Below, piece by piece: positions 1 through 64,000 of a stretch of DNA of 64,000 bases. The position numbers and the translations under genes were made by a program. Source of the DNA: Escherichia phage V18. Positions within the stretch are counted from its first letter, which is position 1; the number at the start of each line of letters is the position of its first letter. Where the stretch lies: sequence record NC_041937.1. The stretch is one strand, 5' to 3'. The notes under the pieces are model-generated. The model saw only the letters and a list, made by a program, of their open reading frames with translations, was not told where the DNA came from and did not search any database.

Positions 1-71
1 TTCCTGCACGGCGGTCGCGTGCTTCTTTACGAGTTTTGAAGTGTTCGTAGATGAAAATCATAACTGTCTCC

Positions 72-1007
72 TTATTTGGTGTTATTCTTTGTATCAATCA
101 GCTCACGGTATTCAATCATAGCAGGGGTGTCCCAATATTTCAAGCCTACATGCTTCAAAAGTGGATATTTCTTTTCCAATCTTGCAATATAGGCCTTCCC
201 GCATTTGACTCGGTTGGCGATTAAGATTTTGGCACGATGATTTAGCTCACTATGCTTCCACGCGGTGTTACCTTCCCACTTGTGGAAATGTGGCCGATAA
301 TTTCCAAAATCTTGCATGGGGATAATTTTCCCCAATTGTCTATACAGGCTGTCATATGAAGTTTCATTTGCTGCGCGAGTCAGTAAGAATTTCCAAGCAT
401 CCTCTTTCAACAAATGTTCCACACTCTTCTCTGTAACATACTGGCAATCAGGATCAGTCCAAAGCAGACGAGATTCTGATACCAGGTACAGATCTTCCCC
501 TTCAGGAATCTGAAGTGCCGCACGCACACGGTCATAATTTTGCTGGTAGATGTTACTCAGCTGTCCCAGCCAACAACTTCCACGTTGGATATCTCCCTCA
601 TAAGGAATGCAGTGCTTAATCTTCTTGAACTCTGCCTTAGTAATACGCTCACGACGGAAGTAACCATCCTTCTCAAGTTTTTTAACCCAATAGCCTGGCT
701 CATAATGAGTTTTTGTTTCACCTTTCTTCGCAGGTCGGCGAGGTAGCTCTGATAACAATTTGACCGTATCTGCAAAGAACGGATGGTGTGCCGCCTCTTT
801 AAACTCTTTCACCAGATCCGTGTTCCGGCAATAGAAAACGTTGCGTCCGGTGATCTCGCTTAAGTAGTTACACTTATTTCGGTTATATTTGCCGTCTCCG
901 TCGTTAAATACTAAATAGACTCCCCGTAAGAATTCTACCTTTCCGTAACAAGCGTAACCTATGCGGCCTTTATTTAAGCCGCCAGCGAAGATCTCACAGT
1001 CCCCCAA
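72..1007 (-). CDS. hypothetical protein; N-terminal acidic FNDGDG motif that may be Toprim-like; lies 5 nt downstream of the GHKL ATPase ORF in a different frame
   Basis: 311-aa ORF from track; motif MGDCEIFAGG...VFNDGDG loosely resembles Toprim E/DxDxG signatures; no HMM run. Confidence 0.45.
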   Translation of the reverse strand: MGDCEIFAGGLNKGRIGYACYGKVEFLRGVYLVFNDGDGKYNRNKCNYLSEITGRNVFYCRNTDLVKEFKEAAHHPFFADTVKLLSELPRRPAKKGETKTHYEPGYWVKKLEKDGYFRRERITKAEFKKIKHCIPYEGDIQRGSCWLGQLSNIYQQNYDRVRAALQIPEGEDLYLVSESRLLWTDPDCQYVTEKSVEHLLKEDAWKFLLTRAANETSYDSLYRQLGKIIPMQDFGNYRPHFHKWEGNTAWKHSELNHRAKILIANRVKCGKAYIARLEKKYPLLKHVGLKYWDTPAMIEYRELIDTKNNTK

Positions 1008-1012
1008 ATTTC

Positions 1013-2053
1013 CTAGACCTGTCTCTTCCCATCGTTCCCAATAAAATTCTTACCGAAGATGTGCCCGAACACTCCACTGTTCTTCATCATCTCGCGTGCT
1101 TCTGAGGATGTTTTTGCTGTTTCCAATTCCGCAACAACTTCTGCCCCACGAAGACGGATACCCTCTTTGACAAAAGCCTCCAGACGCTCTTGGAATCCAC
1201 CATCGTCGTGACCCTCTATGGTCCATTCGCGCCCAGGGTTAATATTGCAATCCCCGATAGGGATCTCTACACAGATTGCAGGGTAGTCTGTCAATGTTTC
1301 CAGAAACTTAGAGCGGTAAGGTTGGTGTCCCATCACCACACGGCTCTCATCAGAGCTGGTATAACCTTTCAGGATGGTCATTTTCCAACCATCTTTCTCG
1401 TAGTGATACTGCGCCTCAACCTTGTCACCTTCCAGCATCTTACTGGTCATAGGGTCGGTAACAGTAAACGGAAACTTTGCATAGCGTAGGCACGATGCAA
1501 TAGCAGTGCGATATTTCAGAACATGCTCTTTCTTAACATGGAACTGAACTTTTACCCCATTGTGCTCTTCAGTCTTCCGCTCGCGGATCTTGGTAACGTT
1601 TGGGATACCCTGATCCAAGAACAATAGATATGTGCTTTCAACACCATTGTGCACACTGATCACATCGAAAGTGTCCACCATGCTGAACGGAGCCTTTGAA
1701 CCAACACCTTTATTGCCAACCAGGGCGTTGCTGTTGCGTTTGGTTGACTCCCCGAGGTTCATGAAAGTGTTGCGGACCATCTCTTCTGACATGCCCAATC
1801 CAACGTCCTGCACAAAGAAGTACGGTTCAAGATCTGTAGGAGAGTGAATGATGATCGGCACATCACCCCGTCCAGACTCAACATGGGAGTCCACAGCATT
1901 AAAGATTGGTTCACGGCAGCTTGCCAGCACCTTATCTTCGTAAATCCCTTTAATGATTAGCCCAAAAGTCTCTTTGTTCAGAGAAATTGAGCCCCTGGTG
2001 ACCTCCATATTCCCGGTTAGTACCGCTTTAGTTTCATTACTGTTTACGATCAT
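1013..2053 (-). CDS. GHKL-superfamily ATPase (Bergerat-fold ATP-binding domain, GyrB/MutL/Hsp90-like)
   Basis: 346-aa ORF; N-box-like EPIFNAVDS, G1 box VQDVGLGMS, G2 box GNKGVGSKAPF in the expected order. Confidence 0.6.
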   Translation of the reverse strand: MIVNSNETKAVLTGNMEVTRGSISLNKETFGLIIKGIYEDKVLASCREPIFNAVDSHVESGRGDVPIIIHSPTDLEPYFFVQDVGLGMSEEMVRNTFMNLGESTKRNSNALVGNKGVGSKAPFSMVDTFDVISVHNGVESTYLLFLDQGIPNVTKIRERKTEEHNGVKVQFHVKKEHVLKYRTAIASCLRYAKFPFTVTDPMTSKMLEGDKVEAQYHYEKDGWKMTILKGYTSSDESRVVMGHQPYRSKFLETLTDYPAICVEIPIGDCNINPGREWTIEGHDDGGFQERLEAFVKEGIRLRGAEVVAELETAKTSSEAREMMKNSGVFGHIFGKNFIGNDGKRQV

Positions 2054-2550
2054 TTATTGCGCTCCTTGTAGTAGATATGGCTCCCGAATTGAGCTGTCCT
2101 CTGCATCTTTTTTGCCCATTTCGGTCGTACTTTGGTTGTATGGTAGTGTGTTGCTCCACCTGTTATATCCATAGCCATGTATGCAACATGGTTGTTATTA
2201 TAGACCTTTAGAAGCATCTTTGCAAGACTTTTAGCGTGATCCCATGAATCTTTTTCTGTCACCTTAAAAGTTTTGCTGTGGTTTGTCCACGAAAACTGGT
2301 TAGGTTGGTAGACAATCTTTCTTATAGTGTCTGGGTATTTGGGGTGAGATTTCCTGTTTAATGTGGCAAACCCAGATGCCAGCATACCCATCGTGCCATC
2401 CCCTCTGGCCTCCCTGTAGATATTGCATGCCAGAATGTTTTCCTTAGTATCCGATGGCTTGCAAGTATGATATACTTTTTGTTTTGGTGCTGCAACAACA
2501 GGCAGCGATAAAAATGCGCTCAAAATAATAGCAAAGATCTTAATTTTCAC
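2050..2550 (-). CDS. secreted cell-wall hydrolase, SleB/Hydrolase_2-like (candidate endolysin)
   Basis: 166-aa ORF; N-terminal signal-peptide-like MKIKIFAIILSAFLSLPVVAAP; motifs NIYREARGDG and YQPNQFSW typical of SleB-type hydrolases. Confidence 0.55.
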   Translation of the reverse strand: MKIKIFAIILSAFLSLPVVAAPKQKVYHTCKPSDTKENILACNIYREARGDGTMGMLASGFATLNRKSHPKYPDTIRKIVYQPNQFSWTNHSKTFKVTEKDSWDHAKSLAKMLLKVYNNNHVAYMAMDITGGATHYHTTKVRPKWAKKMQRTAQFGSHIYYKERNK

Positions 2551-2560
2551 AATAACTCCA

Positions 2561-2587
2561 AATAGAAAATCCCCGCCGAAGCGGGGG
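2561..2587 (-). terminator. rho-independent terminator (hairpin CCCCGCCGAAGCGGGGG then U-run on minus strand)
   Basis: GC-rich hairpin preceded on plus strand by an A-run, directly downstream of minus-strand gene 2599..2979. Confidence 0.5.
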
Positions 2588-2598
2588 TGTCTTAGAAA

Positions 2599-2979
2599 TT
2601 AATCGTAGTGTGCCAAAATCTCTCCATCGTTGCAAGTTCCCTCTACAAAGTTATGAAGATTCATGCACTCATCTTGATAGAAGAATTTACCGCTTTTCAG
2701 CCGTAGGCCAAACAACTCCGCATCTCCACGATGGCAAGCCTCTACAAGTTCATAGATTTCATACGGCAACTCTCCGTCGTCATGGAAGAACCCAGCCTTA
2801 TCGTTGACATAGATGAAGAAATAATCACTGCTGTCGCAAGCGTCTAATATTTCAAACCAGATTTCATCTACATCTTTTTCTCGGATATCGATCACGCAAG
2901 TGGAGCTGCATTCGTACTCCTTCTCTGGCTCCTCGGTCAATACCACCCGGTAGTTTCCCCGCTTACCTACTTTAGCCAT
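2599..2979 (-). CDS. hypothetical acidic protein
   Basis: 126-aa ORF with plausible RBS spacing and terminator downstream. Confidence 0.4.
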   Translation of the reverse strand: MAKVGKRGNYRVVLTEEPEKEYECSSTCVIDIREKDVDEIWFEILDACDSSDYFFIYVNDKAGFFHDDGELPYEIYELVEACHRGDAELFGLRLKSGKFFYQDECMNLHNFVEGTCNDGEILAHYD

Positions 2980-2988
2980 ACAACCCCC

Positions 2989-4173
2989 TTAAGCTTTAGC
3001 TAAAATGGCGCTAAACTCTTCACCAAACTCTTTTACAATCTTCATCAGGTTTGGGTACGCTTTGATCAGTTGAGCAACGATCTTGTCACGCCCTTTACCG
3101 ATAAGCAAGGCATTTCCTAAGGCATTAGGTTTCATCATCGCCATAAAGACTGAGAATACAAAATCTCGGTTCTCGTCCTTGAAATTTTCCCAAAGGAAAT
3201 CGAGGAAGTTTGCCACACAGCTAACAAGATCTTCGTCAGAGATACTTGCATTTTCCATCATATTGCGAATAGCGATACACCCTTCAGATCCAAGAATCCA
3301 CAAAATGTCTGGCTGCTTAGGACCTACGTATTCTTTGCAACCCCCTGCCATAATCCGACCGATTTCCGGTAAGTTGCGTTTCTTGGTGTGGTAGGTCCAG
3401 ATCTCTACCGCTGCAGTGTGACCAATAGCCCCTTGCAGAAGAACACGGGCCATAGCGTCAGAAATAATACCGCTGTCAAAATCGTGCAAGATGTCAGATG
3501 CAGCAACCCAAGATCGCGGTGTGGCAAAAGATGGACAATTAATCTCAGCCATAGCCTCATAATTATCGATAGCTGATGGAACTCTTTTCAGATACCCAAT
3601 TACAGAGGAGTGCACCCCATTAAGGAATGCGTAGTCCTCAATAAACACCTCTGCATTGCTTGTAACTTCTACAATGATAAAGCGGTTAGCCAGAGGAGCT
3701 TCGAGCGCCGAGAGAACCGCACCATCTGTAGAACGGTTACCCGCAGCCACAAAAACAGAGCCTTTAGGGAATGCATAGGTGCCGCACTTGTGGTCGAGCA
3801 TAATCTGCATTGCAACCTTTTGCAGATAGTTATCTGCATGAGTAAGCTCATCCAGAAAGATAATCCCGCTCCAGTCCGGATCTGCAGGCCAAAATTCTGG
3901 AATTGCAAACACTGTACGTGTAGTTCCATCCGCTTCTACAGGGATAGGTAGCCCAGATAAGTCGGCAGGATCTTTATCCGACAGTCGCACGTCAACCAGG
4001 TTGTCATCTCGCTCACCGAACATATTATCGGCGATCTGCTTCATTACCTGGCTCTTCCCCACACCCATTGGTCCTAAAATCAGGACAGATCGGTTATGAC
4101 GCTGGGCAAACTGAATGATAGCTGGCAACTCACGGACAGTGATTTGACCACTTTCAAATACGTTTCTTGACAT
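2989..4173 (-). CDS. MoxR-like AAA+ ATPase (CobS/AAA_5-like)
   Basis: 394-aa ORF; Walker A LILGPMGVGKSQ, Walker B IIFLDELTHA, overall MoxR-like layout. Confidence 0.7.
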   Translation of the reverse strand: MSRNVFESGQITVRELPAIIQFAQRHNRSVLILGPMGVGKSQVMKQIADNMFGERDDNLVDVRLSDKDPADLSGLPIPVEADGTTRTVFAIPEFWPADPDWSGIIFLDELTHADNYLQKVAMQIMLDHKCGTYAFPKGSVFVAAGNRSTDGAVLSALEAPLANRFIIVEVTSNAEVFIEDYAFLNGVHSSVIGYLKRVPSAIDNYEAMAEINCPSFATPRSWVAASDILHDFDSGIISDAMARVLLQGAIGHTAAVEIWTYHTKKRNLPEIGRIMAGGCKEYVGPKQPDILWILGSEGCIAIRNMMENASISDEDLVSCVANFLDFLWENFKDENRDFVFSVFMAMMKPNALGNALLIGKGRDKIVAQLIKAYPNLMKIVKEFGEEFSAILAKA

Positions 4174-4355
4174 TAGTAAAAGTCCTCTACTTGTGTGTAA
4201 GTGTTTTCAAAGTTTTCCAAAACAGATGTCACATCGGATCTGTCAATATCGTACACAACTTCCCAGTTGTATGCAACCCTTTCTGCTGTCGCCTCTTCAG
4301 GACTTAGCCGCCTGCTGGGATGAAAGAATGCAATATCTGTGGGTAACTTTGTCAA
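4173..4355 (-). CDS. small hypothetical protein
   Basis: 60-aa ORF, start overlaps stop of upstream gene; codon usage similar to neighbours. Confidence 0.3.
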   Translation of the reverse strand: MTKLPTDIAFFHPSRRLSPEEATAERVAYNWEVVYDIDRSDVTSVLENFENTYTQVEDFY

Positions 4356-4440
4356 AATTTAACTCTTTTTCTGCACAAAGTTCGTGTTTCTGGTATAACA
4401 TGTTTATTACTCTTCTAAGCGGCATCCCTGCCCCCACCTG

Positions 4441-4821
4441 CTAGAATGCAGTTCGAATCCAGATAAGGTTCTTATCTGCCCAATCATAGAGGCAAGTCAT
4501 TGCGCTATTGAATTGCTCACACGGAGGATAATCTTCTTCCATCTGGCGCATAGCAGAGCCTTGCGGGTAAATATCCCGTGCTGCAAGCCACGCATCGTAG
4601 TCATCCACGGTATCGAAGTAGTATACAACATCCTCCAACTCAGGATCGAACTTTGAATTATCAGGATCCAGTTGTTCAGGGAACTTGGAGCGTAACTTGC
4701 CAGCCACAATGCTTGCCAACTCGCTAACATGCTTATTGTCCCACTCTACTAGTTTCCCGTCTTCAGCGATGCGTCCTAACCACTGATCATGAAGGTCAAC
4801 TGTTGTCTTCCACCGGGCCAT
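4441..4821 (-). CDS. hypothetical protein
   Basis: 126-aa ORF in co-directional gene string. Confidence 0.45.
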   Translation of the reverse strand: MARWKTTVDLHDQWLGRIAEDGKLVEWDNKHVSELASIVAGKLRSKFPEQLDPDNSKFDPELEDVVYYFDTVDDYDAWLAARDIYPQGSAMRQMEEDYPPCEQFNSAMTCLYDWADKNLIWIRTAF

Positions 4822-4823
4822 TA

Positions 4824-5081
4824 TCAGTCCACCTCTTCTTCTCGTTGCAGTTCAAGATACCCGTAGGTCTGGATATCTTCAAGGGTGTGGAAATCCCCAT
4901 CTGCCGCTAAGGCACGAACAACTTGGCACAAAACTTTATGAGGAACTTCATCCAGACCCAGATTCAGTGCAGGGAACACCTTATCTAAGTCAACAAAATA
5001 AACGAACTGTAGCTCACCAGCTTCAAAAGGTGTATCTTCAATAAACATCTTCTCGGCATTAGTCAAGATCTGCACTTTCAT
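4824..5081 (-). CDS. hypothetical protein
   Basis: 85-aa ORF tightly packed with neighbours. Confidence 0.4.
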   Translation of the reverse strand: MKVQILTNAEKMFIEDTPFEAGELQFVYFVDLDKVFPALNLGLDEVPHKVLCQVVRALAADGDFHTLEDIQTYGYLELQREEEVD

Positions 5082-5458
5082 TATTCTGCCTCCTCTTCTT
5101 TTTCTTCGGCGTTAGTTTCAGTGCTACCCCACTCTGGAGTTTCCACCTCGATAGTAAACTCACGCACTACACGGTAATTGCCCATGAGGCGCTCCACTTC
5201 GTCAAGGTTTATGGAGAGGCCATTGGCAACCAGGTCTGCAGCACCCTCTTCTACCAGGTAGTCCAGATTGGCTTCCAAAGCTTCAGGCTCAAACCCTGTC
5301 AATGCAATCAGATAACCTTTCCCTTCATCAGGGAGGACAATACAGCCCAACTGATTTTCTTTAAAAAGGCAGTGACCATCATTATTGATTGGGTGTTCAT
5401 TGCAGTAAATAGCTGCACGATAAGTAACTTTAGACATCGGTAAGGCCTCCTTAGGCAA
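5081..5458 (-). CDS. hypothetical acidic protein
   Basis: 125-aa ORF; ATGA-type overlap with next gene. Confidence 0.45.
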   Translation of the reverse strand: MPKEALPMSKVTYRAAIYCNEHPINNDGHCLFKENQLGCIVLPDEGKGYLIALTGFEPEALEANLDYLVEEGAADLVANGLSINLDEVERLMGNYRVVREFTIEVETPEWGSTETNAEEKEEEAE

Positions 5459-5729
5459 TTGTCATTTTACACTCTTGAAATTTTAACACAAGACGGTGAT
5501 TGTGTCTAGTGTCTAAAAAGATTTTTTCAACCATCAGGCACACGGTATAACCGTCCATCTTGTTAACAACAAAATCTCCAGGGTGAGGGAGGATGTCTCC
5601 CGGGTTGGGGAAACATAGTCCGCTCAAGAAGGCATCGTCGGTGGTAGACTTAATGGATTTCCACACGCTATCTGCCTGAACATTCTCACCCACATAGTAT
5701 ACGCTACCACATGTCTTCATCATAGTCAA
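5451..5729 (-). CDS. hypothetical protein
   Basis: 92-aa ORF (track start is TTG; an ATG two codons in is an alternative start). Confidence 0.4.
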   Translation of the reverse strand: MTMMKTCGSVYYVGENVQADSVWKSIKSTTDDAFLSGLCFPNPGDILPHPGDFVVNKMDGYTVCLMVEKIFLDTRHNHRLVLKFQECKMTIA

Positions 5730-5922
5730 ATCTCCGCGTAAATTAAACTGGAATCAGTATACTTCTTTAATGGGTAAATATCCTGTCCATAGATGCAGTC
5801 ATTAAACACCTCATCTACCCAAAGGCTACACTTATATCCCATCATTTCTAAAACACCCATCTCTTCTTCGGTAAACTTATCACCGCTCTTGCAAGATGTC
5901 AATACCTCATTCTGTACTCTTG

Positions 5923-6609
5923 CTACCTCGAAGCGGTATTGGCGATCAAATACTCCCCTAAAGGGTGTGCGGCATTAAAGATGCACAGTGGGCGGTTGAC
6001 GTAATAGTCTCCAGGTGTATAAAAATTATTGAGGTCTTTCACTAGAACATTCTTATCAGTCACTTCATTTATAACATCATGCATATCGCACATCTTTATA
6101 TGTTTGAGGATTCCATCCCCCATCACAAAATAAAAACTTGCTGAGGCACTTTCGGCATAGATCTTACTAGATCCGTTGTAGTTGTATTTTACTCGGATGC
6201 TAACGGGGGTTTTTCCTGTCGCGTTAGCCATCATCCAAAGAAATGGCAGCTCATACTTCTCCTCTGAGGAAACAAAAGGTGAAGTAGCCAGAGATCGAAA
6301 ACCTCCAGAGAAGTTGAAAGTTACAGAACCGCTCCGGCGGTATGATACCGCGTATTCTACTTTTATATCGACATACCCGTTGGAATAGGTGTGTCCTTCA
6401 TTATCTAAATATGTCCACTTATCAGACCCAGATACCAATCTACGTTCAATCACCTTCATCACTATAGGAATTAGTGGGTTGGTACAAACCGCTTTTGAAG
6501 TAGCTTTAGCATCTAGAGCCTCGTAAATTGCAGAAAGGATATCTCCAGCTGAGAGATTGGTTGTTATATCATGTTGCCACCTGGTGCTAAAACTGTTAAG
6601 ATTTGCCAT
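5923..6609 (-). CDS. hypothetical protein
   Basis: 228-aa ORF, first gene leftward of the divergent promoter region. Confidence 0.5.
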   Translation of the reverse strand: MANLNSFSTRWQHDITTNLSAGDILSAIYEALDAKATSKAVCTNPLIPIVMKVIERRLVSGSDKWTYLDNEGHTYSNGYVDIKVEYAVSYRRSGSVTFNFSGGFRSLATSPFVSSEEKYELPFLWMMANATGKTPVSIRVKYNYNGSSKIYAESASASFYFVMGDGILKHIKMCDMHDVINEVTDKNVLVKDLNNFYTPGDYYVNRPLCIFNAAHPLGEYLIANTASR

Positions 6610-6649
6610 GAGTAAGTGCTCCTATGTTAGTTTTCTTTCGAATGGGTGC

Positions 6650-6720
6650 ACTATATCTGGAATTTAGAGTAAAGTCAACACGTTTTTGATGTTGACATCT
6701 GTTGAGACAATTGATAAGAT
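6650..6720. promoter_or_regulatory. divergent back-to-back sigma70-like promoters sharing a palindromic -35 core
   Basis: Palindrome GTCAACA-n9-TGTTGAC (6674..6696). Plus strand: TTGACA 6692..6697, 17-bp spacer, TAAGAT 6715..6720. Minus strand: TTGACT (rc of 6674..6679), 17-bp spacer, TATAGT (rc of 6650..6655). Confidence 0.4.
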
Positions 6721-6751
6721 TTCTTCACTTACAGAGCACGAGAGACAACTC

Positions 6752-6844
6752 ATGAATCTTGAAAAATATTATACACCAGAAGAGTTAGAGCGCCTGCTCA
6801 AAAATATAGACGCAAACAGAATAATGCACGGAAACGAGATATAG
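6752..6844 (+). CDS. small ORF (30 aa) in leader of plus-strand block
   Basis: ATG..TAG ORF MNLEKYYTPEELERLLKNIDANRIMHGNEI downstream of predicted promoter; weak RBS; below ORF-track size cut-off. Confidence 0.25.
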   Translation: MNLEKYYTPEELERLLKNIDANRIMHGNEI

Positions 6845-6905
6845 AGTTCGACCTGTCGTGGGAAGAATACCTCCTATTTGGTAAAAAACTTTTAGGAGAA
6901 GGGGT

Positions 6906-7727
6906 ATGCGACTATACCTTATACCTTTCGACATGCACACAGATGAAAACGGGCTGGGAAATCCTTTCTACCCATCTCTGGAGCGGATAGATGATGAAGG
7001 TCCTTACGCAATTGATAATTGTTGTGTGGTAGGGTTGAGGTGCAACGCTCTGAAGGACTGTCTGGTAGATAAAAAGACCGCAATCCTGATTAAAGACAAA
7101 ACTGATCGAAAAATTGTCCAGCAGATGATGCTACATCTGAGCGAAGAGCGTATGGAGAAGTTGAAAGGTGATTATACTTTTGAAGATTTCATCTTGCAAT
7201 ACGGGACAGAAGAAGATAAACTAGCACTTTTTGACGAAGAGGAAGAAGATATGTCACCAATGCAGGACTTTAAAAATTTCATGGCTGATCGTGCAGCCAA
7301 CAAACACATTTCAGACATCGTAAACGAAACTGTGACAGAAGAAATTGAAGAACAGAACTCTGAAGAGGAAAAAGAGCCTCAGAAGGTCGAAGAGGAGATT
7401 GCAGAAGAGGTTCCTGCACTGCCTGATGATGTTGAGGTTGCTAAGGCTTACACTTTCTATTGTCAAACGTTCTACGATGCAGGTATGAAAGTTGATCTGT
7501 CGTTCAGCCAATTTAAGAGTACGTATATTCGCAAATGCTGTGCTTTAACTGGTGAACGTCTAGGAGCGGGACTTAAACCCCTGTTGGTGACCGACTGGAA
7601 TAAAGGTTTCACTAAAGGAAACTTTATGGTAGTATCTCCAATTATGGAGAAAGCTATGACAGATCTTATGAAAACCACCCGCATGACAATGACCGAGTTG
7701 GCAGGTATTTTCAAACACGTTAAATAA
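6906..7727 (+). CDS. hypothetical protein with central poly-acidic tract
   Basis: 273-aa ORF; strong RBS AGGAGAAGGGG upstream of ATG. Confidence 0.45.
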   Translation: MRLYLIPFDMHTDENGLGNPFYPSLERIDDEGPYAIDNCCVVGLRCNALKDCLVDKKTAILIKDKTDRKIVQQMMLHLSEERMEKLKGDYTFEDFILQYGTEEDKLALFDEEEEDMSPMQDFKNFMADRAANKHISDIVNETVTEEIEEQNSEEEKEPQKVEEEIAEEVPALPDDVEVAKAYTFYCQTFYDAGMKVDLSFSQFKSTYIRKCCALTGERLGAGLKPLLVTDWNKGFTKGNFMVVSPIMEKAMTDLMKTTRMTMTELAGIFKHVK

Positions 7728-7760
7728 TGACAGGGGCCATTGGCCCCTTCTGGAGTTTTA

Positions 7761-9221
7761 ATGGATAGCAGAAGTTCAGAAATCATTGCCTCACAGAAAG
7801 ATGATGCCCTGAGAATGTTGCAGGCTGCACGTATGTATCTCCTTGAAAAGCTGCCGTTTTATGGCACGCTACTGTCAGGGTTGCAGTTCGTAGAAAACCA
7901 CACATGGTGCTCTACCATGGCAACCGACCATAAACGCATCTATTACAGTCCTGAGTTCATTATGGGGTTGGCTGATGAACGCAAGGCTATTCTTAAGACC
8001 TCTCTAACTGGCGAGCAGTTTGAAATGGCTGAAGTTTTCTATTCACCCAAATCTGTGAAAGAGGTGGCCTTCCTTCTGTCACATGAGGTGGGGCATATTA
8101 TCTGTGATCACCTGGTCCGTGGTAAAAGCTTTGAGCCGGAACTGTTCAATATTGCTTGTGATCACGTTATCAACACAGGTCTTGTGGTTGACTTTAGCAA
8201 GCCTCCTTGTGTTTTCTTCCCGAAGGGGAAAAGCACTACGTTTGTGAAAGGTAAGCCTTTTGGCTTCTTAGCCAGCTGCTACTGCGACATGAAGTTTCAT
8301 GGATGGATTGCTGAGAACGTCTATGCAGTTCTTGATAAGCAAAGAGATCAGAATAACGGTAAAAGTAAGAGCGGTAAAGGTGAGAACTCTCAAGAGGATA
8401 AGCGACAAACCGATGATCACATGAGTGGGAACGGTGGCACCAGTGATGATCTTGGAAAGGCTATGGGATATAATCAGCCACAACCTGTAATCAGCCAATC
8501 TGATAAAGATCAGGCCATGCAGGACTCTGGTGACATGCTGGAGGCAGCAATGCAAGCTTCCGGAGGTCGTTGCCCTGAGGCGGTGCGTGAGTTTGTCAAG
8601 AACAGAGGTAAGCCTGTAATCAACTATATAGACATCATTAAGCAACGCATGTTGTCTAAACGAAAGGCTGAACTGACCTACAGAAAACCTGGTCGCCGAT
8701 CTGGGTCTTTGACCAGCACAATGCGAAAAGTTGGGGCTATAAACAAGAACCAGCACGTTATTGTTCCCGGTCGTAATCCGGAAAACACTATAGATATTGT
8801 GGTGGCTTTAGACGTTTCTGGCTCGATCTCTCAAAGAACTTTAAAGAAAATGTTCAATGAAATCACCGGATTGTGCAATCTGTATAAAGAGTTTAAGGTT
8901 ACAATGTTCTGTTGGTCAACTGAGGTTGGAGAGGTTAAAGTATACACTCGCGGTAACATAGATGAGATGATCAACTATGAGGTCCACTCAACATGGGGCA
9001 CAACAGCTGCTTGCGTGTTCGAGTATCTGGATGCCAACATACCGAATGCAAAAGATGTCATCGTCCTGACCGACCTATACTTTGAGCATAACTTTGAACA
9101 AAAGGCTGTTGACAACAAGTGGAAAAAGTACGATACTTTATGGGTTCTCACCGAGGGGTATAATAAAAATTATATCCCGAGCTTTGGGAAAACTGTAGAA
9201 TTAATCGAGTACGCCAAGTAA
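7761..9221 (+). CDS. vWA-domain protein with N-terminal putative zinc-metallopeptidase domain (DUF2201-like)
   Basis: HEVGHIICDH (HExxH) and MIDAS-like VVALDVSGSIS; start moved to ATG 7761 with GGAG RBS (track start 7740 lies inside a hairpin). Confidence 0.65.
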   Translation: MDSRSSEIIASQKDDALRMLQAARMYLLEKLPFYGTLLSGLQFVENHTWCSTMATDHKRIYYSPEFIMGLADERKAILKTSLTGEQFEMAEVFYSPKSVKEVAFLLSHEVGHIICDHLVRGKSFEPELFNIACDHVINTGLVVDFSKPPCVFFPKGKSTTFVKGKPFGFLASCYCDMKFHGWIAENVYAVLDKQRDQNNGKSKSGKGENSQEDKRQTDDHMSGNGGTSDDLGKAMGYNQPQPVISQSDKDQAMQDSGDMLEAAMQASGGRCPEAVREFVKNRGKPVINYIDIIKQRMLSKRKAELTYRKPGRRSGSLTSTMRKVGAINKNQHVIVPGRNPENTIDIVVALDVSGSISQRTLKKMFNEITGLCNLYKEFKVTMFCWSTEVGEVKVYTRGNIDEMINYEVHSTWGTTAACVFEYLDANIPNAKDVIVLTDLYFEHNFEQKAVDNKWKKYDTLWVLTEGYNKNYIPSFGKTVELIEYAK

Positions 9222-9227
9222 GAGAGG

Positions 9228-9494
9228 ATGTTATTTATGGCAACAGAGGTAGTAATCAAAGCTGAACGCCCAGTTAAAAAAGCTATCAACACGTTCCCTG
9301 TGGGAACCATTGTGAGCATGATCACAGAGTCAGGCCGTGTATCTACGCTGCTGATTGTGAAATCTGCATGTTCTTCTTGTGTGTGGGCTTACGATCTGGA
9401 CGAGAAAGAACTAAAAGATTTTGTTGGGGAGCTGAAAGCAACCGAGCTCGATGCTCGTATCGAAGTATTTGGTGAAACTATGGAGGAAGAGTAA
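9228..9494 (+). CDS. small hypothetical protein (member of tandem trio)
   Basis: 88-aa ORF. Confidence 0.4.
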   Translation: MLFMATEVVIKAERPVKKAINTFPVGTIVSMITESGRVSTLLIVKSACSSCVWAYDLDEKELKDFVGELKATELDARIEVFGETMEEE

Positions 9495-9757
9495 TGACCA
9501 CGAAAATCACTATTGCAGAACCGAAAGCTAACACTCAACCCATCGAAAAATTTAAATGCGGTGAGGTGGTAACATTTACACCAGATAATGAAGATGCTAA
9601 GATTTTCGCCATGGTCACAGCTGAGTGGATGTGCGACAACACCACACAGGTTCTGCGTTTTGACACCTACCTTACAGATGAAATCAGGAACGATAAGATC
9701 GTGACTGGTGTAGATACTGAAATTATTTTCTACAAGAGCTTTTTAGAGGGTTTCTAA
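9494..9757 (+). CDS. small hypothetical protein (member of tandem trio)
   Basis: 87-aa ORF. Confidence 0.4.
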   Translation: MTTKITIAEPKANTQPIEKFKCGEVVTFTPDNEDAKIFAMVTAEWMCDNTTQVLRFDTYLTDEIRNDKIVTGVDTEIIFYKSFLEGF

Positions 9758-9758
9758 T

Positions 9759-9995
9759 ATGGCGAAAATTCGTAAATTATCCAACAAGCAGGTTGTGAAA
9801 GATTTTGAACCAGGAGAGATTCTGTATGTTCGTGATGCAGATGACGAAGGAGAAGATCTTGTCATGCTGCTAGGGCACGCTGCTGAGGACGGATGCATCC
9901 AGGCTGTTTTTCTTGAAACAGCTATGGTGCACTGGATAGAGCTGGACATGAAAGCACGAAAACCTAAAGCAGAAATCCTGATTTACGAAGATTAA
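9759..9995 (+). CDS. small hypothetical protein (member of tandem trio)
   Basis: 78-aa ORF. Confidence 0.4.
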   Translation: MAKIRKLSNKQVVKDFEPGEILYVRDADDEGEDLVMLLGHAAEDGCIQAVFLETAMVHWIELDMKARKPKAEILIYED

Positions 9996-10011
9996 CAAAA
10001 AGGAGAGAGCC

Positions 10012-10461
10012 GTGTTGAGCAAACGTGAATGCGACAGCATTAGCCTGAATTCTTATAAGAAACAATGGTTTGGGGTAGAAGTTTGCCGACTGCGGCTAGG
10101 CTCCTACCTGAACTTCGTTTATTACGAGAGCGACAGTCGTATCGTTTCTTATGAAGTGTTCTACACTAAGAACACATTCGAACTGCGCCGTAAAGTAGAG
10201 GGAGGGAGAACTACCACCCAGAATAATTGGGAAACTATTCTGCCTCCAGATGTTATAGGAAGTCCCCTGAATGTATCTGAAGATGAAAATCTTATGGTTC
10301 ATGCTATGATGGGACTTGACAGCTTAGAGCTGGCGATCTATGATATGTCCATCGAAGCAGTTAAGCTGGACTACATCGAAAACACTTTAGAGGAAGGTAT
10401 CAAGAAGTTTCTCAGTGAGAAATTAAAAGATCACTTTCATAAGGAGCTATACCTGTTATGA
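10012..10461 (+). CDS. hypothetical protein
   Basis: 149-aa ORF. Confidence 0.45.
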   Translation: MLSKRECDSISLNSYKKQWFGVEVCRLRLGSYLNFVYYESDSRIVSYEVFYTKNTFELRRKVEGGRTTTQNNWETILPPDVIGSPLNVSEDENLMVHAMMGLDSLELAIYDMSIEAVKLDYIENTLEEGIKKFLSEKLKDHFHKELYLL

Positions 10462-10703
10462 AGACCCGTAAAGAACGTAACAAAATTTTACCTGGGGCTC
10501 TCGAACACCTGATGAAGTGCAGATCTATTTGGCACTCTGCCAAGGAAGGGCAGAAGGTGGTTGTGGTTAGTGACAATACCAACCCGTTTGGAGATTATAC
10601 CACCATGATGGCCCCATATGTCCGTGATGGCGTTGTGGAGGTGGTCCCTTACAACGGTCTGCATGAACGTCACTTTGAAAGCACTTTGCTAGTGGAGCTA
10701 TAG
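10458..10703 (+). CDS. hypothetical protein
   Basis: 81-aa ORF, ATGA overlap with upstream gene. Confidence 0.4.
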   Translation: MKTRKERNKILPGALEHLMKCRSIWHSAKEGQKVVVVSDNTNPFGDYTTMMAPYVRDGVVEVVPYNGLHERHFESTLLVEL

Positions 10704-10705
10704 TC

Positions 10706-11272
10706 ATGGCGGTCAATGTGGCTTACAACACAGGAAAGCTTGACAGAGACATTGGGTGTCTTGTCCTTTCAGATACAGAAGAGTATTGGGGCTATGGGTT
10801 GCTGTCAGACCCACACCCGAGCAACCTTGTATCAACAGTGCTATACCGCTACGACCCTGTGCCAACGGTACACGACAAAGACATTCACGACCTTCGGATT
10901 AAGTGTTTGGAAGATCTGCTGAACAATGGTTGCAACGATCTGCGGGTAGCCAAAGAGAAGCTTACAAACATTCACAAAGAGGAAGTGATGAGCACCCTCA
11001 GTAAGAGATCAGTGCACAAAAAGATGATGCTGAACTTTGCAATGGGTATCTACATGGATGGGTATAAGGGAGGTGATCCGATTCTCAAGCTTCGCTGCCC
11101 GACATTGTGGGAAAGAGTGGTTGACAGCAAGGACGGTACTGCCCTGCTCGAACTCCACACTGCAGGTTGGATTTGGCGGTATGTAGACGGATACCCTCTG
11201 TGGGCATGTGGACCTGGGGAATTTGTTGACAGGCCTAGTGCGGTGGTGGACTTACTATTGCAGTTTGAATAA
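10706..11272 (+). CDS. hypothetical protein
   Basis: 188-aa ORF. Confidence 0.5.
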   Translation: MAVNVAYNTGKLDRDIGCLVLSDTEEYWGYGLLSDPHPSNLVSTVLYRYDPVPTVHDKDIHDLRIKCLEDLLNNGCNDLRVAKEKLTNIHKEEVMSTLSKRSVHKKMMLNFAMGIYMDGYKGGDPILKLRCPTLWERVVDSKDGTALLELHTAGWIWRYVDGYPLWACGPGEFVDRPSAVVDLLLQFE

Positions 11273-11329
11273 AAAGGTGAGTTATAAGGTATTCATACAC
11301 CTACCAACAATACAACAGGAGAGACTGAG

Positions 11330-11605
11330 ATGACGAAAGAAGAGGCCGACGTATTAGATTTTGCACTAGAGGCTACGCAGGAGGCTTTGGTGTTAGCTTG
11401 GAAAATGAACCAGCGTGCTGCAGAATGCAACCGCCGCATTAATGAGATTCTGGGCATGTCCATGTATGATTTCACTATGCATGCTGGAGAGATTCCTGAA
11501 TTAACTGCAGAGATGAATGATCTTGACAATAAAATCAATATCATTCTGAAGACAGCAGAAACAACTCACCAAACCACCCGTAAATTTATCAACGAGAAGG
11601 TGTGA
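11330..11605 (+). CDS. hypothetical protein
   Basis: 91-aa ORF. Confidence 0.45.
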   Translation: MTKEEADVLDFALEATQEALVLAWKMNQRAAECNRRINEILGMSMYDFTMHAGEIPELTAEMNDLDNKINIILKTAETTHQTTRKFINEKV

Positions 11606-11794
11606 ATATGGACTACAGCTACTGCGGGGAAGAAGTCCCTTTTAATTACAGCAATCTTACCACGAGCAATCCATATGAGACTCGCCACGCACGCACATCA
11701 TTGCCATTGACTTTGATGGAACGTTTAATGCGAGCCCTTTCATCTTCTCCCGCCTGACAGGGATCTAAAGAAGGAGGGGTGGACAGTCTACCTT

Positions 11795-12070
11795 GTGACT
11801 TTCCGATTCATTACTCAAGACAATGTAGACATTGAGTATTGGCGCAAGGAGCTCGATGTTGGTGTGTTTTATACTGGTGGTGTTCAGAAGGCAGCCTATC
11901 TGGCGCAGTTTGATATCTACCCAGATATCTGGATTGATGATTCTCCGGCATGTATTCCGGCTAAGAATCAGTTAGAGTTTGCAATGAAGGAGATCGAGTA
12001 TAAGTCTGAGGCTAAGCGGAACGGATGGCCCTTTATTATTGAAGATTACCCAGATCCTGAACCGGAGTAA
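11795..12070 (+). CDS. hypothetical protein (GTG start)
   Basis: 91-aa ORF; GGAGGGG about 15 nt upstream. Confidence 0.4.
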   Translation: MTFRFITQDNVDIEYWRKELDVGVFYTGGVQKAAYLAQFDIYPDIWIDDSPACIPAKNQLEFAMKEIEYKSEAKRNGWPFIIEDYPDPEPE

Positions 12071-12299
12071 GAGCCATGAGGCGAAGATATCATTACCTGA
12101 TGTGGAAGTTATATCAAAATGCTGCCAAAGCCTATCATACCATGTTTGGCAATGACGATCACTACATCATGTTACATCTCACCGCTATTGAGCATCACAA
12201 TGAGTGGATTCATGCAATCGTGGCAGGTGATAAAGACTTTAAGTAAAAATATGCCTTAAAACGCAAAAGGACATAGCTTTCTAGACGGAGACTGATTAA

Positions 12300-12680
12300 A
12301 TGTGCAAGTGTAAATCCTATAATTGGAAAGTGAAAGGTGCCAAGCATCCAAATGTTATCGTTGATGTGCCTAAAAAGCTCCGTGACGGCAAAAAACGTGT
12401 GTGCCTTGATAAGTGCATGGTTAAGCCTATTATGAGTCTATGGGCAGCAGGATTGAAAACTCTAAACTGCTGCTGTGGTCACAACAAAGATGTTCCAAGC
12501 ATCATTATCCCAGAAGATGCAGACCCTAAAGCTTATGCCAAAATACTGACCCGCTACCCAAGCACCTTTCTGATCGGAAAATGGTATCACGATGAACTTC
12601 AATGGTGGATAGCGTACGGTAGTGTAGGTGCTGCTTTTGGCTTCCCAGCTTTGTCAGAGCGCTACGTCAAAGCGTCATAA
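12300..12680 (+). CDS. hypothetical Cys-rich protein
   Basis: 126-aa ORF with CKCK, CLDKC and NCCCGH motifs; possible metal-binding. Confidence 0.45.
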   Translation: MCKCKSYNWKVKGAKHPNVIVDVPKKLRDGKKRVCLDKCMVKPIMSLWAAGLKTLNCCCGHNKDVPSIIIPEDADPKAYAKILTRYPSTFLIGKWYHDELQWWIAYGSVGAAFGFPALSERYVKAS

Positions 12681-12805
12681 TCTGTTTTAAGGCCTCAAAC
12701 GAGGCCTGTGCCTTCATAAATTGCCCTACCTTATGTGATTACCCTCCTGAACAAAATACCTCCCCAAAATCGTTTAAAATTAAGCTTGACCCCAACATCA
12801 GATCT

Positions 12806-13252
12806 ATGTATGATTATCTCACCAACCAAACAGGGGAGATCGTCATGGATAATCTTGCAAGTGTGAACGTCGAAATTGTTAAACTAAAGTTTTTGGGATT
12901 TCGAGACCCTAATTCTTTAACAGCCATACTAATGGATACCCACTTCACGCCAGGGAAAGAGTACACCGCCTTCCGTTATATTTGTGGAGATCACGAATCA
13001 GCTTATAGTGTGAATACAAACCTCGGCGAGGGATATTTCATCAGAGATATCACAGATCACTTATGGGGAATGTGGGAGTTGGTGGAAGAAGAGAATAAAT
13101 CCCTTCCTAAAGAGATTTGGGTGCACACCTTCCACACAGGTAAGTTTGGAGGTACGGAACATAAGTCTATCCACTATGATGAAGAAAGTGCCATCAAACA
13201 ACAAGCTGTGCTTGGTGGATCTGTAGAAAAATTTGTTAAATGCGAGGACTGA
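12806..13252 (+). CDS. hypothetical protein
   Basis: 148-aa ORF. Confidence 0.45.
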   Translation: MYDYLTNQTGEIVMDNLASVNVEIVKLKFLGFRDPNSLTAILMDTHFTPGKEYTAFRYICGDHESAYSVNTNLGEGYFIRDITDHLWGMWELVEEENKSLPKEIWVHTFHTGKFGGTEHKSIHYDEESAIKQQAVLGGSVEKFVKCED

Positions 13253-13255
13253 GAA

Positions 13256-13456
13256 ATGGCTGATTTTTGTAAAGATTGCTCTGAAGAGTTGTTTGGCTTT
13301 GACTGCAAAGATTTGGAAGGTCTGATCACTGAGGATCAGTGGAAGGAAGGCTATGCAGCACCTGTTATTTGTGAAGGTTGTGGCTATACTTATGTTGACC
13401 ATAAAGGTAAGCGCGTCAAGCCGTCTGAAGATGGGGCATGTTGGGAGTATTACTAA
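13256..13456 (+). CDS. small zinc-ribbon-like protein
   Basis: 66-aa ORF with two CxxC pairs (CKDC ... CEGC). Confidence 0.45.
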   Translation: MADFCKDCSEELFGFDCKDLEGLITEDQWKEGYAAPVICEGCGYTYVDHKGKRVKPSEDGACWEYY

Positions 13457-13469
13457 CTATAAAAAGAAA

Positions 13470-13493
13470 GGGGCCAAACGGCCCCTTTTTTTT
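13470..13493. terminator. bidirectional rho-independent terminator
   Basis: GGGGCC-AAAC-GGCCCC hairpin flanked by A-run upstream and T-run downstream, between convergent genes. Confidence 0.6.
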
Positions 13494-13502
13494 ACCCCCT
13501 TG

Positions 13503-14495
13503 TTAACGAGAAAAGGTTGCGTAGGCTTCTAGACGATACTGCTGGTCACCAGGGAACATAACACCTATAGAGGCTGTCCCTAGAATCCTGCCTTCCTTTC
13601 CAGACTCCATTCTGAACCCTACCCATCCTGAACTCCTTGCAGCCTCGATGTTGTCGCTATACCCGAAAGTGGCAAGATCGTCAACACCAGCCCCAAACAG
13701 CAACTGAAGCTGACTTCTAGGAAGCCCTATAATTTCAGGAATATACGCACCAAAGTACACCATCTGCCCTACCTTAGGACCGCTGCCGTACTCCATCGGT
13801 TTGCTTGTAGAGAAAGTCTTCATACCAGAAGTACCTGCCGGATTAGGGTATGCCCCGTTTGTTGCTGTACCTATCCACATTCTCCACTGTGGTGCCATCT
13901 GTTTGACAGTAAACGATGTTGAAGACGTTTTGCGGCCTGCATCATCTGTAACTACAAACCTTATAGTGACATTCCCAGGAGCTTTAAATGTTACCAGTCC
14001 TGTGGTAGCATCCACTGTTGCAATGTTGGTATTACTACTTTCCCAAGTCTTTCTGATTCCTGGCACATTGGAAGGGGTAATAGAAGGTTCCTGCATCTGC
14101 AGTTTACCACCTACAATCCCTATCCCGTTTCCTGGATTATACAACGCACCAACCTCGTCTACAATGTTACCTGCCTTGAGACTGTACTTTTTAGAGAAGT
14201 TGTAAGTGCCGTTATATGTGTGTGTCCCTGAGAAGGTTACATCTGCCTTGCCGTTGGAGATGCAAACCAAAGCATACTTCCTGTCAGGCAACTGTGCCCC
14301 AGTTTCTGGGTGAGTTTTACCAACCTGGAACACACTCGGGTCAGTGGAGTCATGGCTATCACTAATGGAGTTTGGGCCACCCATCAGCTGTGACAAACAA
14401 TTCCTTACCCATGTCCAGTTATTATCACTGGAGAAGTCCACAGTCAAATCGAATACAACCCACTCATTTGGCTTCCATACAGGAGTTGTAATCAA
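13503..14495 (-). CDS. structural protein with bacterial Ig-like (Big_2-type) domain
   Basis: 330-aa ORF; segment ATVDATTGLVTFKAPGNVTIRFVVTDDAGRKTSSTSFTV resembles Ig-like domains. Confidence 0.5.
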   Translation of the reverse strand: MITTPVWKPNEWVVFDLTVDFSSDNNWTWVRNCLSQLMGGPNSISDSHDSTDPSVFQVGKTHPETGAQLPDRKYALVCISNGKADVTFSGTHTYNGTYNFSKKYSLKAGNIVDEVGALYNPGNGIGIVGGKLQMQEPSITPSNVPGIRKTWESSNTNIATVDATTGLVTFKAPGNVTIRFVVTDDAGRKTSSTSFTVKQMAPQWRMWIGTATNGAYPNPAGTSGMKTFSTSKPMEYGSGPKVGQMVYFGAYIPEIIGLPRSQLQLLFGAGVDDLATFGYSDNIEAARSSGWVGFRMESGKEGRILGTASIGVMFPGDQQYRLEAYATFSR

Positions 14496-15175
14496 CTTAC
14501 CAACAGAAGGGTTGGAGACTGTTCAGTGATCAGGGCAGAGTATGCCAGAGTGCCTAACTGCATGGTCTGGCTTGCTGTCCTCACTACCTTAGAATCAACA
14601 TCTGTGAAGTTGTTGATGATTTGGAATGTACCATAAGTGTTTTTACAGGTAATTCTGGCGTTCAGTGTGTCAATCTTCCTCACATCTGCCATAGCAGTGT
14701 TAGACACAGAGAAGTCAGAAGCTCTAGCCGAGTTTGCTGCAACAGCTGGATCAACGTTGAGAGTTGCGTTGAACTGGCAGGCAGGAGTAACCAGTAGCTT
14801 GTTATCACCTATTTGCTTCCATGAAACACTTTGAACAGGGAGATTCCATTTAATACCTGAGAAAACTTTAGCAACCCTTGGTCCCAGAGCTCCAGTCCTG
14901 TTGTCTTTACAGCTCATGGACATGGTGATCGTTGACGGAGTGGCCTGACCAAACAATTGCTGTGCTTTTGCAGAGGACATGGTGTAGAAATTGTCCTTAA
15001 CAAACTCATCAGCCGCTAACGATCCGTCAGATCTCCACCATTGCACCTGGTAGCCTGTCTTATCCCAGCCACCAACCTGCTTCAAGTCCTCCCAAGAGAT
15101 TTCCAGATCCCCAGTGGTAGGTTGATTGCCGCAGTTCCCGGTGTTCCAGATGACCATATTGGGATATCGAACCAC
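14492..15175 (-). CDS. hypothetical tail-associated protein (start uncertain; 94-nt overlap with upstream ORF)
   Basis: 227-aa ORF from track. Confidence 0.4.
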   Translation of the reverse strand: MVRYPNMVIWNTGNCGNQPTTGDLEISWEDLKQVGGWDKTGYQVQWWRSDGSLAADEFVKDNFYTMSSAKAQQLFGQATPSTITMSMSCKDNRTGALGPRVAKVFSGIKWNLPVQSVSWKQIGDNKLLVTPACQFNATLNVDPAVAANSARASDFSVSNTAMADVRKIDTLNARITCKNTYGTFQIINNFTDVDSKVVRTASQTMQLGTLAYSALITEQSPTLLLVS

Positions 15176-16047
15176 GCTGGTTTAACAGACTGCACTGCGT
15201 TAGGTCCTATTGCAGCAGCAAGTTGTTGACCCATCAATACGCGAGTATCTTTCACATAACCCCACTCGATCATAGACCCAGAGTAACCCTCTTTCTTATA
15301 CGCGGATGACCCATTCAAGTGAATAAGTCTACTTGTGCCGAAGTTATACGCCCCACCACCATTATCATCTGCAAAATTGTATATGATTCTATCCCTAATA
15401 TCTTTCCATGCCCTACCGCCAATCTCGTAGTCATGGTCATAGCATCTTTGCAGCGTTGTCCAGCAGATGATTGCCATCCTTCTACCGTTACTGAAGCCGA
15501 AAGCCTGATCGTTAAGCTCTCTCCACAAGTAGCAGTTGGTGGTCCACATGGCTCTGTGAATGTTGTACCAGTTTATAGATTTGGCAGAGTTGTTCCACTG
15601 AGTTCCGGGTAATTCAGGCCATACTGCATTAACCAGCATGTCCTCTGTCCCTGCATCTATCAAGAAGCCTCTCACCTTCTTACCCATACCTACTCTGTCT
15701 TTGGCAATCCATGCGCCAAACAATCTCAGTTTTGGACCGTAAACATCCTCTTCGCGATGCTCAAGAGAAACATACTTTAGATATACCGTAGGGTCACCGT
15801 AGGTGTCGGATATTCTTTTATCCCCTGCATATGGTGAGTCTGCAAACTGGTAGTGCAGAGCAACTTCAAAAGGATGTGTGGATGTTCCGTTTTCTGCAAG
15901 AACTTGCTTCCCGATCAGATCGCATTTAATAATCATCACGACACGTTTGTACCCCCAGGTTAACGGAACAACAAACGGAATCAGGCAGTTCACCAGGTCC
16001 CCAGAATATTGCTCCGGAACAGTTGTAGAACCACTTGTTAGGATCAT
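15082..16047 (-). CDS. hypothetical tail-associated protein
   Basis: 321-aa ORF, ATGA overlap with upstream gene. Confidence 0.45.
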   Translation of the reverse strand: MILTSGSTTVPEQYSGDLVNCLIPFVVPLTWGYKRVVMIIKCDLIGKQVLAENGTSTHPFEVALHYQFADSPYAGDKRISDTYGDPTVYLKYVSLEHREEDVYGPKLRLFGAWIAKDRVGMGKKVRGFLIDAGTEDMLVNAVWPELPGTQWNNSAKSINWYNIHRAMWTTNCYLWRELNDQAFGFSNGRRMAIICWTTLQRCYDHDYEIGGRAWKDIRDRIIYNFADDNGGGAYNFGTSRLIHLNGSSAYKKEGYSGSMIEWGYVKDTRVLMGQQLAAAIGPNAVQSVKPAWFDIPIWSSGTPGTAAINLPLGIWKSLGRT

Positions 16048-18065
16048 AGTTGTTCTTGAAGGTCTGAACCTCGTTTGCCTGTTTCAACAAGAAAACATGC
16101 CTGTCGATCAGCATATCCAGGTTGGTTAAACCACTGATTGCAAGAATAGTCCCGCATATAGTCATAATCAGAGTATTTGTTGTTTGCATCCTCGTTCCAA
16201 CACAAGTTCAGGTTGGTGCCGCCCATGCACACAATATATTCTTCAACGTATTTATCACTTCGGGTGGGAATACCTATGAACCATCTGTTAACAGGTTCGT
16301 CCCAAGCTGTGCGCTCATCTTTAACGCAGATAGCAATCCAGTCATGTGTTCCTGTTTTCTTGCACACATCGCGCTTCATACCGTAGTAGAACTCTTTAGT
16401 ATTTGGCTCAGGTGCGCTTATCAGGTAGCTCCACGCCTGGTCTGCATAGGTTCCGTTGGTGCGAGGGTCATGATCAAAGGCATACATGAGGATCCTTTCC
16501 CCACCAAGATGTTCGCCAAGAGTAACTTTGACATTCACATCGCCGTAACCGTTGCGAACAACATCCATATTGTCAATAGAGATGCCTCTAGGGGTGTAGG
16601 CAATTTTCAGTGAGTTATCCTCACTAGTGCCACCAAGGGTGATCCCTATGTTATTTGTTGTCCCGTCGGCATATCTTACTGTAGCTTCCCAGCGTATTCC
16701 GAAATATCCTGCATCATGGCTAACAATTTTCAGTGTACGAGCACCAGAGTTAGGTTTTCCAGGATCAGGCCAAGGGTTTGGGTGTTCGTGAACAGTCAAC
16801 GATGTCCCGTTTTGTTCATTGACCTGCAACATTTTACCACCTCTGCCGTTTGGGTTGAACTCCCATAAGGCCTGTGTCTGCACCAAGTTATCATAGGTAT
16901 TTCGTCGCTGATTATAAATCTCTTGGGTAACATCATAAGTTACTGATCCAGCATCCATTCTGTGGAGTCTGACCATATACGATGTATCCCCTTCTACTGC
17001 AGGCTGAGCCGCATTCAGCCCAAAGTATACAGTATCATTAACATGGAACTGTTTGTTTCTACCGGCAGTATGCCATTTACCATCAGACGGGTACGCTGGG
17101 ACGATAGTGTTCCAGTTCAAAGTCCTTGTTGTGTGGGTTCTGCCTGTGCCATGTTTGTCATGATAGGTTCTGTTAACATTTCTGTTATATTGGGTAACAA
17201 CAACTTCGTTGGCCCCGCCGTGGTTCCAGTTGGTGGAGAATTGGTAATTTGCATCTGTAACAACCGTGCCTGCAGCATTTACCAGCTCAATCTTGTCAAT
17301 AATGAACGTAGCCCCTTCTGGCTGAGGCTTCAATTTCATCTTGACCGTGTCACCAATGTAAATATTGCTAACGCTGCTAACACCGTTAACGTCGAAAATA
17401 TCATCAACACCCCAACTATCTACCGGGACATTTTTATACCAATTCTCCGGAATCTCTGTGAACCCTTGGCTGTTAAGTCTGCCGCCAAAGAGGTTATTAG
17501 ATCCTGAAAAACTACCACGTGGTATTCCTGACCACCAAAGCTTTCCATTTACCACACAGAATGTGCCTAAGAAACCTTCCCTGTGGATCCCTTGAAAATA
17601 AACGCTTTCTGTCCAACTTACTGGCTCTGTCTGTTCAACAAACTTAGCTGTTGCCAGCGCTCTGTAATGAATAAAATTGGCCCTAGGGTTGTTGTTTGCA
17701 GATTGAGCACCAATATCATTACACAAGTTGCGAGAGAATCCACGATACTGCTTAGTGCCATTGTTGAAGAAAATGCCACTTGTGCCGTACCCACGAGCCA
17801 TTATTACCTCATGAACATTCCAGGCTGTTTCGCTCGGATAGTTTATAGGGCTACGATCCCCAGTGCGGCACTCTCCGAACTTGTTATAGCCAGTAATATT
17901 AAGCTGACCATCATCAAAAAGTATAGCTAAGCTATTTACATAGGATACTGTGTTGCTTGTACCATCACTGTTGTCTATTGGGTATGACAGAACAGCAAGT
18001 TCCTTAATTCCACCCCTCTTATCGAGGAAATGACGACCAAGTTTTAGCAAAGGGATTGGAAGCAT
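16044..18065 (-). CDS. large tail fibre/tailspike-like protein
   Basis: 673-aa ORF rich in G/N/T/S/Y; position in fibre cluster. Confidence 0.5.
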   Translation of the reverse strand: MLPIPLLKLGRHFLDKRGGIKELAVLSYPIDNSDGTSNTVSYVNSLAILFDDGQLNITGYNKFGECRTGDRSPINYPSETAWNVHEVIMARGYGTSGIFFNNGTKQYRGFSRNLCNDIGAQSANNNPRANFIHYRALATAKFVEQTEPVSWTESVYFQGIHREGFLGTFCVVNGKLWWSGIPRGSFSGSNNLFGGRLNSQGFTEIPENWYKNVPVDSWGVDDIFDVNGVSSVSNIYIGDTVKMKLKPQPEGATFIIDKIELVNAAGTVVTDANYQFSTNWNHGGANEVVVTQYNRNVNRTYHDKHGTGRTHTTRTLNWNTIVPAYPSDGKWHTAGRNKQFHVNDTVYFGLNAAQPAVEGDTSYMVRLHRMDAGSVTYDVTQEIYNQRRNTYDNLVQTQALWEFNPNGRGGKMLQVNEQNGTSLTVHEHPNPWPDPGKPNSGARTLKIVSHDAGYFGIRWEATVRYADGTTNNIGITLGGTSEDNSLKIAYTPRGISIDNMDVVRNGYGDVNVKVTLGEHLGGERILMYAFDHDPRTNGTYADQAWSYLISAPEPNTKEFYYGMKRDVCKKTGTHDWIAICVKDERTAWDEPVNRWFIGIPTRSDKYVEEYIVCMGGTNLNLCWNEDANNKYSDYDYMRDYSCNQWFNQPGYADRQACFLVETGKRGSDLQEQL

Positions 18066-18085
18066 TGTGTTCTCCAGATAAGAAA

Positions 18086-18108
18086 ACCGCCCCGTCAGGA
18101 GCGGTTAG
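18086..18108 (-). terminator. putative terminator hairpin
   Basis: AACCGC...GCGGTT stem downstream of 18114..19859. Confidence 0.4.
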
Positions 18109-18113
18109 ATATA

Positions 18114-19859
18114 TTAACGTTGTGCAATTACTACGTCTACGATATCACCAACACCACAATACGTTAATTGCAGCAAGGTAACACTGTTAGCCTTGTTGTT
18201 AATAACAGGTGTTGCCGACAGGATAGCATACTTATCGTGCAAAGTCACGTTGTGACCTACAGCATCCTGAATTACATAGATAACCGCAGTGAATGGATAA
18301 GGTTTATCTTCCGCTGATGTCCCAGGCCACTGTCCTATTGTAAAATCCCCTTTCGCGTGGACAACATACATACTGGCCTGCCCGTTAGGTGTCCATGTCC
18401 CACTGGACGCGTCAACCTCCTCTAAATCAAAATCTACCTTTCCTGCGTGGAAAGTAGGGGCAGTAATGGTTTTACCAGCCTCAATTTCTTGAGAGGTGGT
18501 TATCTTACCGCTGGAGTTAATGCCATTACAAACAAAGTTGACATTAGAGAAGTCTGGCAGCCACCCAGTCACTGTGCCGGATATTTCAAGGTTGTGAAGG
18601 TAGGTGGTGCCCGTCCCTGCTGCGTTTAAACTAACATCTCCATTTACCTGCAAGTTTCGGGTAACGTTGCAGTTTTCAGAGTTTGCAGTTGTTGCAGCTA
18701 AAGTGGTGGTTGTCAGCTCGGTAATTGTACCTTTATTAGCTGTAAGCCCTTCTCCTTCAAAAGTTGCACGCTCATTAACTCTTAAGGTATTCAGAGCTAT
18801 GTTTTGGATAGAGGCTGTACCTCGAATAACTACAGATCCACCAACCTCCAAATCGCCATTTATCAATGCGTCACCCGTGCTTTCAATATAGCTAGGGTAG
18901 ATCATGGTGCCATCGACAGAGTAGGTTATCCCTGTAACAGTACCTGTCACCTCAAGGTTCTTAACCCTGGTGGTCCCATCGACCTGCAATGTCGGTTCGG
19001 TTGCTGCCTTCATGGCATTACCACGAATGTACACGTAGTCAAAAAAGTTATTACCTAGACCATCAAAATGTACATCGTTATTATTAGCCACTGGTTTCCC
19101 AGAAGTTATAGTGTCAGCTATAATCCTGTGGGTAGACACTTCATGAGGTTGCAGCTCTGTGCTTCTCCAGTCTGCATGCTTAGGATCACTCCACGCAAAA
19201 GTAAGTGTAGAAGTATTTGCCGTGAGGATTAGGTTCCTGAAGCGTGCAGTAGAATCTGCTCCATTAACAGGCCCATGTAAGGTGAGTGTGCCCCCGACTA
19301 TGGTGTTAGCAAGTTCTGTAAGACCTTTTACCACCAAAGACCCTACAGTAACTTTCATCCCCTCCATGGCTTCAAATATGCTATCCACATAGTCAACAAC
19401 AAACTCTGTGTTTGCTATAGACTCAGACTTATCGTCCATTGGAGGCGTAGGTACTCGCGGGTCACCTTCGAACCTCGGACTGTTAAGTTTTGCGTAGTAT
19501 TTTGCCATTACTGCAGAATCGGTATATAATCTCCAGTTTGGAGATTGTGAAGGATCTGCTGGCATTCTAACCGGGTTAGATTTTGATGCTGCGGGAGCGT
19601 ACCACCACTGAGGGCCTGTGTCCCCCTTAAACTCGTACAGCTGGTTAAAAACTGTTGTGGATGCACCATACGCCCAAGGGATCGGTGGCGTTTTAAAATA
19701 AAGGGTGTCAAGCATGGCTTTTCGTACCGTAGGGATGGTGGTCCCATCCTCTACGACAACTTCATCCACAGCGTTACCGTTGACAATCAGGTGCAAACGT
19801 TCAGAATCAACAATTACTTGATCTACCGCCTGCTCAAAGCTTGTCATGTCTTGCGCCAT
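18114..19859 (-). CDS. tail fibre/tailspike protein
   Basis: 581-aa ORF with repetitive beta-rich segments (NLEVTGTVTG..., NLEISGTVTG...). Confidence 0.55.
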   Translation of the reverse strand: MAQDMTSFEQAVDQVIVDSERLHLIVNGNAVDEVVVEDGTTIPTVRKAMLDTLYFKTPPIPWAYGASTTVFNQLYEFKGDTGPQWWYAPAASKSNPVRMPADPSQSPNWRLYTDSAVMAKYYAKLNSPRFEGDPRVPTPPMDDKSESIANTEFVVDYVDSIFEAMEGMKVTVGSLVVKGLTELANTIVGGTLTLHGPVNGADSTARFRNLILTANTSTLTFAWSDPKHADWRSTELQPHEVSTHRIIADTITSGKPVANNNDVHFDGLGNNFFDYVYIRGNAMKAATEPTLQVDGTTRVKNLEVTGTVTGITYSVDGTMIYPSYIESTGDALINGDLEVGGSVVIRGTASIQNIALNTLRVNERATFEGEGLTANKGTITELTTTTLAATTANSENCNVTRNLQVNGDVSLNAAGTGTTYLHNLEISGTVTGWLPDFSNVNFVCNGINSSGKITTSQEIEAGKTITAPTFHAGKVDFDLEEVDASSGTWTPNGQASMYVVHAKGDFTIGQWPGTSAEDKPYPFTAVIYVIQDAVGHNVTLHDKYAILSATPVINNKANSVTLLQLTYCGVGDIVDVVIAQR

Positions 19860-19868
19860 GATTTCTCC

Positions 19869-20135
19869 TTAAGCTTTTTGCTCTTCGTTTTTAACGTGGT
19901 CAGGGTGCTGGCAACCCCACCGGAGCGAGATGAATTTGCTAATAAGCTGGGGGCAAGCTACTGAAGGTGCATATATCCACGCATACCATTCGGGAAGCGT
20001 ATCATTGTACCCCATATGAATAAACACCCCAGTCATCACCGCCATGCCTATGTTCGACCATAGCTTAGATTGGGACACTTTCGTAGGGTCATCAGATGCC
20101 GCAACCAGCCCCCATAAAAACTGAGTTAGTTTCAT
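19869..20135 (-). CDS. small membrane protein
   Basis: 88-aa ORF with hydrophobic segment LWSNIGMAVMTGVFIHM. Confidence 0.4.
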   Translation of the reverse strand: MKLTQFLWGLVAASDDPTKVSQSKLWSNIGMAVMTGVFIHMGYNDTLPEWYAWIYAPSVACPQLISKFISLRWGCQHPDHVKNEEQKA

Positions 20136-20146
20136 TTACCCTCTTT

Positions 20147-21190
20147 TTAAGCATAAGATATAGTGATCCATTGACCATTTACAAGTTTTTGGATAGCACC
20201 TGTCCAGTAATCACCTTGATAAGGGTGTTTATAAGCGTAGTTACCAGAGCACATCACATGTCCAGGGTAGACTCTTGACTCTCTGTAGGTGGTTTTGAAA
20301 CGGTTTGCTATCCTTACATCATCAACCCCTCTGCTGGGCATAGGGATAGTAAGGTTACCACTACCGTCTGCGCTGTTACCATTTACCCTGCGGACCACGT
20401 TTCTTCCACCAACTGTTGCATATTGGCCCCTGACGGTTTCATCGTTACAATCAACTCTTTCACCTATTTGAGCGCTTCCGCAGGATTGTTGTCCGTTAAC
20501 AGTAGCTCTTGGTATCGTGACCGCATTGGCATTTGCAGAGGAACTTTTTGCATCGTTGCATTCAAGATTTCCTTGGATAGCCAGTCTTGCACGGTTGGCA
20601 GTTATAGCATTGAGCTTCATAGCCGAAAACACAGGCTGCCCACCAGAAGGTTGAAATCTCCAACGGAACCCGTCTATTTGGTGAGAAGGATCATCAAGAT
20701 CTGTGCCGTCAGCACCACCGATGTTGTCCATAATCCAGAAATCCATTGTCGTCTTGTCTGGAGTTATGGTGGTATATATTGCCGCACTGTCTGTTGACGC
20801 AGATGCAAACTCGATTCTTTGAAGACCTAAAGTTTGAGTCTGAGTCATTATGTCTCCCGACTTGTCAATATATAGATCGTCCATTTCTTCAGGCGAGTAT
20901 ACATTGAGAACTTGACGTGCAGCAGCTTTGTCTGGAACGTCTGCTAGATTATTAGTGACCCTTAAGAATCTATTATCCCATCCTGGGACAACATCTTCTG
21001 TTAAATGCTTTAACCACGCAGAAAGCATGTGAAGTTCAAAGTTAACAACTTCACATGCCACTCTTTGTGTCATATCCCAACCTTTCAATCTCTCTTCTTT
21101 TTTTGGTTGAGACTTATTCAATTCTCCCGTATTTTCAAGCACAACATCCTGATTGGCCCAAATATCAAGAGGGATAACTGGTTTAGTCAT
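20147..21190 (-). CDS. short tail fibre/receptor-binding protein (paralog B)
   Basis: 347-aa ORF; N-terminus MTKPVIPLDIWANQD and C-terminus QKLVNGQWITISYA shared with 22205..23244. Confidence 0.55.
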   Translation of the reverse strand: MTKPVIPLDIWANQDVVLENTGELNKSQPKKEERLKGWDMTQRVACEVVNFELHMLSAWLKHLTEDVVPGWDNRFLRVTNNLADVPDKAAARQVLNVYSPEEMDDLYIDKSGDIMTQTQTLGLQRIEFASASTDSAAIYTTITPDKTTMDFWIMDNIGGADGTDLDDPSHQIDGFRWRFQPSGGQPVFSAMKLNAITANRARLAIQGNLECNDAKSSSANANAVTIPRATVNGQQSCGSAQIGERVDCNDETVRGQYATVGGRNVVRRVNGNSADGSGNLTIPMPSRGVDDVRIANRFKTTYRESRVYPGHVMCSGNYAYKHPYQGDYWTGAIQKLVNGQWITISYA

Positions 21191-21279
21191 CGCGTTCTCC
21201 TGAGAAAATTCCTTAGGACTATTTTAACACTTTAGAGAACAAAATGCAAGAACGGAGTCCTTTCCGTTCCGACCTTTGT

Positions 21280-21594
21280 TTACCTTTTACTATGCTCTAC
21301 GAGCATGTGCAAAATCTTTTGTACATCAGCTCGGATGCCGGAAACATCTGTCCTGACATCCTGCTTAAGGTCGTTAATATCGGCCTCTAGCTTGCTTAAC
21401 CGGGTCTCGATAACGGAATCAAGTCTATCTTTTGTAACCATACTGTTTTTCACTAAGATGAGGTCTTTCTCCAGTTCATCCAACCTCTTGGAAATGCCTT
21501 TCCATTTGGTGTGCCACTGGTTGAAAGCCCATACACAGATCGGGACAACGGTACCCATGCAGATACCGTACAATGCCGCCAAATCCAACTCCAC
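21280..21594 (-). CDS. small protein with N-terminal transmembrane segment and coiled coil
   Basis: 104-aa ORF; hydrophobic LAALYGICMGTVVPICVWAF followed by heptad-like region. Confidence 0.4.
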   Translation of the reverse strand: MELDLAALYGICMGTVVPICVWAFNQWHTKWKGISKRLDELEKDLILVKNSMVTKDRLDSVIETRLSKLEADINDLKQDVRTDVSGIRADVQKILHMLVEHSKR

Positions 21595-21605
21595 AACACC
21601 TCCTC

Positions 21606-22190
21606 TTAGAGGGTAGGTCGCTCCGGGAAGAAAATGTCAGGGGCTTTAGATGTATCTATTTCAAGAAGTTTTACCCTGTACATTTTCAAATCTCTGATGT
21701 TGCGTTTCTGGTCATCAGTAAGATCATATTCAAGGTCAATCATGTCTTGATAGGCACCAATTCTAGCAGTAGCCCAAGCAAGTTCTGTCTCTATGACACC
21801 CTCTGCCTGTTGAACAAAGAATTCATTGTCTGTGACAAATTCATCACCAACTAAACGCAAAGCGTCGTGGTGAAGCATAATGTTTTCTGGTACCTCTTCT
21901 TTTTTGGCGATAACCACACGAAGACCTGGAGCAGGCCATAAGGCATCAGGTTCTTCTGTAGATGTCTTAAGAATTCCCTTCTCGTCAACAAGTAGGAAGA
22001 TACACCCCGGATTTTCTTGTCGTAATGTTCGTGACTGCACATACCAATCGCCATCATCATTACGTAAAAAATACCCAGTGTATGCGGTGTAATCCTCAAC
22101 CTCTTGAGGGGTCAGCTCCTTGGTTTCCTTGTTGGCGTAGTATTCGCCAGATCCCGGTTGGTAAAGTTTAAACTCTTGAAGTATTTTCAT
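21606..22190 (-). CDS. tail fibre assembly protein (Tfa-like chaperone)
   Basis: 194-aa ORF; C-terminal YRVKLLEIDTSKAPDIFFPERP resembles the conserved Tfa C-terminus; sits between fibre genes. Confidence 0.6.
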   Translation of the reverse strand: MKILQEFKLYQPGSGEYYANKETKELTPQEVEDYTAYTGYFLRNDDGDWYVQSRTLRQENPGCIFLLVDEKGILKTSTEEPDALWPAPGLRVVIAKKEEVPENIMLHHDALRLVGDEFVTDNEFFVQQAEGVIETELAWATARIGAYQDMIDLEYDLTDDQKRNIRDLKMYRVKLLEIDTSKAPDIFFPERPTL

Positions 22191-22204
22191 GCTAGTCCTC
22201 CGAT

Positions 22205-23244
22205 CTATGCATAATTAACAGTGATCCATTGACCATTTACAAGTTTTTGTAAAGGTCCTGCCCAGTAAGTTGAACCACGCATCTCTTTTTTGTCACCGAA
22301 ATGCCAGCCTGTGACAACGTAGCCGTTGCGGATTGGAGATTCAGAAACGCCGTCCACAAGTCTTGCACCGATTCTGATGTCTTGCACACCCGTCTGCGGG
22401 ATAGTGATCGTTACATCACCGTTACCGTTAGCCGTCACTCCGTTCACAGAGCGAACCACATTTCTGTTACCTACAACACAGTGCTGGCTTCTTACAACCA
22501 TACTGTCACAACTTGCACCACCATTAACATATACTGACCCAGCCGTCAACTGACTAGCCACATTACAGTTGGTGAATGTTGCGGTATTGCTGATAGTAAG
22601 GTTATTGCACCTCATGTTATCGACAGCTTCAACATTGCCTACCACTTTCAACAGCGCACGGTTAGCAGTGATCGCGTTAAGGTACATCAAAGTGAACTCT
22701 GGATTAATATCCGGCTGAGTTGGCTGGAATCTCCAACGAAACGCATCTATTGTAGATGTACCACCATCATCAAACGACCCAATATTATCACTTAACCCAA
22801 AGTCGAGAGTTGTCTTATCTGGGCCAATAGTTGTCTCTATCCAAGCCTTATCTGTCTCGGCAGCTTTAAAGTTGATACGTTGCAAACCCAATGGGCCTGT
22901 CATTGTATCACCTGTAACTTTTACATACCTGGCGTCTGCCTCTTCCTTGGTAATAATCCCAAGGTTTCTACGGGCAACAGGAATGTTCAAAAGATCACTC
23001 AAGTTATTATCACGTACCAGATAACGGCCTTCTTGAGCGGGGATCTGCTCGTCAGCAATGTATTTTGCCCAAGTTCCGAGCATATTGAAAATATAGTTAA
23101 GTTCTTCACATGAGGGCTTTTGACCAAGATCCCAACCTTTTCTCCACAAATCATCAATCGGGCGTAGCTGTTCTGTCTGTGGGTGTTAGGCAGAACCTGA
23201 TCCTCCTCTGCCCAAATCTCTAATGGAAAACTAGGTTTTGACAT
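22205..23244 (-). CDS. short tail fibre/receptor-binding protein (paralog A), apparent frameshift near 23180..23190
   Basis: ORFs 22205..23149 and 22999..23244 in different frames; together they align with paralog B from N-terminal PLxIWA motif to C-terminal KLVNGQWIT; shift maps to a CCC run. Confidence 0.5.
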
Positions 23245-23256
23245 TTTATCTCCTGA

Positions 23257-25329
23257 TTATGAGAAGTCTGGCGGGACAACATCTTCTACATACCCTTTCA
23301 GAGCAACCTGCCCCATATGAAGCACGGTAGAATCTCTAGCGGTAACAGTGATGCTGTCAGACATTACTTGCGGGTATGCCCACACATACTGTTTTACCTC
23401 AGGGTATCTATACTCTATAGTTGCCATGTTTCCGCAAATACATCTCCATAAAAATTCTTGGTAATTCCTAGTTGGGTCGTAGCCATATACCGGAGCAAGC
23501 TCTTTACTAGGAACGAACCCTGCAAGGTATTGTATTTCAGACGGTTGCCAACCTAACTTAACGATAGGTATGTTTACAGACTCTTTTGCCTTTTCAATAC
23601 CTCCCTGCATCACCCAATCGTAGCACTCGGTGCAGAAGAAATCAAGAGCACCTGCTTCCTTTTTATATTGGTCAGCAAGGTTCAGCTTTTGTGTAAGCTC
23701 AGTTTCCATAATGGTTGGGAAAAACAACAAAGCTGTCATCTGAGCTGATGCAGCGTGTGCCTTTATTGCCTTTGAAATAGCCGCAATACGAGCGCCAAGC
23801 TTACCACGACAAAATGCTACATACTTGTCGTAAACACCGCCAGTTTTAGGATCGTCAATAGTCCCAATATCTAATGCATACTCACCTGTCTCATCATAAA
23901 ACGCCTGCTTTGTAGGATAATCATAAATACAAGGTCTACGAGTATCGGTATTGTACCACCACCACGGTTCACCAACCTGCATAATCACTGGCAGGTTGTT
24001 TCTCATAGCGGCTGATGCAAAATTCTTAAATACTGCAGTAAGGAAATTCATACCCTCTTCAATGGTTGGAGACAGGAGGTAGCTACAAGGTGTATACCCT
24101 GTTTTAGCGTAGTTATCGTTCCAGTCTCTTTGGGTCCATTCCAACGGGCAGGCATCGCTGAAAAGCTCAAAACTTACAGATTGCATAACGTCGAAGTTAT
24201 GTCGTTTGGCATTGTACATAAAATCATCATGCCATTTATAAGCTGCAGCGTTTAGCGCTCCTGTTCTGTTTATAGACCATTGAGTTCCTGACCATGTGTA
24301 GTCATAATAATGACTCATACCAACATAATGGTTTATGGTTCCGGTATAGCCCAGACGCTTGATATTGTTCAACACCCTTAAAGGAGATACGTTCCACATG
24401 TCGTCATATGCGGTGCAGATCCCAACGTCGTGCTCTCTCACCTGAATATTGTTAAGTTGCATCATTTTCCAGCCTGTGTCTGGCTGAAGCAGATCTAGGC
24501 GCAACTCACACTCTACATTTTCCGTTCTCGGGTCTGTGCTATTACTTACCCAGTCTTTAGGCATGAGCGGTATTAAAATCCTTCTCACCTGCCGAGGATC
24601 AACACCCATCATGCTGTTATTCTGGTCCATCCCGACGCAGTCCTCAAAATCAATATGAATTTCTGCAACATTCTTATCCTCTGAGATGCTGACAGCATAT
24701 TGAGCTAAAGGAACATAGATGATTGTGCCATCAACAAGGTCTACAGTCATAATCATCTTTTCAGGAGTGGAGAAGTTGCTGGCGTTGGTTATTGACATTC
24801 TGAACCAAAGCTTGGTGTTTCTCATCTCATAGTGATCATCGAACCCAATACCGAAATGGTCATACTTGTCAACTGTTTCCCAAATGCACCCAGCCATACC
24901 TCCATATGTTCTTGACACTAAACGGTTAATACAACAGTTGTTATCTGCAACAATACAGGTACTTTCAGTCTGCTGAGTAGTTGTAACCCAATACCTTGGG
25001 TGGAACATTCTCTCCTCGACAGTATCCCAAGATATCCTGTCAAGATTCTCATCTGAAACTATTGTACATTTCGCCCTTTGTGTCCCAATCATCACCCCTT
25101 GGGATTTTGATGAAAACTCCATAAAGAAGCTTCTTGGCAACCTATTGGGTAATTTGTCAACAATTTCCACCGGGATCTCAATACTGGTTGCCCCAATTGG
25201 GATAGTTACATCGCCCTCAACATGATTATAATCCCTACCAGGAACAGCAGTATCCTGAACTGTTCGGTAATGAAACTGTGCGGCCATTGTAGAGTAATCA
25301 CGGTAAGGTTTAAAAACAGCTGTTGCCAT
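23257..25329 (-). CDS. large tail-associated protein with Calx-beta-like N-terminal domain
   Basis: 690-aa ORF; DYNHVEGDVTIPIGATSIEIPVEIVD resembles Calx-beta motif. Confidence 0.5.
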   Translation of the reverse strand: MATAVFKPYRDYSTMAAQFHYRTVQDTAVPGRDYNHVEGDVTIPIGATSIEIPVEIVDKLPNRLPRSFFMEFSSKSQGVMIGTQRAKCTIVSDENLDRISWDTVEERMFHPRYWVTTTQQTESTCIVADNNCCINRLVSRTYGGMAGCIWETVDKYDHFGIGFDDHYEMRNTKLWFRMSITNASNFSTPEKMIMTVDLVDGTIIYVPLAQYAVSISEDKNVAEIHIDFEDCVGMDQNNSMMGVDPRQVRRILIPLMPKDWVSNSTDPRTENVECELRLDLLQPDTGWKMMQLNNIQVREHDVGICTAYDDMWNVSPLRVLNNIKRLGYTGTINHYVGMSHYYDYTWSGTQWSINRTGALNAAAYKWHDDFMYNAKRHNFDVMQSVSFELFSDACPLEWTQRDWNDNYAKTGYTPCSYLLSPTIEEGMNFLTAVFKNFASAAMRNNLPVIMQVGEPWWWYNTDTRRPCIYDYPTKQAFYDETGEYALDIGTIDDPKTGGVYDKYVAFCRGKLGARIAAISKAIKAHAASAQMTALLFFPTIMETELTQKLNLADQYKKEAGALDFFCTECYDWVMQGGIEKAKESVNIPIVKLGWQPSEIQYLAGFVPSKELAPVYGYDPTRNYQEFLWRCICGNMATIEYRYPEVKQYVWAYPQVMSDSITVTARDSTVLHMGQVALKGYVEDVVPPDFS

Positions 25330-25892
25330 TAACCCTCCTGTCTAGTTGCGTTTACTGTAATACTTTCACAATAAATGGTTGTGGTGTCCCAATCAGGTCT
25401 TACGTCAGGAACATACAGCAAAGTAGCCAGCCCACCAACTCCGAATTGGTTTTCTTCCCACACTGATCCGAAGCCAAGAGCTGTAGAGTCCCCTTCAAAA
25501 CCAAAAGCTTGCCCTTGCGATTCTGTAAGACGCAAATGACAAGGCAATGGTAGCATATCTAAGATCTGATCGATAGACTGCAATATGTCAAAGCAAGTTT
25601 TTCTAATATTTATGTCAAACCGGAAGTTGTCTCCTTTCCACGTATCGAAATTGTCTCTTCCGAACAATTGTCGCAAGGTGGAGATGACATCTTCACGAGT
25701 CCCGCCCCTTGATGCTGCGGCCTGCTGAATAATTAGTGTGGCACGAAAATCAGCATCTGAAAGTCCATTCCTAAGAATACCAAGTTGATTACCAACTTCG
25801 TCAAGGTATCTTCCGCTGGCATTGTTAAGCAATCTTCCTTCAGCCAAACCTACCAGCATCTTATCAACATCCTCCAACCTTTTAAGGTACAC
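25329..25892 (-). CDS. hypothetical baseplate/tail protein
   Basis: 187-aa ORF coupled to neighbours. Confidence 0.4.
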   Translation of the reverse strand: MYLKRLEDVDKMLVGLAEGRLLNNASGRYLDEVGNQLGILRNGLSDADFRATLIIQQAAASRGGTREDVISTLRQLFGRDNFDTWKGDNFRFDINIRKTCFDILQSIDQILDMLPLPCHLRLTESQGQAFGFEGDSTALGFGSVWEENQFGVGGLATLLYVPDVRPDWDTTTIYCESITVNATRQEG

Positions 25893-26025
25893 GGTTAAGA
25901 ATGTGACTAAATTAACCTTCTCAGCCAGAAAATCTCCAGGCAGGTAGTCAAGACCTCCCTGAACAAAATCTGGCAGAGTGTGGATGTGGTTAACATCGAC
26001 TTAATCTCTGCCATATCTCGCCGCC

Positions 26026-27516
26026 TTAAATAGTTTGTTGGAAAGTTATATTACTTTCGTCAAGGTCAAACACCTCGGTCATGTTCGCAACAATATCGTT
26101 TGTAGTGTAAGCTTCATCAGAAGCTCCTACTGGTTTAACTTGAATTACCAGTCTATTAAATCTGCCTATTGACACAGCAGCAGATGCAGCACCGACCAAT
26201 TGGATATTATACAACGTATCTGCAACATCCAGTCCGTTAACAACCTGTAAAAGAGCCTCTATAATAGCATCTTTTTCGGTTGTGGAAAGCGCAGCACCGG
26301 AGTAGGTAATTCTTACATCTAGGCGGTAGGTATTTGCCTTGGAGTAATAAATTCTTTCAGTTTGACCGTCAGATGTAGTGACATCGTAGAAAATATTACC
26401 ATAAGTCCTGTTCGTACAGGCTATAGTTTGGTAAAGTGCTTGGCAAATGTCCTCCGTTGCACCACCAAACACAACCACTTGGAACTTGTAAGGAGGTATA
26501 CCTTTAGCATCAGTTTTATCAGTGTTGTTGGAGAACACTCTCACTTTCTCAACACCTTTCACCTCGCTTACAGCGCTAAGGATTGCAGGACGGGTAGCCT
26601 TAGATGTTAACTGTTTTGTGCTGGAAGCTCTTAAGCGATACTCTGAGTCTTTCTCAACATCTCTGCCCTCATTGAATCTTTCTCGGTTGGTAAGCTTGAT
26701 AAATCCACTGGGTGTAGGAGACATTGTTGTTACGGTTTCTGCCTCTCTTGACAGCTCACCAGCCTCGTTAGCGATAACATCCAGGGTGATAGTTCTTTCC
26801 CCTACAATCGGGGATACTCTGAAATCTACTCTACTATTAAGTCCAACTTGATCAAGATTCGAATTGTACCCTATCCACAACGTTCCTGTCAACATATCGA
26901 TCTGAATCAAATCGTCGTTCAACAGGGTTGTATTATCGACAATAAACTGCTTAATCTCTCCGTAAAAGCTTGGCAGATCAGAAGAGTCCAGAGACTTATC
27001 TGTTAAAACCAGACTTTTTGTTTTGATACTTCCATCTGTCTGGTTGGTAATTTGAAAGTTGTATTTACCAATCCTTAGGTCTGGAGCATTTATTCTGTGA
27101 GCAATAAGATTCCCTGCTACTTGCACATCGTTGCTAAGCACAAAGTTGCCACTGTCCAGCGTATAAGTTTTGGAATCATAAATCATATTGTACGGCACAG
27201 TTGTGTTGATTGTCAACTGACAGGTGCCTGATGATTTAGAACGGCCTCTTCGGTAAATACCCTGTCTTCCAAGAAGCTCATCCAGGTAAATACCTTCTGC
27301 CCCATACAGCGTCTGTGATGCGTATACAGATGCTGCCATAAGAATAAGTTGATACTCTCGCTCGTTGAAGATAGTGGTCAGCTTATCTGCAACGGAGTTA
27401 CTCTGTACGTTGAAGTTTTCGCCAAAAGCACGGATCAGGCTTTGCTTAGTTTCAACGATTAGGTCATTTAGGGTTGGTATAACGAAACCAGCCTCTGTCA
27501 ATCCATACTTAGCCAC
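26026..27516 (-). CDS. baseplate J-like (gp6-like) protein, tentative
   Basis: 496-aa ORF; N-terminal pattern resembling Baseplate_J family; assignment from memory only. Confidence 0.45.
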   Translation of the reverse strand: MAKYGLTEAGFVIPTLNDLIVETKQSLIRAFGENFNVQSNSVADKLTTIFNEREYQLILMAASVYASQTLYGAEGIYLDELLGRQGIYRRGRSKSSGTCQLTINTTVPYNMIYDSKTYTLDSGNFVLSNDVQVAGNLIAHRINAPDLRIGKYNFQITNQTDGSIKTKSLVLTDKSLDSSDLPSFYGEIKQFIVDNTTLLNDDLIQIDMLTGTLWIGYNSNLDQVGLNSRVDFRVSPIVGERTITLDVIANEAGELSREAETVTTMSPTPSGFIKLTNRERFNEGRDVEKDSEYRLRASSTKQLTSKATRPAILSAVSEVKGVEKVRVFSNNTDKTDAKGIPPYKFQVVVFGGATEDICQALYQTIACTNRTYGNIFYDVTTSDGQTERIYYSKANTYRLDVRITYSGAALSTTEKDAIIEALLQVVNGLDVADTLYNIQLVGAASAAVSIGRFNRLVIQVKPVGASDEAYTTNDIVANMTEVFDLDESNITFQQTI

Positions 27517-27586
27517 GTCACTCCTCCGGTATGAAAATCTCTACAAGGTATTTTACCAAATTTTGTAACAATAGTCAATCTGAGCA

Positions 27587-27612
27587 TAAAAATAAACCCC
27601 GCCGAAGCGGGG
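27587..27612 (-). terminator. rho-independent terminator (CCCCGCCGAAGCGGGG motif)
   Basis: Hairpin plus U-run on minus strand downstream of 27622. Confidence 0.5.
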
Positions 27613-27621
27613 CTTTAAAGG

Positions 27622-30365
27622 TTAGTCGTGAGACTCGTTCCAAGGTCCCTGGAAGCTAGAGTTTGAACGACTTACTATCACAGTAGGACAGGATATTGTA
27701 ACACCTGTTACAGCTGAGGTGGACCAGCGTGTGTAAATTTCAACAATAATGTCTATGGTTTGTTCACCCAGCCCTGTTATCCCGACTGCACACATACCAT
27801 CGTTATCGTTACCATACTTCTTGCCGTTAAGCTTAAAGAAGAATGTTACGTTCTTGCCTTGGCCTTGAACGTTATCCACGTATCTCCATCTCCAACGGCA
27901 AACCTGCTGCCGAGAGTTGTATACTGGAGGACAGTCACCGTAGGTCTTGTGTGCAACTATTGCACCTTCGAACTGGTTAGCACGGATAACGGAAGCTTCT
28001 ACACGTCCACGGAATGTACCTCCTGTTGCATCTATGGTTCCTCTAAAGCTACCATTGTTGGCATAAACATCTCCACGGAAGGTACCACTGGTGGCGTTAA
28101 CTGCCCCTGTGAAGTTACCTGCACTAGCGTTGATGTTACCTTTCACCCACACATCCATAAACTGGGCGTGCCCGTTCTTGTTAATATACCAACCGTATTT
28201 ATGGTACCCGTTGCCATCGTAGTTGTTTGACGAAATCTCTTGTGCGATCTTGGCAGAGGAGATCGTGCCATTCTCTATAAAAGCGTCTTTCAAGAACGCT
28301 TGGTTGTTCTTGATTGCGAAAGCAAGGGTTGCTGTTCCATTGCCGGGGTTGTATACCGCAAAATTGTTTGCACTAACCATGAAGTAGGATTGAACTTGGC
28401 CCCCAGACCCTTCCATCCCCAACTGGATACCTGCAACATATTTAAGCAGCGTGCAGCGCATTCTACAAACTGAGAACTACCAAAAGCGTTTGTGGTTCGA
28501 ATATACCAATAATAAACCTTATCGTTCTGCAGACCTTCAGATGTCCAAGTTGAACCAACACCCATACGGGTGGCGTTTGAAGTAACGGTTGCATCGCTGG
28601 TGTCGGGCAACCTTGTCATACCAGATGTCCAAAAGTCATACTGGGTGCTTACACTTGCTAAATCCCTGCTGTGTGGAATCAAGGTGATAGCAAAGTATCC
28701 CTGCTTAACCTCTACAGAAACAGGAGCTTCAGGTGCCTGAATGTTAAACTCGCAGTACGCTTCTGGAGATACACCACCTTTATAAGATGTTGCAACCACG
28801 GTTGCTGTGTATGATCCTTTGGTCAAGCCTTCTACTCGGACAAACTGCTCAACTGTCTGTGCTGTCCAAACAATCTCTCCGTTCTTTCTTACCTGCACAA
28901 TATTTTGAGCGTAAGTTCCAACGTTGTCCCAAGCCAAAACACCGTGAGTTACTTCCCCGGCTTGGAGAACGGAATATCTGAAGTTTTGCGGTTGAGCTAC
29001 ACCAGATGGAGATATCGGAATATCTACATTGCCAGAATCCGGAAGTTGCCCTGTGGCATCATTCCACTCTTTAGCATCTTGACGAAGTTTTACCTTGACA
29101 CCACCCTTTTTGGTAAACTCCCATTCAAGAACCCTCATTTCTTGGCCCACTATACCAATACTTGGAAGGTTCATTGTAACGTAACGACCAGGTTTAAATT
29201 TAAAACCCCGCATATTGCAGGTGACTTCAATAATCCTGCCAGCTCTAGCGCGTCTTAAGAAGATTGCAGAAACACGCTGAGCTTGATAAGGGCTGGTAAC
29301 AAAGCGATAGTCTATATCGATTATCTTTCTTTCTCCATCCTTCTCTATCCACTCTGGGACAAACACTGATGGAAAATCTGTTTCAGAATACCCTTTAGTC
29401 GGACTGGTGAATCTGCCAGTTATTGTGTTGGATCTTTTGTCAAACGAGGCTTCCGGATAGATCTTGACCTCACCACAGACACAGTCCTCACTCAGTGTCA
29501 TTGTTGCTGGACCATAATATGCACCTACCAGCAGTCCATACTTACCAGCTACATAACTGAGATCTGCACCACAAGCTTTCAGCATTTCTGCCATAATACT
29601 TGCTGGAGCCTCATCCATGTCGAACTCACCATTGATGGTGTAACGGCGCTCACTAGTTCCGTCCGCGTTTCTTACCGCCTCATCGCATATGTTGGCAGCC
29701 TCCTTGAAGGACTCCCAGTTGATGGTTTCGTCAGGACATTTAAGGTACGTTCTTAAATAATCTAGAATCACCAAGGCCGCGTTATTGGTATACACCTCTT
29801 TACTGATACGAGGATCATAGCATTTTTTACCAACCTTGACGAGTGTAACGTTTGGCAACCCAAAAGGGAACTTGTTAGGGTCAAACCTGAAGCTGGCACG
29901 TAGCCAACTGATCCCTCTACCTATCATGTCTGGTGACCACGATGGGCAGTGTGTACCCATGAAAGGATCAGATGTTTTTCTGTCGTTATGTAGCTCCCAC
30001 GATACCAAATCTCCATACGAGGAAATAGGATTACCGTCGATAAGTATGTCCTCTATACCTTCCAGAGGGTGATTGGCAAGAACAATAGCACAATGGAGGG
30101 TTCTGTCGCTATCCTGCTCCAAAAACGCAAGCAATCCAGATGTGCGTGTCTTTCCATACACTACAGAGCAAGGTGCAGCAGAAGATCTGAGAAGCTTTTG
30201 TCTATCTTGCTGACTTCTGTAAGATTTGTTGCCCTCAAAAATCTTATCCAAAGTTCTGGTGGTCACAGTGTTCAGGCTGTCAGCCAGAGCTGCCTTGGAT
30301 GCGTTCCAGTCATAACTTGAAGATCTTGCAGAAGCAACGATGTTATCAATCATTGCAATTGGCAT
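27622..30365 (-). CDS. lambda J-like tail tip/host specificity protein, interrupted by a frameshift near 28440..28465
   Basis: 28290..30365 carries APEAPVSVEVKQGYFAITLIPH and YYWYIRTTNAFGSSQFVE, closely matching my recollection of lambda J; 27622..28461 in another frame continues with KYVAGIQLGME... and fibre repeats. Confidence 0.6.
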
Positions 30366-30802
30366 TAATACCTCCAGACATCAACAACGATAGAATCTTT
30401 CATGTCGAACATAAAGACCCCTTTATCACCTTTCGCCCAAATCTGGTTGTTCCAGAACACACCAGCGGTGAGCCCGTTCAGACCTTCGAAAATAACAATA
30501 TCGCCACGCTGAACCTGTTTAGGAGTACCCAGTCGAGTCATAAAGAGATCAAAAATAGTAGGCAGGTGTGTAGTTTTGAAACGAAGCATGCACCATCTTT
30601 TGCTTTCCAACTCTGTTTTATACGTTCCTTCGAAGTTGGAAAGAAAATCTGTTCCGTATTGGGCATCAACACACTTAGCTGCAAAGGTGCAACAATCGTG
30701 GAATCCCCATTCAAAAGGTATGGTGGCCTCTTCGTCAAACACTTTCCACAATCTTTCTTGCCAATCCACTAAACGAGGGTGTGTGCTCATTAAACCTCCC
30801 AA
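30365..30802 (-). CDS. NlpC/P60-like tail-associated peptidase, tentative
   Basis: 145-aa ORF; FHDCCTF motif around candidate catalytic Cys; immediately upstream of J-like gene. Confidence 0.45.
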   Translation of the reverse strand: MGGLMSTHPRLVDWQERLWKVFDEEATIPFEWGFHDCCTFAAKCVDAQYGTDFLSNFEGTYKTELESKRWCMLRFKTTHLPTIFDLFMTRLGTPKQVQRGDIVIFEGLNGLTAGVFWNNQIWAKGDKGVFMFDMKDSIVVDVWRY

Positions 30803-31356
30803 ATGATCGGGCGGCTCGCCACCTGATCCACATATTTAAAAAATCTGTCATTATCGTTTCTTGAGCTGTGGCTTTCCTCCGTGTACCGATAAGGAAAACC
30901 TCTTAACCAGCTGTTGAAGATGGAAGAGATGGATATGGACAAAGCACTATTCTCTCCTGTCTGAATAGCCATATCTGTTATAAGGCCGTCAAACAAGCCA
31001 TTAGTTGTGACAGGCAGACCATTCTCCATAGCGGTAATGTACAACGTGGCACGACAACCAGAATACTCCGTCTTCAGCAGATCACCCACATACTTAGGAT
31101 CAAACCCGTTTAATGTTGCTACCACAGACCCGAAGTTGGTGGCATCTTTCTCAGACACAGCAGTTAATGTTGCTGATCCACCTATCCCTATAAAATGTTG
31201 CCCCTCAATTACCACAACACCAGTGCCTGAGCACACCCTGACAGTTCCTGTCGGTAGCTCCAGCTTTGCAGCAATTAAGATCTCAACACCATCAAGCTCC
31301 AGCTTTTCAAGAAATAAATTATCTAATGGCGCTCTGATCATCTTAGAAATCCTCAA
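30790..31356 (-). CDS. minor tail protein
   Basis: 188-aa ORF in distal tail module. Confidence 0.4.
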   Translation of the reverse strand: MRISKMIRAPLDNLFLEKLELDGVEILIAAKLELPTGTVRVCSGTGVVVIEGQHFIGIGGSATLTAVSEKDATNFGSVVATLNGFDPKYVGDLLKTEYSGCRATLYITAMENGLPVTTNGLFDGLITDMAIQTGENSALSISISSIFNSWLRGFPYRYTEESHSSRNDNDRFFKYVDQVASRPIIWEV

Positions 31357-31368
31357 AGAAGTTGATAA

Positions 31369-31932
31369 CTATATTATCACCTTTTTGCATAGCATCGACT
31401 TTTTGCTTAATTTTATAAATATCTCTGATATGAAACCTACCTTCGGAGATTGAGTTATTATCTTCATGGTGTCCCCTGCGGCAATAGGTTTTCTAAGTCT
31501 TGGCGATATGCTTATAACAGCAGACCCAACACCATCACTACGCACTGGAGCTGTTACCACTTTCAATTCATCATTGACAGATATTTTATCTCCAGCTCTG
31601 GCTATGTCTCTGTTTGGCTCCCATCCGACCGTCTTCAAAAAATCGTCGTTACCAGTAGGCCCAAGGGCGATTGGCTCATTAGCTGTTACTGAGTGACCGT
31701 AAGTTTTAATAAGAAAGATGTTCCCATCTTTATACACCTGATCAACAAAGCTCTTAAGCTCTAGCAACTGTGACTCGCTGATATTGGAAACTGTCAAAGT
31801 GCCTTTCCAGTTAGGTGTGGCATAGGTTACTTTTTGCGTTTTACCTGTAAACGGACTTTTAAACGTAACAATATCTGCCAGCAGCTCCAATCTAATATCT
31901 GGAAGATATCTAGGCCTTTCCCATAAAAACAT
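31369..31932 (-). CDS. minor tail protein
   Basis: 187-aa ORF in distal tail module. Confidence 0.4.
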   Translation of the reverse strand: MFLWERPRYLPDIRLELLADIVTFKSPFTGKTQKVTYATPNWKGTLTVSNISESQLLELKSFVDQVYKDGNIFLIKTYGHSVTANEPIALGPTGNDDFLKTVGWEPNRDIARAGDKISVNDELKVVTAPVRSDGVGSAVISISPRLRKPIAAGDTMKIITQSPKVGFISEIFIKLSKKSMLCKKVII

Positions 31933-31994
31933 TGTGCCTCCAGGTTAAACAATCATGATAGTTATTTTACCAGATTTTAAGTTAATACGCAATA

Positions 31995-32024
31995 CAAACA
32001 AAAAGCCCCCGCCGAAGCGAGGGC
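31995..32024 (-). terminator. rho-independent terminator (variant of CCCCGCCGAAGCGGGG motif)
   Basis: Hairpin GCCCCCGCCGAAGCGAGGGC plus U-run on minus strand, just downstream of 32032. Confidence 0.45.
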
Positions 32025-32031
32025 AAAACAG

Positions 32032-33064
32032 TTACTTCAGTTTCTCTTGCAACCCAGTAACAACCTCTGTCAATTTTTTAACCTGCTCCTCAAGGGCGGT
32101 TATTTTATCATCCTGCTCCCTGCAAACCTGGACAAGCAAGCCTGTTACAGCTGCGTAATCCACGCTGTAGAATCTTTCCTCTGTTATCAAAGGAGTTCCA
32201 TCTTGATCAGGGTTTGGGATTTCCTTTCTTTGCACGAAAGAGCTAACTGCTTCCGGCAGCGCTTCAAGCACCTCTTGTGCTATAACACCTGCATAAGGCA
32301 TACCATTCTCTTTCAAGGTGTAGGTATAACCCTTCATCTTACGGATAGCTTCTAACGCATCAGGAATAACAACTATGTTATCTTTCAGGTCTCTGTCAGA
32401 ACTCTGATTGACAGATGTGCAATTCACAGCACCGTTTACAGAAAGATATCTTGATTTATCCGGCAAGGTACCGCAATGCCATACATAAGCTGATTGAGAC
32501 TCGTCAAGAACCTTAAACTCTAGCACGTTTGGACGAGTCCCTGCACTGCCGTTGCCCCAATAATGCTGCCATCTGGAAAGCGTAGTTTCCAGAAAATGCC
32601 ACAGACAACCCGCCAACAACCATTGAACCTTCAGGTCCGTTGACGTTGCCAGCCAGTATTTTGGATGGGTTGTTAGGCCCAAACTGGTTGTTCCAGTCTG
32701 CACCAGTATGACATACAAAACCACCCGGTGCTGAGAAAGTGCCATCTTTGTTGAAGTTGTAGAATCTATGAGCTGTGCCTACAACATCGCGAACGATAAC
32801 TTGACCAGCTTCCGGAGTAGATCTGAACTCTGCCTGGCCTTGCAGTCTTGCACCATTACCACATTTAGAGGTAAAGGTGTTGTTGATCAGATCCTCTGTT
32901 CCTTCTGATGCAGCTTGGAACCCTGCGTTAGAGAACAGTGCTTTTCTAGTGGTCTGACTACCAGGACAAATGTAGTCAATACCGTCTGCCCAAAGCTCGA
33001 CTTTAGGCATGTTCATTTTGCTCATCACTGCATAGCGTTCAGGAGTCCCCAGGTAGTGCCACAT
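32032..33064 (-). CDS. tail fibre distal segment with C-terminal intramolecular chaperone (peptidase S74-like) domain; internal frameshift
   Basis: ORF 32513..33064 and ORF 32032..32745 overlap in different frames; C-terminal SSDRDLKDNIVVIPDALEAIRKMKGY...VIAQEV matches the S74 autoproteolytic chaperone signature. Confidence 0.5.
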
Positions 33065-33163
33065 AGTTCCACCACCAGTGTAGAAACCTGATGTTCCTTT
33101 GAACTCAACCAGAGGTCTGGTGTTTGTTACATCATCACCTTTGATTGCAAGACTTGGAAAGAA

Positions 33164-34963
33164 TCACCTCTGTCTGTCCAGCCACCAGTTCTGTAGTGAC
33201 ACTGTAGTGTAGCACAGTTCATTGGGTCCCCCTACAGTCCTGGCACTGGTACCACCACAAGCTATCGGTAGTGGTTCCCATTTGGCTTTCCGGTTGTTAT
33301 AAACACCCCATTCCAAACTGCCGTTACCGGATTCGTCCATCCCGCCATCCCAGATGACCATCTTGGCGGCTTTCTTAGATCCCCAGAAACCTCTTTCTGC
33401 TCCTGAACTGCGGATCCATTCTCCAAGTCCCCAGTTTGCCAGCTGACCGTTCAGATCACCAACCTGCATATATTTAGGACAATCTAAGACCCCATCCTCA
33501 CGGAAGCCTAAATATCTATGAGTTTCAGATCCTTTTGCGCCTTTGTGCAGGTGGATTGTCAACCAAGCCTTATTGTCGTTTCTTACCTCAGAGTAGATCC
33601 TATACCCATGCTCAAGGACACCGTCAGCGCTGTATTTGTCCCCGTTAACAATACCTGATGCTGACTTAACATCAGCAGAACTTTGAGACAGGTAAAGGTG
33701 CCCAAAGGTAGGGGAGTTTCTAGACCCGAGACCGATGTGTGCTCTAAAGGTATCATCGTTACGAGGTCTGACCATCGGCTGCCATGCAGTCCACTGATTT
33801 GTGTTGGCCTGGTAGGTTCTCAAATACCAAACATCTACGTTAGAGAATGGATAGTATTCCTGACGACAACCTGTACCGCCGTTAGCATTGTTCTGCCAAA
33901 CAATCAAGTGACCAGCACCAGAACCTGCAGGGTAACCATTTGCCTCAGTTGCATAGGCAGTCATCGGCTGGTAGTACACACCATCCTGATTACCAGTTAA
34001 GTTATTGATATTGAAATTTGGCTCAAGGGCTGCACGTTGCTTATAGAAAGCCCCCAAGTTAATGCGTGAACCTGCGGCATCCCTGGCACCTGTGCCGCCT
34101 TGCTCTATAGCAAGAGGTTGCCACGAAGCTGTTTGTTGGTTCCACATACCCCAACGGCCTGTTGCATCAAGCTGCAAGTACCCTGCTGTGTTTAAATCAT
34201 CTCCAGCACGGATAACTGTTCTTGTTGGGTTGTTTGCCTCTAGGCGTTTAAATTCATCACGAAGTGCTATTCTTTTTGTTGTTGCTACACCGTTGGTTAC
34301 TGCAATGGTATACATGGCTCCGGTGGTAGCGCCACGGAAAATACCATCAACAGTTGTAGTATCACGACGAGATACCACACCATTCAGAAATTTTTCACCA
34401 GCTGCTACAGAAGGGTAGTTGGTAGTTCTTCCCTCTTCAATAACTGCAGGGCCAACAAAGTTATCAAGGTGAATAACATCGCCTACAGTGTGCACTGTAC
34501 CAAAATCTACACGCTGTGCAAGGGCTTTAGCATCGTTAGCTGTCTGAACAGTAACATCCATTACATCCTGGACAGACTGCCCTTCGGCTGTCATAATCAT
34601 AGATGCGCCAATGGTAGATTCCAGCTCCTCCCTTAAGGACGGATCTGTATATACCATCCATGCAGCGTCAGTAATCCCACCATCGGAGTACGGTGAAGAT
34701 AGTGCAGGGACAGTGTGTGGAAATTCGCCTTTCCAACGCAGGTAGAGGTCTTCCTCTTCGAAGTAGGCAAAATCCATTGGGCCGTTTAACTTACCACCTT
34801 CCTTAAAGGAGATTACATGAGAAACAGTCCCATCCACATGGACAACATCGCCAATTTTTACACGACGAGTCAGGTCTGGTTGTTGAACAACCAGGTAATC
34901 ATCCTCTGTCACTGCGGTAGTGGCAGGAAGAGATTCAATTCTGACAACTTTAATATCAGCCAT
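33164..34963 (-). CDS. tail fibre protein (N-terminal anchor plus shaft)
   Basis: 599-aa ORF; N-terminal DDYLVVQQPDLTRRVKIGDVV shared with 37598..38266; ends at a TGA that is in frame with the downstream fibre segment. Confidence 0.55.
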   Translation of the reverse strand: MADIKVVRIESLPATTAVTEDDYLVVQQPDLTRRVKIGDVVHVDGTVSHVISFKEGGKLNGPMDFAYFEEEDLYLRWKGEFPHTVPALSSPYSDGGITDAAWMVYTDPSLREELESTIGASMIMTAEGQSVQDVMDVTVQTANDAKALAQRVDFGTVHTVGDVIHLDNFVGPAVIEEGRTTNYPSVAAGEKFLNGVVSRRDTTTVDGIFRGATTGAMYTIAVTNGVATTKRIALRDEFKRLEANNPTRTVIRAGDDLNTAGYLQLDATGRWGMWNQQTASWQPLAIEQGGTGARDAAGSRINLGAFYKQRAALEPNFNINNLTGNQDGVYYQPMTAYATEANGYPAGSGAGHLIVWQNNANGGTGCRQEYYPFSNVDVWYLRTYQANTNQWTAWQPMVRPRNDDTFRAHIGLGSRNSPTFGHLYLSQSSADVKSASGIVNGDKYSADGVLEHGYRIYSEVRNDNKAWLTIHLHKGAKGSETHRYLGFREDGVLDCPKYMQVGDLNGQLANWGLGEWIRSSGAERGFWGSKKAAKMVIWDGGMDESGNGSLEWGVYNNRKAKWEPLPIACGGTSARTVGGPNELCYTTVSLQNWWLDRQR

Positions 34964-34998
34964 TCTTTCTCCTGAAAGGGGGCAAACAGCCCCCTATG

Positions 34999-37596
34999 TT
35001 AAAGGTACAATCCACGGTATTGAGCATAAAGGCCTAGACCGCGAAGGATTTCGCCAGAGTGATAGCCAACCGGGTCAGAAACTGCCCAGCAGCCGTTTAA
35101 AATATTATCCCCATTAATGAAGTGGTGCTTTTGCAGTAGCTTCACACAGGCTTCCACAACAATATCTATTTGAGGTATTGTCTCTGAATACCCGCAAAGA
35201 CCTAGCCAGCAGCAACCTGCAAGCCATTCACCTACCACCCACATCCTGTCTCCTCTGTCCTGATAAGAATATCCCCCAGAGGTGTTAAAGTCTGTAGGCA
35301 GATTTCCTGAATGAGATGACTGGAATCTGTTGAGGAACCATGCCCATTTCTGGCAGAACAGGAATAGTCTTTCATCAACAGGTTCTTTATGTTTCTTGAG
35401 CTCATATATTGTGCGGCACGCAGCAACAAAAGATCTTGACTGGAGCTTAGAGTTATCTACCATCTCCCACCAACCAGTCAACCCTTCATTACCTCTTTGC
35501 CATACATAACGTGAGGCAACTGGACCCTCTGTCTTAAATGTATTATTATACCAGACTTGAGCGTCATACAGAAAGCCTATTGTATTTGACAATCTATGGC
35601 GATCTATGTTTTCTGCACCCATGCAGTAGACTGCTGGGTATTGCATGCCAGGGTAGGGCCAATTTGGCTTTTCCTCTAAGAGATAGTTTTCCTTATCTAT
35701 CATCTTTCCGGCAGGGAACACACCCGGTGTGTGCCTGTATGCACCTTGCTTGTAGTTTCTGACATAGCAATCTCCAACCTTAGCGGTTGATTCTGTCTTG
35801 CTTGCCATCCATACACTAAACCAGATTAGATAAGCATCCCTATCTGCAATATAGAATTGCGGCAGCGTGTTGACGCAATATAGATCAAACAAGCCATTAC
35901 CTATCTGCCTGTCGCTTAGGCTGAAATCTACAGAGGTGAGCCCCTTAGGATTAGCAAAGAAAGGTTTAATCTCTTCTTCGGTGTGGTGAGGTTGTGTCGG
36001 ATCTAGTTTGAAATCTCCTAGAGTAAGAGTTTCTGTTATCCATTGTCCATTAGTGGCATATAGATCAGCATACCATAACCACCTGTCTTTGTCAAGAAAT
36101 TTGACCCTTACCATCTCATCATCTGATCGATAAGTTACTGAGTTTAAAGAAACCTCTCTTCCAAAATTGAAAGTTACTTTACCTCTTGCTATATTACAAC
36201 GGGTGAAGTTGTCAGAGTGGTTGTAAATGTCGGTATCATACTGCATACTGACACTAGCGCCACCGCTCACGGCAATGTTTTCCTCTTTAGGTAAGAGATA
36301 CGGATTACCGTCTTTACCAACCACCTCTACAAAATCAGTAACCTTGGCAACTGTTTCTGTTACCTCTGCCCCTCCAAAAGGGACACCTATTCTGTACTGT
36401 TTTTTGTTATTGTTACCATCATTAAGGATGAAATGTGGTTGGAACAGAACCCCTTCTCCTCCGAAATTCATAACAATTTCAGCATCTCTGCCTATTTTGT
36501 ATGTAGTCCCTTTTTGGATTATTTCGCAAGGCTGGCGTGCGTTCATTCTAAAATTGATATATCCGTCACTATCCCTACTCATGACAGGTACTGTTCCTGC
36601 AACTAGACAAGTGCCATCTGTGAACGGGGCCTTAATCAACGTGGTCTTTCTGAACAGCTTGTCGTAGGCATTTATATCACTAAAATTAAGCAACTTATTG
36701 TAAGACTGCTTAAACGCGGTGTAATACTTTTCCTCACCTGTCAAGGTATAGAGTTGATAGCAAGCGTCACACCACATCTCTTCCCCGTCTAACTCTGTGG
36801 CTTGATTGTCTGCAACCACATTTATAGGATTTACAATTACAGGGGATCCAGCAGGTATCACCGATCCACCCTGCTCTTGTGGCAATCTCACACAGTAGGT
36901 CACCTTGTGGCTGCCTGTAACACCCTTATCCTGCAGTTGGATTGTGCCGAACTCTGCAGACGTATGACCACTATCGGCTATGCTACCGTTGGCCCAATAG
37001 CGGTTACCATCCCATGCTATATACCACTCAACCCACCAACTTAACCCGGATGTTGTCCAATCTGGGTTAGCATCTGTGCCACCGTAAACATCAGAGTCTA
37101 CAGTGTTTCTTCCTAATACACCGTTATATGCTTGAAATGCCTTGTCCAGGTATTCCCCCCATGTCGGAGATCCAGCTGGGATTTTTCCTCTACCATTGGT
37201 AAAAGATACCACCACATCTTTAAACCCACCATGTGATGGAACCCCATCTGTGGATAGAGGGTAGTGGGACAATCTTTGCATTTTACTTTCTACTGCATAT
37301 GCACCCAAAAGATGACTATTGTAAGCTTCCCAAGCATCTTTTGCCCTATCCAAGTAGAAATCGCTTTTCGATGCCCTGTATGCTTCAATGTACCCCAGAA
37401 TCAACACAGCTTGGGACTCATGCATTGCCCAATCATTATTTATCTTATTACCTGCCCACCCTGCAGCTATAAGACCATCAGGGTTTACTAGCTTATTTTG
37501 TGTGGGAGTGTTGGTAATACCTGTGTTGTTATCGAGGCACTTCCTGTGCCCCTCAATCATCTGAAATACGTTATCAATGTTGTGTTGAATACGCAT
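34999..37596 (-). CDS. large tail-associated protein, possible polysaccharide-degrading domain
   Basis: 865-aa ORF; enzymatic assignment is a guess from composition. Confidence 0.45.
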   Translation of the reverse strand: MRIQHNIDNVFQMIEGHRKCLDNNTGITNTPTQNKLVNPDGLIAAGWAGNKINNDWAMHESQAVLILGYIEAYRASKSDFYLDRAKDAWEAYNSHLLGAYAVESKMQRLSHYPLSTDGVPSHGGFKDVVVSFTNGRGKIPAGSPTWGEYLDKAFQAYNGVLGRNTVDSDVYGGTDANPDWTTSGLSWWVEWYIAWDGNRYWANGSIADSGHTSAEFGTIQLQDKGVTGSHKVTYCVRLPQEQGGSVIPAGSPVIVNPINVVADNQATELDGEEMWCDACYQLYTLTGEEKYYTAFKQSYNKLLNFSDINAYDKLFRKTTLIKAPFTDGTCLVAGTVPVMSRDSDGYINFRMNARQPCEIIQKGTTYKIGRDAEIVMNFGGEGVLFQPHFILNDGNNNKKQYRIGVPFGGAEVTETVAKVTDFVEVVGKDGNPYLLPKEENIAVSGGASVSMQYDTDIYNHSDNFTRCNIARGKVTFNFGREVSLNSVTYRSDDEMVRVKFLDKDRWLWYADLYATNGQWITETLTLGDFKLDPTQPHHTEEEIKPFFANPKGLTSVDFSLSDRQIGNGLFDLYCVNTLPQFYIADRDAYLIWFSVWMASKTESTAKVGDCYVRNYKQGAYRHTPGVFPAGKMIDKENYLLEEKPNWPYPGMQYPAVYCMGAENIDRHRLSNTIGFLYDAQVWYNNTFKTEGPVASRYVWQRGNEGLTGWWEMVDNSKLQSRSFVAACRTIYELKKHKEPVDERLFLFCQKWAWFLNRFQSSHSGNLPTDFNTSGGYSYQDRGDRMWVVGEWLAGCCWLGLCGYSETIPQIDIVVEACVKLLQKHHFINGDNILNGCWAVSDPVGYHSGEILRGLGLYAQYRGLYL

Positions 37597-37597
37597 C

Positions 37598-38266
37598 TTA
37601 GATAGCTCCTGCGATAATCAGTGCCCCGTACCAAGTTAACCCGTTGTCGTAGGTTTCCAACTTGAAAATATCTGTTGCACCAGCTGTAAATGTTAGGATA
37701 GGATCTCTTCCGTAGGACCATTTAACATTATCAGGCCAATAGACTTTGTTGCCGCCAGAGGTCTGAGTAATGCATACGGTTATAGTTCTCGCCACCCCTT
37801 CAAGACCTTCTGCTTGATTTTCAAAAGAGATTGTGGTATTTGAAGTTAGTCGAACCTTAAAGGTATCCGCAACTTCAAGATCCATATCAAGCTGACCACC
37901 GATAGATCCGTAATCAACTATTCTGCCAGAAGAAGTTGCAGCAAGCTCACCAAAAACAGACCAGGCATTTGCAGACACACCCCCAGCACCCTCTACAGTG
38001 GAGTCTGGGAGGATTATTTTAGGATAATCCCCGTTCCACGTGTAGTAGCGCTTAGTCTCTGGGTCATAAGCAAAGTCCTTCTTGCTCTTAAGATAACCAC
38101 CCTCTGTGAAATAGACTATCTTAGTGATACTAAGATCGTTGACAACATCGTCAATCTTAGCCTTTCTTGTCCCATCAGTCTGGTTGACAACCAAGAAGTC
38201 ATCACTCAGGACTGTTTCTGCATCTTCAAGATCTGGAATTGGTATTGTAGGATAAGCTACAGCCAT
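37598..38266 (-). CDS. tail protein with fibre-type N-terminal anchor domain
   Basis: 222-aa ORF; N-terminus similar to 599-aa fibre; stop is 1 nt from next start. Confidence 0.45.
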   Translation of the reverse strand: MAVAYPTIPIPDLEDAETVLSDDFLVVNQTDGTRKAKIDDVVNDLSITKIVYFTEGGYLKSKKDFAYDPETKRYYTWNGDYPKIILPDSTVEGAGGVSANAWSVFGELAATSSGRIVDYGSIGGQLDMDLEVADTFKVRLTSNTTISFENQAEGLEGVARTITVCITQTSGGNKVYWPDNVKWSYGRDPILTFTAGATDIFKLETYDNGLTWYGALIIAGAI

Positions 38267-38275
38267 GATTTCTCC

Positions 38276-38992
38276 TTAGTTAACATCAATAGCACGACCA
38301 GACTGGTTGGCAATAGCCTCATCGTTGGAGGTAGCAATAACACCAGAGTATTCGCGCTCATCTGGAGCAAGCGTCCAGGTATTGCGGTTAATGGTTTGTT
38401 CTGCCTCAGTCATCAGCAGATCTTTATCCTGAGTCAACAGAGAGCCTACAGGGATCGGGTTTTCCATCTCAGGACCAGCATACTGGTTCCACCATGTGGC
38501 ATCTCCGGTTCTAGGCAATCTGAAGTTGATCAGATAGTACAGTTTATTAGCCCACTTAATCCAACCCTCATCATCACAAAGAGAGGTTGTCCCAGAATCA
38601 GGTTGTGGGTAGGTGAACTGATCAAGACCTACGAAAGCCAGTCTTACAATCTCGTTCTCTTTGGTAACAACCTCAAAGAACGCTTGGTATGTTCTCGATC
38701 TTCGATCCATGGTGGACTGGAAGTTTATGATGTTTAGCACATCCGGCTCTTGTCTTGCCACTTCCATGATCTTGTTATCAAGAACAGTCTTCATGACCTT
38801 CTTACTGAGAAAGTCCATATAAGGGAAGCCAAACAGCTCGTCGAAGTACCAGCTCCCCTTCCACGTATTAAACCTCATCCACAAGCGCTGGCGCAGACTT
38901 ACCTGGTTTGAATCTATCAACTCAAGACCTTTGTCTATCGCCAAATCGCCTGTCTGTGGGTCCATCAATATATCACTATAAAGCGTAGCCAT
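38276..38992 (-). CDS. baseplate wedge protein, T4 gp25/GPW-like
   Basis: 238-aa ORF; LYSDI...TWKGSWYFDELFG matches the gp25 signature LYSDI...TRKGSRPFDPEFG. Confidence 0.65.
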   Translation of the reverse strand: MATLYSDILMDPQTGDLAIDKGLELIDSNQVSLRQRLWMRFNTWKGSWYFDELFGFPYMDFLSKKVMKTVLDNKIMEVARQEPDVLNIINFQSTMDRRSRTYQAFFEVVTKENEIVRLAFVGLDQFTYPQPDSGTTSLCDDEGWIKWANKLYYLINFRLPRTGDATWWNQYAGPEMENPIPVGSLLTQDKDLLMTEAEQTINRNTWTLAPDEREYSGVIATSNDEAIANQSGRAIDVN

Positions 38993-39004
38993 GAAAGCCC
39001 TCTA

Positions 39005-39682
39005 TTAGTGTGGTCCACTTGTCTCGCCATCAGGGCAAGAGTGGGTATGACCTTTATATTCTGCATAGAATGAATCCAAATCCACACCAGCAGCAGTTAT
39101 AATTCTACCAGATGGGTCTATTGTGGCACCATTCATTCTGATATTTCCATCCACAGCAGCTCGCAAATTGGCAGCCCCATTAGTGAAAGAAAACTCCCCA
39201 CTGCTGTCGCACCGTAATGTCCCACCAGGTGTTTGAAGCTCAAAATCGCCAGAAGGTGTCAGTTTAAAATAAACCCTATCATTCCATAACTCTACGTTAT
39301 CAGGATCGATCTGTAAAGAGTTTGAGTCTGAATGAACAGAGGTGATTGCCCACCCTGGAAACAGGCCGTGAGTTTGTTGATCGTCGTTATTGTTTTCATT
39401 TCTCTCTGAAAACTGCAATCCTACAACATCTCCGGCCTTAATAGGAAGTGTTAACCTTGCCTTTCCGCTGTTTGCAGACATCACCTGAATTGGAACGTCA
39501 TAGATAAGAGGGTATCTCTCCACATCTCCGTCATCAAACGTGGTTTCAGCTATTGGCTGCACGGCTGCAGAAGGAATACTGTAGTCAACACTGACAACTC
39601 TGGCCCTGATGCTGGTGTGGTAGTCCCTCATTATTTTTTCTATAAAGGATCTTACAGCAGCGTCTTTCCTATTTATTGCCAT
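39005..39682 (-). CDS. baseplate central spike-like protein (gpV/gp45-like), tentative
   Basis: 225-aa ORF; OB-like N-terminal region and His-rich C-terminal tip GHTHSCPDGETSGPH. Confidence 0.4.
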   Translation of the reverse strand: MAINRKDAAVRSFIEKIMRDYHTSIRARVVSVDYSIPSAAVQPIAETTFDDGDVERYPLIYDVPIQVMSANSGKARLTLPIKAGDVVGLQFSERNENNNDDQQTHGLFPGWAITSVHSDSNSLQIDPDNVELWNDRVYFKLTPSGDFELQTPGGTLRCDSSGEFSFTNGAANLRAAVDGNIRMNGATIDPSGRIITAAGVDLDSFYAEYKGHTHSCPDGETSGPH

Positions 39683-39866
39683 TATACCTCCTCAGTTTTG
39701 TCAACAACTCCACCCACTGTTTCCCCAAGGCCAAGCTCTGTAGTGTAATCACCGCCTTCTATGGTGCCCTTATGATGCACCGTGATCACCTTATAGAAGC
39801 CTGTATATTGCTTGCTTTTAAGATAAATAGTGGACTCTGGGAGGATAGCTCCGTTAAGGCATGTGG

Positions 39867-40679
39867 TTACAGTAAGACCGACATCCTCTCTCGGGTTTTT
39901 CTTTTTCTTACGTGTGCCACCTTTCGCAGCAGCTTTAGCTTTTCGTTTTTTAGCAGGCTCGGGGTTTTTAGGGTGGGAGATCCGTGCATCCCAGACTCTG
40001 CACTTATTTCAAACACAGAGTCCTTGAACCTTTTTCCAACCTTGGTCCAATACAAAGCCCCATCCTGAACGCTAAATGTGGAGTTGGTCAGTCTTGCAAA
40101 CCTGCGGAGGTTCTCTGCAGTGTTTCCAGAGAAAGCCATAGAGTATTGCAAAGTCTGGTTTCCAAAACCAACAACCCTACCTTTTGGCAAGTTCATATCC
40201 TTCAGTAGGTCATTAAGCACAGAGTTCAGAGGTGTGCCTTTCTGATAAGATCTTGTGCTTTGGCACTTAATGATGTTCTCAGTACCATCCCCGAAGATGA
40301 ACTTAGTTTTTCTGGTCGGACCTTCCCATCTGTCTTCAACAAACTCTACAGTTCCGGAGAATATCAACTGGTTCTCATCATCATAGCCAGCTTCAAACAT
40401 AACTGCAAGGGCATCAGCCTGATGCATATCCAGATAGTTAACTGTATCGTCAGACAGGTTGTAAACTGTCACATAACCTTTGTTTGGCTCTTTGGTATTG
40501 TCCTTTTGTATGTCAAACTCTATATTGGCGGCACCAGTGTCTGAGCTAACTTCATAAACTCCGGAATCACTCTCCCCTTTCTTTTCAACAGATTTTGGGA
40601 TATTGGTTTTTGATTTACCGCCATGCTCTACCGGACGACCAAACAATAATCGCCATGTTCTACGTCTGTACTCTGCCAT
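39867..40679 (-). CDS. baseplate/tail structural protein
   Basis: 270-aa ORF. Confidence 0.4.
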   Translation of the reverse strand: MAEYRRRTWRLLFGRPVEHGGKSKTNIPKSVEKKGESDSGVYEVSSDTGAANIEFDIQKDNTKEPNKGYVTVYNLSDDTVNYLDMHQADALAVMFEAGYDDENQLIFSGTVEFVEDRWEGPTRKTKFIFGDGTENIIKCQSTRSYQKGTPLNSVLNDLLKDMNLPKGRVVGFGNQTLQYSMAFSGNTAENLRRFARLTNSTFSVQDGALYWTKVGKRFKDSVFEISAESGMHGSPTLKTPSLLKNEKLKLLRKVAHVRKRKTRERMSVLL

Positions 40680-41059
40680 TATTCTAACCCTTGCTGTTCC
40701 TTGTAAAGATCAACCGGGGTGCCGTATACAAGTTGTAGCTCAGATCTCGCCCCAAGGTTATATCTTCCAACCCTACCCCAATATTGATCGTCTTTAAACG
40801 ACAGCGCCATCAGTCTACCTTTCGGTAAATCATCTCTGTAATGCAGTCCGTCTAAAATATCTTGACAAGCTGTTACTTTTCTGGTTACTAAAGGGCTGTC
40901 ACCTACTGGACCAAGAGATAACCACCAGGACTCATCCCTCTCATTCCATTGCATACGCATTTCATACGTTTCATTGTCTAAAACAACACGCATGGTTTGA
41001 TCAGGAAAGCCGTCAATGTCCCACACAAAGGTGATTATGCACCAATCTTTAAGCTCCAT
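40679..41059 (-). CDS. structural protein
   Basis: 126-aa ORF. Confidence 0.4.
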   Translation of the reverse strand: MELKDWCIITFVWDIDGFPDQTMRVVLDNETYEMRMQWNERDESWWLSLGPVGDSPLVTRKVTACQDILDGLHYRDDLPKGRLMALSFKDDQYWGRVGRYNLGARSELQLVYGTPVDLYKEQQGLE

Positions 41060-41071
41060 TATACGCTCCCC

Positions 41072-41983
41072 TTATTTCCCGTTAACTTTGTCGTAGTTTC
41101 CCTGTTCAGATGGGACTATGGTAGAAGGTCTTCCATATTCCTGATAATACCAATCCGCAGCCGATTGGGTAACACCGTTTTCATCTGTCCACATCATAGA
41201 TTTATATGGCTGCCACTCCTCTGCAGCATTTGTGGATGCAGTGTCTGCAAATGCCCCTGTGTCCCTCTTGTTACCTACGTTACTACCATTCTTACAGTCG
41301 TTGACAGCACCTTTTTGTTGGGTCTTGCCTACTTTCTTAGGGTTGCTGTATACGGTTGCATTAACAACCTTGTTCAAGTAGAATGTGCGGAACTCTGTAA
41401 GTTCTACATCAAACACCATTGCAGCACCTTCACCAACAGACTTGCTGGCAGAAAGGCTGGTTATGATGTAGTTCTCAAGAAGTCTCTCCTCGGTAACCAA
41501 AGAAACCAACTGTCGCTTATTAATGATCTCAGTCAAAGCCTCCAGTGCGGCACCTGGTCGCATAGATGCTGCAGGGTTTTTAGAGTCAGTATTCCTATCG
41601 ATGTAGTTTTGCTCATAGATTATATGTGGGGATGTATTTACCCTACCAGTAAAAGAAAATACACCATCTTTAATCACAGCGTGGTCTGACAGGGTAGATT
41701 TATCTTCCACCGCAAACCCCGTCTTATCAACAGAGTGTTTGAAAGAGTAATTCTCAACCTGATCGAAGATAATGGCAAGATCGTTAGTGAAGTTTTTACC
41801 CTTCATCTCTATGTTGCGACCGCCATAGTTAAGACCGCTGACAAACATAGTGTACTTTACATCGCTTTCGGTTTGCTGCTCTGCCTTTTCAGCCTTTGGA
41901 GATTTAACCTCTCGAGGCTTGTACAGGTCTTTTTCATCAACTATGTTACTTTGCATAACCTCTCCAGGACACTCCGATACCAT
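41072..41983 (-). CDS. structural protein
   Basis: 303-aa ORF. Confidence 0.4.
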   Translation of the reverse strand: MVSECPGEVMQSNIVDEKDLYKPREVKSPKAEKAEQQTESDVKYTMFVSGLNYGGRNIEMKGKNFTNDLAIIFDQVENYSFKHSVDKTGFAVEDKSTLSDHAVIKDGVFSFTGRVNTSPHIIYEQNYIDRNTDSKNPAASMRPGAALEALTEIINKRQLVSLVTEERLLENYIITSLSASKSVGEGAAMVFDVELTEFRTFYLNKVVNATVYSNPKKVGKTQQKGAVNDCKNGSNVGNKRDTGAFADTASTNAAEEWQPYKSMMWTDENGVTQSAADWYYQEYGRPSTIVPSEQGNYDKVNGK

Positions 41984-42022
41984 TTAAATATTGTATCATA
42001 AAATAGCCGTTTTTACAACACT

Positions 42023-42049
42023 GATAAAATAAAGGGGGCCAGAGCCCCT
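42023..42049 (-). terminator. putative rho-independent terminator
   Basis: AGGGG-n7-CCCCT hairpin plus U-run on minus strand downstream of 42060. Confidence 0.45.
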
Positions 42050-42059
42050 GCACAGTTTA

Positions 42060-43559
42060 TTACCAAAGGTCGGTAGACATGAAGTTGATATCTTTGCTGT
42101 TCTCCCACTCAAGTTTTGCATCAAGTATTTTGCTAAACTCACCCTCATCTATGGAAAGCGTGATTTTCCCATCACTGATCTCTAAAGGTAGCATTTCCAT
42201 AGTTCTTAATTGAGAAGCAAAACCAGGGCCACCTGGCAACGGAAGAGTCCCGCCCGGCAAAGTGTCCAAAGGATTAACAAACCCGTTACCTCCCGATATG
42301 ATATCTTTGCGAATCATATCGCTGATAGTATCCAGTTGCTGATTTCTTTCACTCAGTGGGTTGAAACGGTCATTAAATAATTCCCCGGCGCTTAATATTG
42401 TACCGATAATGCCCAGCTTGCCGAGCAGACCAACTTTACCACCAGGTGTCTTGAGGCCACCTCCACCTTTTCCTGCCGCGCCACCACTACTAGATCCTTC
42501 TGCAGTAGCGGCACCCGCTGCTCCAGCTGCACCCCTTAGAGAGTTAAGGAATTTAAAGGTTTTTACAAGCATAGATGCCATGACAAAACCTTTTGTTAGG
42601 GCGTTGACTACCAGCATGATGGCAGCAGCAAACCCTGCCCATTTAGCATAGCTAAAGGTGTCATGAAGCTCTTCAGAATATTCCTTCGTCTTAGCTGTTA
42701 TGAATCCCCATTTAATCCCCCATTCAAGGAAAAACATGCGGATCTTGACTATAGTGTTGTTTAGTTCACCAACTACCCAGTTAAGGCCTCTCACAAACCC
42801 ACTAACAAAATCACCAGAGGCATCCCACACAAATTGCAGAGTCTCACCAGTGCGGATTAATGTATAATAGAACTCTGTTAGTTCGTCAGACCAACGGGTG
42901 AACAGTTTCTGACGAGTCAGTTCGATGAAGGTTTTCAGTCTGTTTTCTGCCAGCACGTTAGACTTCTGCATTCTTTCATAACCAGCTGCAGATGCCTCGT
43001 TCATGTACTTAGCCACATACTTCATGATCTTGGCTGTTTTAACCTCACCTTTCTTCATCATGTCCATGAACTGATCCATGGATAGTTCAGAAAGACCAAA
43101 AGCCTCTTTAGTGGCCTTGATAAAAGGTTCGTATGCACCAGGCAAGGCTTCAGCAAGTTGTTGCTTCAGTTCTTCGGACATTACTTGTCCCTTGCCAAGC
43201 ATCTGTTGGATTGCCATAATACCGCGCTGGTATTTTACCTCATCAGCACCATAAGCAGCAGCATACTGGGAGTATGCAGAAAACAGCTCATGCACTTCCT
43301 GATTTGTCATCTGGTTTTTGGCGTTTACCGACATCTGGGCGTAACCTTGAAGACCAGATTTGAGATCAAAACCAAGACGCATAGCCTCTTGCTGGACAAA
43401 CGCAACCTCACTGTTGGCTTTGTTTGGATCTCCAGTAACAGCAGTAAGAGCAGCACTTGCCCCCTCCATCATGTGACCGGATCTGTTAACCGCAGCAAAT
43501 CCAGAAAAAGCTGTATACGCAGCTGTTGCATTAATAACAGATCTACGTAAGTCTCTCAT
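42060..43559 (-). CDS. tape measure protein (C-terminal part or whole)
   Basis: 499-aa ORF; helical, Gly/Ala-rich internal tract, position between chaperones and baseplate. Confidence 0.5.
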   Translation of the reverse strand: MRDLRRSVINATAAYTAFSGFAAVNRSGHMMEGASAALTAVTGDPNKANSEVAFVQQEAMRLGFDLKSGLQGYAQMSVNAKNQMTNQEVHELFSAYSQYAAAYGADEVKYQRGIMAIQQMLGKGQVMSEELKQQLAEALPGAYEPFIKATKEAFGLSELSMDQFMDMMKKGEVKTAKIMKYVAKYMNEASAAGYERMQKSNVLAENRLKTFIELTRQKLFTRWSDELTEFYYTLIRTGETLQFVWDASGDFVSGFVRGLNWVVGELNNTIVKIRMFFLEWGIKWGFITAKTKEYSEELHDTFSYAKWAGFAAAIMLVVNALTKGFVMASMLVKTFKFLNSLRGAAGAAGAATAEGSSSGGAAGKGGGGLKTPGGKVGLLGKLGIIGTILSAGELFNDRFNPLSERNQQLDTISDMIRKDIISGGNGFVNPLDTLPGGTLPLPGGPGFASQLRTMEMLPLEISDGKITLSIDEGEFSKILDAKLEWENSKDINFMSTDLW

Positions 43560-44395
43560 GCATCGCCTAGTGTAAGCGTTTGGCTGGTGGCACTTTTAAA
43601 TCCAGACTGCAGTGCTGACAGGTGGGCGTTAAAGGTTGACTTTTTCATCTCCCCGCGAGCAAACCTGGACTCTAACTCTGAGTATCCTGGCAAGCTTCCA
43701 CGGAATCCGGCCCCATACTTGGCAGAAAGTCTTATCGCGGAGTTGTAGAGGTGGGTTCTTCTTGCCTCACGATCCGACATAAGCCTATTATCCATACCAG
43801 CTTTACCGTCCCTTCTTAGCTGTCTATGATAACGATTCATAGCAGCTGTCTGAGCTTTTACAAGATTAGGGTCGGAAGCCACACCACCCATATTAGGGTT
43901 ACCGGGGATATATTTGAAAGCTTTGGCATTAGCCAGAACTCTTGCCTTAGGTGCCTTATAACCGCCGTAAGACACTGGTGCAGATTTGGCAGCCTTTTTG
44001 GCCTCTTTAGCTTGCTGCTGGTAGAACTTACGCATCCTAGCCATTTCTGGATTTTTAGCGGTAAGATTACCTACAGCTTGTTTACGTCTCGCATTCTCCC
44101 TACGTTCTATTGCAGCCCTTACTGCAGCCTCTTTCTTGGCCTGTGCTACGCTCTCCCTGTGCAGCTTAGCATTTGCCTGAGATTGCTGTCTGGCAACCCG
44201 CTGCATTGTCTGCTGGGTTTTAACAGCTACCGCCTGCCATCTACTCATGGGGTTGGCTGAGTTAAAATCCTCACCTAGTTTCCTGAACTCCCTCCCAATA
44301 CTGCGAATTTTCTCTACAGCTTTTTTGTAGGAGGAGTTCTCTATCTCAAAGCCAATCTTGTTGACTGTTGTGGCAACTATTTTGTTTGTAGCCAT
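43556..44395 (-). CDS. basic coiled-coil protein, possibly N-terminal part of tape measure
   Basis: 279-aa K/R/A/Q-rich ORF; ATGA overlap with 42060..43559. Confidence 0.45.
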   Translation of the reverse strand: MATNKIVATTVNKIGFEIENSSYKKAVEKIRSIGREFRKLGEDFNSANPMSRWQAVAVKTQQTMQRVARQQSQANAKLHRESVAQAKKEAAVRAAIERRENARRKQAVGNLTAKNPEMARMRKFYQQQAKEAKKAAKSAPVSYGGYKAPKARVLANAKAFKYIPGNPNMGGVASDPNLVKAQTAAMNRYHRQLRRDGKAGMDNRLMSDREARRTHLYNSAIRLSAKYGAGFRGSLPGYSELESRFARGEMKKSTFNAHLSALQSGFKSATSQTLTLGDA

Positions 44396-44402
44396 GGTTT
44401 CC

Positions 44403-44445
44403 TCATAATAAAAAGGGCCAGATCCCAGAAAAGGAATCCGGCCCT
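44403..44445 (-). terminator. putative terminator hairpin
   Basis: Imperfect 9-bp stem plus U-run on minus strand downstream of 44450. Confidence 0.4.
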
Positions 44446-44449
44446 TAGA

Positions 44450-44698
44450 TTATCCTCTCCTGCGCTTAGCTTTCGCAGCAGCTGCGGCAGCCTTCTGCTC
44501 CCGCTCCATTTCCCTGTTTTGGACGGTATCTAGGAATTCTTCGATATCAAGATACTCACAGAGCTTCAGGAAATACGCCATATCTGCAAGATTTAGCGAT
44601 TCAAAATTTTCCCCTTTGAAATTCTTGAGCACCCTGCACCAAAGAAAGTCGAACCAGTTGAGTGAACTGTTCTTGGCTGCCCACTCACTGGCCCTCAC
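44450..44698 (-). CDS. tail assembly chaperone, tentative
   Basis: 82-aa ORF downstream of 157-aa ORF, in the position of a chaperone pair. Confidence 0.35.
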   Translation of the reverse strand: MRASEWAAKNSSLNWFDFLWCRVLKNFKGENFESLNLADMAYFLKLCEYLDIEEFLDTVQNREMEREQKAAAAAAKAKRRRG

Positions 44699-44709
44699 AA
44701 CAACCTTAC

Positions 44710-45183
44710 TTATTCCTGCTCTTCCGGAGTCTGATCCAGGTTGTTCACCTGCTGAATCATACCCATCTGCTGTAACATCTCCAGAAGGCTTCCTAAACCG
44801 TCTTGTGTGAAAAAACAGCCGTAGTTAACCTCCAGAACCTTACCTGCCAGCTTAATCATCTCCAGCAGATGCCCTGCAAACACAACATCTGGGTTAAGCT
44901 TATCCACACCATCTACGGTAATATCTTCGAACAAGATTTTAAATAACTCTTCAATAGAGCTATCATCAAGTTCTTGGAACAGGTAAGCCAGAGCAGTAGG
45001 AAGGACCTCTGCCATATTCTGACCACCAGAGATAATAGATCCACCGATAGCACCTAGCGGGACAGCCACAATCTTACCGATTTTAGGCATGTTTTTCATT
45101 GCTTTCATCGGTCCCCAGTGGGTGATCACAAAGTTGTGCCCTGCTAAATCAATCTCTGTTGTAGGTCTAAAGTTTATAGCCAT
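44710..45183 (-). CDS. tail assembly chaperone, tentative
   Basis: 157-aa acidic ORF between tube and tape measure genes. Confidence 0.4.
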   Translation of the reverse strand: MAINFRPTTEIDLAGHNFVITHWGPMKAMKNMPKIGKIVAVPLGAIGGSIISGGQNMAEVLPTALAYLFQELDDSSIEELFKILFEDITVDGVDKLNPDVVFAGHLLEMIKLAGKVLEVNYGCFFTQDGLGSLLEMLQQMGMIQQVNNLDQTPEEQE

Positions 45184-45299
45184 TTTATAGCATCCTTATT
45201 AGTCATGTTGTGCACCATATTTGTGTATTTTACCATGATTATGGTGCATTGTCAATTTAACCTTTCAAGCAATTCAAGAACGTGTGTCAAAACCATAAA

Positions 45300-45327
45300 A
45301 GCAAAAAGCCCCACCCGAAGGTGAGGC
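45300..45327 (-). terminator. rho-independent terminator after tube gene
   Basis: 8-bp stem (one mismatch), CGAA loop, U-run on minus strand. Confidence 0.5.
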
Positions 45328-45345
45328 TTATGCTAAAGTGTGCCC

Positions 45346-45819
45346 TTAGATAATACCTGCAAGACCTGCGAGGCCAGTAAGAGCACCAGTGATGTTATCA
45401 CGGTTGAGCCATGCATCCAGAATACCGATATCCCAGTCCAGCTGACCTACTTCGGTTCCGTAAGTCAGGTCAGGCTGTTTCTGGATCCAACCAATTGTGG
45501 AAATACCAGGGCCCTGGCTACCTTCCAGCAGAACCGGGAAGAATACCAGGCCAGTAATCGATGCCTGTTTCTGCCAGTCAGAAAGGTAAGCGTTCCATAC
45601 AGAAGTGTTCTGCAAAGACACGGTCATAACACCAGATTGGTTACGAGACAGAGCTGCAGACATTTCACCATCCACACCGACGTGAGGATAAATGTTGTCT
45701 TCGTTTCTTGAAACAACAATCTTGGTGTCAGCAGCGAAGCCAGTGACACGCTGCTGCATCAGATACAGTTTGACCTTTTTAGGGTCATACGCATAAGGAG
45801 TTAAAATTTGAGTTTCCAT
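45346..45819 (-). CDS. tail tube-like protein
   Basis: 157-aa ORF, codon usage of a highly expressed gene, directly downstream of sheath-like gene. Confidence 0.5.
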   Translation of the reverse strand: METQILTPYAYDPKKVKLYLMQQRVTGFAADTKIVVSRNEDNIYPHVGVDGEMSAALSRNQSGVMTVSLQNTSVWNAYLSDWQKQASITGLVFFPVLLEGSQGPGISTIGWIQKQPDLTYGTEVGQLDWDIGILDAWLNRDNITGALTGLAGLAGII

Positions 45820-45829
45820 CTAGGCTTCC

Positions 45830-47206
45830 TTATTCAGTCATTGCAACAGCATTGGTGGATTTAGAACCAACTTTGTCCAGAAGGACGTTGATCCGGATAC
45901 GAACGAAGTGCAGGGCGTTGTTATACACCAGTTCTACTTTCACACCTTCCAGAACACGAGCAGCCAACTGATTGGTTGGAATCTCTGCACGTTTAGGAAC
46001 TGTGATGATCGGGTCGTAGAACACATTGTTGTCTTCGTCAAAACCTGTCAGGATCGCACCATTCTTAATGCCAGTGTTGATTGGGTTGTTCATCAGGACA
46101 GACTTGATAACCGGAAGATCATCATCAGACATCTTCATGCTTAAACCCATGTTGGAGCGACGATGCATGTACCCAAACATAGATTCTTCAGATCTGAACT
46201 TGATCCAGTGTGCAAAACGAATAGCGTCTGCATACTGACCTGAAGCACACTTGCCTTCCCAGAAAGCACCAACACCGTTAATCATTCTGTAGAAGTTAAC
46301 GTGGTTTTCCCAAATCGCCATACGCTGAGTTAAAGTCATAGATGGTGCAATCACACCCGGCATCTGTTTTAAGTGCAAGCTGTCACCGTAAGACGGATCG
46401 TTGGATGCCATAGCGCCTACGATACCACCCTCTGGAAAATCTTTATCAGCACGAGGATCGTACATGCCAACACTGTCATATTGTGCAGCCATCAGTTTGG
46501 TGGCAATGTTATTATCTTTACCAGTCACATCTTCTGCAGTAGAGTAGACATGCAGCTTGTAGTTAGCCTGAGCCCACTTAGCACATGCTTCAATGTCGGT
46601 GTGGTCTTCATGGCACAGGAAGTACCAATTGTCACGCTCAGCATTGATCTTATCAACTACTGTAGAAGGTTTTTCAGCATTGGCGATATTTTTGATTGTA
46701 TAGTTACCAGTATGGTAACCAACAGTACAGTCACCCGTGATGGTGATAACACCTTCAGAAGCCTCTACAGTGATATCGTCCAAGTTATCATCTGCTTCGA
46801 TTTTAGTCTTCATTGACTCTGCAATCTGAGTTGCACCTGTTCCACCAGAGATAGGCACTATCAAAGAAGTATTGTAGCTACCTTTTGCAATAGTCATTAC
46901 GACATCGGTATCAGCTGCGGCAGCAATACCTTTAAAATCTACAGTGGTCTTTTCTTTGGCCTGTCTGCCGATCATAACGTATTGTGGAGGGAATACACCA
47001 CCAAAAGCTTTTGCTGCAAACTCATACGCTGCAGAGCCTTGTGCGAAACCATCTTCCACCATCTGATCCAGCTCTGCATATACGCGAGCTCGCTCAGTAA
47101 AGTTGTTGTGGATAGCGATGAACAGGGGAGTTTCGAAACCTACAGTGTCAATAGGCTGGGTTCCGAGGTTAACTGTAACATCTACCACTTTATCTAAATA
47201 TGGCAT
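45830..47206 (-). CDS. tail sheath-like protein
   Basis: 458-aa ORF, codon usage of a highly expressed gene; order large protein, 157-aa protein, chaperones, tape measure; gp25-like gene supports a contractile tail. Confidence 0.5.
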   Translation of the reverse strand: MPYLDKVVDVTVNLGTQPIDTVGFETPLFIAIHNNFTERARVYAELDQMVEDGFAQGSAAYEFAAKAFGGVFPPQYVMIGRQAKEKTTVDFKGIAAAADTDVVMTIAKGSYNTSLIVPISGGTGATQIAESMKTKIEADDNLDDITVEASEGVITITGDCTVGYHTGNYTIKNIANAEKPSTVVDKINAERDNWYFLCHEDHTDIEACAKWAQANYKLHVYSTAEDVTGKDNNIATKLMAAQYDSVGMYDPRADKDFPEGGIVGAMASNDPSYGDSLHLKQMPGVIAPSMTLTQRMAIWENHVNFYRMINGVGAFWEGKCASGQYADAIRFAHWIKFRSEESMFGYMHRRSNMGLSMKMSDDDLPVIKSVLMNNPINTGIKNGAILTGFDEDNNVFYDPIITVPKRAEIPTNQLAARVLEGVKVELVYNNALHFVRIRINVLLDKVGSKSTNAVAMTE

Positions 47207-47445
47207 TTGTTTCCTCTTAATATCTGTGCACGGATATCAAACACGCAGTGTAATCATTACACTACACAATTATAACGATTACTGACCACTGTCTGTAACC
47301 GCTTTACCAGAATTGGGTGAAGGGAAGTGTGTGGTTATTTCAGCCTTAATTCCCTGAAGATCCTCAAAAGCCCCAATGTCTGTTTCAACAAACCTTACGT
47401 TAAATGTCAGCATCACAGTGGCTCTATTTTCATACGTCTGCTTAT

Positions 47446-47829
47446 TCAACGGCACTCTTTGAGGTGAGATTGTTGAATTGTTAGAGTAGGCAAAGCACGA
47501 TCCAGAGGGAAATACTTATCATAAAACATTGGAAGGTTTATTGCTTGCAATACTCTGCTAAGTGCAGCATATGCCCTGCCACGATAAGCTGTTAGCAGAT
47601 AGGTAACAGTGTAACTGTGGGTGACACAAGCATTACCCTCCGCATCTTGAAACTCATTATCTTCCCAAGTGGTAGGATTGATCGCCAAGGTTTGTAAAAG
47701 TACAAACTCACCTTCCGGCTTCGGTATGGTAGAGCTTTCTGCCAGAACTACAGTTCTTCCTGTGGCAACCTTGACGAGCTTAGCAATGGTTGTTTCAAGA
47801 TCAGAAAAAACTTTTTCGAAAGCTTCCAT
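47446..47829 (-). CDS. neck/tail completion protein
   Basis: 127-aa ORF. Confidence 0.4.
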   Translation of the reverse strand: MEAFEKVFSDLETTIAKLVKVATGRTVVLAESSTIPKPEGEFVLLQTLAINPTTWEDNEFQDAEGNACVTHSYTVTYLLTAYRGRAYAALSRVLQAINLPMFYDKYFPLDRALPTLTIQQSHLKECR

Positions 47830-48254
47830 CAGTTTTCTCCTTCAGGCTCTTCTACCACAAAAAATCTATATCTCCCACCACCAGAGGTAACATATGCATC
47901 GCATTTTAAAACGGTAAACCATTTCAAGTCACCACGGATGTCAGGAAGTTGAATTTGATCAGCCATTGCATATGTTCCTTCATCCGGACTATACAACTTG
48001 GTTGAGGAGTAAACTGTAAAAGCCTCGTACTGTCTGTCACCTTCAGGATTTATTTGAGAGGAGTAATCTTTAGCTGCCCTTCCTGTCAACGGCTGCACAA
48101 CACACTCTAAGACATCAAACTCTTCATACTCAAGCTCTAACCCCTCGTTGGCAAAAGGACCACCAACTGTTTTGTTATACACTCTGTGGCGACCTTTGAA
48201 TGTTTTACGAGGTATTAGTCTGTTCTTTCCTATCAGCTTATAACCTGCTGCCAC
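47829..48254 (-). CDS. neck/tail completion protein
   Basis: 141-aa ORF. Confidence 0.4.
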   Translation of the reverse strand: MAAGYKLIGKNRLIPRKTFKGRHRVYNKTVGGPFANEGLELEYEEFDVLECVVQPLTGRAAKDYSSQINPEGDRQYEAFTVYSSTKLYSPDEGTYAMADQIQLPDIRGDLKWFTVLKCDAYVTSGGGRYRFFVVEEPEGEN

Positions 48255-48269
48255 TCAACCCCCTTATTT

Positions 48270-48740
48270 TTACTGTCCGATTTTAAAGGTTGCAGATTCA
48301 AGCAGCACATCGTAATGCCGCATAGCCTCGTTGAAGCCCTTTTCTTGTGCCCACTGCTCACTAACAGTAGGATTACTAAACTGCCCAGCCTCAATAACAA
48401 ACTGGATAGCTTTGGCCCCTGTGTCCCCCATCTGCTTAAGAATAGCCTCTGCACTTGATCCTCTAGCCATAGCTCTCAACAATTTTTCTGTCAAGGTCTG
48501 TAGTTGAGCACTGTGAAATGCAAAGGCTGTCTCCATGAAATTGCGAACAGGCAGCCCGTTCCAACCGAAGTTGTGAATGGCTGCCAATGTTGCCATATTT
48601 AAGCCTGACGGGTGAGGTTCGTCATAAAAGCCGTAGGTTATTGTTTTGCTTTCAAGTCTCACAAGATCTTTGTAGAAGCGATCTAAACGCTTTAGGTTGA
48701 ACCTTGTTTGACACTTAACCTTTAGCATTATATCCCTCAC
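48270..48740 (-). CDS. head-tail joining protein
   Basis: 156-aa ORF. Confidence 0.4.
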   Translation of the reverse strand: MRDIMLKVKCQTRFNLKRLDRFYKDLVRLESKTITYGFYDEPHPSGLNMATLAAIHNFGWNGLPVRNFMETAFAFHSAQLQTLTEKLLRAMARGSSAEAILKQMGDTGAKAIQFVIEAGQFSNPTVSEQWAQEKGFNEAMRHYDVLLESATFKIGQ

Positions 48741-48781
48741 TAATGTATTTTACCACAAAGATACATCAAAAGCAACAGTTT

Positions 48782-49402
48782 TTAAAAACTGCGTTTGCGT
48801 CTTGGGTGGCGAGGAGGTTGATTATTTAGACCACTGATAGGTGTAATCCCCTGGACATCAAACGGTCCGTTGCTGTTTTCATTAAATTTAACCCGAATTC
48901 CTTCGTCTACACGAACACCACCAATGATAATCATTCTGCTGTAAGCATCCAGTTCAGAATCTACATAGTCAGGGTGTGCCAGCAGCCAATCAAGGAAATC
49001 TTTCCATTGGGCGTAGGAAGATCCACCACGAATCTCTATGGTCTCATCACCTATTTTTTCCAGACGGGAAGTTATACTTGCATTACCGCTGGACACTTCC
49101 TGCATCATCAGCCACCGCACAAGCTGCACAAGCACATTGTACTTAAGCAGAGGTAGCTTATCAGGGTCTGCTGGATAATTTAGTTTCAGCTTCTCCATGT
49201 CAAGGAATGTTTTAATTACCTCGTCAGGGAGGGTTTCCTCATCAACATTGCCAAGCAACAACCTCATAATATTAATAAGGGGTTGGTCTGGATCAGGTTC
49301 CGGAGGTACAGGATCTTCTTTTGGTGGTTCTTCTGGGGTATCAACTACACCATCATGGTTAGGCGGGGACGGGATAATCTCTTCATCTTCATACCATGCC
49401 AT
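48782..49402 (-). CDS. hypothetical head/neck protein
   Basis: Start moved to ATG 49402 (MAWYEDEE) with GAGG RBS; track start 49459 overlaps a hairpin. Confidence 0.4.
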   Translation of the reverse strand: MAWYEDEEIIPSPPNHDGVVDTPEEPPKEDPVPPEPDPDQPLINIMRLLLGNVDEETLPDEVIKTFLDMEKLKLNYPADPDKLPLLKYNVLVQLVRWLMMQEVSSGNASITSRLEKIGDETIEIRGGSSYAQWKDFLDWLLAHPDYVDSELDAYSRMIIIGGVRVDEGIRVKFNENSNGPFDVQGITPISGLNNQPPRHPRRKRSF

Positions 49403-49461
49403 TTGAAAATACCTCGTAAAAATAAAGCCCCATTCCTGATTTGGAAGGGGCCTTAACAAAA

Positions 49462-49914
49462 TTATGCCAGTGCAGCCTCAAAATCTTTCATCATATTTTG
49501 GAAAGTTTTTGCCTTACTTAAGGTAACACCGTACTCTTTGGCGAAGGTTTGGAGTGCATCTTTTGAACCACTTTTGTCATCTTCGTTGTTAAGAGCTGCT
49601 GCCTGCTGTAGTATGGCATCAACATCACTGCGAGAAGATCTTGATTCTTGTGCCTGTTCAGGATCCTGCTCAGTGCCTTCCTCAGGTACAGTCGGGCCTT
49701 GAGATTCTTCACCACCACCAGGTTCAGTAGGACCTACAGGCGGCTCCGGCTCTGGTTCAGGCGGTGGAGCTACCGTAGAGGTCAGTCCAAGATTCACAAC
49801 CTGAGAACGTTTCTTAGGCCACTCAATGGTGAAAGTTTGGGTATCTTCTTCATAAACAATGCTGCATTGCTCATCGTTTATGGTCACTTTTTTAGGCATC
49901 CCTACAGGTCCCAT
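49462..49914 (-). CDS. Pro/Glu-rich head-associated protein
   Basis: 150-aa ORF. Confidence 0.4.
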   Translation of the reverse strand: MGPVGMPKKVTINDEQCSIVYEEDTQTFTIEWPKKRSQVVNLGLTSTVAPPPEPEPEPPVGPTEPGGGEESQGPTVPEEGTEQDPEQAQESRSSRSDVDAILQQAAALNNEDDKSGSKDALQTFAKEYGVTLSKAKTFQNMMKDFEAALA

Positions 49915-50306
49915 AGATGGCCCTCTGCCACGGAAACTTGGAAAGCAGCGTCTACCTCTTTAAACACTGACGGGGTGAGTGTAATATTGACATCCCCGCT
50001 TTGCAGTGTTAAAGTGCTTTCATCAAGGTTCTCTGTGAAGAACAGAAGAATAACACCCATACGGATAGTTGAAATACCAGTATCAATTGGCAGGCCTGTA
50101 TGTTTTGCAATCTTCTCGAAGAAGTCTACAATCGTTCTGCATGGATAGTGAACACTGCCAATAACGAACTCTGTTGGTGGCAGCAAGGCTGATAAACCGA
50201 CATTGATTTCTGGATTATATTGTGCTAAAAATTGATAAAAACTTAACTGATTGTTGAAAACTCTTAATAGAGGATCATACTCAACTGGGTAGACGGTTCG
50301 CTTCAC
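49902..50306 (-). CDS. head completion/connector protein
   Basis: 134-aa ORF. Confidence 0.4.
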   Translation of the reverse strand: MKRTVYPVEYDPLLRVFNNQLSFYQFLAQYNPEINVGLSALLPPTEFVIGSVHYPCRTIVDFFEKIAKHTGLPIDTGISTIRMGVILLFFTENLDESTLTLQSGDVNITLTPSVFKEVDAAFQVSVAEGHLWDL

Positions 50307-50326
50307 GGGACACTCCTGTTAAACCC

Positions 50327-50362
50327 TAATAAATAAAAAGGGGAGGGGGAGAACCCCCTCCC
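50327..50362 (-). terminator. strong rho-independent terminator after capsid gene
   Basis: GGGAGGGGG-AGAA-CCCCCTCCC hairpin plus long U-run on minus strand. Confidence 0.55.
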
Positions 50363-50387
50363 CATATGGGATGAATCACCTCAGTGA

Positions 50388-51212
50388 TTATTCACCACCT
50401 TTCAGAGTTGCTTTAACAACCAGCTCTGGACGGGTGTTAACTGCCAGCATGGAAGTTTCAGATTCAATCTTCTCTTCACGCAGGTATGCAGAGTGTTTAT
50501 ACCACATGTACAGTTCCTGTGCTGGAGTGTTTGCTTCGTTAACATCGTCTGCCGGAGCAAAGTGCAGCTGGAACATCTGATCAATACCCATCGGCAGAAT
50601 GCGAGCTTCTTTCTTAGGAATATTGCCAGAGATATCTTCGATAAAGGTGATACCTTTATGCTCAAACACACGGTATACGCTGTCTTGACCGCCAGCACCC
50701 AGACGGCGACGCAGAGGTTCCTGAGCAGAGCCGTAATAGGTGTATGCCAGTTCTACCAGAGGGTCATACTGACAGGTTGTGTCACCAGGTGCATAGGATT
50801 TACCCAGAATAGCCTGGAACAGCGCTTTCTCACGCAGTGCTTCATGAGAAACACGGATACGGCGAACAACGCGGGTTACTACGTCCTGAACAGTTTTCGG
50901 AGCATCAGGTGTGAAGTAACGACGGAAGTTCTGAACATCTGCTGCGGTGATGCCTTTGTCCAGAGGGAAGAACGGGATGTTCAGGTTTTTAACCTGAGCA
51001 CGTTCACTACCAACGTAGTTACGCTCACCACCACGACGGCGTGCCGGAATGTCGGTTACAACTTCATCAACACGCTCAATCTGAGCAATTGTTGAGGTGC
51101 CGAGACGGGTTTCGAACAGATCCATACCAGTAATCAGGCGGAATTGACGCGGAACAAGGTCCAGAGTAGCACCTAAATCAACAATGCCAAATTCATCTTT
51201 ACGAGTAATCAT
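50388..51212 (-). CDS. putative major capsid protein
   Basis: 274-aa ORF, codon usage of a highly expressed gene, strong terminator downstream, position after portal/scaffold; short for an HK97-fold capsid protein. Confidence 0.45.
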   Translation of the reverse strand: MITRKDEFGIVDLGATLDLVPRQFRLITGMDLFETRLGTSTIAQIERVDEVVTDIPARRRGGERNYVGSERAQVKNLNIPFFPLDKGITAADVQNFRRYFTPDAPKTVQDVVTRVVRRIRVSHEALREKALFQAILGKSYAPGDTTCQYDPLVELAYTYYGSAQEPLRRRLGAGGQDSVYRVFEHKGITFIEDISGNIPKKEARILPMGIDQMFQLHFAPADDVNEANTPAQELYMWYKHSAYLREEKIESETSMLAVNTRPELVVKATLKGGE

Positions 51213-51296
51213 TTATTTCTCCAAAGTAAAATTGTAGCCAGCATCGCTAGAATCAACTTTGCCGAGCACGATATCAGAATATTGAGCGGTAATCAT
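51213..51296 (-). CDS. 27-aa upstream ORF duplicating the capsid gene initiation region
   Basis: GAAATAAATGATTAC occurs twice (51205..51219 and 51289..51303); uORF MITAQYSDIVLGKVDSSDAGYNFTLEK ends TAA immediately before the capsid ATG. Confidence 0.3.
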   Translation of the reverse strand: MITAQYSDIVLGKVDSSDAGYNFTLEK

Positions 51297-51380
51297 TTAT
51301 TTCCCCCGTTAAACTCTTATGCTTCAGCAGATCCAGATACTCTTTAGTTTTGGTTGCGTCCCTTGATCAGGTTCCCTTCT

Positions 51381-51728
51381 TTATCGAAGAGATCCCAGCC
51401 TACCAATACAAGACTCTGCGTCAGCTTGCGCCCATTCCCAATCAGGATGCTCTTTAGCCCAAGCCTCCTCTTCAATCTCAAAACCAAGCATGTGTGCAAG
51501 TGCTTTAGCATCATCATACCACATATCGAAGAAACGACGCAAGTATTCTTCAAAACTAAGCTCCACAGTAACTTGGCGAAGTGCCTTAACAATATCGTCT
51601 GTTAACTGCTCAGGCTTAAGATCACTCTTCATCAAAAGAGATACAGGTCTGTTGTTAGCGCTATAGCCTTGCGCCTTATGGCACAGGGCAATCCCCTTCT
51701 CTTTAATAGTAATCGTTTTTTCAGACAT
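51381..51728 (-). CDS. head protein (decoration or scaffold-associated)
   Basis: 115-aa ORF between scaffold/protease-like and capsid genes. Confidence 0.4.
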   Translation of the reverse strand: MSEKTITIKEKGIALCHKAQGYSANNRPVSLLMKSDLKPEQLTDDIVKALRQVTVELSFEEYLRRFFDMWYDDAKALAHMLGFEIEEEAWAKEHPDWEWAQADAESCIGRLGSLR

Positions 51729-52159
51729 TATTCATTGCCCTCTTCTACAACACTGATCCCGAAGTTTACGTTGGTAATTTCACCAGTTTCTTCATCAACA
51801 TTACCTGTTGCCTGAATGCTTAGGCCACCAACAATGCCAGCCTTCTTAGCTTCCCATAATTCAGGATTATTGTATTTAACTTTAGCAACCCAAGAGCCAG
51901 CCTTGATGACCTGCTCAGTGCCAATTACTACAACATCAAACTCTTCTTGAATCCACGTCTTTTCAATAGTGAAAGCATCTGTAGAGGTCAAGTGAAAAAG
52001 GTTTTCAGAAACTAGGCCTGCGGCGTATGCTGCGTCCCAATTATCTTTAGCCTTTTTGATGGTGTCTTTACTCATCCACTCACCGTGAGCATCTTTAGTG
52101 TCAGGTTCGTAGATGATTTCGTAGGAAATCATTTCTTCCTGTGGCATCTTATTCCTCAT
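51728..52159 (-). CDS. head scaffolding or maturation protein
   Basis: Start moved to ATG 52159 (MRNKMPQ...) to avoid 88-nt overlap with portal. Confidence 0.4.
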   Translation of the reverse strand: MRNKMPQEEMISYEIIYEPDTKDAHGEWMSKDTIKKAKDNWDAAYAAGLVSENLFHLTSTDAFTIEKTWIQEEFDVVVIGTEQVIKAGSWVAKVKYNNPELWEAKKAGIVGGLSIQATGNVDEETGEITNVNFGISVVEEGNE

Positions 52160-52214
52160 GTGGATTATTTTATCACGCCAAAGGAGGTTTTGCAACCCCC
52201 TGTGTTGATAATTT

Positions 52215-53771
52215 TTAATTTTCCATGTTGGATATGGAATTATCTCTGGTTGATGACATCTTAGAAGTGCCGTTGCCAGTGGATCCTGCAGCCATTCCAT
52301 CACCAGCCCTACTAATGTCCTGGCCCAAGAGCTTCATCAGCTCTTCCTGATCCATGTCCTCGTCAAATCTTTCATCAAACCCGCCTACTTCAAGAATCTT
52401 ATTAATTACTGCAGGAGTTTTTGGCAAGTAACCTACAGCACCGATCCTCTGGACAAACTTGGAGAAGCTCTCCATATCCACTTCTTCAATCAGACCAGGT
52501 TTCAGTTTAGGCATATCATCATCTTCAAGGATGATACCATTCAATGCCAGAAGCTGTGGAATAAGATCTTTATTGAAGGCCTCAGTGATAATATCTATAT
52601 CACGCTGAACAAAATGACCATGGATAGACTGTTTTGACTCAGACAGAGAGAAGGATCCAACGTTATCGTTACCGAGGTTAATAAAGCCAGCACCGAAACG
52701 GTCAAGGATCGCCTTCTTACGGGCATCAATCAAATCTTTAGTGGAATACTGCTTACCCATACCGTCAACCCCCTTCAGGGTCATGGAGTAAAGCTCTTTA
52801 CCAGACTTATCTCTATCAGACGGAAGTATAAAGAAACTTTGCTCACCACTATGGGCGTTTGCTGCGTCAAGCATAAGGTCTGCAACCATTCTCCCTTCCA
52901 TTGAATTCGGGTCAATGCTGGCCTTGTTCAAAATATTGGAAGGAATTTTCAGCTCAAGCACACCACCAAGGTCTTTAGAACAGCCAACAACCTCAAGGTT
53001 TTCAATCAGAACTTTCTCACGGAAAGATCTGTAGCAACCTATCATCGGTGACACACCTGCAGGGTTAGATTCTGTTCCTGACAGGGTCATGAGCATAAGC
53101 TTTTTAGCAGGGATGAAAATTTCAGGCTCATTAAAGCCTTTTGAAGGCATTGCAGCAAGAGGTCCAGCCCAGCGTGCATTTTGAGTGTTTAGAAATGCAT
53201 TAGGTGATTGATAAATACCTGTCAGTGTTCTGCTATTCTTGTCAAAGACAAACGGCTCTGATCTGGACAAACTGGCCTGAGGTCGGAATGCAATTTTATC
53301 AATAAGAAGCATCCCGGCATATTTACCTTCTTTCTCTCTGCGGTATACTTTCTCAAACAGTGAAAAACCATACTCGTTAAAGGTAGCTGCGCTTCTTGCA
53401 ATATCTCGAAGAGTTTGTTGGTTTGCCAAATTACGCAAAGAATACTCTATAAGCTCGGCAGCTTTCTTAGAGTCTTCACTTTTAACATTATAAAGGATCT
53501 TAAAATCATTGAATGCTTTCGTGATGAAAACATATTTTGTATCTAAGGCAGTAGCAACTGTGGAATCACATTTCATAGTCTCCACTGTAGCAATCAGCTG
53601 AGGCCAACGCAATTCCTCAACCATCATAGATTGCGATTCTGCCATAATTTGGGAAAGTGCGCCAGAACCGATCTCACTCATACGAACATTATGAGTTGGT
53701 GCGCCTGCGTTCCCAGATTTATTCACAGTTTTGGCTGTGGCGTTGTGTTTCCTGCGGTTCTTTTTGGACAC
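52215..53771 (-). CDS. portal protein
   Basis: 518-aa ORF directly downstream of terminase large subunit. Confidence 0.6.
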   Translation of the reverse strand: MSKKNRRKHNATAKTVNKSGNAGAPTHNVRMSEIGSGALSQIMAESQSMMVEELRWPQLIATVETMKCDSTVATALDTKYVFITKAFNDFKILYNVKSEDSKKAAELIEYSLRNLANQQTLRDIARSAATFNEYGFSLFEKVYRREKEGKYAGMLLIDKIAFRPQASLSRSEPFVFDKNSRTLTGIYQSPNAFLNTQNARWAGPLAAMPSKGFNEPEIFIPAKKLMLMTLSGTESNPAGVSPMIGCYRSFREKVLIENLEVVGCSKDLGGVLELKIPSNILNKASIDPNSMEGRMVADLMLDAANAHSGEQSFFILPSDRDKSGKELYSMTLKGVDGMGKQYSTKDLIDARKKAILDRFGAGFINLGNDNVGSFSLSESKQSIHGHFVQRDIDIITEAFNKDLIPQLLALNGIILEDDDMPKLKPGLIEEVDMESFSKFVQRIGAVGYLPKTPAVINKILEVGGFDERFDEDMDQEELMKLLGQDISRAGDGMAAGSTGNGTSKMSSTRDNSISNMEN

Positions 53772-53873
53772 AAGCTTTACCCCTCAAAACAGTATAACAA
53801 AATAGCCCTCATGTTAGAGGGCTAGTATCTCCGATTACTCTATTCTACCACATCTAATTAAGATTGGCAACAC

Positions 53874-55429
53874 TTAGATAAAACGCTTGAACATAGAAGG
53901 TGATGAGATTGATGGAATCACACAAGGAAGTGCTACCTCCTCTTTCTCCAGGAAATTAATCGCAGAAGCTACACAGTCGGCCCAGTCGTCTTTTCTGTTA
54001 AATGTTGATCTTTCCCCGTTGAATTTTTCAAGTTCAGTCAGAAATGCTTCCAGAGTATCAGGATGGAAACTGGATTTTACAATCCTCACCATTCCTTGTT
54101 GGGCAAGATTGGCAAAAGGTGAGAACCTTGTCAGTTTAGATTTGTTGGAAGGCATTGGGTCTTCTTCAACCCTAAACCCTTCGGCAAGCAAGGATCTGGA
54201 GGAGGTTAAGAACTCACTCTTACCTGCCTGACCGGGGTCCACAGAGAATACGATTATACAATCATCACCATCAAACTGCGCCTGTTTCCTGATGATCACA
54301 TCTCGTTCACCAGCCTTTTTACAGAACTTGCCTTCCAGACCTGTGGAATACCTCCCGTCATCCACGTTCTCAGGACAATAATCCCCGGACAGGTAATAAA
54401 AGCCGTCGCTATCTTTACTTACCTTGACACTGGCGGTAAAGTCAGGAAATTTATTACCGGAAGTTCTCTCGGTTCCTGCTTTATCCCATGCCCTGCAAGA
54501 CACTGATCCAAGGGGTACTCTATCGGCATCACGAAGGAAAGATCTTTGAAAATAGTTTGCACCCTCAGGCTTTGCAAACCAGTTACCATGGAGAAGCTGA
54601 GCTTTTTCAAGCTCGGGCAGACCTTCAAGGAAAGCAAGGTATTCTGGGTTGTCTCTTAAGCAGACAGGATTATCGAAGATTGTTGCGCCTATAAACGAGA
54701 ATGACAACGGTCTCGGCTTGATCTCTACACCCAGTCCGTTAACCGTGGTGTATTTCTCTATCAACTCTTCTTTAGAGTCTCCCCAGATAAATTCACCGTC
54801 GCGTCGGATAAAATATCTTTTCTTACCGCATTTCTCCGGATCTGGATACCCTTCATCGTCCAACCACCACCTAACCAGTTTGGCAAGCATGTGTTCTGAA
54901 TCGGGGTTACAGCTGATAACCATTCTTGATGGATACTTTGACTGAGATCTCAGACGAGACATCAGATAGTCTATCTGCTCCCATTCGAACTGCGTGCCTC
55001 ATCGAAGCAAACCAAGCAAACCATGGTATACTCAAGCCCTTGATGGTTAAGCTTATCTTGTACATACTCCATGTGGCAGTATTTTACAACAGCTCCCTTT
55101 TTGCTTCTATCCCACTTGCCAGTGTTCGGATCAAACCGTGGAAAAATGAACTTATGATCCTTCTCTCTGAACTTTGGCTTAATGTTTTCAGGCAGATCAC
55201 TATAAATAGCTACTGCTTTAGGCCATAGTCCACCCTCACCTTCCAACTGTGGGGTTGTTCTTCGGAACATAACCACAGAGCTGTGGGGGTCATCAATAAT
55301 TTTAAGTGGCATCAATTGCAAGAGGAACGACTTGCCAGACCCTGCGGCACCGCCGATTACCAAAATATCTGCATCGTTTTCGAGGATCATCTTCTGCTTT
55401 TCAGAACACGGTCCGTAAATCTTAGACAT
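53874..55429 (-). CDS. terL: terminase large subunit, split by apparent frameshift at about 54975..54998
   Basis: N-terminal ORF 54971..55429 has Walker A GGAAGSGKS and Walker B LVCFDEA; C-terminal frame is open from 54998 (QFEWEQIDYLMSRL...) and continues in ORF 53874..54962. Confidence 0.7.
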
Positions 55430-55716
55430 TAACCTCTCTCCTTTGGAAACAGTGTTCTAATATAGTCTTGCAAAATGATCAATTTAGCTCTATCATTGCT
55501 ACAAGACAGATTATTATCCCTCATAATGCCAGAATTCACTGCATCTGGCGCACCTTTCTTCAAAGGCATAGCTTTAGCAGGTGGTTTCATGGCACCTTCC
55601 GGGGGTTTAACAATCAACCTTCCTACATCAGGAGGGTCAATCTTGTATTCTCTCTCAACGCTGGTTGCACACCCACATAATAACAAGCAAACAATAAACA
55701 GTGTAGCAACTCTCAT
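55429..55716 (-). CDS. o-spanin (Rz1-like outer-membrane lipoprotein)
   Basis: 95-aa ORF; signal sequence with lipobox-like LLLCGCA; Pro-rich mature region. Confidence 0.5.
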   Translation of the reverse strand: MRVATLFIVCLLLCGCATSVEREYKIDPPDVGRLIVKPPEGAMKPPAKAMPLKKGAPDAVNSGIMRDNNLSCSNDRAKLIILQDYIRTLFPKERG

Positions 55717-56111
55717 TGATCCTCCTGATTGATACTCTCATTATAAATATCTATAAGCTGATCAGGAAGTGTTGACTTCTTGCCTTCAGGTGACTGGAGG
55801 TAGATAATCTGCTTTTCTTTACCTGCCTTCTCAGCCATATTTAATTTATCCTGCAGATCAGAAAGGGATTTTTCAAGGTTTTTAACCTCCTCTGCGTGGC
55901 CCATTTTAATTTTGTCGGCCTGCTTTTGTTGCTGATCAAGGATCCGTTCCCACTTTAACTCTGTTGCTGACACACCCTCTTGGTAGGCTTCATTAAGCTT
56001 AGAGTTAAACCAATATACGGCCCCAAGATAAGCTGTACCTAGCGCAGCTGCAAAAACTAAACCTTTTATGATCCCTCTATACCTACTCAGCCATGTTAAA
56101 ACTGAAATCAT
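55713..56111 (-). CDS. i-spanin (Rz-like)
   Basis: 132-aa ORF; N-terminal transmembrane segment then coiled coil; ATGA overlap with o-spanin. Confidence 0.55.
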   Translation of the reverse strand: MISVLTWLSRYRGIIKGLVFAAALGTAYLGAVYWFNSKLNEAYQEGVSATELKWERILDQQQKQADKIKMGHAEEVKNLEKSLSDLQDKLNMAEKAGKEKQIIYLQSPEGKKSTLPDQLIDIYNESINQEDQ

Positions 56112-56119
56112 TTTAAGGC

Positions 56120-56155
56120 TCCAGAAACGAAAAAACCCCGCAGCTATACAGCTAA
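56120..56155 (-). terminator. rho-independent terminator
   Basis: Composite hairpin CCCCG...CGGGG then TTTTTT on minus strand, downstream of 56210..56485. Confidence 0.45.
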
Positions 56156-56209
56156 CGGGGCGGGTTAAAATTGAGTAACCTAAATAGATCGAAACTAACT
56201 AAAAGGAGA

Positions 56210-56485
56210 CTAATACTTATCGAGCACTCGGTGGATGATTCTAACAGTAACTGCATTTTCATTCATCAAGTATGCATCTACATCTCTGTAAATATAAAAC
56301 TTCTGCTCACTATCAACAACACAAGCTACTGCCCCTTCAGAGTTGTCTTCAAAAAAGACCACCACTGCATCGCAGCTGAGTTCATGATATGACTCTCGAA
56401 GATTTACAGCCAGAGGATTGAAATCGTCACGAAAATCTACAGTATGGGTTGGATTTACACGCTCTACAATTTTAAGTGTATACAT
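56210..56485 (-). CDS. hypothetical protein
   Basis: 91-aa ORF. Confidence 0.4.
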   Translation of the reverse strand: MYTLKIVERVNPTHTVDFRDDFNPLAVNLRESYHELSCDAVVVFFEDNSEGAVACVVDSEQKFYIYRDVDAYLMNENAVTVRIIHRVLDKY

Positions 56486-56531
56486 TTTAAAGGTTCCTTT
56501 TGTTTATATATGTTTAAAGTATAACTGAAAG

Positions 56532-56608
56532 TGGTCTCCACGGAGTGATTCGAACACTCGACCTCCTGATCCCAATGGTTTATCTCTACCAAGCTGAGCT
56601 ACGCGGAG
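56532..56608 (-). tRNA. tRNA-like gene, possible anticodon TGG (Pro), anticodon stem does not pair as read
   Basis: Good acceptor stem, TTCGAAT T-loop and encoded CCA; putative anticodon loop ATTGGGA but flanking stem unpaired. Confidence 0.45.
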
Positions 56609-56619
56609 TATTTATTATT

Positions 56620-56694
56620 TGGTGGCCCTGGGTGGAATTGAACCACCGTCTGGCGATTATGAGTCGCTTGCTTGAACCTTCCAGCTACAGGGCA
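56620..56694 (-). tRNA. tRNA-Met/Ile-like (anticodon CAT)
   Basis: T-arm GGTGG-TTCAATT-CCACC, anticodon loop CTCATAA, encoded CCA; position 1:72 mismatched. Confidence 0.55.
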
Positions 56695-56770
56695 TGGTGC
56701 TGATAGCAGGACTCGAACCTGCAACCTATTGATTACAAATCAATTGCACTACCAATTGTGCTACATCAGC
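56695..56770 (-). tRNA. tRNA-Thr (anticodon TGT)
   Basis: Clean cloverleaf: 7-bp acceptor, D-stem GCAC/GTGC, anticodon stem ATTGA/TCAAT with loop TTTGTAA, T-arm GCAGG-TTCGAGT-CCTGC, CCA encoded. Confidence 0.7.
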
Positions 56771-56775
56771 AAAAA

Positions 56776-56860
56776 GGTGCTAGGTGATGGAATCGAACCA
56801 CCTATGTATTCAACGACCAATAGATTTACAGTCTACACCGCTACCTCTACGGGATAACTC
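56776..56860 (-). tRNA. tRNA-like sequence, Tyr-like anticodon arm (GTA) with long variable region; no acceptor stem found
   Basis: Anticodon stem-loop GTAGA-CTGTAAA-TCTAT and T-arm with TTCGATT loop present; 5' and 3' ends do not pair. Confidence 0.3.
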
Positions 56861-56867
56861 CCCAATT

Positions 56868-56942
56868 TGGCACCCCGTACTGGACTCGAACCAGTGTCAA
56901 CGGCTTAGAAGGCCGCTGCTTTATCCACTAAGCTAACAGGGC
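56868..56942 (-). tRNA. tRNA-Arg (anticodon TCT)
   Basis: Acceptor GCCCTGT/ACGGGGT (with G-U pairs), anticodon stem GCGGC/GCCGT with loop CTTCTAA, T-arm ACTGG-TTCGAGT-CCAGT, CCA encoded. Confidence 0.65.
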
Positions 56943-57038
56943 ACTGGGTGGCTTTCTTTTACACCTTAGCCGCCAGAAAAGGTGGGAGACCATGTTTACA
57001 ATATTACACTGTTAAGCAAAGTTTGTCAAGAAAATATT

Positions 57039-57377
57039 TTAGCTATTGCTAACAGGTTGTATTTCTGTGGTAAATGGCATAAAAGGTGCTGGTTTTTCAG
57101 CCTCTTCTACTACCACCTCTTCCTCTTCACCAAACATCTCATCATATTCTTCCTGCATTCGGTCTGCCTTATCAAGAACATACTCTGCAATGCTTTGACG
57201 AATATTTTGTTTGGTTTTCGGGTCCAACATCAGCTCTCTTAAAACTTTGTGAGCTTCTGGAACCATCGCTATAAAAGATTCCTTCATATCAAGGATGTTC
57301 TTCTCTAGCTGAATGGCGTTGGACTCCTCTTTCAGAGGTCTGCCTCTACGGCGACGCTTTTTAGTTGTATCCGCCAT
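57039..57377 (-). CDS. AT-hook-like DNA-binding protein
   Basis: Start moved to ATG 57377 with GGAGGA RBS; N-terminus MADTTKKRRRRGRPLKE contains an RGRP AT-hook-like motif; acidic C-terminus. Confidence 0.4.
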   Translation of the reverse strand: MADTTKKRRRRGRPLKEESNAIQLEKNILDMKESFIAMVPEAHKVLRELMLDPKTKQNIRQSIAEYVLDKADRMQEEYDEMFGEEEEVVVEEAEKPAPFMPFTTEIQPVSNS

Positions 57378-57721
57378 GTTTCCTCCATTATCACGTGATA
57401 GGTGGATTTTATCACAGCAAATACTGATTGTCAAGTTCGCCGCAGGGGTGTATTCCCTGCGACTTGCCCAGCGTCCTGGACCAGCAAGACCCAACAAGTG
57501 GGTTACCAGAGCACATTACCGCGCTTTGGCTCGACCTTATTACAGGTTGGCTGGGGTCACATCGTCATGTGCTGGCTGCCCCTACCATTTTAAGTGTGGT
57601 GCACTATCAAGCCCTCTAAGGGGAACTCAGTCTTCTCCGAACCCTGTTTCAAAACATCCGGAGATAAAGCCATCAAATTCATCTTTAAATCGGATATTCA
57701 TCATGATACACGAAAACAACC

Positions 57722-57964
57722 TCATTGTAAAGCACAAATAAATAAAACATACTTAATTTGTTTGTTATCAGGCTCAGGGTAGAAGTAGAAGATCTTGCTA
57801 TCACCGATCTGAACACCACCATCCCAACAGCATAGCCCATAACCCGTATTCATACAAGCTAAGTCGTTGGCAAAATCTATTGCATCATCCAGTGCACGAA
57901 ATTCACCTTCATCTTCTAAATAATCCTCATTCATGGAACGAAAAACGAGCTTAACCTTAAACAT
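57722..57964 (-). CDS. hypothetical protein
   Basis: 80-aa ORF. Confidence 0.3.
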   Translation of the reverse strand: MFKVKLVFRSMNEDYLEDEGEFRALDDAIDFANDLACMNTGYGLCCWDGGVQIGDSKIFYFYPEPDNKQIKYVLFICALQ

Positions 57965-58240
57965 AGCATTACCTGTAGACCTCGTAAGTTAAAATTGTAT
58001 CACATCATATTGCAGATCTTATCAGGTAACATTATTTTTGTCAACAGATTCCGGCCTTATCCCCTCCTGTCTGCATATTCTTTAATCGCAACCTCATCTG
58101 CATTGGCGACTAAATCTTCAAAGTAACTCTCAAGCTCCTCGTCAATGTCAGGAAACCAACTCTTTTTCCTGTCAGTGTGAATCGCAGACTTGTTGAACTT
58201 ATTACAGTTCTTTGCTACCGGATTGTTCATTAATCACCCC

Positions 58241-58819
58241 TCAGCGTTCATAATAAATCTTATTTAACATTACCTCATCCTTTGCAGAGAGAATACCGAG
58301 ATATGCATCACCGAACCTACCTGCAACAACCTCTACATGATACATCACTTCGTTAATATCGTCAAGAGTGATAACTGGATGACCGTATCTCTCTGAGTAT
58401 TGTCTCAGAGTGCGATGTAGGGAATCATCATCGTAGGCAGACTTTTTAATATCACAAACACGACGAATAGCCTTGATGTCGAAAAACCCTGTGCGATACC
58501 AACCAAGAAAAAGGTTTCGTACAGTGTCAACACCTACATCAACACCGTCAAGAACCTTATCTACAAGATAACTGTCATCCTTTGGACCTGCTTCCTTAGT
58601 GCGAATGTAGTTGCCATCTTTTCCAGGTGACATCTCCTTCTCATCACCAACCTGAATACCATCATTTGGTGGTGTTAACCACTTATCCGGATGCTTACGA
58701 TCACGAGCGTTAGAATGATTACGCTGGAAACCTGGCTTCCACTTGAAAGTTTTCTCCATCTGTTCTTCATTCTGATAACGTTTTGCAATCTTTTCACGGT
58801 CATCTTTGCGTGGACTCAT
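58241..58819 (-). CDS. hypothetical protein
   Basis: 192-aa ORF. Confidence 0.45.
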   Translation of the reverse strand: MSPRKDDREKIAKRYQNEEQMEKTFKWKPGFQRNHSNARDRKHPDKWLTPPNDGIQVGDEKEMSPGKDGNYIRTKEAGPKDDSYLVDKVLDGVDVGVDTVRNLFLGWYRTGFFDIKAIRRVCDIKKSAYDDDSLHRTLRQYSERYGHPVITLDDINEVMYHVEVVAGRFGDAYLGILSAKDEVMLNKIYYER

Positions 58820-58924
58820 AGCTGCCTCCTCTTCAAGTTATAGAAAAACTCACTGTATCGCTTTGTAACGAGCTTTTCTATCAAACTGGTGCGATTGCCT
58901 TACCTGGTATAGTTTATATAGCTG

Positions 58925-59190
58925 TGGAGCGATTTAGGGGCCTTCTTGTCCGTTTCCACACATAAACTTCATCCAAGCTCGCGCGGGAGACTCTCAACCG
59001 ACTCCTTACGGCGCTGGCAAGCTTTCGTCGGTGGTCCACATCAGTGCTCGGCCTTTGGCCTGCGCTATCGCTTCGCTCCCACACATGTTAACAGACCTGC
59101 ATGTATGCACTTCTGTTATTGTGTGCACCCGGGAGGCCCGGCATCTCGCCCCTCGTAGCGAGTGCCAATGAAGGGCCGACACTACCCGTA
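58925..59190. other. GC-rich non-coding island, possible structured RNA or origin-associated element
   Basis: About 260 bp visibly richer in G+C than flanking DNA; several short hairpins (CCGGG-AGG-CCCGG, CTCGC-n8-GCGAG); only ORF is a low-complexity 70-aa frame without RBS. Confidence 0.3.
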
Positions 59191-59320
59191 GTAAGTAATA
59201 AATTTAAAACATAGTACTTAGGATCTAGTATATTCTACATAAGTTAAGTATATGTACTTAGTACCATAAGTACTAGATCTTTTATTTTTTATTATTTAGT
59301 TATTTTAGTTATATTCTTTA

Positions 59321-59383
59321 TGTGTCCGTATCACGGACAGTTAGTGTCCGTATGACGGACAGTAGTGTCCGTATCACGGACAG
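59321..59383. repeat. three tandem 21-bp repeats, each containing the palindrome GTCCGT-ATC/ATG-ACGGAC (iteron/operator array)
   Basis: Units at about 59323, 59344 and 59365, read directly from sequence; AT-rich region with inverted repeats GATCTAGTA/TACTAGATC (59222..59279) lies just upstream. Confidence 0.6.
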
Positions 59384-59457
59384 TTACTAACCTCTGTTCC
59401 ATAGCGAACATAAAACATACGAATCCTTATAGTACAGATATTTAAGTTTTTACTGGT

Positions 59458-59808
59458 CTAACCAGTTGTTGACATTCGAATAACTTCTTCTGGTGGCAAA
59501 ACTTTGGAAAATGTGCATCTTTTACCTCTCCCTTGTGTGGATATTTCAACCACTCCTGCACATTCTAAAGTTTTAACGCACGCTGCTGCTTTTGTTTTCT
59601 TTATCCCAATATCTGCTGCAATTTTCCTTGTGCTGGGCGTGAAGCGTGAATTTCCTCCAAGCTTATACCAGTTGTGCAGGTAGCAGTATACGATCTTGTC
59701 ATATAAGTCAAGAACAACAACCTCACCAGTTGTGTCATTCAAAACTTTTGACATAGACAGTATTTCAAGGGGGACTTTAAGATATAGCAGCTTATCCCCA
59801 TCTTTCAT
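59458..59808 (-). CDS. winged-helix/HTH DNA-binding protein
   Basis: 116-aa ORF; STRKIAADIGIKKTKAAACVKTLECAGVVEI resembles wHTH recognition region. Confidence 0.45.
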   Translation of the reverse strand: MKDGDKLLYLKVPLEILSMSKVLNDTTGEVVVLDLYDKIVYCYLHNWYKLGGNSRFTPSTRKIAADIGIKKTKAAACVKTLECAGVVEISTQGRGKRCTFSKVLPPEEVIRMSTTG

Positions 59809-59855
59809 ATCTCCTGATTCTCCTTGTGTGGCAATTTTCTTTAAAATAGCAGGGA

Positions 59856-60410
59856 TTACTCCCCGCTGTCAATAGCAAGACTCATTGCAATACGGTATGC
59901 CTCTTCTAATGGTAAGAGTCTCCCCCACACATCCCAACCGACATCAAACTGCCTGCCAAACAACTGCTGTGTGGTTCCGTGAGCATGACCGAACAGTTGG
60001 ACCGATCCGTGAGGCTTTCTGTTCCACTTTGCAAACTGGTAATGGCTCATACAGATCAAATTCTTGTTGTGGCGAAGCTCGTAATAATCTACAACCTCAT
60101 GACCGAACTCTTTCATAATTCTGACAGTCGTCCTTGTGTCATGGTTACCACGAACAAGAATAATATGTCCGTTCAACATATTTAGAACATCTGGGAGCAA
60201 TTTGTTAATATTCTTATCATTAGTGCACGCAATATCTCCTAAGTGAAACACAGTGTCTGCAGGTGACACAACAGAGTTCCACTTGGTGATGATCCCCGCA
60301 TTCATACTGTCAAGATTGTGATCATACTGAGATCTGTGTTTTTGACATGAGTCAAACTCCATGACCCGCTGGTGGAGAAAGTGTGTGTCGCTTGTTACAA
60401 AGTATTTCAT
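59856..60410 (-). CDS. calcineurin-like metallophosphoesterase (RNA-repair-type phosphatase candidate)
   Basis: Start moved to ATG 60410 with GAGGA RBS; motifs DTHF, GDI and GNHD in canonical order. Confidence 0.6.
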   Translation of the reverse strand: MKYFVTSDTHFLHQRVMEFDSCQKHRSQYDHNLDSMNAGIITKWNSVVSPADTVFHLGDIACTNDKNINKLLPDVLNMLNGHIILVRGNHDTRTTVRIMKEFGHEVVDYYELRHNKNLICMSHYQFAKWNRKPHGSVQLFGHAHGTTQQLFGRQFDVGWDVWGRLLPLEEAYRIAMSLAIDSGE

Positions 60411-60417
60411 ACATTCC

Positions 60418-60885
60418 TCATTTAAGTTTAATGCAGTTTTTAAGCTGGCGTTCCATACGATCCACAACCCTGTCTGGAACATCATGAATGCTTTTACTAC
60501 CATGGCGGTTTTCAACCACGATTACGGTATAACTATACCCATGACTGATCGCCATGTCAATATATTCTTGCACATATTTTTCTTTTGTAAATGTATTACT
60601 TACCACGATACGGTCGTATCCCATACGCATCATATCTTCTACGTTATCTTTGCACCATTTTGCTGCAAGTGTTACTTTACTTGCATCCCAGTTGTAATTT
60701 CCATCATCGTCGTACCAGAACATGTCGTTCTCAAAATGTGGATACAGACCTTCTAAAGATAGCGCACTTGCCAGTGTTGATTTGCCAGACCCTGGTAGAC
60801 CACGCACGATATATAGCATTTTAGACATAGTAATCCTCCGTTTTAATTTCAACGATAGTATACCTAACTGTTTTGTTAATTTCAA
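60418..60885 (-). CDS. P-loop kinase (polynucleotide kinase-like)
   Basis: 155-aa ORF; Walker A GLPGSGKST at N-terminus as in T4 Pnk-type kinases. Confidence 0.6.
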   Translation of the reverse strand: MKLTKQLGILSLKLKRRITMSKMLYIVRGLPGSGKSTLASALSLEGLYPHFENDMFWYDDDGNYNWDASKVTLAAKWCKDNVEDMMRMGYDRIVVSNTFTKEKYVQEYIDMAISHGYSYTVIVVENRHGSKSIHDVPDRVVDRMERQLKNCIKLK

Positions 60886-60946
60886 GTGTTGACACTAGGT
60901 TATTTGTGTGGCAGGATAGACTGACAAAATGACAAATGAGGAACGT

Positions 60947-61606
60947 ATGATGAAGTATTTTAATGCAGACGACCTAGTTGACAAAGGTCTTGTAACCAGC
61001 AGATATTACACAGATCTTGGGTTAAAGATCTATAAATATGCCAGAAAAGTATTTTACAACAATTTATGGCATTTGTCCCCTCGTTTACTGGAGTGCCGAG
61101 GCATTGTTGTCGGTAATGAAGGAAATGTTGTGGCATGGCCCTTCACAAAAGTGTTTAACTTGGGAGAAAACTCCACCAACCTGTCTGACAATAAGCTTGT
61201 GACGGCGGTAGAGAAAAAGAACGGATTCCTTGGTGTGGTATCATCTCATAAAGGTGAACTATTGTTCTCAACAACCGGATCTCTTGATTCTCCATATTGT
61301 AACCTCGCAAAGGAAACCATCCAGGAGCAATGTGGTAATTTAGATCTTATCAAGAAGGTTATGGGCAATGAAAACATGACATTCATGTTTGAAATTTGTC
61401 ACCCTTCAGATCCGCATATTGTTCAGGAAGATCATGGCGCATATTTGATAGGTTGCAGGTATAATGATTCTGGAATAATGCTACCAGAGGCAGCTTTAGA
61501 TGGGATTGCCAAATACCTTGGTGCAAAACGTCCTCACACTGTGCGTGAAATTCCGTTCAGCTATGCAAAAGAATTGGCTGCAGAAACAAGAGGTGAAGGT
61601 ATATGA
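60947..61606 (+). CDS. putative RNA ligase / nucleotidyltransferase
   Basis: Start moved to ATG 60947 with GAGGA RBS; candidate motif I EKKNGF; assignment tentative. Confidence 0.4.
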   Translation: MMKYFNADDLVDKGLVTSRYYTDLGLKIYKYARKVFYNNLWHLSPRLLECRGIVVGNEGNVVAWPFTKVFNLGENSTNLSDNKLVTAVEKKNGFLGVVSSHKGELLFSTTGSLDSPYCNLAKETIQEQCGNLDLIKKVMGNENMTFMFEICHPSDPHIVQEDHGAYLIGCRYNDSGIMLPEAALDGIAKYLGAKRPHTVREIPFSYAKELAAETRGEGI

Positions 61607-61863
61607 TTCGTAAGCCTTACTATCCTTATGATCTGCAGCTGAAGATTAAGTCTCCATACTATCTGGCACGGAAGGCCGTAATGAGGGGTAAAGCTTGGAA
61701 GATTTGGGATGATGATATCTTTAAACGTGTTGACGAAGAGTTTTACGGCATGGTAAACTTCATTCGTAGCAATTACACAGAAGATGTGTGGAACTGCCTC
61801 CTGGAGCAGGAACGCCGTGAGATACTTGACTGCTATTTCCACAACGAGGACTATATGCAATGA
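61603..61863 (+). CDS. small hypothetical protein
   Basis: 86-aa ORF, ATGA overlap with upstream gene. Confidence 0.4.
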   Translation: MIRKPYYPYDLQLKIKSPYYLARKAVMRGKAWKIWDDDIFKRVDEEFYGMVNFIRSNYTEDVWNCLLEQERREILDCYFHNEDYMQ

Positions 61864-62042
61864 AGAAGTGGAAAGTTCTTTTTAATCACTCCAGAGAAAC
61901 GTCAAATTATGGGCTCCCAGACGCTATTTGGCTAAAGAATTCCTCCGAGTTTATGGATTTTATTAACGATAATAGAAAGCTCTACAGACGCGTTTCTGAG
62001 TGGCATATGGACAACGACCTTGGAGAGGTGTTCGAAGGGTAA
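61860..62042 (+). CDS. small hypothetical protein
   Basis: 60-aa ORF. Confidence 0.35.
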   Translation: MKKWKVLFNHSRETSNYGLPDAIWLKNSSEFMDFINDNRKLYRRVSEWHMDNDLGEVFEG

Positions 62043-62211
62043 GACTGTTTTATTGCGCTTGGAAGAGCTATTTGTATTTGGTAAGCCTCCTGTAGTTGAC
62101 AACGTGAAGATTTTCGTGCATACTTCTAACCCATCAGCGGCTCGTAAATTCATGCTTGCGGCTGACTCGTTTAAAAAGTTTGGAATAGAGATTAAACAAA
62201 ACATCTACTGA
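62020..62211 (+). CDS. small hypothetical protein
   Basis: 63-aa ORF overlapping previous. Confidence 0.3.
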   Translation: MERCSKGKTVLLRLEELFVFGKPPVVDNVKIFVHTSNPSAARKFMLAADSFKKFGIEIKQNIY

Positions 62212-62219
62212 GGACACTT

Positions 62220-62921
62220 ATGCGACGACTGATTGTTATCTCCGGTGCTGGTTTGAGTGCTGAATCTGGTATTCCCACTTTCCGATCTGGTAGCACTGCA
62301 ATGTGGGAGAATTTCAGCATCGATGAGGTGTGCAACATCCACACCTTTGCCAAGAACTACTATAAGGTGCATGACTTTTACAATGCACGTCGTGTAGCTT
62401 TAGGCAGTGTTGAGCCTAACCTTGCACATCTTCGGATCGCTGAGTGGTATTCCCGCTGGTCTGGTCGTGTGATCAACCTTACCACCAATGTAGATGATTT
62501 GCTGGAGCGTGCTGGTGTAAAACATGAAGATATTTTACATGTCCACGGGTATTTGCCAGAAATAGTCTATGAGGACGATGAAGGAAGTGACGTCATTAAG
62601 GACATTGGATACTCTGAGGTAGACGCAGGAAAGTATACCTGGGTTAAGCCTAATGTGGTGTTCTTCGGAGAAGTAGCTCCGAAGTATACAGACATGTATG
62701 ACCTGTTGACTTCTCTTACGAGCAATGATATGGTTATCCTTGTAGGGTGCTCCAACACAGTTATCAATTTTAACTGGGAGCATCTAGAGGAGAATGGCAT
62801 TTCACGTAGTGATATTTACCAGTATGAGGATCGCGGCATCCCAGTTTGGTTTAACGGTGCGGTTGATGCCTTCTCTGATAAAACATTCATTGAGACTGTA
62901 GAAAACTTTATGGAACTTTAA
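62220..62921 (+). CDS. Sir2-family NAD-dependent protein deacylase/ADP-ribosyltransferase
   Basis: 233-aa ORF; GAGLSAESGIPTFRS N-terminal sirtuin signature, HG dyad, VFFGE motif. Confidence 0.7.
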   Translation: MRRLIVISGAGLSAESGIPTFRSGSTAMWENFSIDEVCNIHTFAKNYYKVHDFYNARRVALGSVEPNLAHLRIAEWYSRWSGRVINLTTNVDDLLERAGVKHEDILHVHGYLPEIVYEDDEGSDVIKDIGYSEVDAGKYTWVKPNVVFFGEVAPKYTDMYDLLTSLTSNDMVILVGCSNTVINFNWEHLEENGISRSDIYQYEDRGIPVWFNGAVDAFSDKTFIETVENFMEL

Positions 62922-62934
62922 AAGGAGAACTTTA

Positions 62935-63648
62935 ATGCTGAATACTAAATTAATTGACAACCTGGAAAAACTATCCCAACCTGAAAACTACCTTTGGTCT
63001 GCCAACTGGGTGGAAAACTGGAACCGTGTGGCAGCTAAAGTGAAAAAATCATACACACCATTCGAATTACAGCTTAGCTTCATTGAGGAAGAGTTCAATG
63101 AAGTTTTGGAAGAGCTGGAGAAAGGTGATGGTGGAGATCACCTGCTAAAAGAGGCCTGCGATCTTCACGTTGTCACAAGTTATGCCGCTTATCTTGTTAA
63201 TGACAATCACGAAAAGTGGTCAAGCCTGTTTGATAATCCACAGGGTCTTAAGTTCAAGATCGGTGAGTTCTATGATACCCTGATCGCTGCGAAAAACACA
63301 CCTAAGCAAAGAGCGTCAGCTTACCGCTTAGCGGAGTTGTCAACAGCTTTGCTGTTCCAGCTTCGCGGCGATGTGTGCGGGATGATGCGTAAGGTTCTCA
63401 AATCGAATGACAGTAAGTTTGCACGGGTCAACCATCTACGGTATTCACACGGTGCCAGTGCAGATATGCCTGCTGAACAACTCATCGAGTTGGAGATTAA
63501 AGATCTTGAGCGACGCTTTGATGGTAGATATGAAGGTTTTGTTGCTAAGGAAGAGTTCTACAACGGTAATAAAGTTATCATATTCCTTGACAGTAAAGGT
63601 AAGATCATGAAGCCTTCGAGCTTCAAGGATGTAACAGAGTATATTTAA
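62935..63648 (+). CDS. MazG-like nucleotide pyrophosphohydrolase domain protein
   Basis: 237-aa ORF; EEEFNEVLEELEKGDGGDHLLKEACDLHVV matches MazG-type acidic helix motif. Confidence 0.5.
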   Translation: MLNTKLIDNLEKLSQPENYLWSANWVENWNRVAAKVKKSYTPFELQLSFIEEEFNEVLEELEKGDGGDHLLKEACDLHVVTSYAAYLVNDNHEKWSSLFDNPQGLKFKIGEFYDTLIAAKNTPKQRASAYRLAELSTALLFQLRGDVCGMMRKVLKSNDSKFARVNHLRYSHGASADMPAEQLIELEIKDLERRFDGRYEGFVAKEEFYNGNKVIIFLDSKGKIMKPSSFKDVTEYI

Positions 63649-63650
63649 CA

Positions 63651-63680
63651 ACATAGCCGGGATTACCCGGCTTTACTTGT
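63651..63680 (+). terminator. putative rho-independent terminator
   Basis: AGCCGGG-ATTA-CCCGGCT hairpin followed by T-rich tract. Confidence 0.4.
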
Positions 63681-63711
63681 TGTGGAAAGTATGCAAGTGA
63701 GGAAGATAGTT

Positions 63712-64000
63712 ATGTACAAGCACTCTAGAGATCTTGAAAACGATGCTGTGTTTGGGGATCAGATGAAAGAGTTGGTTAAACTCATAGGCAGGATAGAGGA
63801 TAAGTTTGACACTAAGATCTACATCGACAGCAAAGTATTCAACCACAAAATATGGACAAATCTGTGTGTTGGACTACATGGAGATAAAGATGTGGTAAAT
63901 TTAGTTGTAATTAAGTTCATAGTGTGGCAGAATAAAACTATAAATTATTACGATCCACACCTTCTTGTTTACCCGATAAAAGACCTATTAGATAAGGAGG
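63712..64000 (+). CDS. hypothetical protein (partial, runs off window)
   Basis: ATG 63712 preceded by GAGGA RBS; frame open to window end. Confidence 0.4.
   Translation, partial: MYKHSRDLENDAVFGDQMKELVKLIGRIEDKFDTKIYIDSKVFNHKIWTNLCVGLHGDKDVVNLVVIKFIVWQNKTINYYDPHLLVYPIKDLLDKE

Follow-up and report, generated by a model that had tools for sequence, protein, structure and literature searches.

The J-like central tail-fibre/baseplate-hub gene of Escherichia phage V18 was found in two overlapping ORFs, from between whose native parts 1,039 nt are absent in comparison with all the relatives, and the split is probably an artefact of assembly or sequencing that extends over the whole window, i.e. 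the 64,000-nt stretch (NC_041937.1) analysed. From the gap, its uniqueness, the other lesions and the signature of purifying selection, all of which were observed directly, we infer a technical cause rather than a true deletion. The artefact is favoured because the same two kinds of lesions recur in many genes of the window, the indispensable ones included.

Both ORFs were present on the minus strand at the coordinates given by the earlier note: ORF1 at 28290..30365 (691 aa) and ORF2, in the -1 frame relative to ORF1, at 27622..28461 (279 aa). The peptides quoted in the earlier note were also found in the translations, and the ORFs overlap as described there, by 172 nt (28290..28461) instead of 170 nt. 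The N-terminal 641 codons of the J-like gene are read in their native frame at 28445..30365 (minus strand) and contain the Ig_J and Ig_J_second (FN3-like) domains; codon 641 spans the 28444/28445 junction. The nucleotide identity of this part of 1,921 nt to EmilHeitz, slur16 and bov10K2 was 96-97%, and the amino acid identity of residues 1-645 to the relatives was 98.8%. The last 50 residues of ORF1 (28290..28444, minus strand), previously taken for junk-like sequence, are actually encoded by native C-terminal coding sequence which is read in the wrong frame until a stop codon occurs by chance. Translated in the frame of ORF2, these nucleotides yield KYVAGIQLGMEGSGGQ..., which is identical in the relatives. 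The C-terminal 273 codons, at 27622..28443 (minus strand) in their native frame, correspond to residues 989-1279 of the 1279-aa form and comprise a truncated Phage_Tail_Tip domain and a distal fibre/tip domain. The nucleotide identity to the relatives was 93-94% over most of the C-terminal part and just 86-89% over the distal 204 nt, and the C-terminal allele of the window differs from those of all relatives compared. The ATG that opens ORF2 (28459..28461, minus strand) is fortuitous, lying out of frame within native E-C-A codons 14 nt upstream of the junction. The interpretation of ORF1 and ORF2 as fragments of a single ancestral J-like gene, orthologous to rV5 ORF37, is supported.

Judged by sequence similarity, the J-like assignment of the locus is correct. 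Pfam Ig_J_second (PF24489) was detected at ORF1 residues 547-642 with an E value of 1.2e-29 (102.8 bits versus a cutoff of 27), and Phage_Tail_Tip (PF09327) was detected in ORF2 with an E value of 8.5e-31, covering positions 32-138 of the 139-position profile only. An intact relative covers profile positions 1-138, so the gap in the window, in which the first ~31 positions are lost, cuts through the domain. The proposed similarity and colinearity with lambda J held for both pieces: ORF1 residues 497-640 align to lambda J 666-807 (E = 2.6e-14) and ORF2 residues 8-66 to lambda J 876-934 (E = 2.9e-8), and other J-like tips also match ORF2. The domain order is colinear with that of J, but the two domains sit in different frames in the window, while in all relatives examined both are found in one ORF. 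No sequence matches were found between ORF1 and the N-terminus of lambda J; weak matches of ORF1 residues 243-472 to T5 pb3 (residues 526-752) were obtained with E values of 8.8e-5 and 6.3e-4.

The description of the tail as lambda-type did not stand. The window belongs to a Vequintavirus, an rV5-like, contractile-tailed E. coli myophage with a complex baseplate, whereas lambda is a siphovirus. Ig_J_second followed by Phage_Tail_Tip is the order shared by lambda J (PDB 8iyk and others) and the Vequintavirus protein. In contrast, a coiled-coil insertion of ~300 aa separates these domains in the intact Vequintavirus protein and is absent from lambda J, the N-terminal hub has similarity only to T5 pb3 (E about 1e-4) and not to lambda J, and the distal receptor-binding end is unrelated to lambda J.

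A megablast search with 27000-31000 of the window resulted in 116 matching phage records of 90-99% identity, 112 of which cover at least 80% of the query. All of them are rV5-like E. coli myophages, some under the mislabel 'Campylobacter phage'. In all 25 records listed, the matching stretch was 5,097 or ~5,400 nt long compared with 4,001 nt in the window. In EmilHeitz, slur16 and rV5, one gene of 3,840 nt (1279 aa) occupies the locus, which encodes forms of 1199 aa in FFH2 and 1381 aa in BP9. Every orthologue examined is one ORF of 1199, 1279 or 1381 aa, versus 691 + 279 aa in the window, where the coiled coil is entirely absent. The annotated names vary: 'central tail fiber J' for gp094 of slur16, 'tip attachment protein J' in BP9, gp036 in FFH2 and 'lateral tail fiber protein with fibronectin type III domain' for bas49_0031 of EmilHeitz. 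The neighbours of the locus match those in rV5-like genomes (Baseplate_J-like downstream, DUF6950 upstream). The position, neighbours, start codon, stop codon and domain order of the rV5 ORF37 orthologues are common to the window, which differs from them by the lack of 1,039 nt (the central coiled coil with its flanks), by the broken frame and by the lack of 19 codons of the distal tip.

A blastn comparison with EmilHeitz gave three colinear blocks across the locus: window positions from 28445 upwards correspond to L001 5542 onward, 27824-28444 to L001 3882-4502, and positions up to 27825 to L001 up to 3826. The same gaps of 1,039 and 57 nt were obtained with bov10K2. The larger gap lies at 28444..28445 (a junction with no strand assigned) and amounts to 346 codons plus 1 nt, present in all relatives. 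Since 1,039 equals 3 x 346 + 1, the reading frame is broken, and as a consequence of this 3n+1 gap ORF1 reads 50 codons out of frame to the chance stop. According to the protein alignment, residues 642-988 of the 1279-aa form are lost, i.e. the whole coiled-coil stalk and conserved flanks on both of its sides. The stalk is the sole part differing in length among the relatives (1199-1381 aa proteins), and the central segment of the gene is 79% identical or unalignable between them. The gap disregards domain limits: the end of Ig_J_second is lost together with positions 1-31 of the Phage_Tail_Tip profile.

The junction reads ...GCACGCTGCT directly followed by TAAATATGTTGCAGG..., and no microhomology was found at the breakpoints. 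Recombination between internal coiled-coil repeats and a microhomology-mediated deletion were considered and rejected, as neither breakpoint falls within the repeats and there is no homology between the two. When a 300-nt probe with the junction at its centre (window 28295-28594) was searched, 115 phage records matched, none of them across the junction: all the alignments stop at probe position 150/151. The same probe had no match in complete E. coli genomes, and the junction 30-mer was not found in viral, genome and metagenome contig collections. A look-up of the ORF1 protein likewise gave no existing record.

The earlier note had placed the break near 28440..28465 and ascribed it to one indel. 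The place was right, the break being located at 28444/28445. The cause is refuted by the 1,039 nt absent relative to all 115 related records. A single-base indel in this region, either an assembly error or a mutation, splitting an otherwise complete J gene would agree with the one-base difference between the frames and with the 1-nt homopolymer deletions that are common elsewhere in the window. It is nevertheless practically excluded as an explanation: positions 28444 and 28445 align 1,040 nt apart in every relative, and a one-base repair leaves the protein 346 residues short with a truncated Phage_Tail_Tip. One inserted base does restore the frame, but the product of ~914 aa is devoid of the 346-residue central stalk.

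The second junction (27824..27825, no strand assigned) is an in-frame absence of 57 nt (19 codons, TLASSQLNAWIAGHQILVG) in the most divergent, distal segment of the J-like gene. It was spanned by none of the 11 records matched by a 300-nt probe. This smaller gap may represent natural allelic variation of the distal tip.

It is also extremely improbable that the arrangement is functional, with the two ORFs expressed separately or joined by -1 ribosomal frameshifting at C-UUA-AAU into a stalk-less fibre. ORF2 does lie in the -1 frame, and a near-slippery CTTAAAT is situated exactly at the junction. On the other hand, this heptamer is non-canonical, its first base violating the X XXY YYZ pattern, and no canonical slippery heptamer was found in the ORF overlap, CTTAAAT being the only candidate. 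The fold of the 89 nt downstream is no more stable than that of shuffled sequences (z = +0.59). The start of ORF2 has the weakest Shine-Dalgarno pairing of the 44 starts tested: the anti-Shine-Dalgarno pairing of its ATG was -2.8 kcal/mol compared with -4.3 to -13.4 kcal/mol (median -7.4) of the 43 native starts in the window. The junction occurs in none of the 115 relatives, which means that it is not conserved, and the deletion cuts a folded domain. Programmed frameshifting and independent initiation of ORF2 were rejected on the weak start and the lack of downstream structure and of conservation. A literature search for tail-fibre frameshifts in Vequintavirinae returned nothing relevant. It is likewise very unlikely that the deletion is genuine and tolerated, in a natural variant that lacks the stalk of ~350 residues and still makes usable protein, whether by -1 slippage at a low level at C-UUA-AAU or in the form of separate N- and C-terminal polypeptides. 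If this were true, the stalk and the distal tip of the J-like fibre would be dispensable on the propagation host.

The substitutions between the window and bov10K2 were distributed as 255/141/1464 over codon positions 1/2/3, and the codon changes were 1430 synonymous versus 324 non-synonymous. Within the J-like gene, the synonymous to non-synonymous changes relative to bov10K2, counted in the native frames, were 57:3 upstream and 50:11 downstream of the gap. Window-private substitutions, taken as the sites at which the window differs from three concordant relatives, were counted in the J neighbourhood and resulted in 10/6/79 by codon position, with 78 synonymous and 13 non-synonymous changes. 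Relaxed selection, as expected of a decaying pseudogene or remnant, was not seen in these private substitutions. The excess of synonymous changes in the native frames indicates that the lineage of the window evolved with intact, selected genes, and the disruptions are either extremely recent or not real. Vequintaviruses are strictly lytic (PMC8594841) which, together with the lack of a junction-probe match in complete E. coli genomes, makes a decaying integrated copy unlikely. A decaying prophage-like remnant is unsupported by the E. coli genome search, by the substitutions relative to bov10K2 and by the private substitutions.

The rest of the window was compared with phage bov10K2 as the reference (97-98% nucleotide identity, 80 CDS). 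According to tblastn of the bov10K2 CDS, at least 20 of the 80 genes are distributed over different frames or lack internal segments in the window. The gap in the J-like gene is one among more than twenty lesions by which genes of the window are broken. The disrupted genes include rIIA, several early genes, the tape measure, the large terminase, baseplate and tail genes, two other fibre genes, the major capsid, head decoration and scaffold genes. The earlier note had offered an assembly error or a defective locus; the choice was the right one, and the disruption of at least 20 genes, several of them essential, tips the balance strongly towards a problem of the entire sequence and away from a locus-specific event. 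A genome in which the terminase, capsid, scaffold and tape measure genes are all broken cannot form plaques, and no viable phage can be encoded by the sequence in its written form.

Single-base deletions were found at 1041, 23168, 25997, 31440, 39971, 43560, 47502, 49907, 54997 and 61598, mostly in short runs, chiefly of G or C. Their flanks are otherwise near-identical to the relatives, and rIIA, the baseplate and tail genes (23168, 25997, 31440, 39971, 47502), the tape measure (43560), the large terminase (54997) and others are frameshifted by them. Eighteen isolated 1-nt indels were found where the surrounding sequence is otherwise identical, and 15 of them are deletions in the window; 12 of the 15 lie in homopolymers of at least two bases and 12 are G or C. 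This is the pattern left by base-calling or consensus errors, as opposed to mutations under selection. A 9-nt tandem duplication (AAGCAAACC) was also observed within the large terminase gene at 55005..55013, 8 nt from the single-base deletion at 54997.

Larger losses were detected in the structural genes. The major capsid gene (50388..51212, minus strand) has an in-frame gap of 186 nt (62 codons) at 50764, resulting in a protein of 274 aa versus 335 aa. The missing segment is 95% conserved among the relatives and present in all of the at least 101 relatives covering the probe. The head decoration and scaffold region (window 51227..51494) is reduced to islands of 94, 42 and 34 nt, with gaps of 349, 366, 82 and 116 nt in comparison with EmilHeitz and CM1. 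This patchwork resembles patchy read coverage collapsed to a consensus. A tail-fibre gene that encodes 1270 aa in bov10K2 extends over 32032..34963 (minus strand) in three ORFs (33164..34963, 32513..33064 and 32032..32745). It has an N-terminal Tail_spike_N domain and a C-terminal Peptidase_S74 chaperone domain, and lacks stretches of ~470 and ~410 nt relative to the bov10K2 gene. The largest fibre gene (~13500..18100, minus strand; 1875 aa in bov10K2) lies in at least six frame-shifted pieces with gaps of ~350 and ~700 nt and with stretches merely 75-90% identical at the protein level, and is probably a divergent allele combined with assembly damage. The possibility that the gaps are instead insertions in the reference, e.g. 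homing endonucleases, was rejected since the segments absent from the window belong to ORFs that run uninterrupted in the relatives examined.

In the preferred explanation, that of an artefact, the sequence would come from an assembly of low quality or low coverage, or from a reference-guided consensus that leaves out stretches not covered by reads. Under-called homopolymers would be combined with the dropped stretches, and the J-like gene would lose 1,039 nt in its middle, the variable stalk with the conserved flanks, in the written sequence. The downstream part surfaces as a separate ORF opening at the accidental ATG. Several observations count against the artefact. The 28444/28445 junction is clean, with zero Ns and zero ambiguity codes, and the stalk varies naturally in length (1199-1381 aa). 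Tail-fibre genes undergo real deletions during laboratory passage. Clean gaps of 40-1,000 nt are not known as typical errors of any one sequencing platform, and a specific workflow, e.g. one in which uncovered regions are dropped, must for that reason be assumed. Failed read mapping of a divergent allele was considered as the sole cause of the gaps and rejected, as it fits the J-like gene but not the capsid gap with its 95% conservation.

It is possible, yet rather unlikely, that the 1,039-nt deletion is real. In that case the J-like gene would be truncated and frame-shifted in the sequenced DNA itself, which could be a recent spontaneous deletion mutant, a defective genome complemented by intact siblings in a mixed lysate, or a very recently inactivated phage remnant. 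Such a deletion would be in agreement with the clean and unique junction, with the naturally length-variable character of the deleted stalk and with the C-terminal allele, which is distinct from those of all relatives and points to an independent lineage where new variants are expected. It is contradicted by the simultaneous breakage of the terminase, tape measure, capsid, scaffold and about 15 other genes (non-viable as written), by the error-like homopolymer and G/C bias of the small lesions and by the selection still seen in the private substitutions; the integrated-copy version is weakened further by the lytic genus and the E. coli genomes. A defective sequence rather than a defective phage is the parsimonious reading.

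Public Vequintavirus sequences of doubtful quality or provenance do exist as 'UNVERIFIED' rV5-like records filed as Campylobacter phages (MG0656xx), and the window has the hallmarks of such a record. None of the records of this type matches the window across the junction, and in A140, the one examined, the J-like gene is an intact ORF of the 1381-aa class.

The value of the result lies mainly in quality control. As the lesions in more than a quarter of its genes are best accounted for by the production of the sequence, the window is unfit for the mining of pseudogenes, frameshifts or 'split' genes. Even if the deletion were real, it would show no more than that an rV5-like phage can lose one of its several fibres, a minor and unsurprising finding. 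Nothing new on phage biology follows from either the artefact or the real deletion.

Two further features of the window were recorded. The tRNA cluster at 56500..56950, as predicted by ARAGORN, contains Met, Thr and Arg only, in comparison with Pro, Met, Thr, Tyr and Arg in bov10K2; tRNA-Tyr is lost in a gap of ~400 nt at 56784-56817, and the expected place of tRNA-Pro contains small indels at 56576-56583. Around the J-like gene, a DUF6950 protein is encoded immediately upstream (30365..31932, minus strand), and a Baseplate_J-like wedge protein and a protein with 'non-contractile tail sheath' TIM-barrel domains are encoded downstream (23257..27516, minus strand). Siphovirus-type tip genes and myovirus baseplate genes form here a mosaic that is known from the annotations of the relatives and is poorly characterised.

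Follow-up and report, generated by a model that had tools for sequence, protein, structure and literature searches.

Three missing blocks divide the rV5 gp41-type lateral tail-fibre gene in the sequence of Escherichia phage V18

A stretch of 64,000 nucleotides of the Escherichia phage V18 record NC_041937.1 (referred to below as the window) carries on its minus strand a tail fibre that is spread over three open reading frames. The locus raises the question of whether these interruptions belong to the biology of the gene, as recoding, decay or a true gene boundary would, or to the sequence as it was written. An earlier note had described the three ORFs, the TGA that closes the longest of them and the common phase of the first two, and the coordinates, the stop codon and the phase were all confirmed. 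The 599-aa and 183-aa ORFs are in phase (34963-33064 = 1899 = 633x3), and the frame stays open from the TGA to the ATG of the 183-aa ORF over 33 codons, as read from the sequence, rather than the 34 that had been counted. The features of the locus are listed in Table 1.

Table 1. Features of the fibre locus in the window; codon numbers refer to the intact gene of relatives
Feature	Position	Strand	Remarks
599-aa ORF	33164..34963	-	terminates at TGA 33164..33166
183-aa ORF	32513..33064	-	starts at an internal Met of the middle piece
237-aa ORF	32032..32745	-	overlaps the 183-aa ORF out of frame
N-terminal 578 codons of the lateral tail-fibre gene (rV5 gp41 homologue)	33229..34963	-	ORF, Pfam, PHROG and nucleotide identity
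Junction D1	33228..33229	-	179 nt missing = codons 579-638; +2 shift
Retained island of 74-79 nt	33155..33228	-	ancestral codons about 639-662; out of frame in the window
Junction D2	33154..33155	-	235 nt missing = codons about 663-741; original frame back
Middle piece	32566..33154	-	ancestral codons about 742-937
Junction D3	32565..32566	-	467 nt missing = codons 938-1093; +2 shift
C-terminal 177 codons and stop	32032..32565	-	carries the S74 chaperone
Intrinsic-terminator-like hairpin GCCCTCGCTTCGGCGGGGGC, then T-run	32005..32024	-	directly after the stop codon of the gene

The window belongs to an rV5-like (Vequintavirus) phage of E. coli and the three ORFs are parts of a single gene, a homologue of the rV5 lateral tail fibre gp41 (YP_002003543.1, ~1270 aa). 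That a single fibre gene is broken here, as had been supposed, is borne out by PHROG 6578 (1210 positions), of which successive stretches are matched by the N-terminal piece (35-536, E = 1e-229), the middle piece (695-869, E = 2e-79) and the C-terminal piece (1010-1202, E = 7e-75). The gene lies between the homologues of gp42 (865 aa) and gp40 and is collinear with its counterparts in rV5, BP9, WM, EduardKellenberger, Gotham and JES2013; its orthologues include XCZ60127.1 (VB-EcoM-WM), WXX17762.1 (BP9) and QXV77720.1 (EduardKellenberger). It shares with the gp41 type this position, the Tail_spike_N and S74 domains and 96-99.7% nucleotide identity in the retained parts. It differs from it in lacking the three codon blocks of junctions D1 to D3, and it is because these codons are absent that the fibre is split into three ORFs.

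The N-terminal anchor Tail_spike_N (Pfam PF18668, E = 1.1e-10) occupies residues 46-103 (about 34655..34828); a long shaft and the distal region lie between it and the C-terminal S74 chaperone. The anchor domains of the CBA120 spikes TSP1-4 and of phi92 (PDB 5w6h, 4oj5, 6nw9) match the N-terminal 50-150 residues of the window fibre; in contrast to these spikes, its body is that of a fibre with a chaperone and not of a beta-helix depolymerase. The S74-type chaperone previously noticed in the C-terminal part of the 237-aa ORF was recovered with PF13884 (Peptidase_S74) at E = 1.8e-14 and 54.2 bits, against a gathering cut-off of 22. The match covers profile positions 1-57 of 58 and residues 116-167 of the ORF, starting from SDRDLKD, and the intramolecular chaperone domain is located at about 32245..32400 (-). 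At the start of S74 domains, a cleavage-site serine and a catalytic lysine stand five residues apart, as known from work on endosialidases. The same spacing is found in the sequence S-D-R-D-L-K, an S-D-x-x-x-K motif read directly at 32400..32383 (-). The PF13884 match and the motif are common to S74 fibres and spikes such as the K1F endosialidase, the T5 L-shaped tail fibre pb1 and the S16 long tail fibre tip (PDB 6f45), the last of which also shows a weak sequence match to the C-terminus of the window fibre. Unlike in these proteins, the domain and the fibre body stand in different frames in the window, whereas it is fused in frame in all relatives; as written it could thus not act in cis, and self-cleavage in V18 is putative.

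In relatives the gene is continuous. In WM, rV5, EduardKellenberger and BP9 one annotated CDS of 1270-1272 aa spans it, in Gotham one of 1481 aa, three IMG/VR contigs contain one fibre ORF each (1268-1479 aa), and each of the megablast matches listed has one fibre feature at the locus. The window, with ORFs of 599, 183 and 237 aa, has no continuous frame that reaches about 1270 aa here, and the split of its fibre gene is judged to reflect a defect of the sequence rather than a gene of another architecture. Two fibre genes meeting at the TGA, the arrangement that the earlier note named as evidence against its own view, occur in none of the five annotated relatives and three contigs, and a genuine gene boundary is rejected since all relatives inspected have one ORF. 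The intact protein measures about 1270 aa and not the roughly 1000 aa that had been expected from joining the pieces.

The window gene comprises 2932 nt versus 3813 nt for the intact gene, i.e. 881 nt are missing in total. The three junctions were placed by BLAST pieces, junction read-out and MAFFT. Four collinear BLAST pieces cover the query wholly, and between them the subject contains a further 179, 235 and 467 nt. What is retained is closely related to known phages: the N-terminal piece has 96.3% nucleotide identity to VB-EcoM-WM and BP9, the island shows 98.7% identity to both WM and Gotham and, in the ancestral frame, none of its 24 codons differs from WM, and the middle piece is 99.66% identical to Gotham over 589 nt. 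The 179-nt block missing at D1 was found in every relative examined. Positions 33060-33330 are matched by 98 phage records, and all full-coverage matches consist of three pieces distributed over 665-688 nt for a query of 271 nt. The block missing at D3 is the distal part immediately before the chaperone. A mosaic boundary between Gotham-type and WM-type alleles at this junction was rejected, Gotham and WM being homologous 130 nt past it.

The losses shift the reading frame successively by +2 (D1), +1 (D2, back in frame) and +2 (D3). The TGA is exposed because the loss at D1, located 60-odd bases upstream, shifts the frame: its bases belong to the codons GGT GAT (Gly-Asp), which are unchanged but read out of frame, and GGTGAT is the same in the intact genes of relatives. 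An opal mutation, one of the origins that had been proposed for this codon, is consequently rejected. The original frame is restored by D2, about 10 nt downstream of the TGA, since 179+235 = 414 = 138 codons. The second break had been ascribed to an indel near a C4 run; an indel does lie at 32565/32566, a few bases from GGGG/CCCC, but it is a loss of 467 nt and not a homopolymer slip. The three losses thus produce, by arithmetic, both the early TGA and the C-terminal ORF in another frame, and the direct reading shows that the three missing blocks account fully for both breaks.

Programmed recoding would read the same locus as an opal readthrough at the TGA followed by a ribosomal frameshift near the C-run, yielding a fibre of about 1000 aa. 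The frame is indeed open past the TGA, and programmed frameshifts are used in phage tail genes, as in lambda G/GT. However, all relatives have one continuous ORF, with neither a stop nor a change of frame at the two sites, and the missing 881 nt leave neither break to be explained. Ahead of the TGA, 24-25 codons depart from the frame of the conserved protein, so that readthrough would translate an out-of-frame peptide. An Rfam E-value scan of 31800..35200 returned no recoding element, with a chance-level rsmX match only (E = 0.9). Readthrough and frameshifting, refuted by a site that is not conserved in relatives and by the lack of an Rfam element, can be considered practically impossible, and the TGA is neither mutation, nor readthrough site, nor boundary. 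A gene inactivated long ago and decaying since then could be suspected from the several lesions in a single gene. Read in the ancestral frame, however, the retained codons translate into 975 aa that contain no stop and are 98.5% identical to WM. Compared with WM, the middle piece has 23 synonymous and 1 non-synonymous differences and the C-terminal piece 14 and 3, at a dS of about 0.13-0.2, and the retained pieces contain neither small indels nor point nonsense mutations. After the TGA, dN/dS amounts to 0.011 (middle) and 0.057 (C-terminal), as low as among intact relatives. An old pseudogene, rejected on account of this low dN/dS in the retained pieces, is exceedingly improbable.

Losses of this kind extend over the whole window. 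About 17 losses of at least 24 nt are specific to it, about 14 of them besides the gp41 blocks, in tail and head genes, and no window-only insertion of at least 10 nt was found across it. The major capsid gene has an internal loss of 186 nt (62 residues; 274 aa vs 336 aa), most of the decoration gene is missing, gp62 lacks three blocks and the J-like gene gp37 lacks 1039-1345 nt, half of the gene. Seven of the 17 loss lengths are divisible by 3, near the chance expectation of one third, and thus no selection to keep frames is apparent. Microhomology at the junctions is 0-5 nt, near chance, which led to the rejection of repeat-mediated deletion and of a de Bruijn mis-join; only the loss in the tRNA region at 56817 departs from this, with 34 nt that align to both of its sides in rV5. 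Junction k-mers had no match in IMG/VR, JGI metagenomes or GTDB genomes, nothing carrying the V18 junctions was found in E. coli genome and plasmid collections, and the junctions are common to no other record among those searched. A search for identical copies of the window's proteins found none on record. In Vequintavirus, allelic variation is confined to the three largest lateral tail-fibre genes according to the legend of S5C Fig in Maffei et al. 2021 (PMC8594841); from their position they are taken to be gp41, gp37 and gp27, the same tail genes as those affected here.

The losses follow the divergence between two phage genomes. Where the local identity between BP9 and JES2013 is below 0.6, 93-95% of BP9 columns are missing from the window; over bins of rising identity the missing fraction falls from 85% to 66%, 42%, 19% and 4%, and it is 0.8% above 0.95. 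Divergence predicts loss with an AUC of 0.935 for BP9-JES2013 and of 0.75 with rV5 as comparator, and the junction flanks have a mean identity of 81% to JES2013 versus a background of 95.5%. Divergence between BP9 and rV5 was found insufficient as sole driver, as head-gene losses occur where these two are 98-99% identical; the JES2013 head allele is about 77% identical, and adding JES2013 resolved the head-gene losses. When tiles of BP9 were mapped on JES2013 in a simulation, three zero-coverage blocks appeared in the gp41 homologue and none elsewhere in the gene. One of them (35199-35665) corresponds within 1 nt at both ends to the observed D3 (35200-35666, both in proxy coordinates). The recall of this simulation was 35-78% depending on the settings, BP9 and JES2013 being mere proxies for the sample and the reference. 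Small losses where BP9, rV5 and JES2013 agree (41 nt at 4330, 57 nt at 27823 and 60 nt at 62781) fit such a drop-out only because the window flanks are locally divergent (60-90% identity). Moreover, retained islands of 34 and 42 nt are below typical read length, so that a drop-out needs local or soft-clipped alignments, and as the window begins 71 nt before rV5 coordinate 1, the JES2013 record in its deposited form did not serve as the reference.

Since the missing stretches are those that a BP9/Murica-like genome cannot align to a JES2013-like one, a drop-out from an alignment-derived or reference-guided consensus is the most likely origin of the losses, with a probability of roughly 0.8 as judged from their pattern. 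A sample genome of the BP9/Murica type would have been aligned to a JES2013-like genome, and stretches too divergent to align would have been dropped from the consensus instead of being filled with N. Reference-mapping consensus sequences from which zero-coverage regions are removed rather than N-masked are a known class of assembly artefact. The likeness to this class is that losses run in one direction, without microhomology or preference for a frame, and that their positions are set by alignability to another genome, the threshold lying at about 75-80% local identity; the difference is that the drop-out is deduced here from the loss pattern and not from reads. In the window, the losses match the unalignable stretches, are one-sided and frame-blind, and affect essential genes. 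The same evidence would suit another technical route, in which contigs or aligned blocks were joined without gap characters, a core-genome alignment was exported or the sequence was deliberately edited. Nothing specific speaks against this route, a variant of the drop-out rather than a biological rival, and the evidence singles out no software step; it is nevertheless rated as decidedly unlikely. Real deletions, in a phage or defective genome faithfully recorded, would have removed parts of the gp41 fibre and left as product only a 599-aa stub without distal region and chaperone. On laboratory hosts, phages can manage without lateral tail fibres, of which Vequintavirus has three sets (PMC8594841), and clean junctions with 0-5 nt microhomology can also be produced by illegitimate recombination. 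Yet comparable losses affect the major capsid, decoration, gp62 and gp37 genes, and as written the window cannot encode a viable virion. In addition, no natural deletion process explains the removal of 93-95% of the strongly JES2013-divergent sequence, selection is not relaxed in the pieces after the stop, and no junction recurs in the other records searched. Real deletions are accordingly unlikely. Their extreme form, a natural defective Vequintavirus that lost nearly every lineage-specific block and persists only with a helper phage, for example after co-infecting divergent phages recombined with loss of non-homologous loops, is very improbable.

The real phage probably carries an uninterrupted gene for a fibre of about 1270 aa. 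Errors would follow for the fibres gp41, gp37 and gp27 and for three head genes if gene calling, host-range prediction or domain inventories relied on the window, and the finding serves chiefly as a quality flag. As a practical check for any "broken" phage gene, it can first be asked whether the breaks fall where sequence present in close relatives is lacking, and only then whether recoding or a pseudogene is involved. Were the losses real, which the evidence does not favour, the genome would be a non-viable or helper-dependent derivative, in either case an unusual one.

The surroundings of the gene call for two observations. On the minus strand of 31800..35200, the hairpin that follows the stop codon is the sole strong G+C-rich one (8 pairs, 7 of them G-C) and marks a single end of the transcription unit. 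The neighbour genes 34999..37596 and 37598..38266 begin with an N-terminus similar to that of the fibre.

The breaks in the tail-fibre gene follow arithmetically from the absence of three blocks; apart from these, the gene is intact and conserved. The three ORFs (599, 183 and 237 aa) with their phase relations, as well as the TGA at 33164..33166 and the S74 signature, on which the earlier note had based its picture of a broken fibre, were all confirmed in the sequence. Its proposal that the ORFs form one gene is borne out as well: all three match PHROG 6578 (tail fibre, 1210 positions), at positions 35-536, 695-869 and 1010-1202, which together with the domain layout identifies them as fragments of a single gene. 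A strong terminator-like hairpin is found only after the final stop codon. The gene, part of a minus-strand tail-fibre cluster, codes for a Vequintavirus lateral tail fibre of the rV5 gp41 family. Its homologue is a single CDS of 3813-3819 nt (1270-1272 aa) in phages VB-EcoM-WM (WM), rV5, EduardKellenberger and BP9 and of 4446 nt in Gotham, and single ORFs of 1268-1479 aa occur in three IMG/VR contigs; the copy in the window spans 2932 nt. As written, the window could yield only the 599-aa stub from it. Megablast of the region and the surrounding 25 kb identified over 120 E. coli myophages of the rV5-like Vequintavirus group, with identities of 93-97%, and the window aligns collinearly with positions 1 to ~69,900 of rV5 (NC_011041) and with BP9 (PP488543).

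Against each relative, the gp41 copy is fully covered by four collinear BLAST pieces, and three stretches of the relative, D1 to D3, are skipped. Base-by-base inspection found the joins flush, with an ambiguity of 0-3 nt. D1 shifts the frame by +2, and the island of 74-79 nt kept between D1 and D2 is therefore read out of frame; the TGA is an unchanged GGT GAT of this island, exposed by the loss of D1 in the out-of-frame reading ..G GTG A... D1 and D2 add up to 414 nt, or 138 whole codons, which is why reading continues open and in phase past the TGA; the S74 part is out of frame because D3 shifts the frame once more. Translated in the ancestral frame, i.e. that of the intact relatives, the kept codons encode 975 aa, free of internal stops and 98.5% identical to the WM protein. 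Since these codons are intact and stop-free, the TGA is neither an opal mutation nor a readthrough site nor a gene boundary, the three options previously offered for it. The second break, attributed to an indel near a C4 run, is indeed an indel but of another kind, a loss of 467 nt. An Rfam scan of the fibre region found nothing relevant, and neither recoding nor any other new biology is at work in the fibre gene.

Compared with WM, the middle piece carries 23 synonymous and 1 non-synonymous changes (dN/dS 0.011) and the C-terminal piece 14 and 3 (dN/dS 0.057); dN/dS downstream of the TGA is as low as among intact relatives. Judged from these substitutions, purifying selection acted on the gene in its original frame during essentially all of its divergence. 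The low dN/dS of the pieces downstream of the TGA excludes an old pseudogene. Among 98 phage records with a match to 33060-33330, all full-coverage matches come in three pieces spanning 665-688 nt. The junction k-mers had no match in IMG/VR, JGI metagenomes or GTDB genomes, and no sequence with the fibre-gene junctions was found in E. coli genome and plasmid collections.

Features of the window, with losses relative to related phages
Feature	Position	Strand	Details	Basis
gp27 homologue, large Ig-like fibre gene	15805..17813		losses of ~153, 59, 99, 32, 24 and 696 nt	
gp37 homologue, J-like central fibre gene	28290..30365	-	losses of 57 nt at 27823 and 1039-1345 nt at 28444	
rV5 gp40 homologue	31369..31932	-	other flank of fibre gene	
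gp41 homologue, tail-fibre gene	32032..34963	-	D1, D2, D3: 3 of ~17 window-only losses	
Tail_spike_N (PF18668)	residues 46-103 of 599-aa ORF	-		Pfam
Peptidase_S74 (PF13884)	residues 116-167 of 237-aa ORF	-		Pfam, 54 bits (cut-off 22)
D1	junction 33228/33229	-	179 nt, ancestral codons 579-638	BLAST against relatives
D2	junction 33154/33155	-	235 nt, ancestral codons 663-741	BLAST against relatives
D3	junction 32565/32566	-	467 nt, ancestral codons 938-1093	BLAST against relatives
rV5 gp42 homologue	34999..37596	-	865 aa, upstream neighbour of fibre gene	
Further upstream gene	37598..38266	-	222 aa	
Major capsid gene, rV5 gp60 homologue	50388..51212, junction near 50762	-	186 nt lost in frame	
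Head-decoration gene	around 51226..51395		354 nt lost, most of gene	
gp62	around 51226..51395		losses of 367, 83 and 116 nt	
tRNA cluster	56620..56942		Met, Thr and Arg present	

Losses of this kind recur elsewhere. Three-way alignment with rV5 and BP9 gave some 17 losses of 24 nt or more that are confined to the window, but not a single insertion of 10 nt or more that is. Only 7 of the 17 lengths are divisible by three, and junction microhomology is at about chance level. The gp37 homologue is reduced to an ORF of 691 aa, where relatives have 1279-1381 aa; the kept gp27 sequence reaches no more than 82-90% identity to rV5, BP9 and JES2013, suggesting that it is a separate allele. The major capsid protein has 274 aa instead of 336, residues ~151-212 being absent, and islands of 94, 42 and 34 nt (the latter two gp62's own), 98-100% identical to rV5, persist in the area of the decoration gene and gp62. 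The remaining losses are a few small ones in other places. A genome lesioned in this way in capsid and hub genes cannot produce virions by itself. The junction of a 401-nt loss at 56817 differs from all others in being located within repeated sequence, as 34 nt there align to either side in rV5. Ser and Tyr tRNAs were not found in the scanned stretch 56000..57600, and the tRNA set fits the layout of JES2013, not that of rV5 (Ser and Tyr) or BP9 (Tyr). Like that of BP9, the large terminase gene is intron-free at ~54678 and ~54996. At these sites rV5 carries insertions of 979 and 320 nt, of which one contains an HNH endonuclease, and JES2013 has an 884-nt insertion carrying an endonuclease VII gene. 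These differences are normal intron presence or absence and no defect.

The losses follow local divergence. In gp41, the missing stretches are exactly those where WM/BP9-type and rV5-type alleles are least similar (47-76% identity), and the kept island and pieces are at ~80% or higher. The head-gene losses did not initially fit this pattern, rV5 and BP9 being 98-99% identical there; a search found a second head allele, ~77% identical, in JES2013, and the head losses lie in troughs of rV5-JES2013 identity with the islands on its peaks. When the BP9 columns missing from the window in a four-way alignment were binned by local BP9-JES2013 identity, the chance of being missing climbed steadily as identity fell: 0.8% above 0.95, 4% at 0.85-0.9, 19% at 0.8-0.85, 42% at 0.75-0.8, 66% at 0.7-0.75, 85% at 0.6-0.7 and 93-95% below 0.6. 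The AUC was 0.935 with JES2013 as comparator and 0.75 with rV5. Identity to JES2013 averages 81% in the junction flanks against a background of 95.5%. Small losses at places where rV5, BP9 and JES2013 agree mutually lie in patches where the window itself diverges: 4249..4456 and 62536..62859, below 80% identity to all three, hold one each (41 nt at 4330, 60 nt at 62781).

Simulated mapping of BP9 tiles on JES2013 left three zero-coverage blocks in the fibre gene, with an island kept between two of them; one simulated block, 35199-35665 in proxy coordinates, compares with an observed D3 of 35200-35666. The best explanation, with a probability of roughly 0.8, is that the blocks were dropped during alignment or read mapping: the sequence would have been built against a JES2013-like genome, and unaligned stretches would have been removed rather than masked at consensus building. 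The local-identity threshold seen here, ~75-80%, is typical of permissive mappers. The main rival, a less probable one, is that the window is a real genome, multiply deleted and non-viable; real deletion would have to explain both the loss of nearly all lineage-divergent sequence and little else, and losses that are blind to reading frame and gene essentiality.

The N-terminal anchor of the fibre resembles the spike anchors of CBA120 and phi92 type, and its C-terminus resembles S74-chaperone fibre tips. In the S74 family, the chaperone folds the trimer and then self-cleaves; by analogy, the chaperone of an intact copy would fold the trimer and self-cleave at the Ser of SDRDLK. The two genes directly upstream have an N-terminus resembling that of the fibre, consistent with several fibres or spikes having a common type of anchor domain, as in branched adsorption apparatuses of the CBA120 and phi92 type. 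The lateral fibres of Vequintavirus phages form three co-expressed sets, and allelic variation among the fibre genes is confined to the three largest (Maffei et al. 2021, PMC8594841). By position, these are taken to be gp41, gp37 and gp27, and the same three are the tail genes with losses in the window. Finally, 18 MG0656xx records labelled 'Campylobacter phage' hold rV5-like coliphage sequences, one of them (C11, MG065652) being flagged UNVERIFIED; they are probably contaminants or mislabelled.

Follow-up and report, generated by a model that had tools for sequence, protein, structure and literature searches.

Escherichia phage V18 carries an intact rV5 gp43/gp42 gene pair that probably encodes a two-component tail appendage

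In Escherichia phage V18, a 222-aa ORF beginning with a virion-anchor motif ends one nucleotide before the start codon of an 865-aa ORF. Does this junction mark a single tailspike gene broken in two, or does it separate two genuine genes, an adaptor and an enzyme? The initial annotation had left both readings standing. We therefore analysed the window, that is, the whole 64,000-nucleotide stretch of record NC_041937.1, which is from a Vequintavirus and is 97–98% identical to rV5-like coliphages. The two ORFs are both present on the minus strand, with the boundaries and lengths originally proposed (Table 1), and the sequence between them reads gct atc TAA g ATG cgt, in agreement with the described stop codon and single intervening nucleotide. 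It is also correct that the 865-aa protein lacks an anchor: it has no such N-terminus and no match in Pfam or NCBIfam.

Table 1. Coordinates of the gene pair, its parts and its neighbours in the V18 window
Feature	Position	Strand	Description
Upstream neighbour	38276..38992	minus	238 aa; baseplate or sheath-initiator protein, phi92 gp139-like; phrog_4233 and phrog_120
Small tail protein gene	37598..38266	minus	222 aa; ORF; orthologue of rV5 gp43, homologue of phi92 gp140; proposed anchor/adaptor
N-terminal ~110 aa of small protein	37937..38266	minus	virion-anchor motif DDFLVVNQTDGTRKAKIDDVV, then Tail_spike_N; varies among lineages
C-terminal ~105–110 aa of small protein	37601..37936	minus	putative all-beta; kept in every lineage; proposed docking domain
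Coupling junction	37594..37610	minus	AGGAG 37610..37606, TAA 37600..37598, G 37597, ATG 37596..37594
Large tail protein gene	34999..37596	minus	865 aa; orthologue of rV5 gp42, homologue of phi92 gp141
Lateral tail fibre fragment	33164..34963	minus	N-terminal 578 aa and frameshifted tail; rV5 gp41-type; comparator of the initial annotation

Comparison with relatives answers the first part of the question. In each of the 13 lineages compared, at identities down to 25%, the junction separates two genes with a stop and a start of their own. The lineages include Vequintavirus, a metagenomic relative with 56% identity, Seunavirus, Phapecoctavirus and the jumbo Asteriusvirus, as well as a 243-kb Salmonella phage, a 157-kb Vibrio phage, Ounavirinae, Loughboroughvirus, the podophage families Grimontviridae and Autographiviridae, and a Burkholderia prophage. 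The small and large genes overlap by as much as 8 nt or lie up to 14 nt apart, and each of the frame offsets 0, 1 and 2 is represented. The best 30 records listed for the junction region align across it in a single indel-free stretch of 4301 nt and, among the rV5-like matches listed, the records with annotation shown carry the region as separate genes. Such conservation of the two-gene arrangement across 13 lineages refutes the suggestion of a broken tailspike gene and is the very pattern that the initial annotation had regarded as incompatible with it.

The idea that a frameshift, nonsense mutation or sequencing error has divided a single tailspike or fibre gene, with an anchor-plus-enzyme fusion of ~1088 aa as its proper product, drew on the 1-nt separation and on the presence of an anchor in the 222-aa but not in the 865-aa protein. 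The adjoining fibre gene is, moreover, truly disrupted in the V18 window. The initial annotation took the 599-aa ORF for a complete fibre, but it is the truncated N-terminal part of a protein that has 1270–1274 aa in relatives (1272 aa in the case of rV5 gp41; PMC3606486). In a tblastn search, residues 1–578, 639–663, 742–946 and 1094–1270 of the 1270-aa fibre of Bas59 match the window in frames -1, -2, -1 and -2, respectively, and the window lacks 179, 233 and 469 nt of internal sequence in three places. These three deletions in the rV5 gp41-type lateral fibre gene, next to the pair, distinguish the V18 locus from that of rV5; nothing of substance differs in the pair itself.

The properties of the individual proteins further speak against a split. 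The 222-aa protein matches phrog_7760, a stand-alone family with a 223-position profile, from end to end (residues 1–221 of 222 on profile positions 1–222 of 223, E = 7e-120). It has the ~220-aa length and the position directly upstream of a gp42/gp141 homologue, here with a 1-nt gap, that are typical of this gp43/gp140 family (PHROG 7760), and shares 98–100% identity with its annotated counterparts in rV5-like phages. The 865-aa protein belongs to the gp42/gp141 family (PHROG 2871; phrog_2871, E = 0), the members of which share full-length homology, a length of ~860–1000 aa and their own N-terminus. In 517 of 523 records, tblastn coverage of this protein is 96–100%. Word-indexed protein searches returned 6 and 4 matches only, too few for deep alignments, and an exhaustive HMMER search was more useful. 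Among the HMMER representatives reaching the N-terminus of the large-protein query, 32 out of 34 begin within their own residues 1–19 and none carries the C-terminal domain of the small protein upstream; likewise, no small-then-large fusion is present among 92 representative clusters. Finally, two products are detected in virions. Both gp42 and gp43 are among the rV5 virion proteins identified by mass spectrometry (PMC3606486), and the homologues in phage S144, ORF16 and ORF17, were found in its virions by the same technique at 21 and 111 kDa (PMC7432712). The probability that a single gene was split is accordingly negligible. The region holds two genes of an rV5-like phage, both intact and translated separately. 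It is the ordinary, already known and already annotated rV5 gp43/gp42 locus and does not warrant a broken-gene flag. Proteins gp140 and gp141 of phage phi92 are more distant homologues, the large one linked through the annotation of S144 and the small one through a record note.

The manner in which the two genes abut points to translational coupling. A Shine-Dalgarno sequence, AGGAG, is located inside the final codons of the 222-aa gene, ahead of the ATG of the 865-aa gene, and in the six myovirus lineages compared a similar purine-rich stretch, either AGGAG or a variant (AGGAT and TGGAG, for instance), lies 7–10 nt 5' of the large-gene start. Together with the TAA-G-ATG arrangement, this sequence would permit coupled re-initiation, which may help joint production of the gp43 and gp42 partners. 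The close spacing could alternatively be taken as a sign of programmed +1 frameshifting or stop-codon bypass, yielding a minor gp43–gp42 fusion beside the two separate proteins in the manner of the tail chaperone G/GT, since the two frames would become continuous upon a +1 shift in the final seven small-gene codons. Yet the last 150 nt of the 222-aa gene contain no slippery heptamer of the XXXYYYZ type, and a TGA at 37620..37618 closes the 865-aa frame eight codons before its ATG. In addition, neither the frame relation nor the spacing (-8 to +14 nt) is conserved, unlike what is expected of a G/GT-type pair, and the canonical Shine-Dalgarno sequence and ATG account for expression. We consider such a fusion very improbable. 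A promoter and terminator scan for the pair gave no signal above chance. The upstream neighbour is annotated as a baseplate protein in Bas59, and its L014 orthologue carries the PF10934 Sheath_initiator domain; thus, the pair belongs to a baseplate and fibre operon.

The small protein consists of two parts that differ in their conservation. Its N-terminal part resembles that of the neighbouring lateral fibre, and the similarity exceeds the anchor motif originally quoted: in BLASTP, residues 8–105 match residues 7–105 of the 599-aa ORF with 38% identity over 99 aa (E = 1e-18). Both ORFs contain PF18668 Tail_spike_N, with scores of 41 and 41.9 bits against a curated cut-off of 25, at residues 51–105 in the case of the 222-aa protein. 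Among the window ORFs of 60 aa or more, all of them searched with jackhmmer, this module is confined to these two. In other lineages, unrelated N-termini take its place. In Yersinia phage phiR8-01, the N-terminus of the small-protein homologue is PF03906 Phage_T7_tail, the T7 fibre anchor, and the pair sits between a lytic-transglycosylase protein (g042) and a DNA-packaging gene (g047), an interval corresponding to the tail fibre site of T7-like phages. In the Burkholderia prophage, an unrelated SPRY-containing region of 368 aa occupies the N-terminal position.

The C-terminal part is conserved in all lineages. Alignments reveal the signature Q-G-x-G-x-N-K-V-x-W-P ... D-x-G-x-T-W-x-G and the invariant residues L140, Q168, G171, W177, W183, L191, D199, D207, G209, W212 and G214. 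This domain has no match in Pfam and, profile searches included, no sequence match in the PDB; a T4 gp10-like branching or docking domain was likewise not found on the 222-aa protein by Pfam or PDB sequence matching. The AF2 model of the whole protein, built from a four-sequence alignment, is poor (pLDDT 41), and we found no solved structure of either gp43 or gp42.

The label of tailspike given earlier to the large protein is misleading, since it is predicted to fold into a glycosidase-like six-hairpin (alpha/alpha)6 toroid (helices at ~59–95, 269–306 and 654–860) with beta-sandwich insertions (~126–237 and 329–622), in a model of medium quality (pLDDT 70, with 171 residues below 50). The right-handed parallel beta-helix of tailspike depolymerases of the P22 gp9 type is not seen. 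A conserved helix occupies residues 2–22, and E60, Q62, D270 and E272 are conserved across 30 homologues. The six-hairpin hydrolases and epimerases (GH8, GH48, GH76, GH88, GH105 and the AGE superfamily) are 10–13% identical to the V18 protein, whose predicted toroid differs from theirs in being interrupted by beta-sandwich insertions totalling ~400 aa. Membership of a glycoside hydrolase family could not be assigned, with no Pfam match of the 865-aa protein at E <= 0.1. A Pfam scan of the 30 homologues produced two weak matches to GH76 (E = 0.0034) and one to GH127 (E = 0.0083), and none to GH8. Because no CAZy or Pfam glycosidase family was matched, the toroid could be non-catalytic. A deacetylase of the N4 gp64 type was also considered. 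This glycan-deacetylase fibre, which Maffei 2021 and Sellner 2021 connect with the NGR receptor, is common to N4 and Vequintavirinae, in the latter encoded in the tail-fibre gene cluster that also includes the pair. The 865-aa protein is not this fibre: N4 gp64 maps to 23350..24279 of the window (27% identity, E = 2e-27) and has no match in 34999..38266.

Taken together, we consider it quite probable that the translationally coupled genes encode a two-component tail appendage, in which gp43 is the adaptor and gp42 an enzyme-like receptor-binding protein. The N-terminal ~110 aa of gp43, being the same module as in the lateral fibre, would fix gp43 to the baseplate, and its conserved C-terminal beta domain of ~110 aa would hold gp42, which itself lacks an anchor and is predicted to combine the glycosidase-like domain with beta-sandwich domains. 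We infer physical docking of gp42 on the C-terminal domain of gp43 from adjacency, co-occurrence and correlated divergence. During adsorption, gp42 most likely binds a host surface glycan and probably cleaves or modifies it as its substrate. Of the adaptor-plus-enzyme reading offered initially, the two genes and the anchor on one partner are borne out by the data, and docking and catalysis are suggested by them.

The large protein is found in 523 phage records and the small one in 512, with nearly identical genus counts; the genes are adjacent in every sampled record, and by tblastn the C-terminal half of the small protein adjoins a large-protein homologue in ~500 phage records. The C-terminal domain is found only directly upstream of a large-protein homologue, with an odd fragment (P0069) as the sole exception. 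Among 12 related taxa, this domain and the large protein diverge in parallel (Mantel r = 0.42, p = 0.001), a correlation that would also fit simple co-inheritance without contact; the N-terminal part shows no such relation (r = -0.05, p = 0.6).

Co-inheritance within a fibre cassette might indeed explain the adjacency if the two proteins were independent neighbours, the small one being a short fibre or baseplate decoration and the large one attaching by its own N-terminal helix or through another partner. The conserved helix could itself serve for attachment, and other modules fused to large-protein homologues suggest that attachment is flexible. An N4 gp65-like NCTSP_N domain and a TIM barrel are fused C-terminally in P0024 and P0029, and N-terminal extensions of ~270 aa are present in P0029, P0040 and P0034. 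We do not count the extensions as a fused C-terminal domain of the small protein, as the HMM and hhalign comparisons are not significant, the best match being a terminal motif of 16–21 residues with an hhalign probability of 0.95%. In phage S144, the pair adjoins head-to-tail connector genes rather than baseplate genes, and the site of attachment may therefore vary from phage to phage. The authors of the 2026 cryo-EM study of phi92 treat gp140 as a candidate fibre alone (PMC13450770). Against independence, the C-terminal domain stays next to the large protein through exchanges of the anchor half, even at the tail-fibre site of a T7-like podophage, and its divergence follows that of the large protein. 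Besides, a beta domain of 100 aa is unlikely to be the receptor-binding fibre for hosts ranging from Vibrio to Burkholderia. Two independent neighbours are, in our view, rather unlikely. Even less likely is it that the small protein serves the large one as an assembly chaperone and not as a structural adaptor. Chaperones are often encoded by small genes beside fibre genes, and this role would be consistent with tight translational coupling; but the small gene lies upstream rather than downstream, its product bears a bona fide virion-anchor and Tail_spike_N module, and the protein is present in purified virions of rV5 and S144.

The proposed appendage of adaptor and enzyme-like partner has known counterparts. 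Podophages K1-5, K1E and SP6 carry a gp37-type adaptor and a tailspike, with the anchor on one protein and an anchorless enzyme hung on it, and branched receptor-binding complexes are formed by G7C gp66 with gp63.1 and by TSP1–4 of CBA120. As in V18, one partner in these systems is anchored and the other lacks an anchor. CBA120 TSP1 and G7C gp66 also give PF18668 Tail_spike_N its name, a domain shared by the 222-aa protein. The V18 pair differs from the K1-5, G7C and CBA120 systems: the proposed docking element is a distinct C-terminal beta domain of ~105 aa, and the cargo is a predicted (alpha/alpha)6 toroid rather than a trimeric beta-helix or SGNH esterase.

Phages of the rV5 and phi92 types are prized for their broad host range, and neither the place of the large protein in the virion nor its substrate is reported in the cited literature. 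In the phi92 cryo-EM structure, one set of fibres, 'fiber II', was left unassigned, gp140 fitted no fibre density and gp141 received no mention (PMC13450770). In a bolder reading, which we consider less likely than not, the pair may represent a portable two-gene receptor-binding cassette found across phages with contractile or short tails, jumbo phages and a prophage, in which a previously undescribed docking domain of ~105 aa would join any lineage-specific anchor to a glycanase-type (alpha/alpha)6 protein that is not a beta-helix. On this reading, a complex of gp43 and gp42 could be the 'fiber II' baseplate density in both types of phages. The signature of the C-terminal domain suggests itself as a marker of adaptors for ~900-aa six-hairpin glycosidase-like receptor-binding proteins. 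For phage engineering and annotation, the suggested rule is that the anchor half may be exchanged between very different tails.

The two ORFs described in the initial annotation, separated by TAA and one nucleotide, are present in the sequence. At their junction the sequence is gct atc TAA g ATG cgt, with the stop codon at 37600..37598, the single G at 37597 and the start codon at 37596..37594; all genes at this locus lie on the minus strand. Over 100 rV5-like coliphages (genus Vequintavirus) share 97-98% identity with the region, and the alignment with the best 30 records listed is a single indel-free piece of 4301 nt that includes the junction. In two annotated relatives, the BASEL phage Bas59 and rV5_ev147, the 669-nt and 2598-nt genes are annotated as two; they follow the hub, central spike and sheath-initiator genes and precede a 3813-nt lateral tail fibre gene. 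By length and order, the pair is rV5 gp43 (222 aa) and gp42. The resemblance of the gp43 N-terminus to a tailspike N-terminus was noted in the rV5 paper (PMC3606486). Their rV5 orthologues are annotated and have been detected by proteomics, so the finding as such is already known and ordinary. Eighteen unannotated GenBank records (MG0656xx, e.g. H19, H20 and H25), named 'Campylobacter phage' with Campylobacter jejuni as host, are ~97% identical to E. coli rV5-like phages across the whole region, and their host labels look doubtful.

Features of the tail-associated locus and of the N4-related region
Feature	Position	Strand	Remarks
Small-protein ORF	37598..38266	minus	222 aa / 669 nt
Large-protein ORF	34999..37596	minus	865 aa / 2598 nt
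AGGAG (Shine-Dalgarno)	37610..37606	minus	9 nt before large-gene ATG, within last codons of small gene
Remains of lateral tail fibre gene	32032..34963	minus	rV5 gp41 type, 1270-1274 aa in relatives
Fibre, front fragment	33164..34963	minus	599-aa ORF
Fibre, downstream fragments	32513..33064, 32032..32745		
N4 gp64 homologue	23350..24279	minus	27% identity, residues 97-408, E 2e-27
N4 gp65	24253..24426		short match

The two proteins co-occur: by tblastn, 523 phage records contain the large protein and 512 the small one, and the counts per genus are almost the same for both. Among distant phages, conservation of the small protein is confined to its C-terminal half, which sits directly upstream of the large gene. 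Homologous pairs were fetched and the junction was measured lineage by lineage, covering phages with contractile tails (Vequintavirus, Seunavirus 4MG, Phapecoctavirus anhysbys, Erwinia phiEa21-4 of the Ounavirinae, Salmonella S144 of Loughboroughvirus) and short tails (Cronobacter GAP52 of the Grimontviridae, Yersinia phiR8-01 of the Autographiviridae), jumbo phages (Asteriusvirus, a 243-kb Salmonella phage), a 157-kb Vibrio phage unclassified in its record, a 56%-identical metagenomic relative with the Vequintavirus gene order, and a Burkholderia vietnamiensis prophage. In all of them the small gene ends at its own stop and the large gene begins at its own start, the two overlap by up to 8 nt or lie up to 14 nt apart, and frame offsets of 0, 1 and 2 are all seen. 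An exhaustive HMMER search among 1.84 billion representative proteins yielded only 92 relatives of the large protein; 34 of these align as far as the query N-terminus, and in 32 of them the match starts within their own first 19 residues, and none of these relatives carries the small-protein C-domain ahead of the homologous region. Both homologues were detected by mass spectrometry in S144 virions, as 21-kDa and 111-kDa proteins (PMC7432712). Thus, homologues are consistently encoded as two genes, the outcome that the initial annotation had named as speaking against one broken tailspike gene. That there are two genuine genes is near-certain, and a broken gene is essentially excluded, given the separate signals in every lineage and their varied spacing and frames. 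A programmed frameshift, which would join the two frames during translation, can be dismissed with much the same firmness: there is no slippery heptamer at the junction, and a TGA shuts the large-gene frame 8 codons upstream of its ATG.

The small protein consists of two halves. Its N-terminus is 38% identical to that of the 599-aa ORF over 99 residues (E = 1e-18), so that the shared anchor motif reported earlier is real and the similarity extends well past it. Both proteins score above the curated Pfam cut-off for PF18668 (Tail_spike_N), and no other window ORF of 60 aa or more has this module. The 599-aa ORF itself, called a fibre in the initial annotation, is the front fragment of a lateral tail fibre. 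Three stretches present in Bas59, where the fibre has 1270 aa, are missing from the window: 179 nt at 33229|33228, 233 nt at ~33154 and 469 nt at 32568|32565. No stretch has a length divisible by 3, so the fibre lies in four frame-shifted pieces (frames -1, -2, -1, -2); no direct repeats flank the three deletions. The long form is present in all 12 of the best relatives listed, and the disruption is either genuine, making this a pseudogene or deletion variant, or an artefact of assembly.

The C-terminal ~105 aa of the small protein are conserved in all lineages, with the motif Q-G-x-G-x-N-K-V-x-W-P-x-N-V-K-W ... D-x-G-x-T-W-x-G and 12 invariant columns among 11 sequences; this domain has no match among Pfam families or PDB sequences. 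The N-terminal half is swapped from one lineage to another. Vequintavirus and Seunavirus have the anchor motif and Tail_spike_N here, and Phapecoctavirus has the short anchor alone; in the T7-like phiR8-01 it is PF03906, the N-terminal domain of the T7 tail fibre, and in the Burkholderia prophage an Ala/Ser-rich, SPRY-containing region of 368 aa; in our reading of the alignment, the GAP52 and S144 N-termini appear low-complexity and helix-like. The phiR8-01 pair sits between a lytic-transglycosylase protein and a DNA-packaging gene, the usual place of a T7-like tail fibre. Pairwise divergence of the C-domain follows large-protein divergence (Mantel r = 0.42, p = 0.001), and divergence of the N-terminal part is unrelated to it (r = -0.05, p = 0.6). 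The small protein bears an anchor and occurs in virions, which makes it an unlikely chaperone.

The large protein lacks the anchor module, as first proposed, and matches no Pfam or NCBIfam family. Its N-terminus is conserved (predicted helix at residues 2-22, motif G-H-x-x-F-L-x-R-N-T-G). The AF2 model (pLDDT 70, pTM 0.56) predicts toroid helices at ~59-95, 269-306 and 654-860 with beta-sandwich domains in between, and the family profile gives only weak matches, to the helical-hairpin motif of six-hairpin enzymes. Candidates for the active site are two near-invariant pairs of residues, E60/Q62 in the consensus TEGQS and D270/E272 in the consensus DAExW, and the protein matches no glycosidase family by sequence. 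In the Ounavirinae (phiEa21-4, our L007, 3068..7275) the large protein has 1157 aa, and homology with the window protein begins only at residue 411 (window residue 189). In the 293-aa metagenomic protein P0069, a match to the N-terminal part of the large protein (residues 18-195) is followed by one to the small-protein C-terminal domain (residues 201-286, E 2e-19), the reverse of the usual order and within a single short ORF; P0069 may be a remnant of recombination or a chimera created in assembly.

Of the adaptor-plus-enzyme pair suggested initially, the two genes stand, as do their conservation and co-occurrence, the swapped anchor, the predicted fold and, from the literature, the presence in virions; the physical complex, its position in the virion, catalysis and the substrate are what we infer. 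The small protein would fix to the baseplate through its N-terminal module, probably at a site equivalent to that of the neighbouring lateral fibre, since the module is the same. Its C-terminal domain would hold the anchor-less, glycosidase-like large protein, which would bind and probably cut or modify surface polysaccharide during adsorption. Translational coupling would result from the stop-G-ATG junction and the internal Shine-Dalgarno site, whose counterpart, either AGGAG or a variant (AGGAT and TGGAG among them), is seen again in the other myovirus lineages. We consider this adaptor model likely, and give enzymatic activity about an even chance. The serious rival is that the two are co-inherited neighbours attaching independently. 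The metagenomic homologues P0024 (1557 aa) and P0029 (1795 aa) have N4 gp65-like non-contractile tail sheath modules fused at their C-termini (PF23844 NCTSP_N and PF23845 TIM barrel, E 1e-21 to 1e-78), and P0029, P0040 and P0034 have extensions of ~270-290 aa N-terminal to the homologous region, both in line with independent attachment. The same holds for a 2026 cryo-EM paper on phi92, which took gp140 alone as a candidate fibre; gp140 did not fit the unassigned 'fiber II', and gp141 is unmentioned (PMC13450770). The C-terminal fusions mean that the large protein can itself be a platform for further receptor-binding modules. A further homologue, P0020, has a glycine-rich domain at its C-terminus. 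The extensions are not significantly similar to the small-protein C-domain and share with it only a short F-x-T-x-D-x-G-x-T-W-x-G-like motif at their end (hhalign probability 0.95%); that of P0034 has a sub-threshold DUF7941 match. In S144 (our L006, 1869..5446) the pair directly follows head-to-tail connector genes and is not among the baseplate genes, so the attachment site of the cassette may differ among phages.

A fibre component shared by N4 and Vequintavirinae has been described as a glycan deacetylase and linked to the NGR receptor (Maffei 2021, Sellner 2021). The pair is not this gp64-type fibre, as N4 gp64 maps elsewhere in the window.

In its logic, the adaptor model matches known adaptor-plus-tailspike arrangements, namely the K1-5 and SP6 adaptor, G7C gp66 with gp63.1, and the CBA120 TSPs. 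The Tail_spike_N domain of the small protein is common to such systems. No T4 gp10-like domain was detected, so the docking domain differs from theirs, and the cargo is a predicted six-hairpin toroid instead of a beta-helix or SGNH esterase. We infer a portable cassette across phage families, in which the anchor can be swapped while the docking domain is conserved and is paired with a six-hairpin protein. This view, which we did not find in the searchable literature, may be of use in assigning the fibre that is missing for phi92 and rV5.

Follow-up and report, generated by a model that had tools for sequence, protein, structure and literature searches.

The apparently split large terminase gene of a predicted Vequintavirus genome is probably an ordinary intronless gene carrying a sequence-quality artefact

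The large terminase subunit (TerL) gene of phage rV5 is divided into three segments, with one intron carrying a homing endonuclease (Kropinski et al., 2013; PMC3606486), and the introns that we found at two TerL sites in rV5-like relatives agree with this description. At site 1, a group I intron (Rfam RF00028; 84 bits in slur12 and 44 bits in Gotham) separates ORFs of 142 aa and 362 aa, which are annotated as two ORFs at the same point in slur12, slur16, JohannBauhin, naswa, Gotham and many metagenomic and Logan contigs; carriers of the intron include slur12, Gotham and L009-L018. It is inserted at GGT/ACA (slash, insertion point), after the exon U expected for P1, ends in G, and is 319-320 nt long, or ∼883 nt where it holds an Endonuclease_7 (PF02945) ORF of 189-196 aa, such as the 196-aa ORF at 2303-2893 of L009. 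Its in silico removal yields a 515-aa protein identical to the TerL of FV3. The second site, further downstream, holds an HNH_3 ORF. The intron content of TerL is polymorphic among Vequintaviruses (L003, 1098-1416; L005, 1098-1979; L009, 2085-2967; L004, about 1412-2394; also L021 and L024): site 1, located after Walker B, occurs with or without the Endonuclease_7 ORF, site 2 has an HNH_3 plus HTH ORF, and the exons have been entered as separate "terminase" or hypothetical genes by gene callers and in several GenBank records. Intronless alleles are also on record. FV3 and EmilHeitz, in which the gene order is i-spanin, o-spanin, TerL and portal, annotate one 1548-nt, 515-aa TerL, and a single 515-aa ORF with GATGAGGGCACG is present in both phages and in intronless metagenomic contigs.

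The 64,000-nt stretch of DNA analysed here (the window) is, judged by its sequence, the genome of a Vequintavirus (rV5-like) phage of E. coli. Its TerL region is 97-99% identical to more than 100 Vequintavirus phage records, with FV3 as the best match at 99.1%, and it resembles the FV3 (YP_007006235.1) and EmilHeitz (QXV77905.1) genes both in DNA sequence (99% identity) and in neighbours, with the spanins upstream and the portal gene downstream. The original prediction described this TerL as split into an ATPase ORF and a nuclease ORF. Both ORFs are present as given (54971..55429, 152 aa, and 53874..54962, 362 aa, both on the minus strand), but the division of labour between them is different, in that the break falls inside the ATPase domain, just after Walker B, and not between the ATPase and the nuclease (Table 1). 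Pfam matched Terminase_6N positions 2-105 in the 152-aa ORF (E = 3.7e-4), and Terminase_6N positions 117-211 (E = 1.9e-6) together with Terminase_6C (E = 1.1e-6) in the 362-aa ORF, while the intact FV3 TerL matched Terminase_6N with an E value of 6e-20. Both profiles of a T4-type TerL are therefore matched significantly in the window, and the 152-aa ORF has a Walker A (GxxxxGK[ST]) and a Walker B (hhhhDE) motif in GAAGSGKS and LVCFDE, respectively, in agreement with the original prediction, which had placed GGAAGSGKS and a Walker B motif in this ORF. Given that a phmmer comparison of FV3 TerL with PDB sequences returned no match, the motif assignment rests on Pfam and direct reading.

Table 1. 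Features of the terminase locus, and sites of single-base deletion across the window.
Feature	Position	Strand	Details and basis
Whole TerL gene, intronless allele	53874..55429	-	1556 nt vs 1548 nt in FV3; 99% identity to FV3 and EmilHeitz TerL
5' ORF, 152 aa: N-terminal half of the ATPase domain, Walker A and Walker B, 8 out-of-frame codons, TAG	54971..55429	-	
True TerL continuation, -1 frame: remaining ATPase domain and RNaseH-like nuclease	53874..54998	-	tblastn, Pfam
Walker A, GGAAGSGKS, residues 26-34 of the 152-aa ORF	55328..55354	-	Translation
Walker B strand, LVCFDE (relatives: MVCFDE), residues 139-144 of the 152-aa ORF	54998..55015	-	Translation, alignment
Frameshifting 1-nt deletion, G-run GGG to GG, directly after the Walker B Asp-Glu	54997..54998	-	Alignment to FV3 and EmilHeitz
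9-bp in-frame tandem duplication, two copies of GGTTTGCTT; TMVCFDE to TMVCLVCFDE; private to the window	55005..55022	-	Alignment
Equivalent of the group I intron insertion site (GGY/ACR in relatives)	54995..54996	-	No intron in the window
Equivalent of the second TerL intron site (intron with HNH_3 ORF in relatives)	54677..54682	-	Intact, empty in the window
1-bp deletion sites	6800, 6917, 11689, 15120, 23168, 25997, 31440, 39971, 43560, 47502, 49907, 54997, 56224, 56693, 59158, 61598		

The reading frame does not run continuously through the ATPase and nuclease domains. When FV3 TerL was searched against the window with tblastn, residues 1-142 aligned in frame -1 and residues 142-515 in frame -3, the latter with 100% identity, and the switch at 54997-54998 is mended by one added G. 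A single-base indel somewhere between about 54975 and 54998, to be placed by comparison with TerL homologues, had been proposed as the simplest explanation; the alignment to FV3 and EmilHeitz located it precisely, in a G3 run contracted by 1 nt, so that GAGGGCACG of the relatives reads GAGGCACG in the window. The downstream frame is open from 54998, as had been stated, immediately past a TGA at 54999..55001. The 152-aa ORF was said to stop 13 codons after Walker B; it in fact ends 8 codons past the Walker B Glu (ARSSNGSR, then the stop). While the loss of one base explains the frameshift, the account of a single indel missed an adjacent 9-bp tandem duplication, which inserts three private residues ahead of the Walker B strand in the 152-aa ORF. 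In codons, the relatives read ACC ATG GTT TGC TTC GAT GAG GGC ACG CAG TTC, and the window reads ACC ATG GTT TGC TTG GTT TGC TTC GAT GAG G-C ACG CAG TTC. The duplication sits 7 nt upstream of the lost G, both lesions lie within 20 nt, and the net change is +8 nt (+9 nt and -1 nt), which, unlike in FV3 and EmilHeitz, leaves the ORF broken after Walker B.

Adding one G alone gave an open TerL frame of 518 aa, and adding the G while dropping one copy of the repeat gave 515 aa with 100% identity to FV3 TerL, as also to the EmilHeitz protein. Apart from the two lesions, the gene differs from FV3 TerL at five DNA positions, all of them synonymous. Neither the duplication nor the contracted G-run had a match in 50,697 phage records, E. 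coli complete genomes, IMG/VR, GTDB genomes or JGI metagenomes, and a 121-nt query spanning the lesion site matched 92 phage records, none of them with the sequence of the window.

The intron-interrupted TerL of the rV5 type resembles the window in that the apparent break lies at the same codon boundary (Gly/Thr, after the Walker B Asp-Glu) and the same 362-aa downstream ORF is called; the 362-aa product of these relatives is identical to that of the window and appears in 381 blocks of the indexed gene collection. In those phages, however, the intervening sequence is a self-splicing group I intron and the gene is restored by RNA splicing, whereas the window has no intervening sequence: RF00028 had no match in 53700..55600 even at E ≤ 1, and the TerL of the window exceeds the intronless gene of FV3 by just 8 nt. 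Homologues with a natural two-gene layout here had been named in the original prediction as grounds for abandoning the single-base explanation. Such homologues seem to exist, but removal of a group I intron of 319-883 nt restores 515 aa in them. Given that their TerL mRNA is spliced and the window has no intron, homologues that appear to be split here too give no support for a natural split. Loss of an intron by imprecise deletion was considered as well and rejected, with the exon flanks of the window, GG(G)C ACG CAG, being those of the intronless allele (GGC ACG CAG) and not of the intron-bearing one (GGT/ACA CAA).

We then placed the lost G in the context of the whole window, which was compared with FV3 and EmilHeitz, keeping only indels seen against both. 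Among the clean isolated 1-bp indels, 16 were deletions and none was an insertion. In 15 of these deletions, the base lost was a G or C within a run of 2-4 (P about 2e-5, G/C runs being 42% of all runs), and the same holds for 14 of the 15 deletions outside TerL; inspection by eye of the sequence around the 16 deletions, for instance for a methylation site, revealed no motif beyond the G/C runs. One deletion (56693) lies at a tRNA 5' end and removes the spacer or first base between tRNA-Thr and tRNA-Met. With FV3 proteins as tblastn queries, frame switches were seen in roughly a dozen or more genes, with several essential ones among them, including those for the tape measure, baseplate hub, distal tail protein, short tail fibre, tail terminator/baseplate protein, RNA ligase, the anti-sigma/HNH gene (twice), the giant Ig-like fibre, hyp20 and several hypothetical proteins. 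rIIA and the fucosyltransferase gene also switch frame, with indels established in the comparison with FV3 only. Given the rate across the window, TerL would be expected to hold 0.4 events, so that one event there is unremarkable.

In 11 shifted genes, the ratio of synonymous to non-synonymous differences from FV3 was 281:47 downstream of the shift and 147:23 upstream. Given this unchanged ratio, the old frames have been under selection for essentially all of the divergence, and given that the downstream frames were translated throughout it, the shifts are either technical or extremely recent. A plaque-forming phage could not carry all of these frame-breaking deletions.

The head module of the window is damaged in another manner. 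Five private deletions, with junctions at 50764, 51231 and 51320-51395 and 0-4 nt of microhomology, set the window against all relatives examined: the major capsid gene has lost 186 bp in frame, leaving a 274-aa ORF, the decoration gene has lost 354 bp, which is most of the gene, and the scaffold gene has lost 366, 82 and 116 bp, with islands of 94, 42 and 34 bp remaining. Additionally, the FN3 tail-fibre gene has a private loss of 1039 bp at 28444. An exact-protein look-up of the 152-aa TerL ORF, the 274-aa truncated capsid ORF, a 148-aa variable ORF and an 865-aa tail protein found no records. The sequence as given cannot encode a viable phage, and it is either a poor consensus or assembly or a defective genome.

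We therefore consider it probable that the TerL frameshift is a sequence-quality artefact, a homopolymer under-call, in an ordinary intronless Vequintavirus TerL. On this account, a single-gene rV5-like TerL would be interrupted by one G missing from the GGG located 3' of the Walker B Asp-Glu, as one instance of window-wide single-base contractions in short G/C runs, a pattern that has the look of under-calls in base calling or consensus building. Under-call errors in consensus sequences are likewise deletion-only, restricted to short runs, strongly G/C-biased, spaced every few kb, and break conserved genes while the downstream codons stay constrained, and the window has such recurrent, deletion-only, run-restricted indels in otherwise conserved genes. 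The actual phage would then most likely make a normal 515-aa TerL, or, should the duplication be real, one of 518 aa; the ORFs would not be separate subunits, and recoding would not be involved. We infer that the cause is technical and not very recent mutation. The 9-bp tandem duplication counts against an explanation by error alone, as it is not a typical base-calling error, and under-calls by themselves explain neither it nor the larger clean deletions. Given the duplication and the clean private deletions of 10 bp to 1 kb, a second process also shaped this sequence, be it misassembly, amplification chimeras or real rearrangements in a defective genome.

Real and very recent lesions would be expected if the window represented a defective, non-viable or trans-complemented genome, for example a variant from a metagenome or mixed population, with TerL and many further genes only just inactivated. 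The private deletions (186 bp in the capsid gene, 354 bp in the decoration gene, three in the scaffold gene, 1039 bp in the tail-fibre gene and 10 bp at 14506) are hard to blame on base calling, and the lesion-specific ORFs are nowhere on record, both of which are consistent with this scenario. We nevertheless regard it as unlikely. The strict contraction bias in G/C homopolymers, with 16 deletions and no insertions, is a technical signature, and to our knowledge corresponds to no mutational spectrum of phage replication; codon constraint is unrelaxed downstream of the shifts, and the genome is otherwise 91-99% identical to lytic isolates, so that its ∼20 simultaneous knock-outs would all have to be extremely recent. 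What under-calling leaves unexplained is the location of the lost G, 1-3 nt from the point at which the relatives carry their intron, where just one of the 141 G/C runs of TerL is located; this is a coincidence observed post hoc. It could be read as the scar of an attack by a homing endonuclease, in which an intron-encoded, Endonuclease VII-type enzyme of a co-infecting relative cut the intronless target near GGC/ACG and faulty repair of the break produced both the duplication and the 1-nt loss. The long form of the intron does have an ORF for such an enzyme (PF02945), the duplication lies 11-19 nt upstream of the GGT/ACA site used in slur12, Gotham and L009-L018, and, synonymous substitutions aside, TerL has no window-specific changes other than the two lesions. 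However, the genome-wide pattern fully covers the 1-nt loss, the cleavage position is supposed, and a frameshifted TerL would be lethal, so that such a scar could not spread. Classical end joining is absent from E. coli, and the normal route of repair for breaks in phage DNA is recombination. A homing scar, or the milder version in which the in-frame duplication is an allele selected for resistance to cleavage, is thus conceivable but very improbable in our judgement. Slightly less improbable, though still unlikely, is that the 1-nt loss is an error and the duplication is real, giving a 518-aa TerL (TMVC-LVC-FDE) that keeps its LVCFDE strand intact as a target-site variant escaping homing, or endonuclease cleavage, by the intron of competing Vequintaviruses. 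The duplication was also considered as the footprint of an excised insertion sequence with a 9-bp target duplication, a reading dropped for want of support: no trace of an element is present, and bacterial elements of this kind do not leave clean footprints on excision.

Explanations in which both ORFs are used as they stand fare considerably worse. Programmed -1 frameshifts in phage genes, such as those of the G/GT type in tail assembly chaperones, likewise involve two overlapping ORFs in the 0 and -1 frames, and the geometry in TerL would permit one, in that the protein would be restored by a -1 shift at any point in 54971..54998. Unlike the G/GT type, the window has no slippery X XXY YYZ heptamer in the 27-nt overlap GGCACGCAGUUCGAAUGGGAGCAGAUAG (direct reading, GAUGAGGCACGCAGUUCGAAUGGGAGCAGAUAG), the arrangement is not conserved in relatives, all of which have one ORF or an intron, and an essential catalytic domain would be bisected. 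Transcriptional slippage fares no better, with no long A/T run or homopolymer tract in the overlap, and we give almost no credence to a fusion of the two ORFs into one TerL by either route. The same negligible weight goes to a natural two-polypeptide terminase, in which the Walker A/B half and the remainder would be made separately and then assemble. Although gene callers give ORFs of 142 aa and 362 aa here in hundreds of assemblies, a group I intron (RF00028, 84 bits) lies between the ORFs in all of those cases, which yield 515 aa when spliced in silico, and the window has none; moreover, the cut would divide the ATPase fold, parting Walker B from what follows it in the domain. Given that the ATG at 54962 has no Shine-Dalgarno sequence at a usable distance, independent translation of the 362-aa ORF is unlikely.

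A split TerL is therefore most likely not a real biological feature of this phage, and would otherwise be a very recent lesion in a defective genome. For annotators, the result is a caution that no split or two-subunit terminase, pseudogenised TerL or recoding site should be reported here, and that roughly twenty genes of the window, including TerL, need correction at the level of reads before biological claims are made. There is a trap in comparison with relatives, as many rV5-like phages show an apparent two-ORF terminase divided at this very codon, but host a group I intron and splice the mRNA. If the 9-bp duplication proves real, it would offer a small, testable case of variation of a homing site inside an essential ATPase motif.

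Other differences were noted elsewhere in the window. The giant Ig-like fibre gene has a private 10-bp deletion at 14506 (CCTCCACCCT) and, at 16177, a private tandem duplication of 3 bp (TTG); no small tandem duplications other than this one and that of TerL were seen. Large gaps or replacements relative to FV3 and EmilHeitz occur in the Ig-like and tail-fibre genes at 15805-16098, 17811 (where 696 bp are missing), 27824, 28444, 32026-32566 and 33124-33267; some of these may be natural fibre mosaicism, and others may result from the same process as in the head module. Between 56500 and 56950, three tRNAs (Met, Thr and Arg) were detected, vs six ARAGORN calls in the equivalent stretch of FV3; the Pro tRNA region is altered, and about 370 bp with Tyr and Ser are absent. 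Finally, an intergenic 21-bp deletion relative to both references at 59353 removed the inner GC-rich hairpin (CGGGCAGATGTGCCCG) of a larger palindrome, and is possibly a terminator variant.
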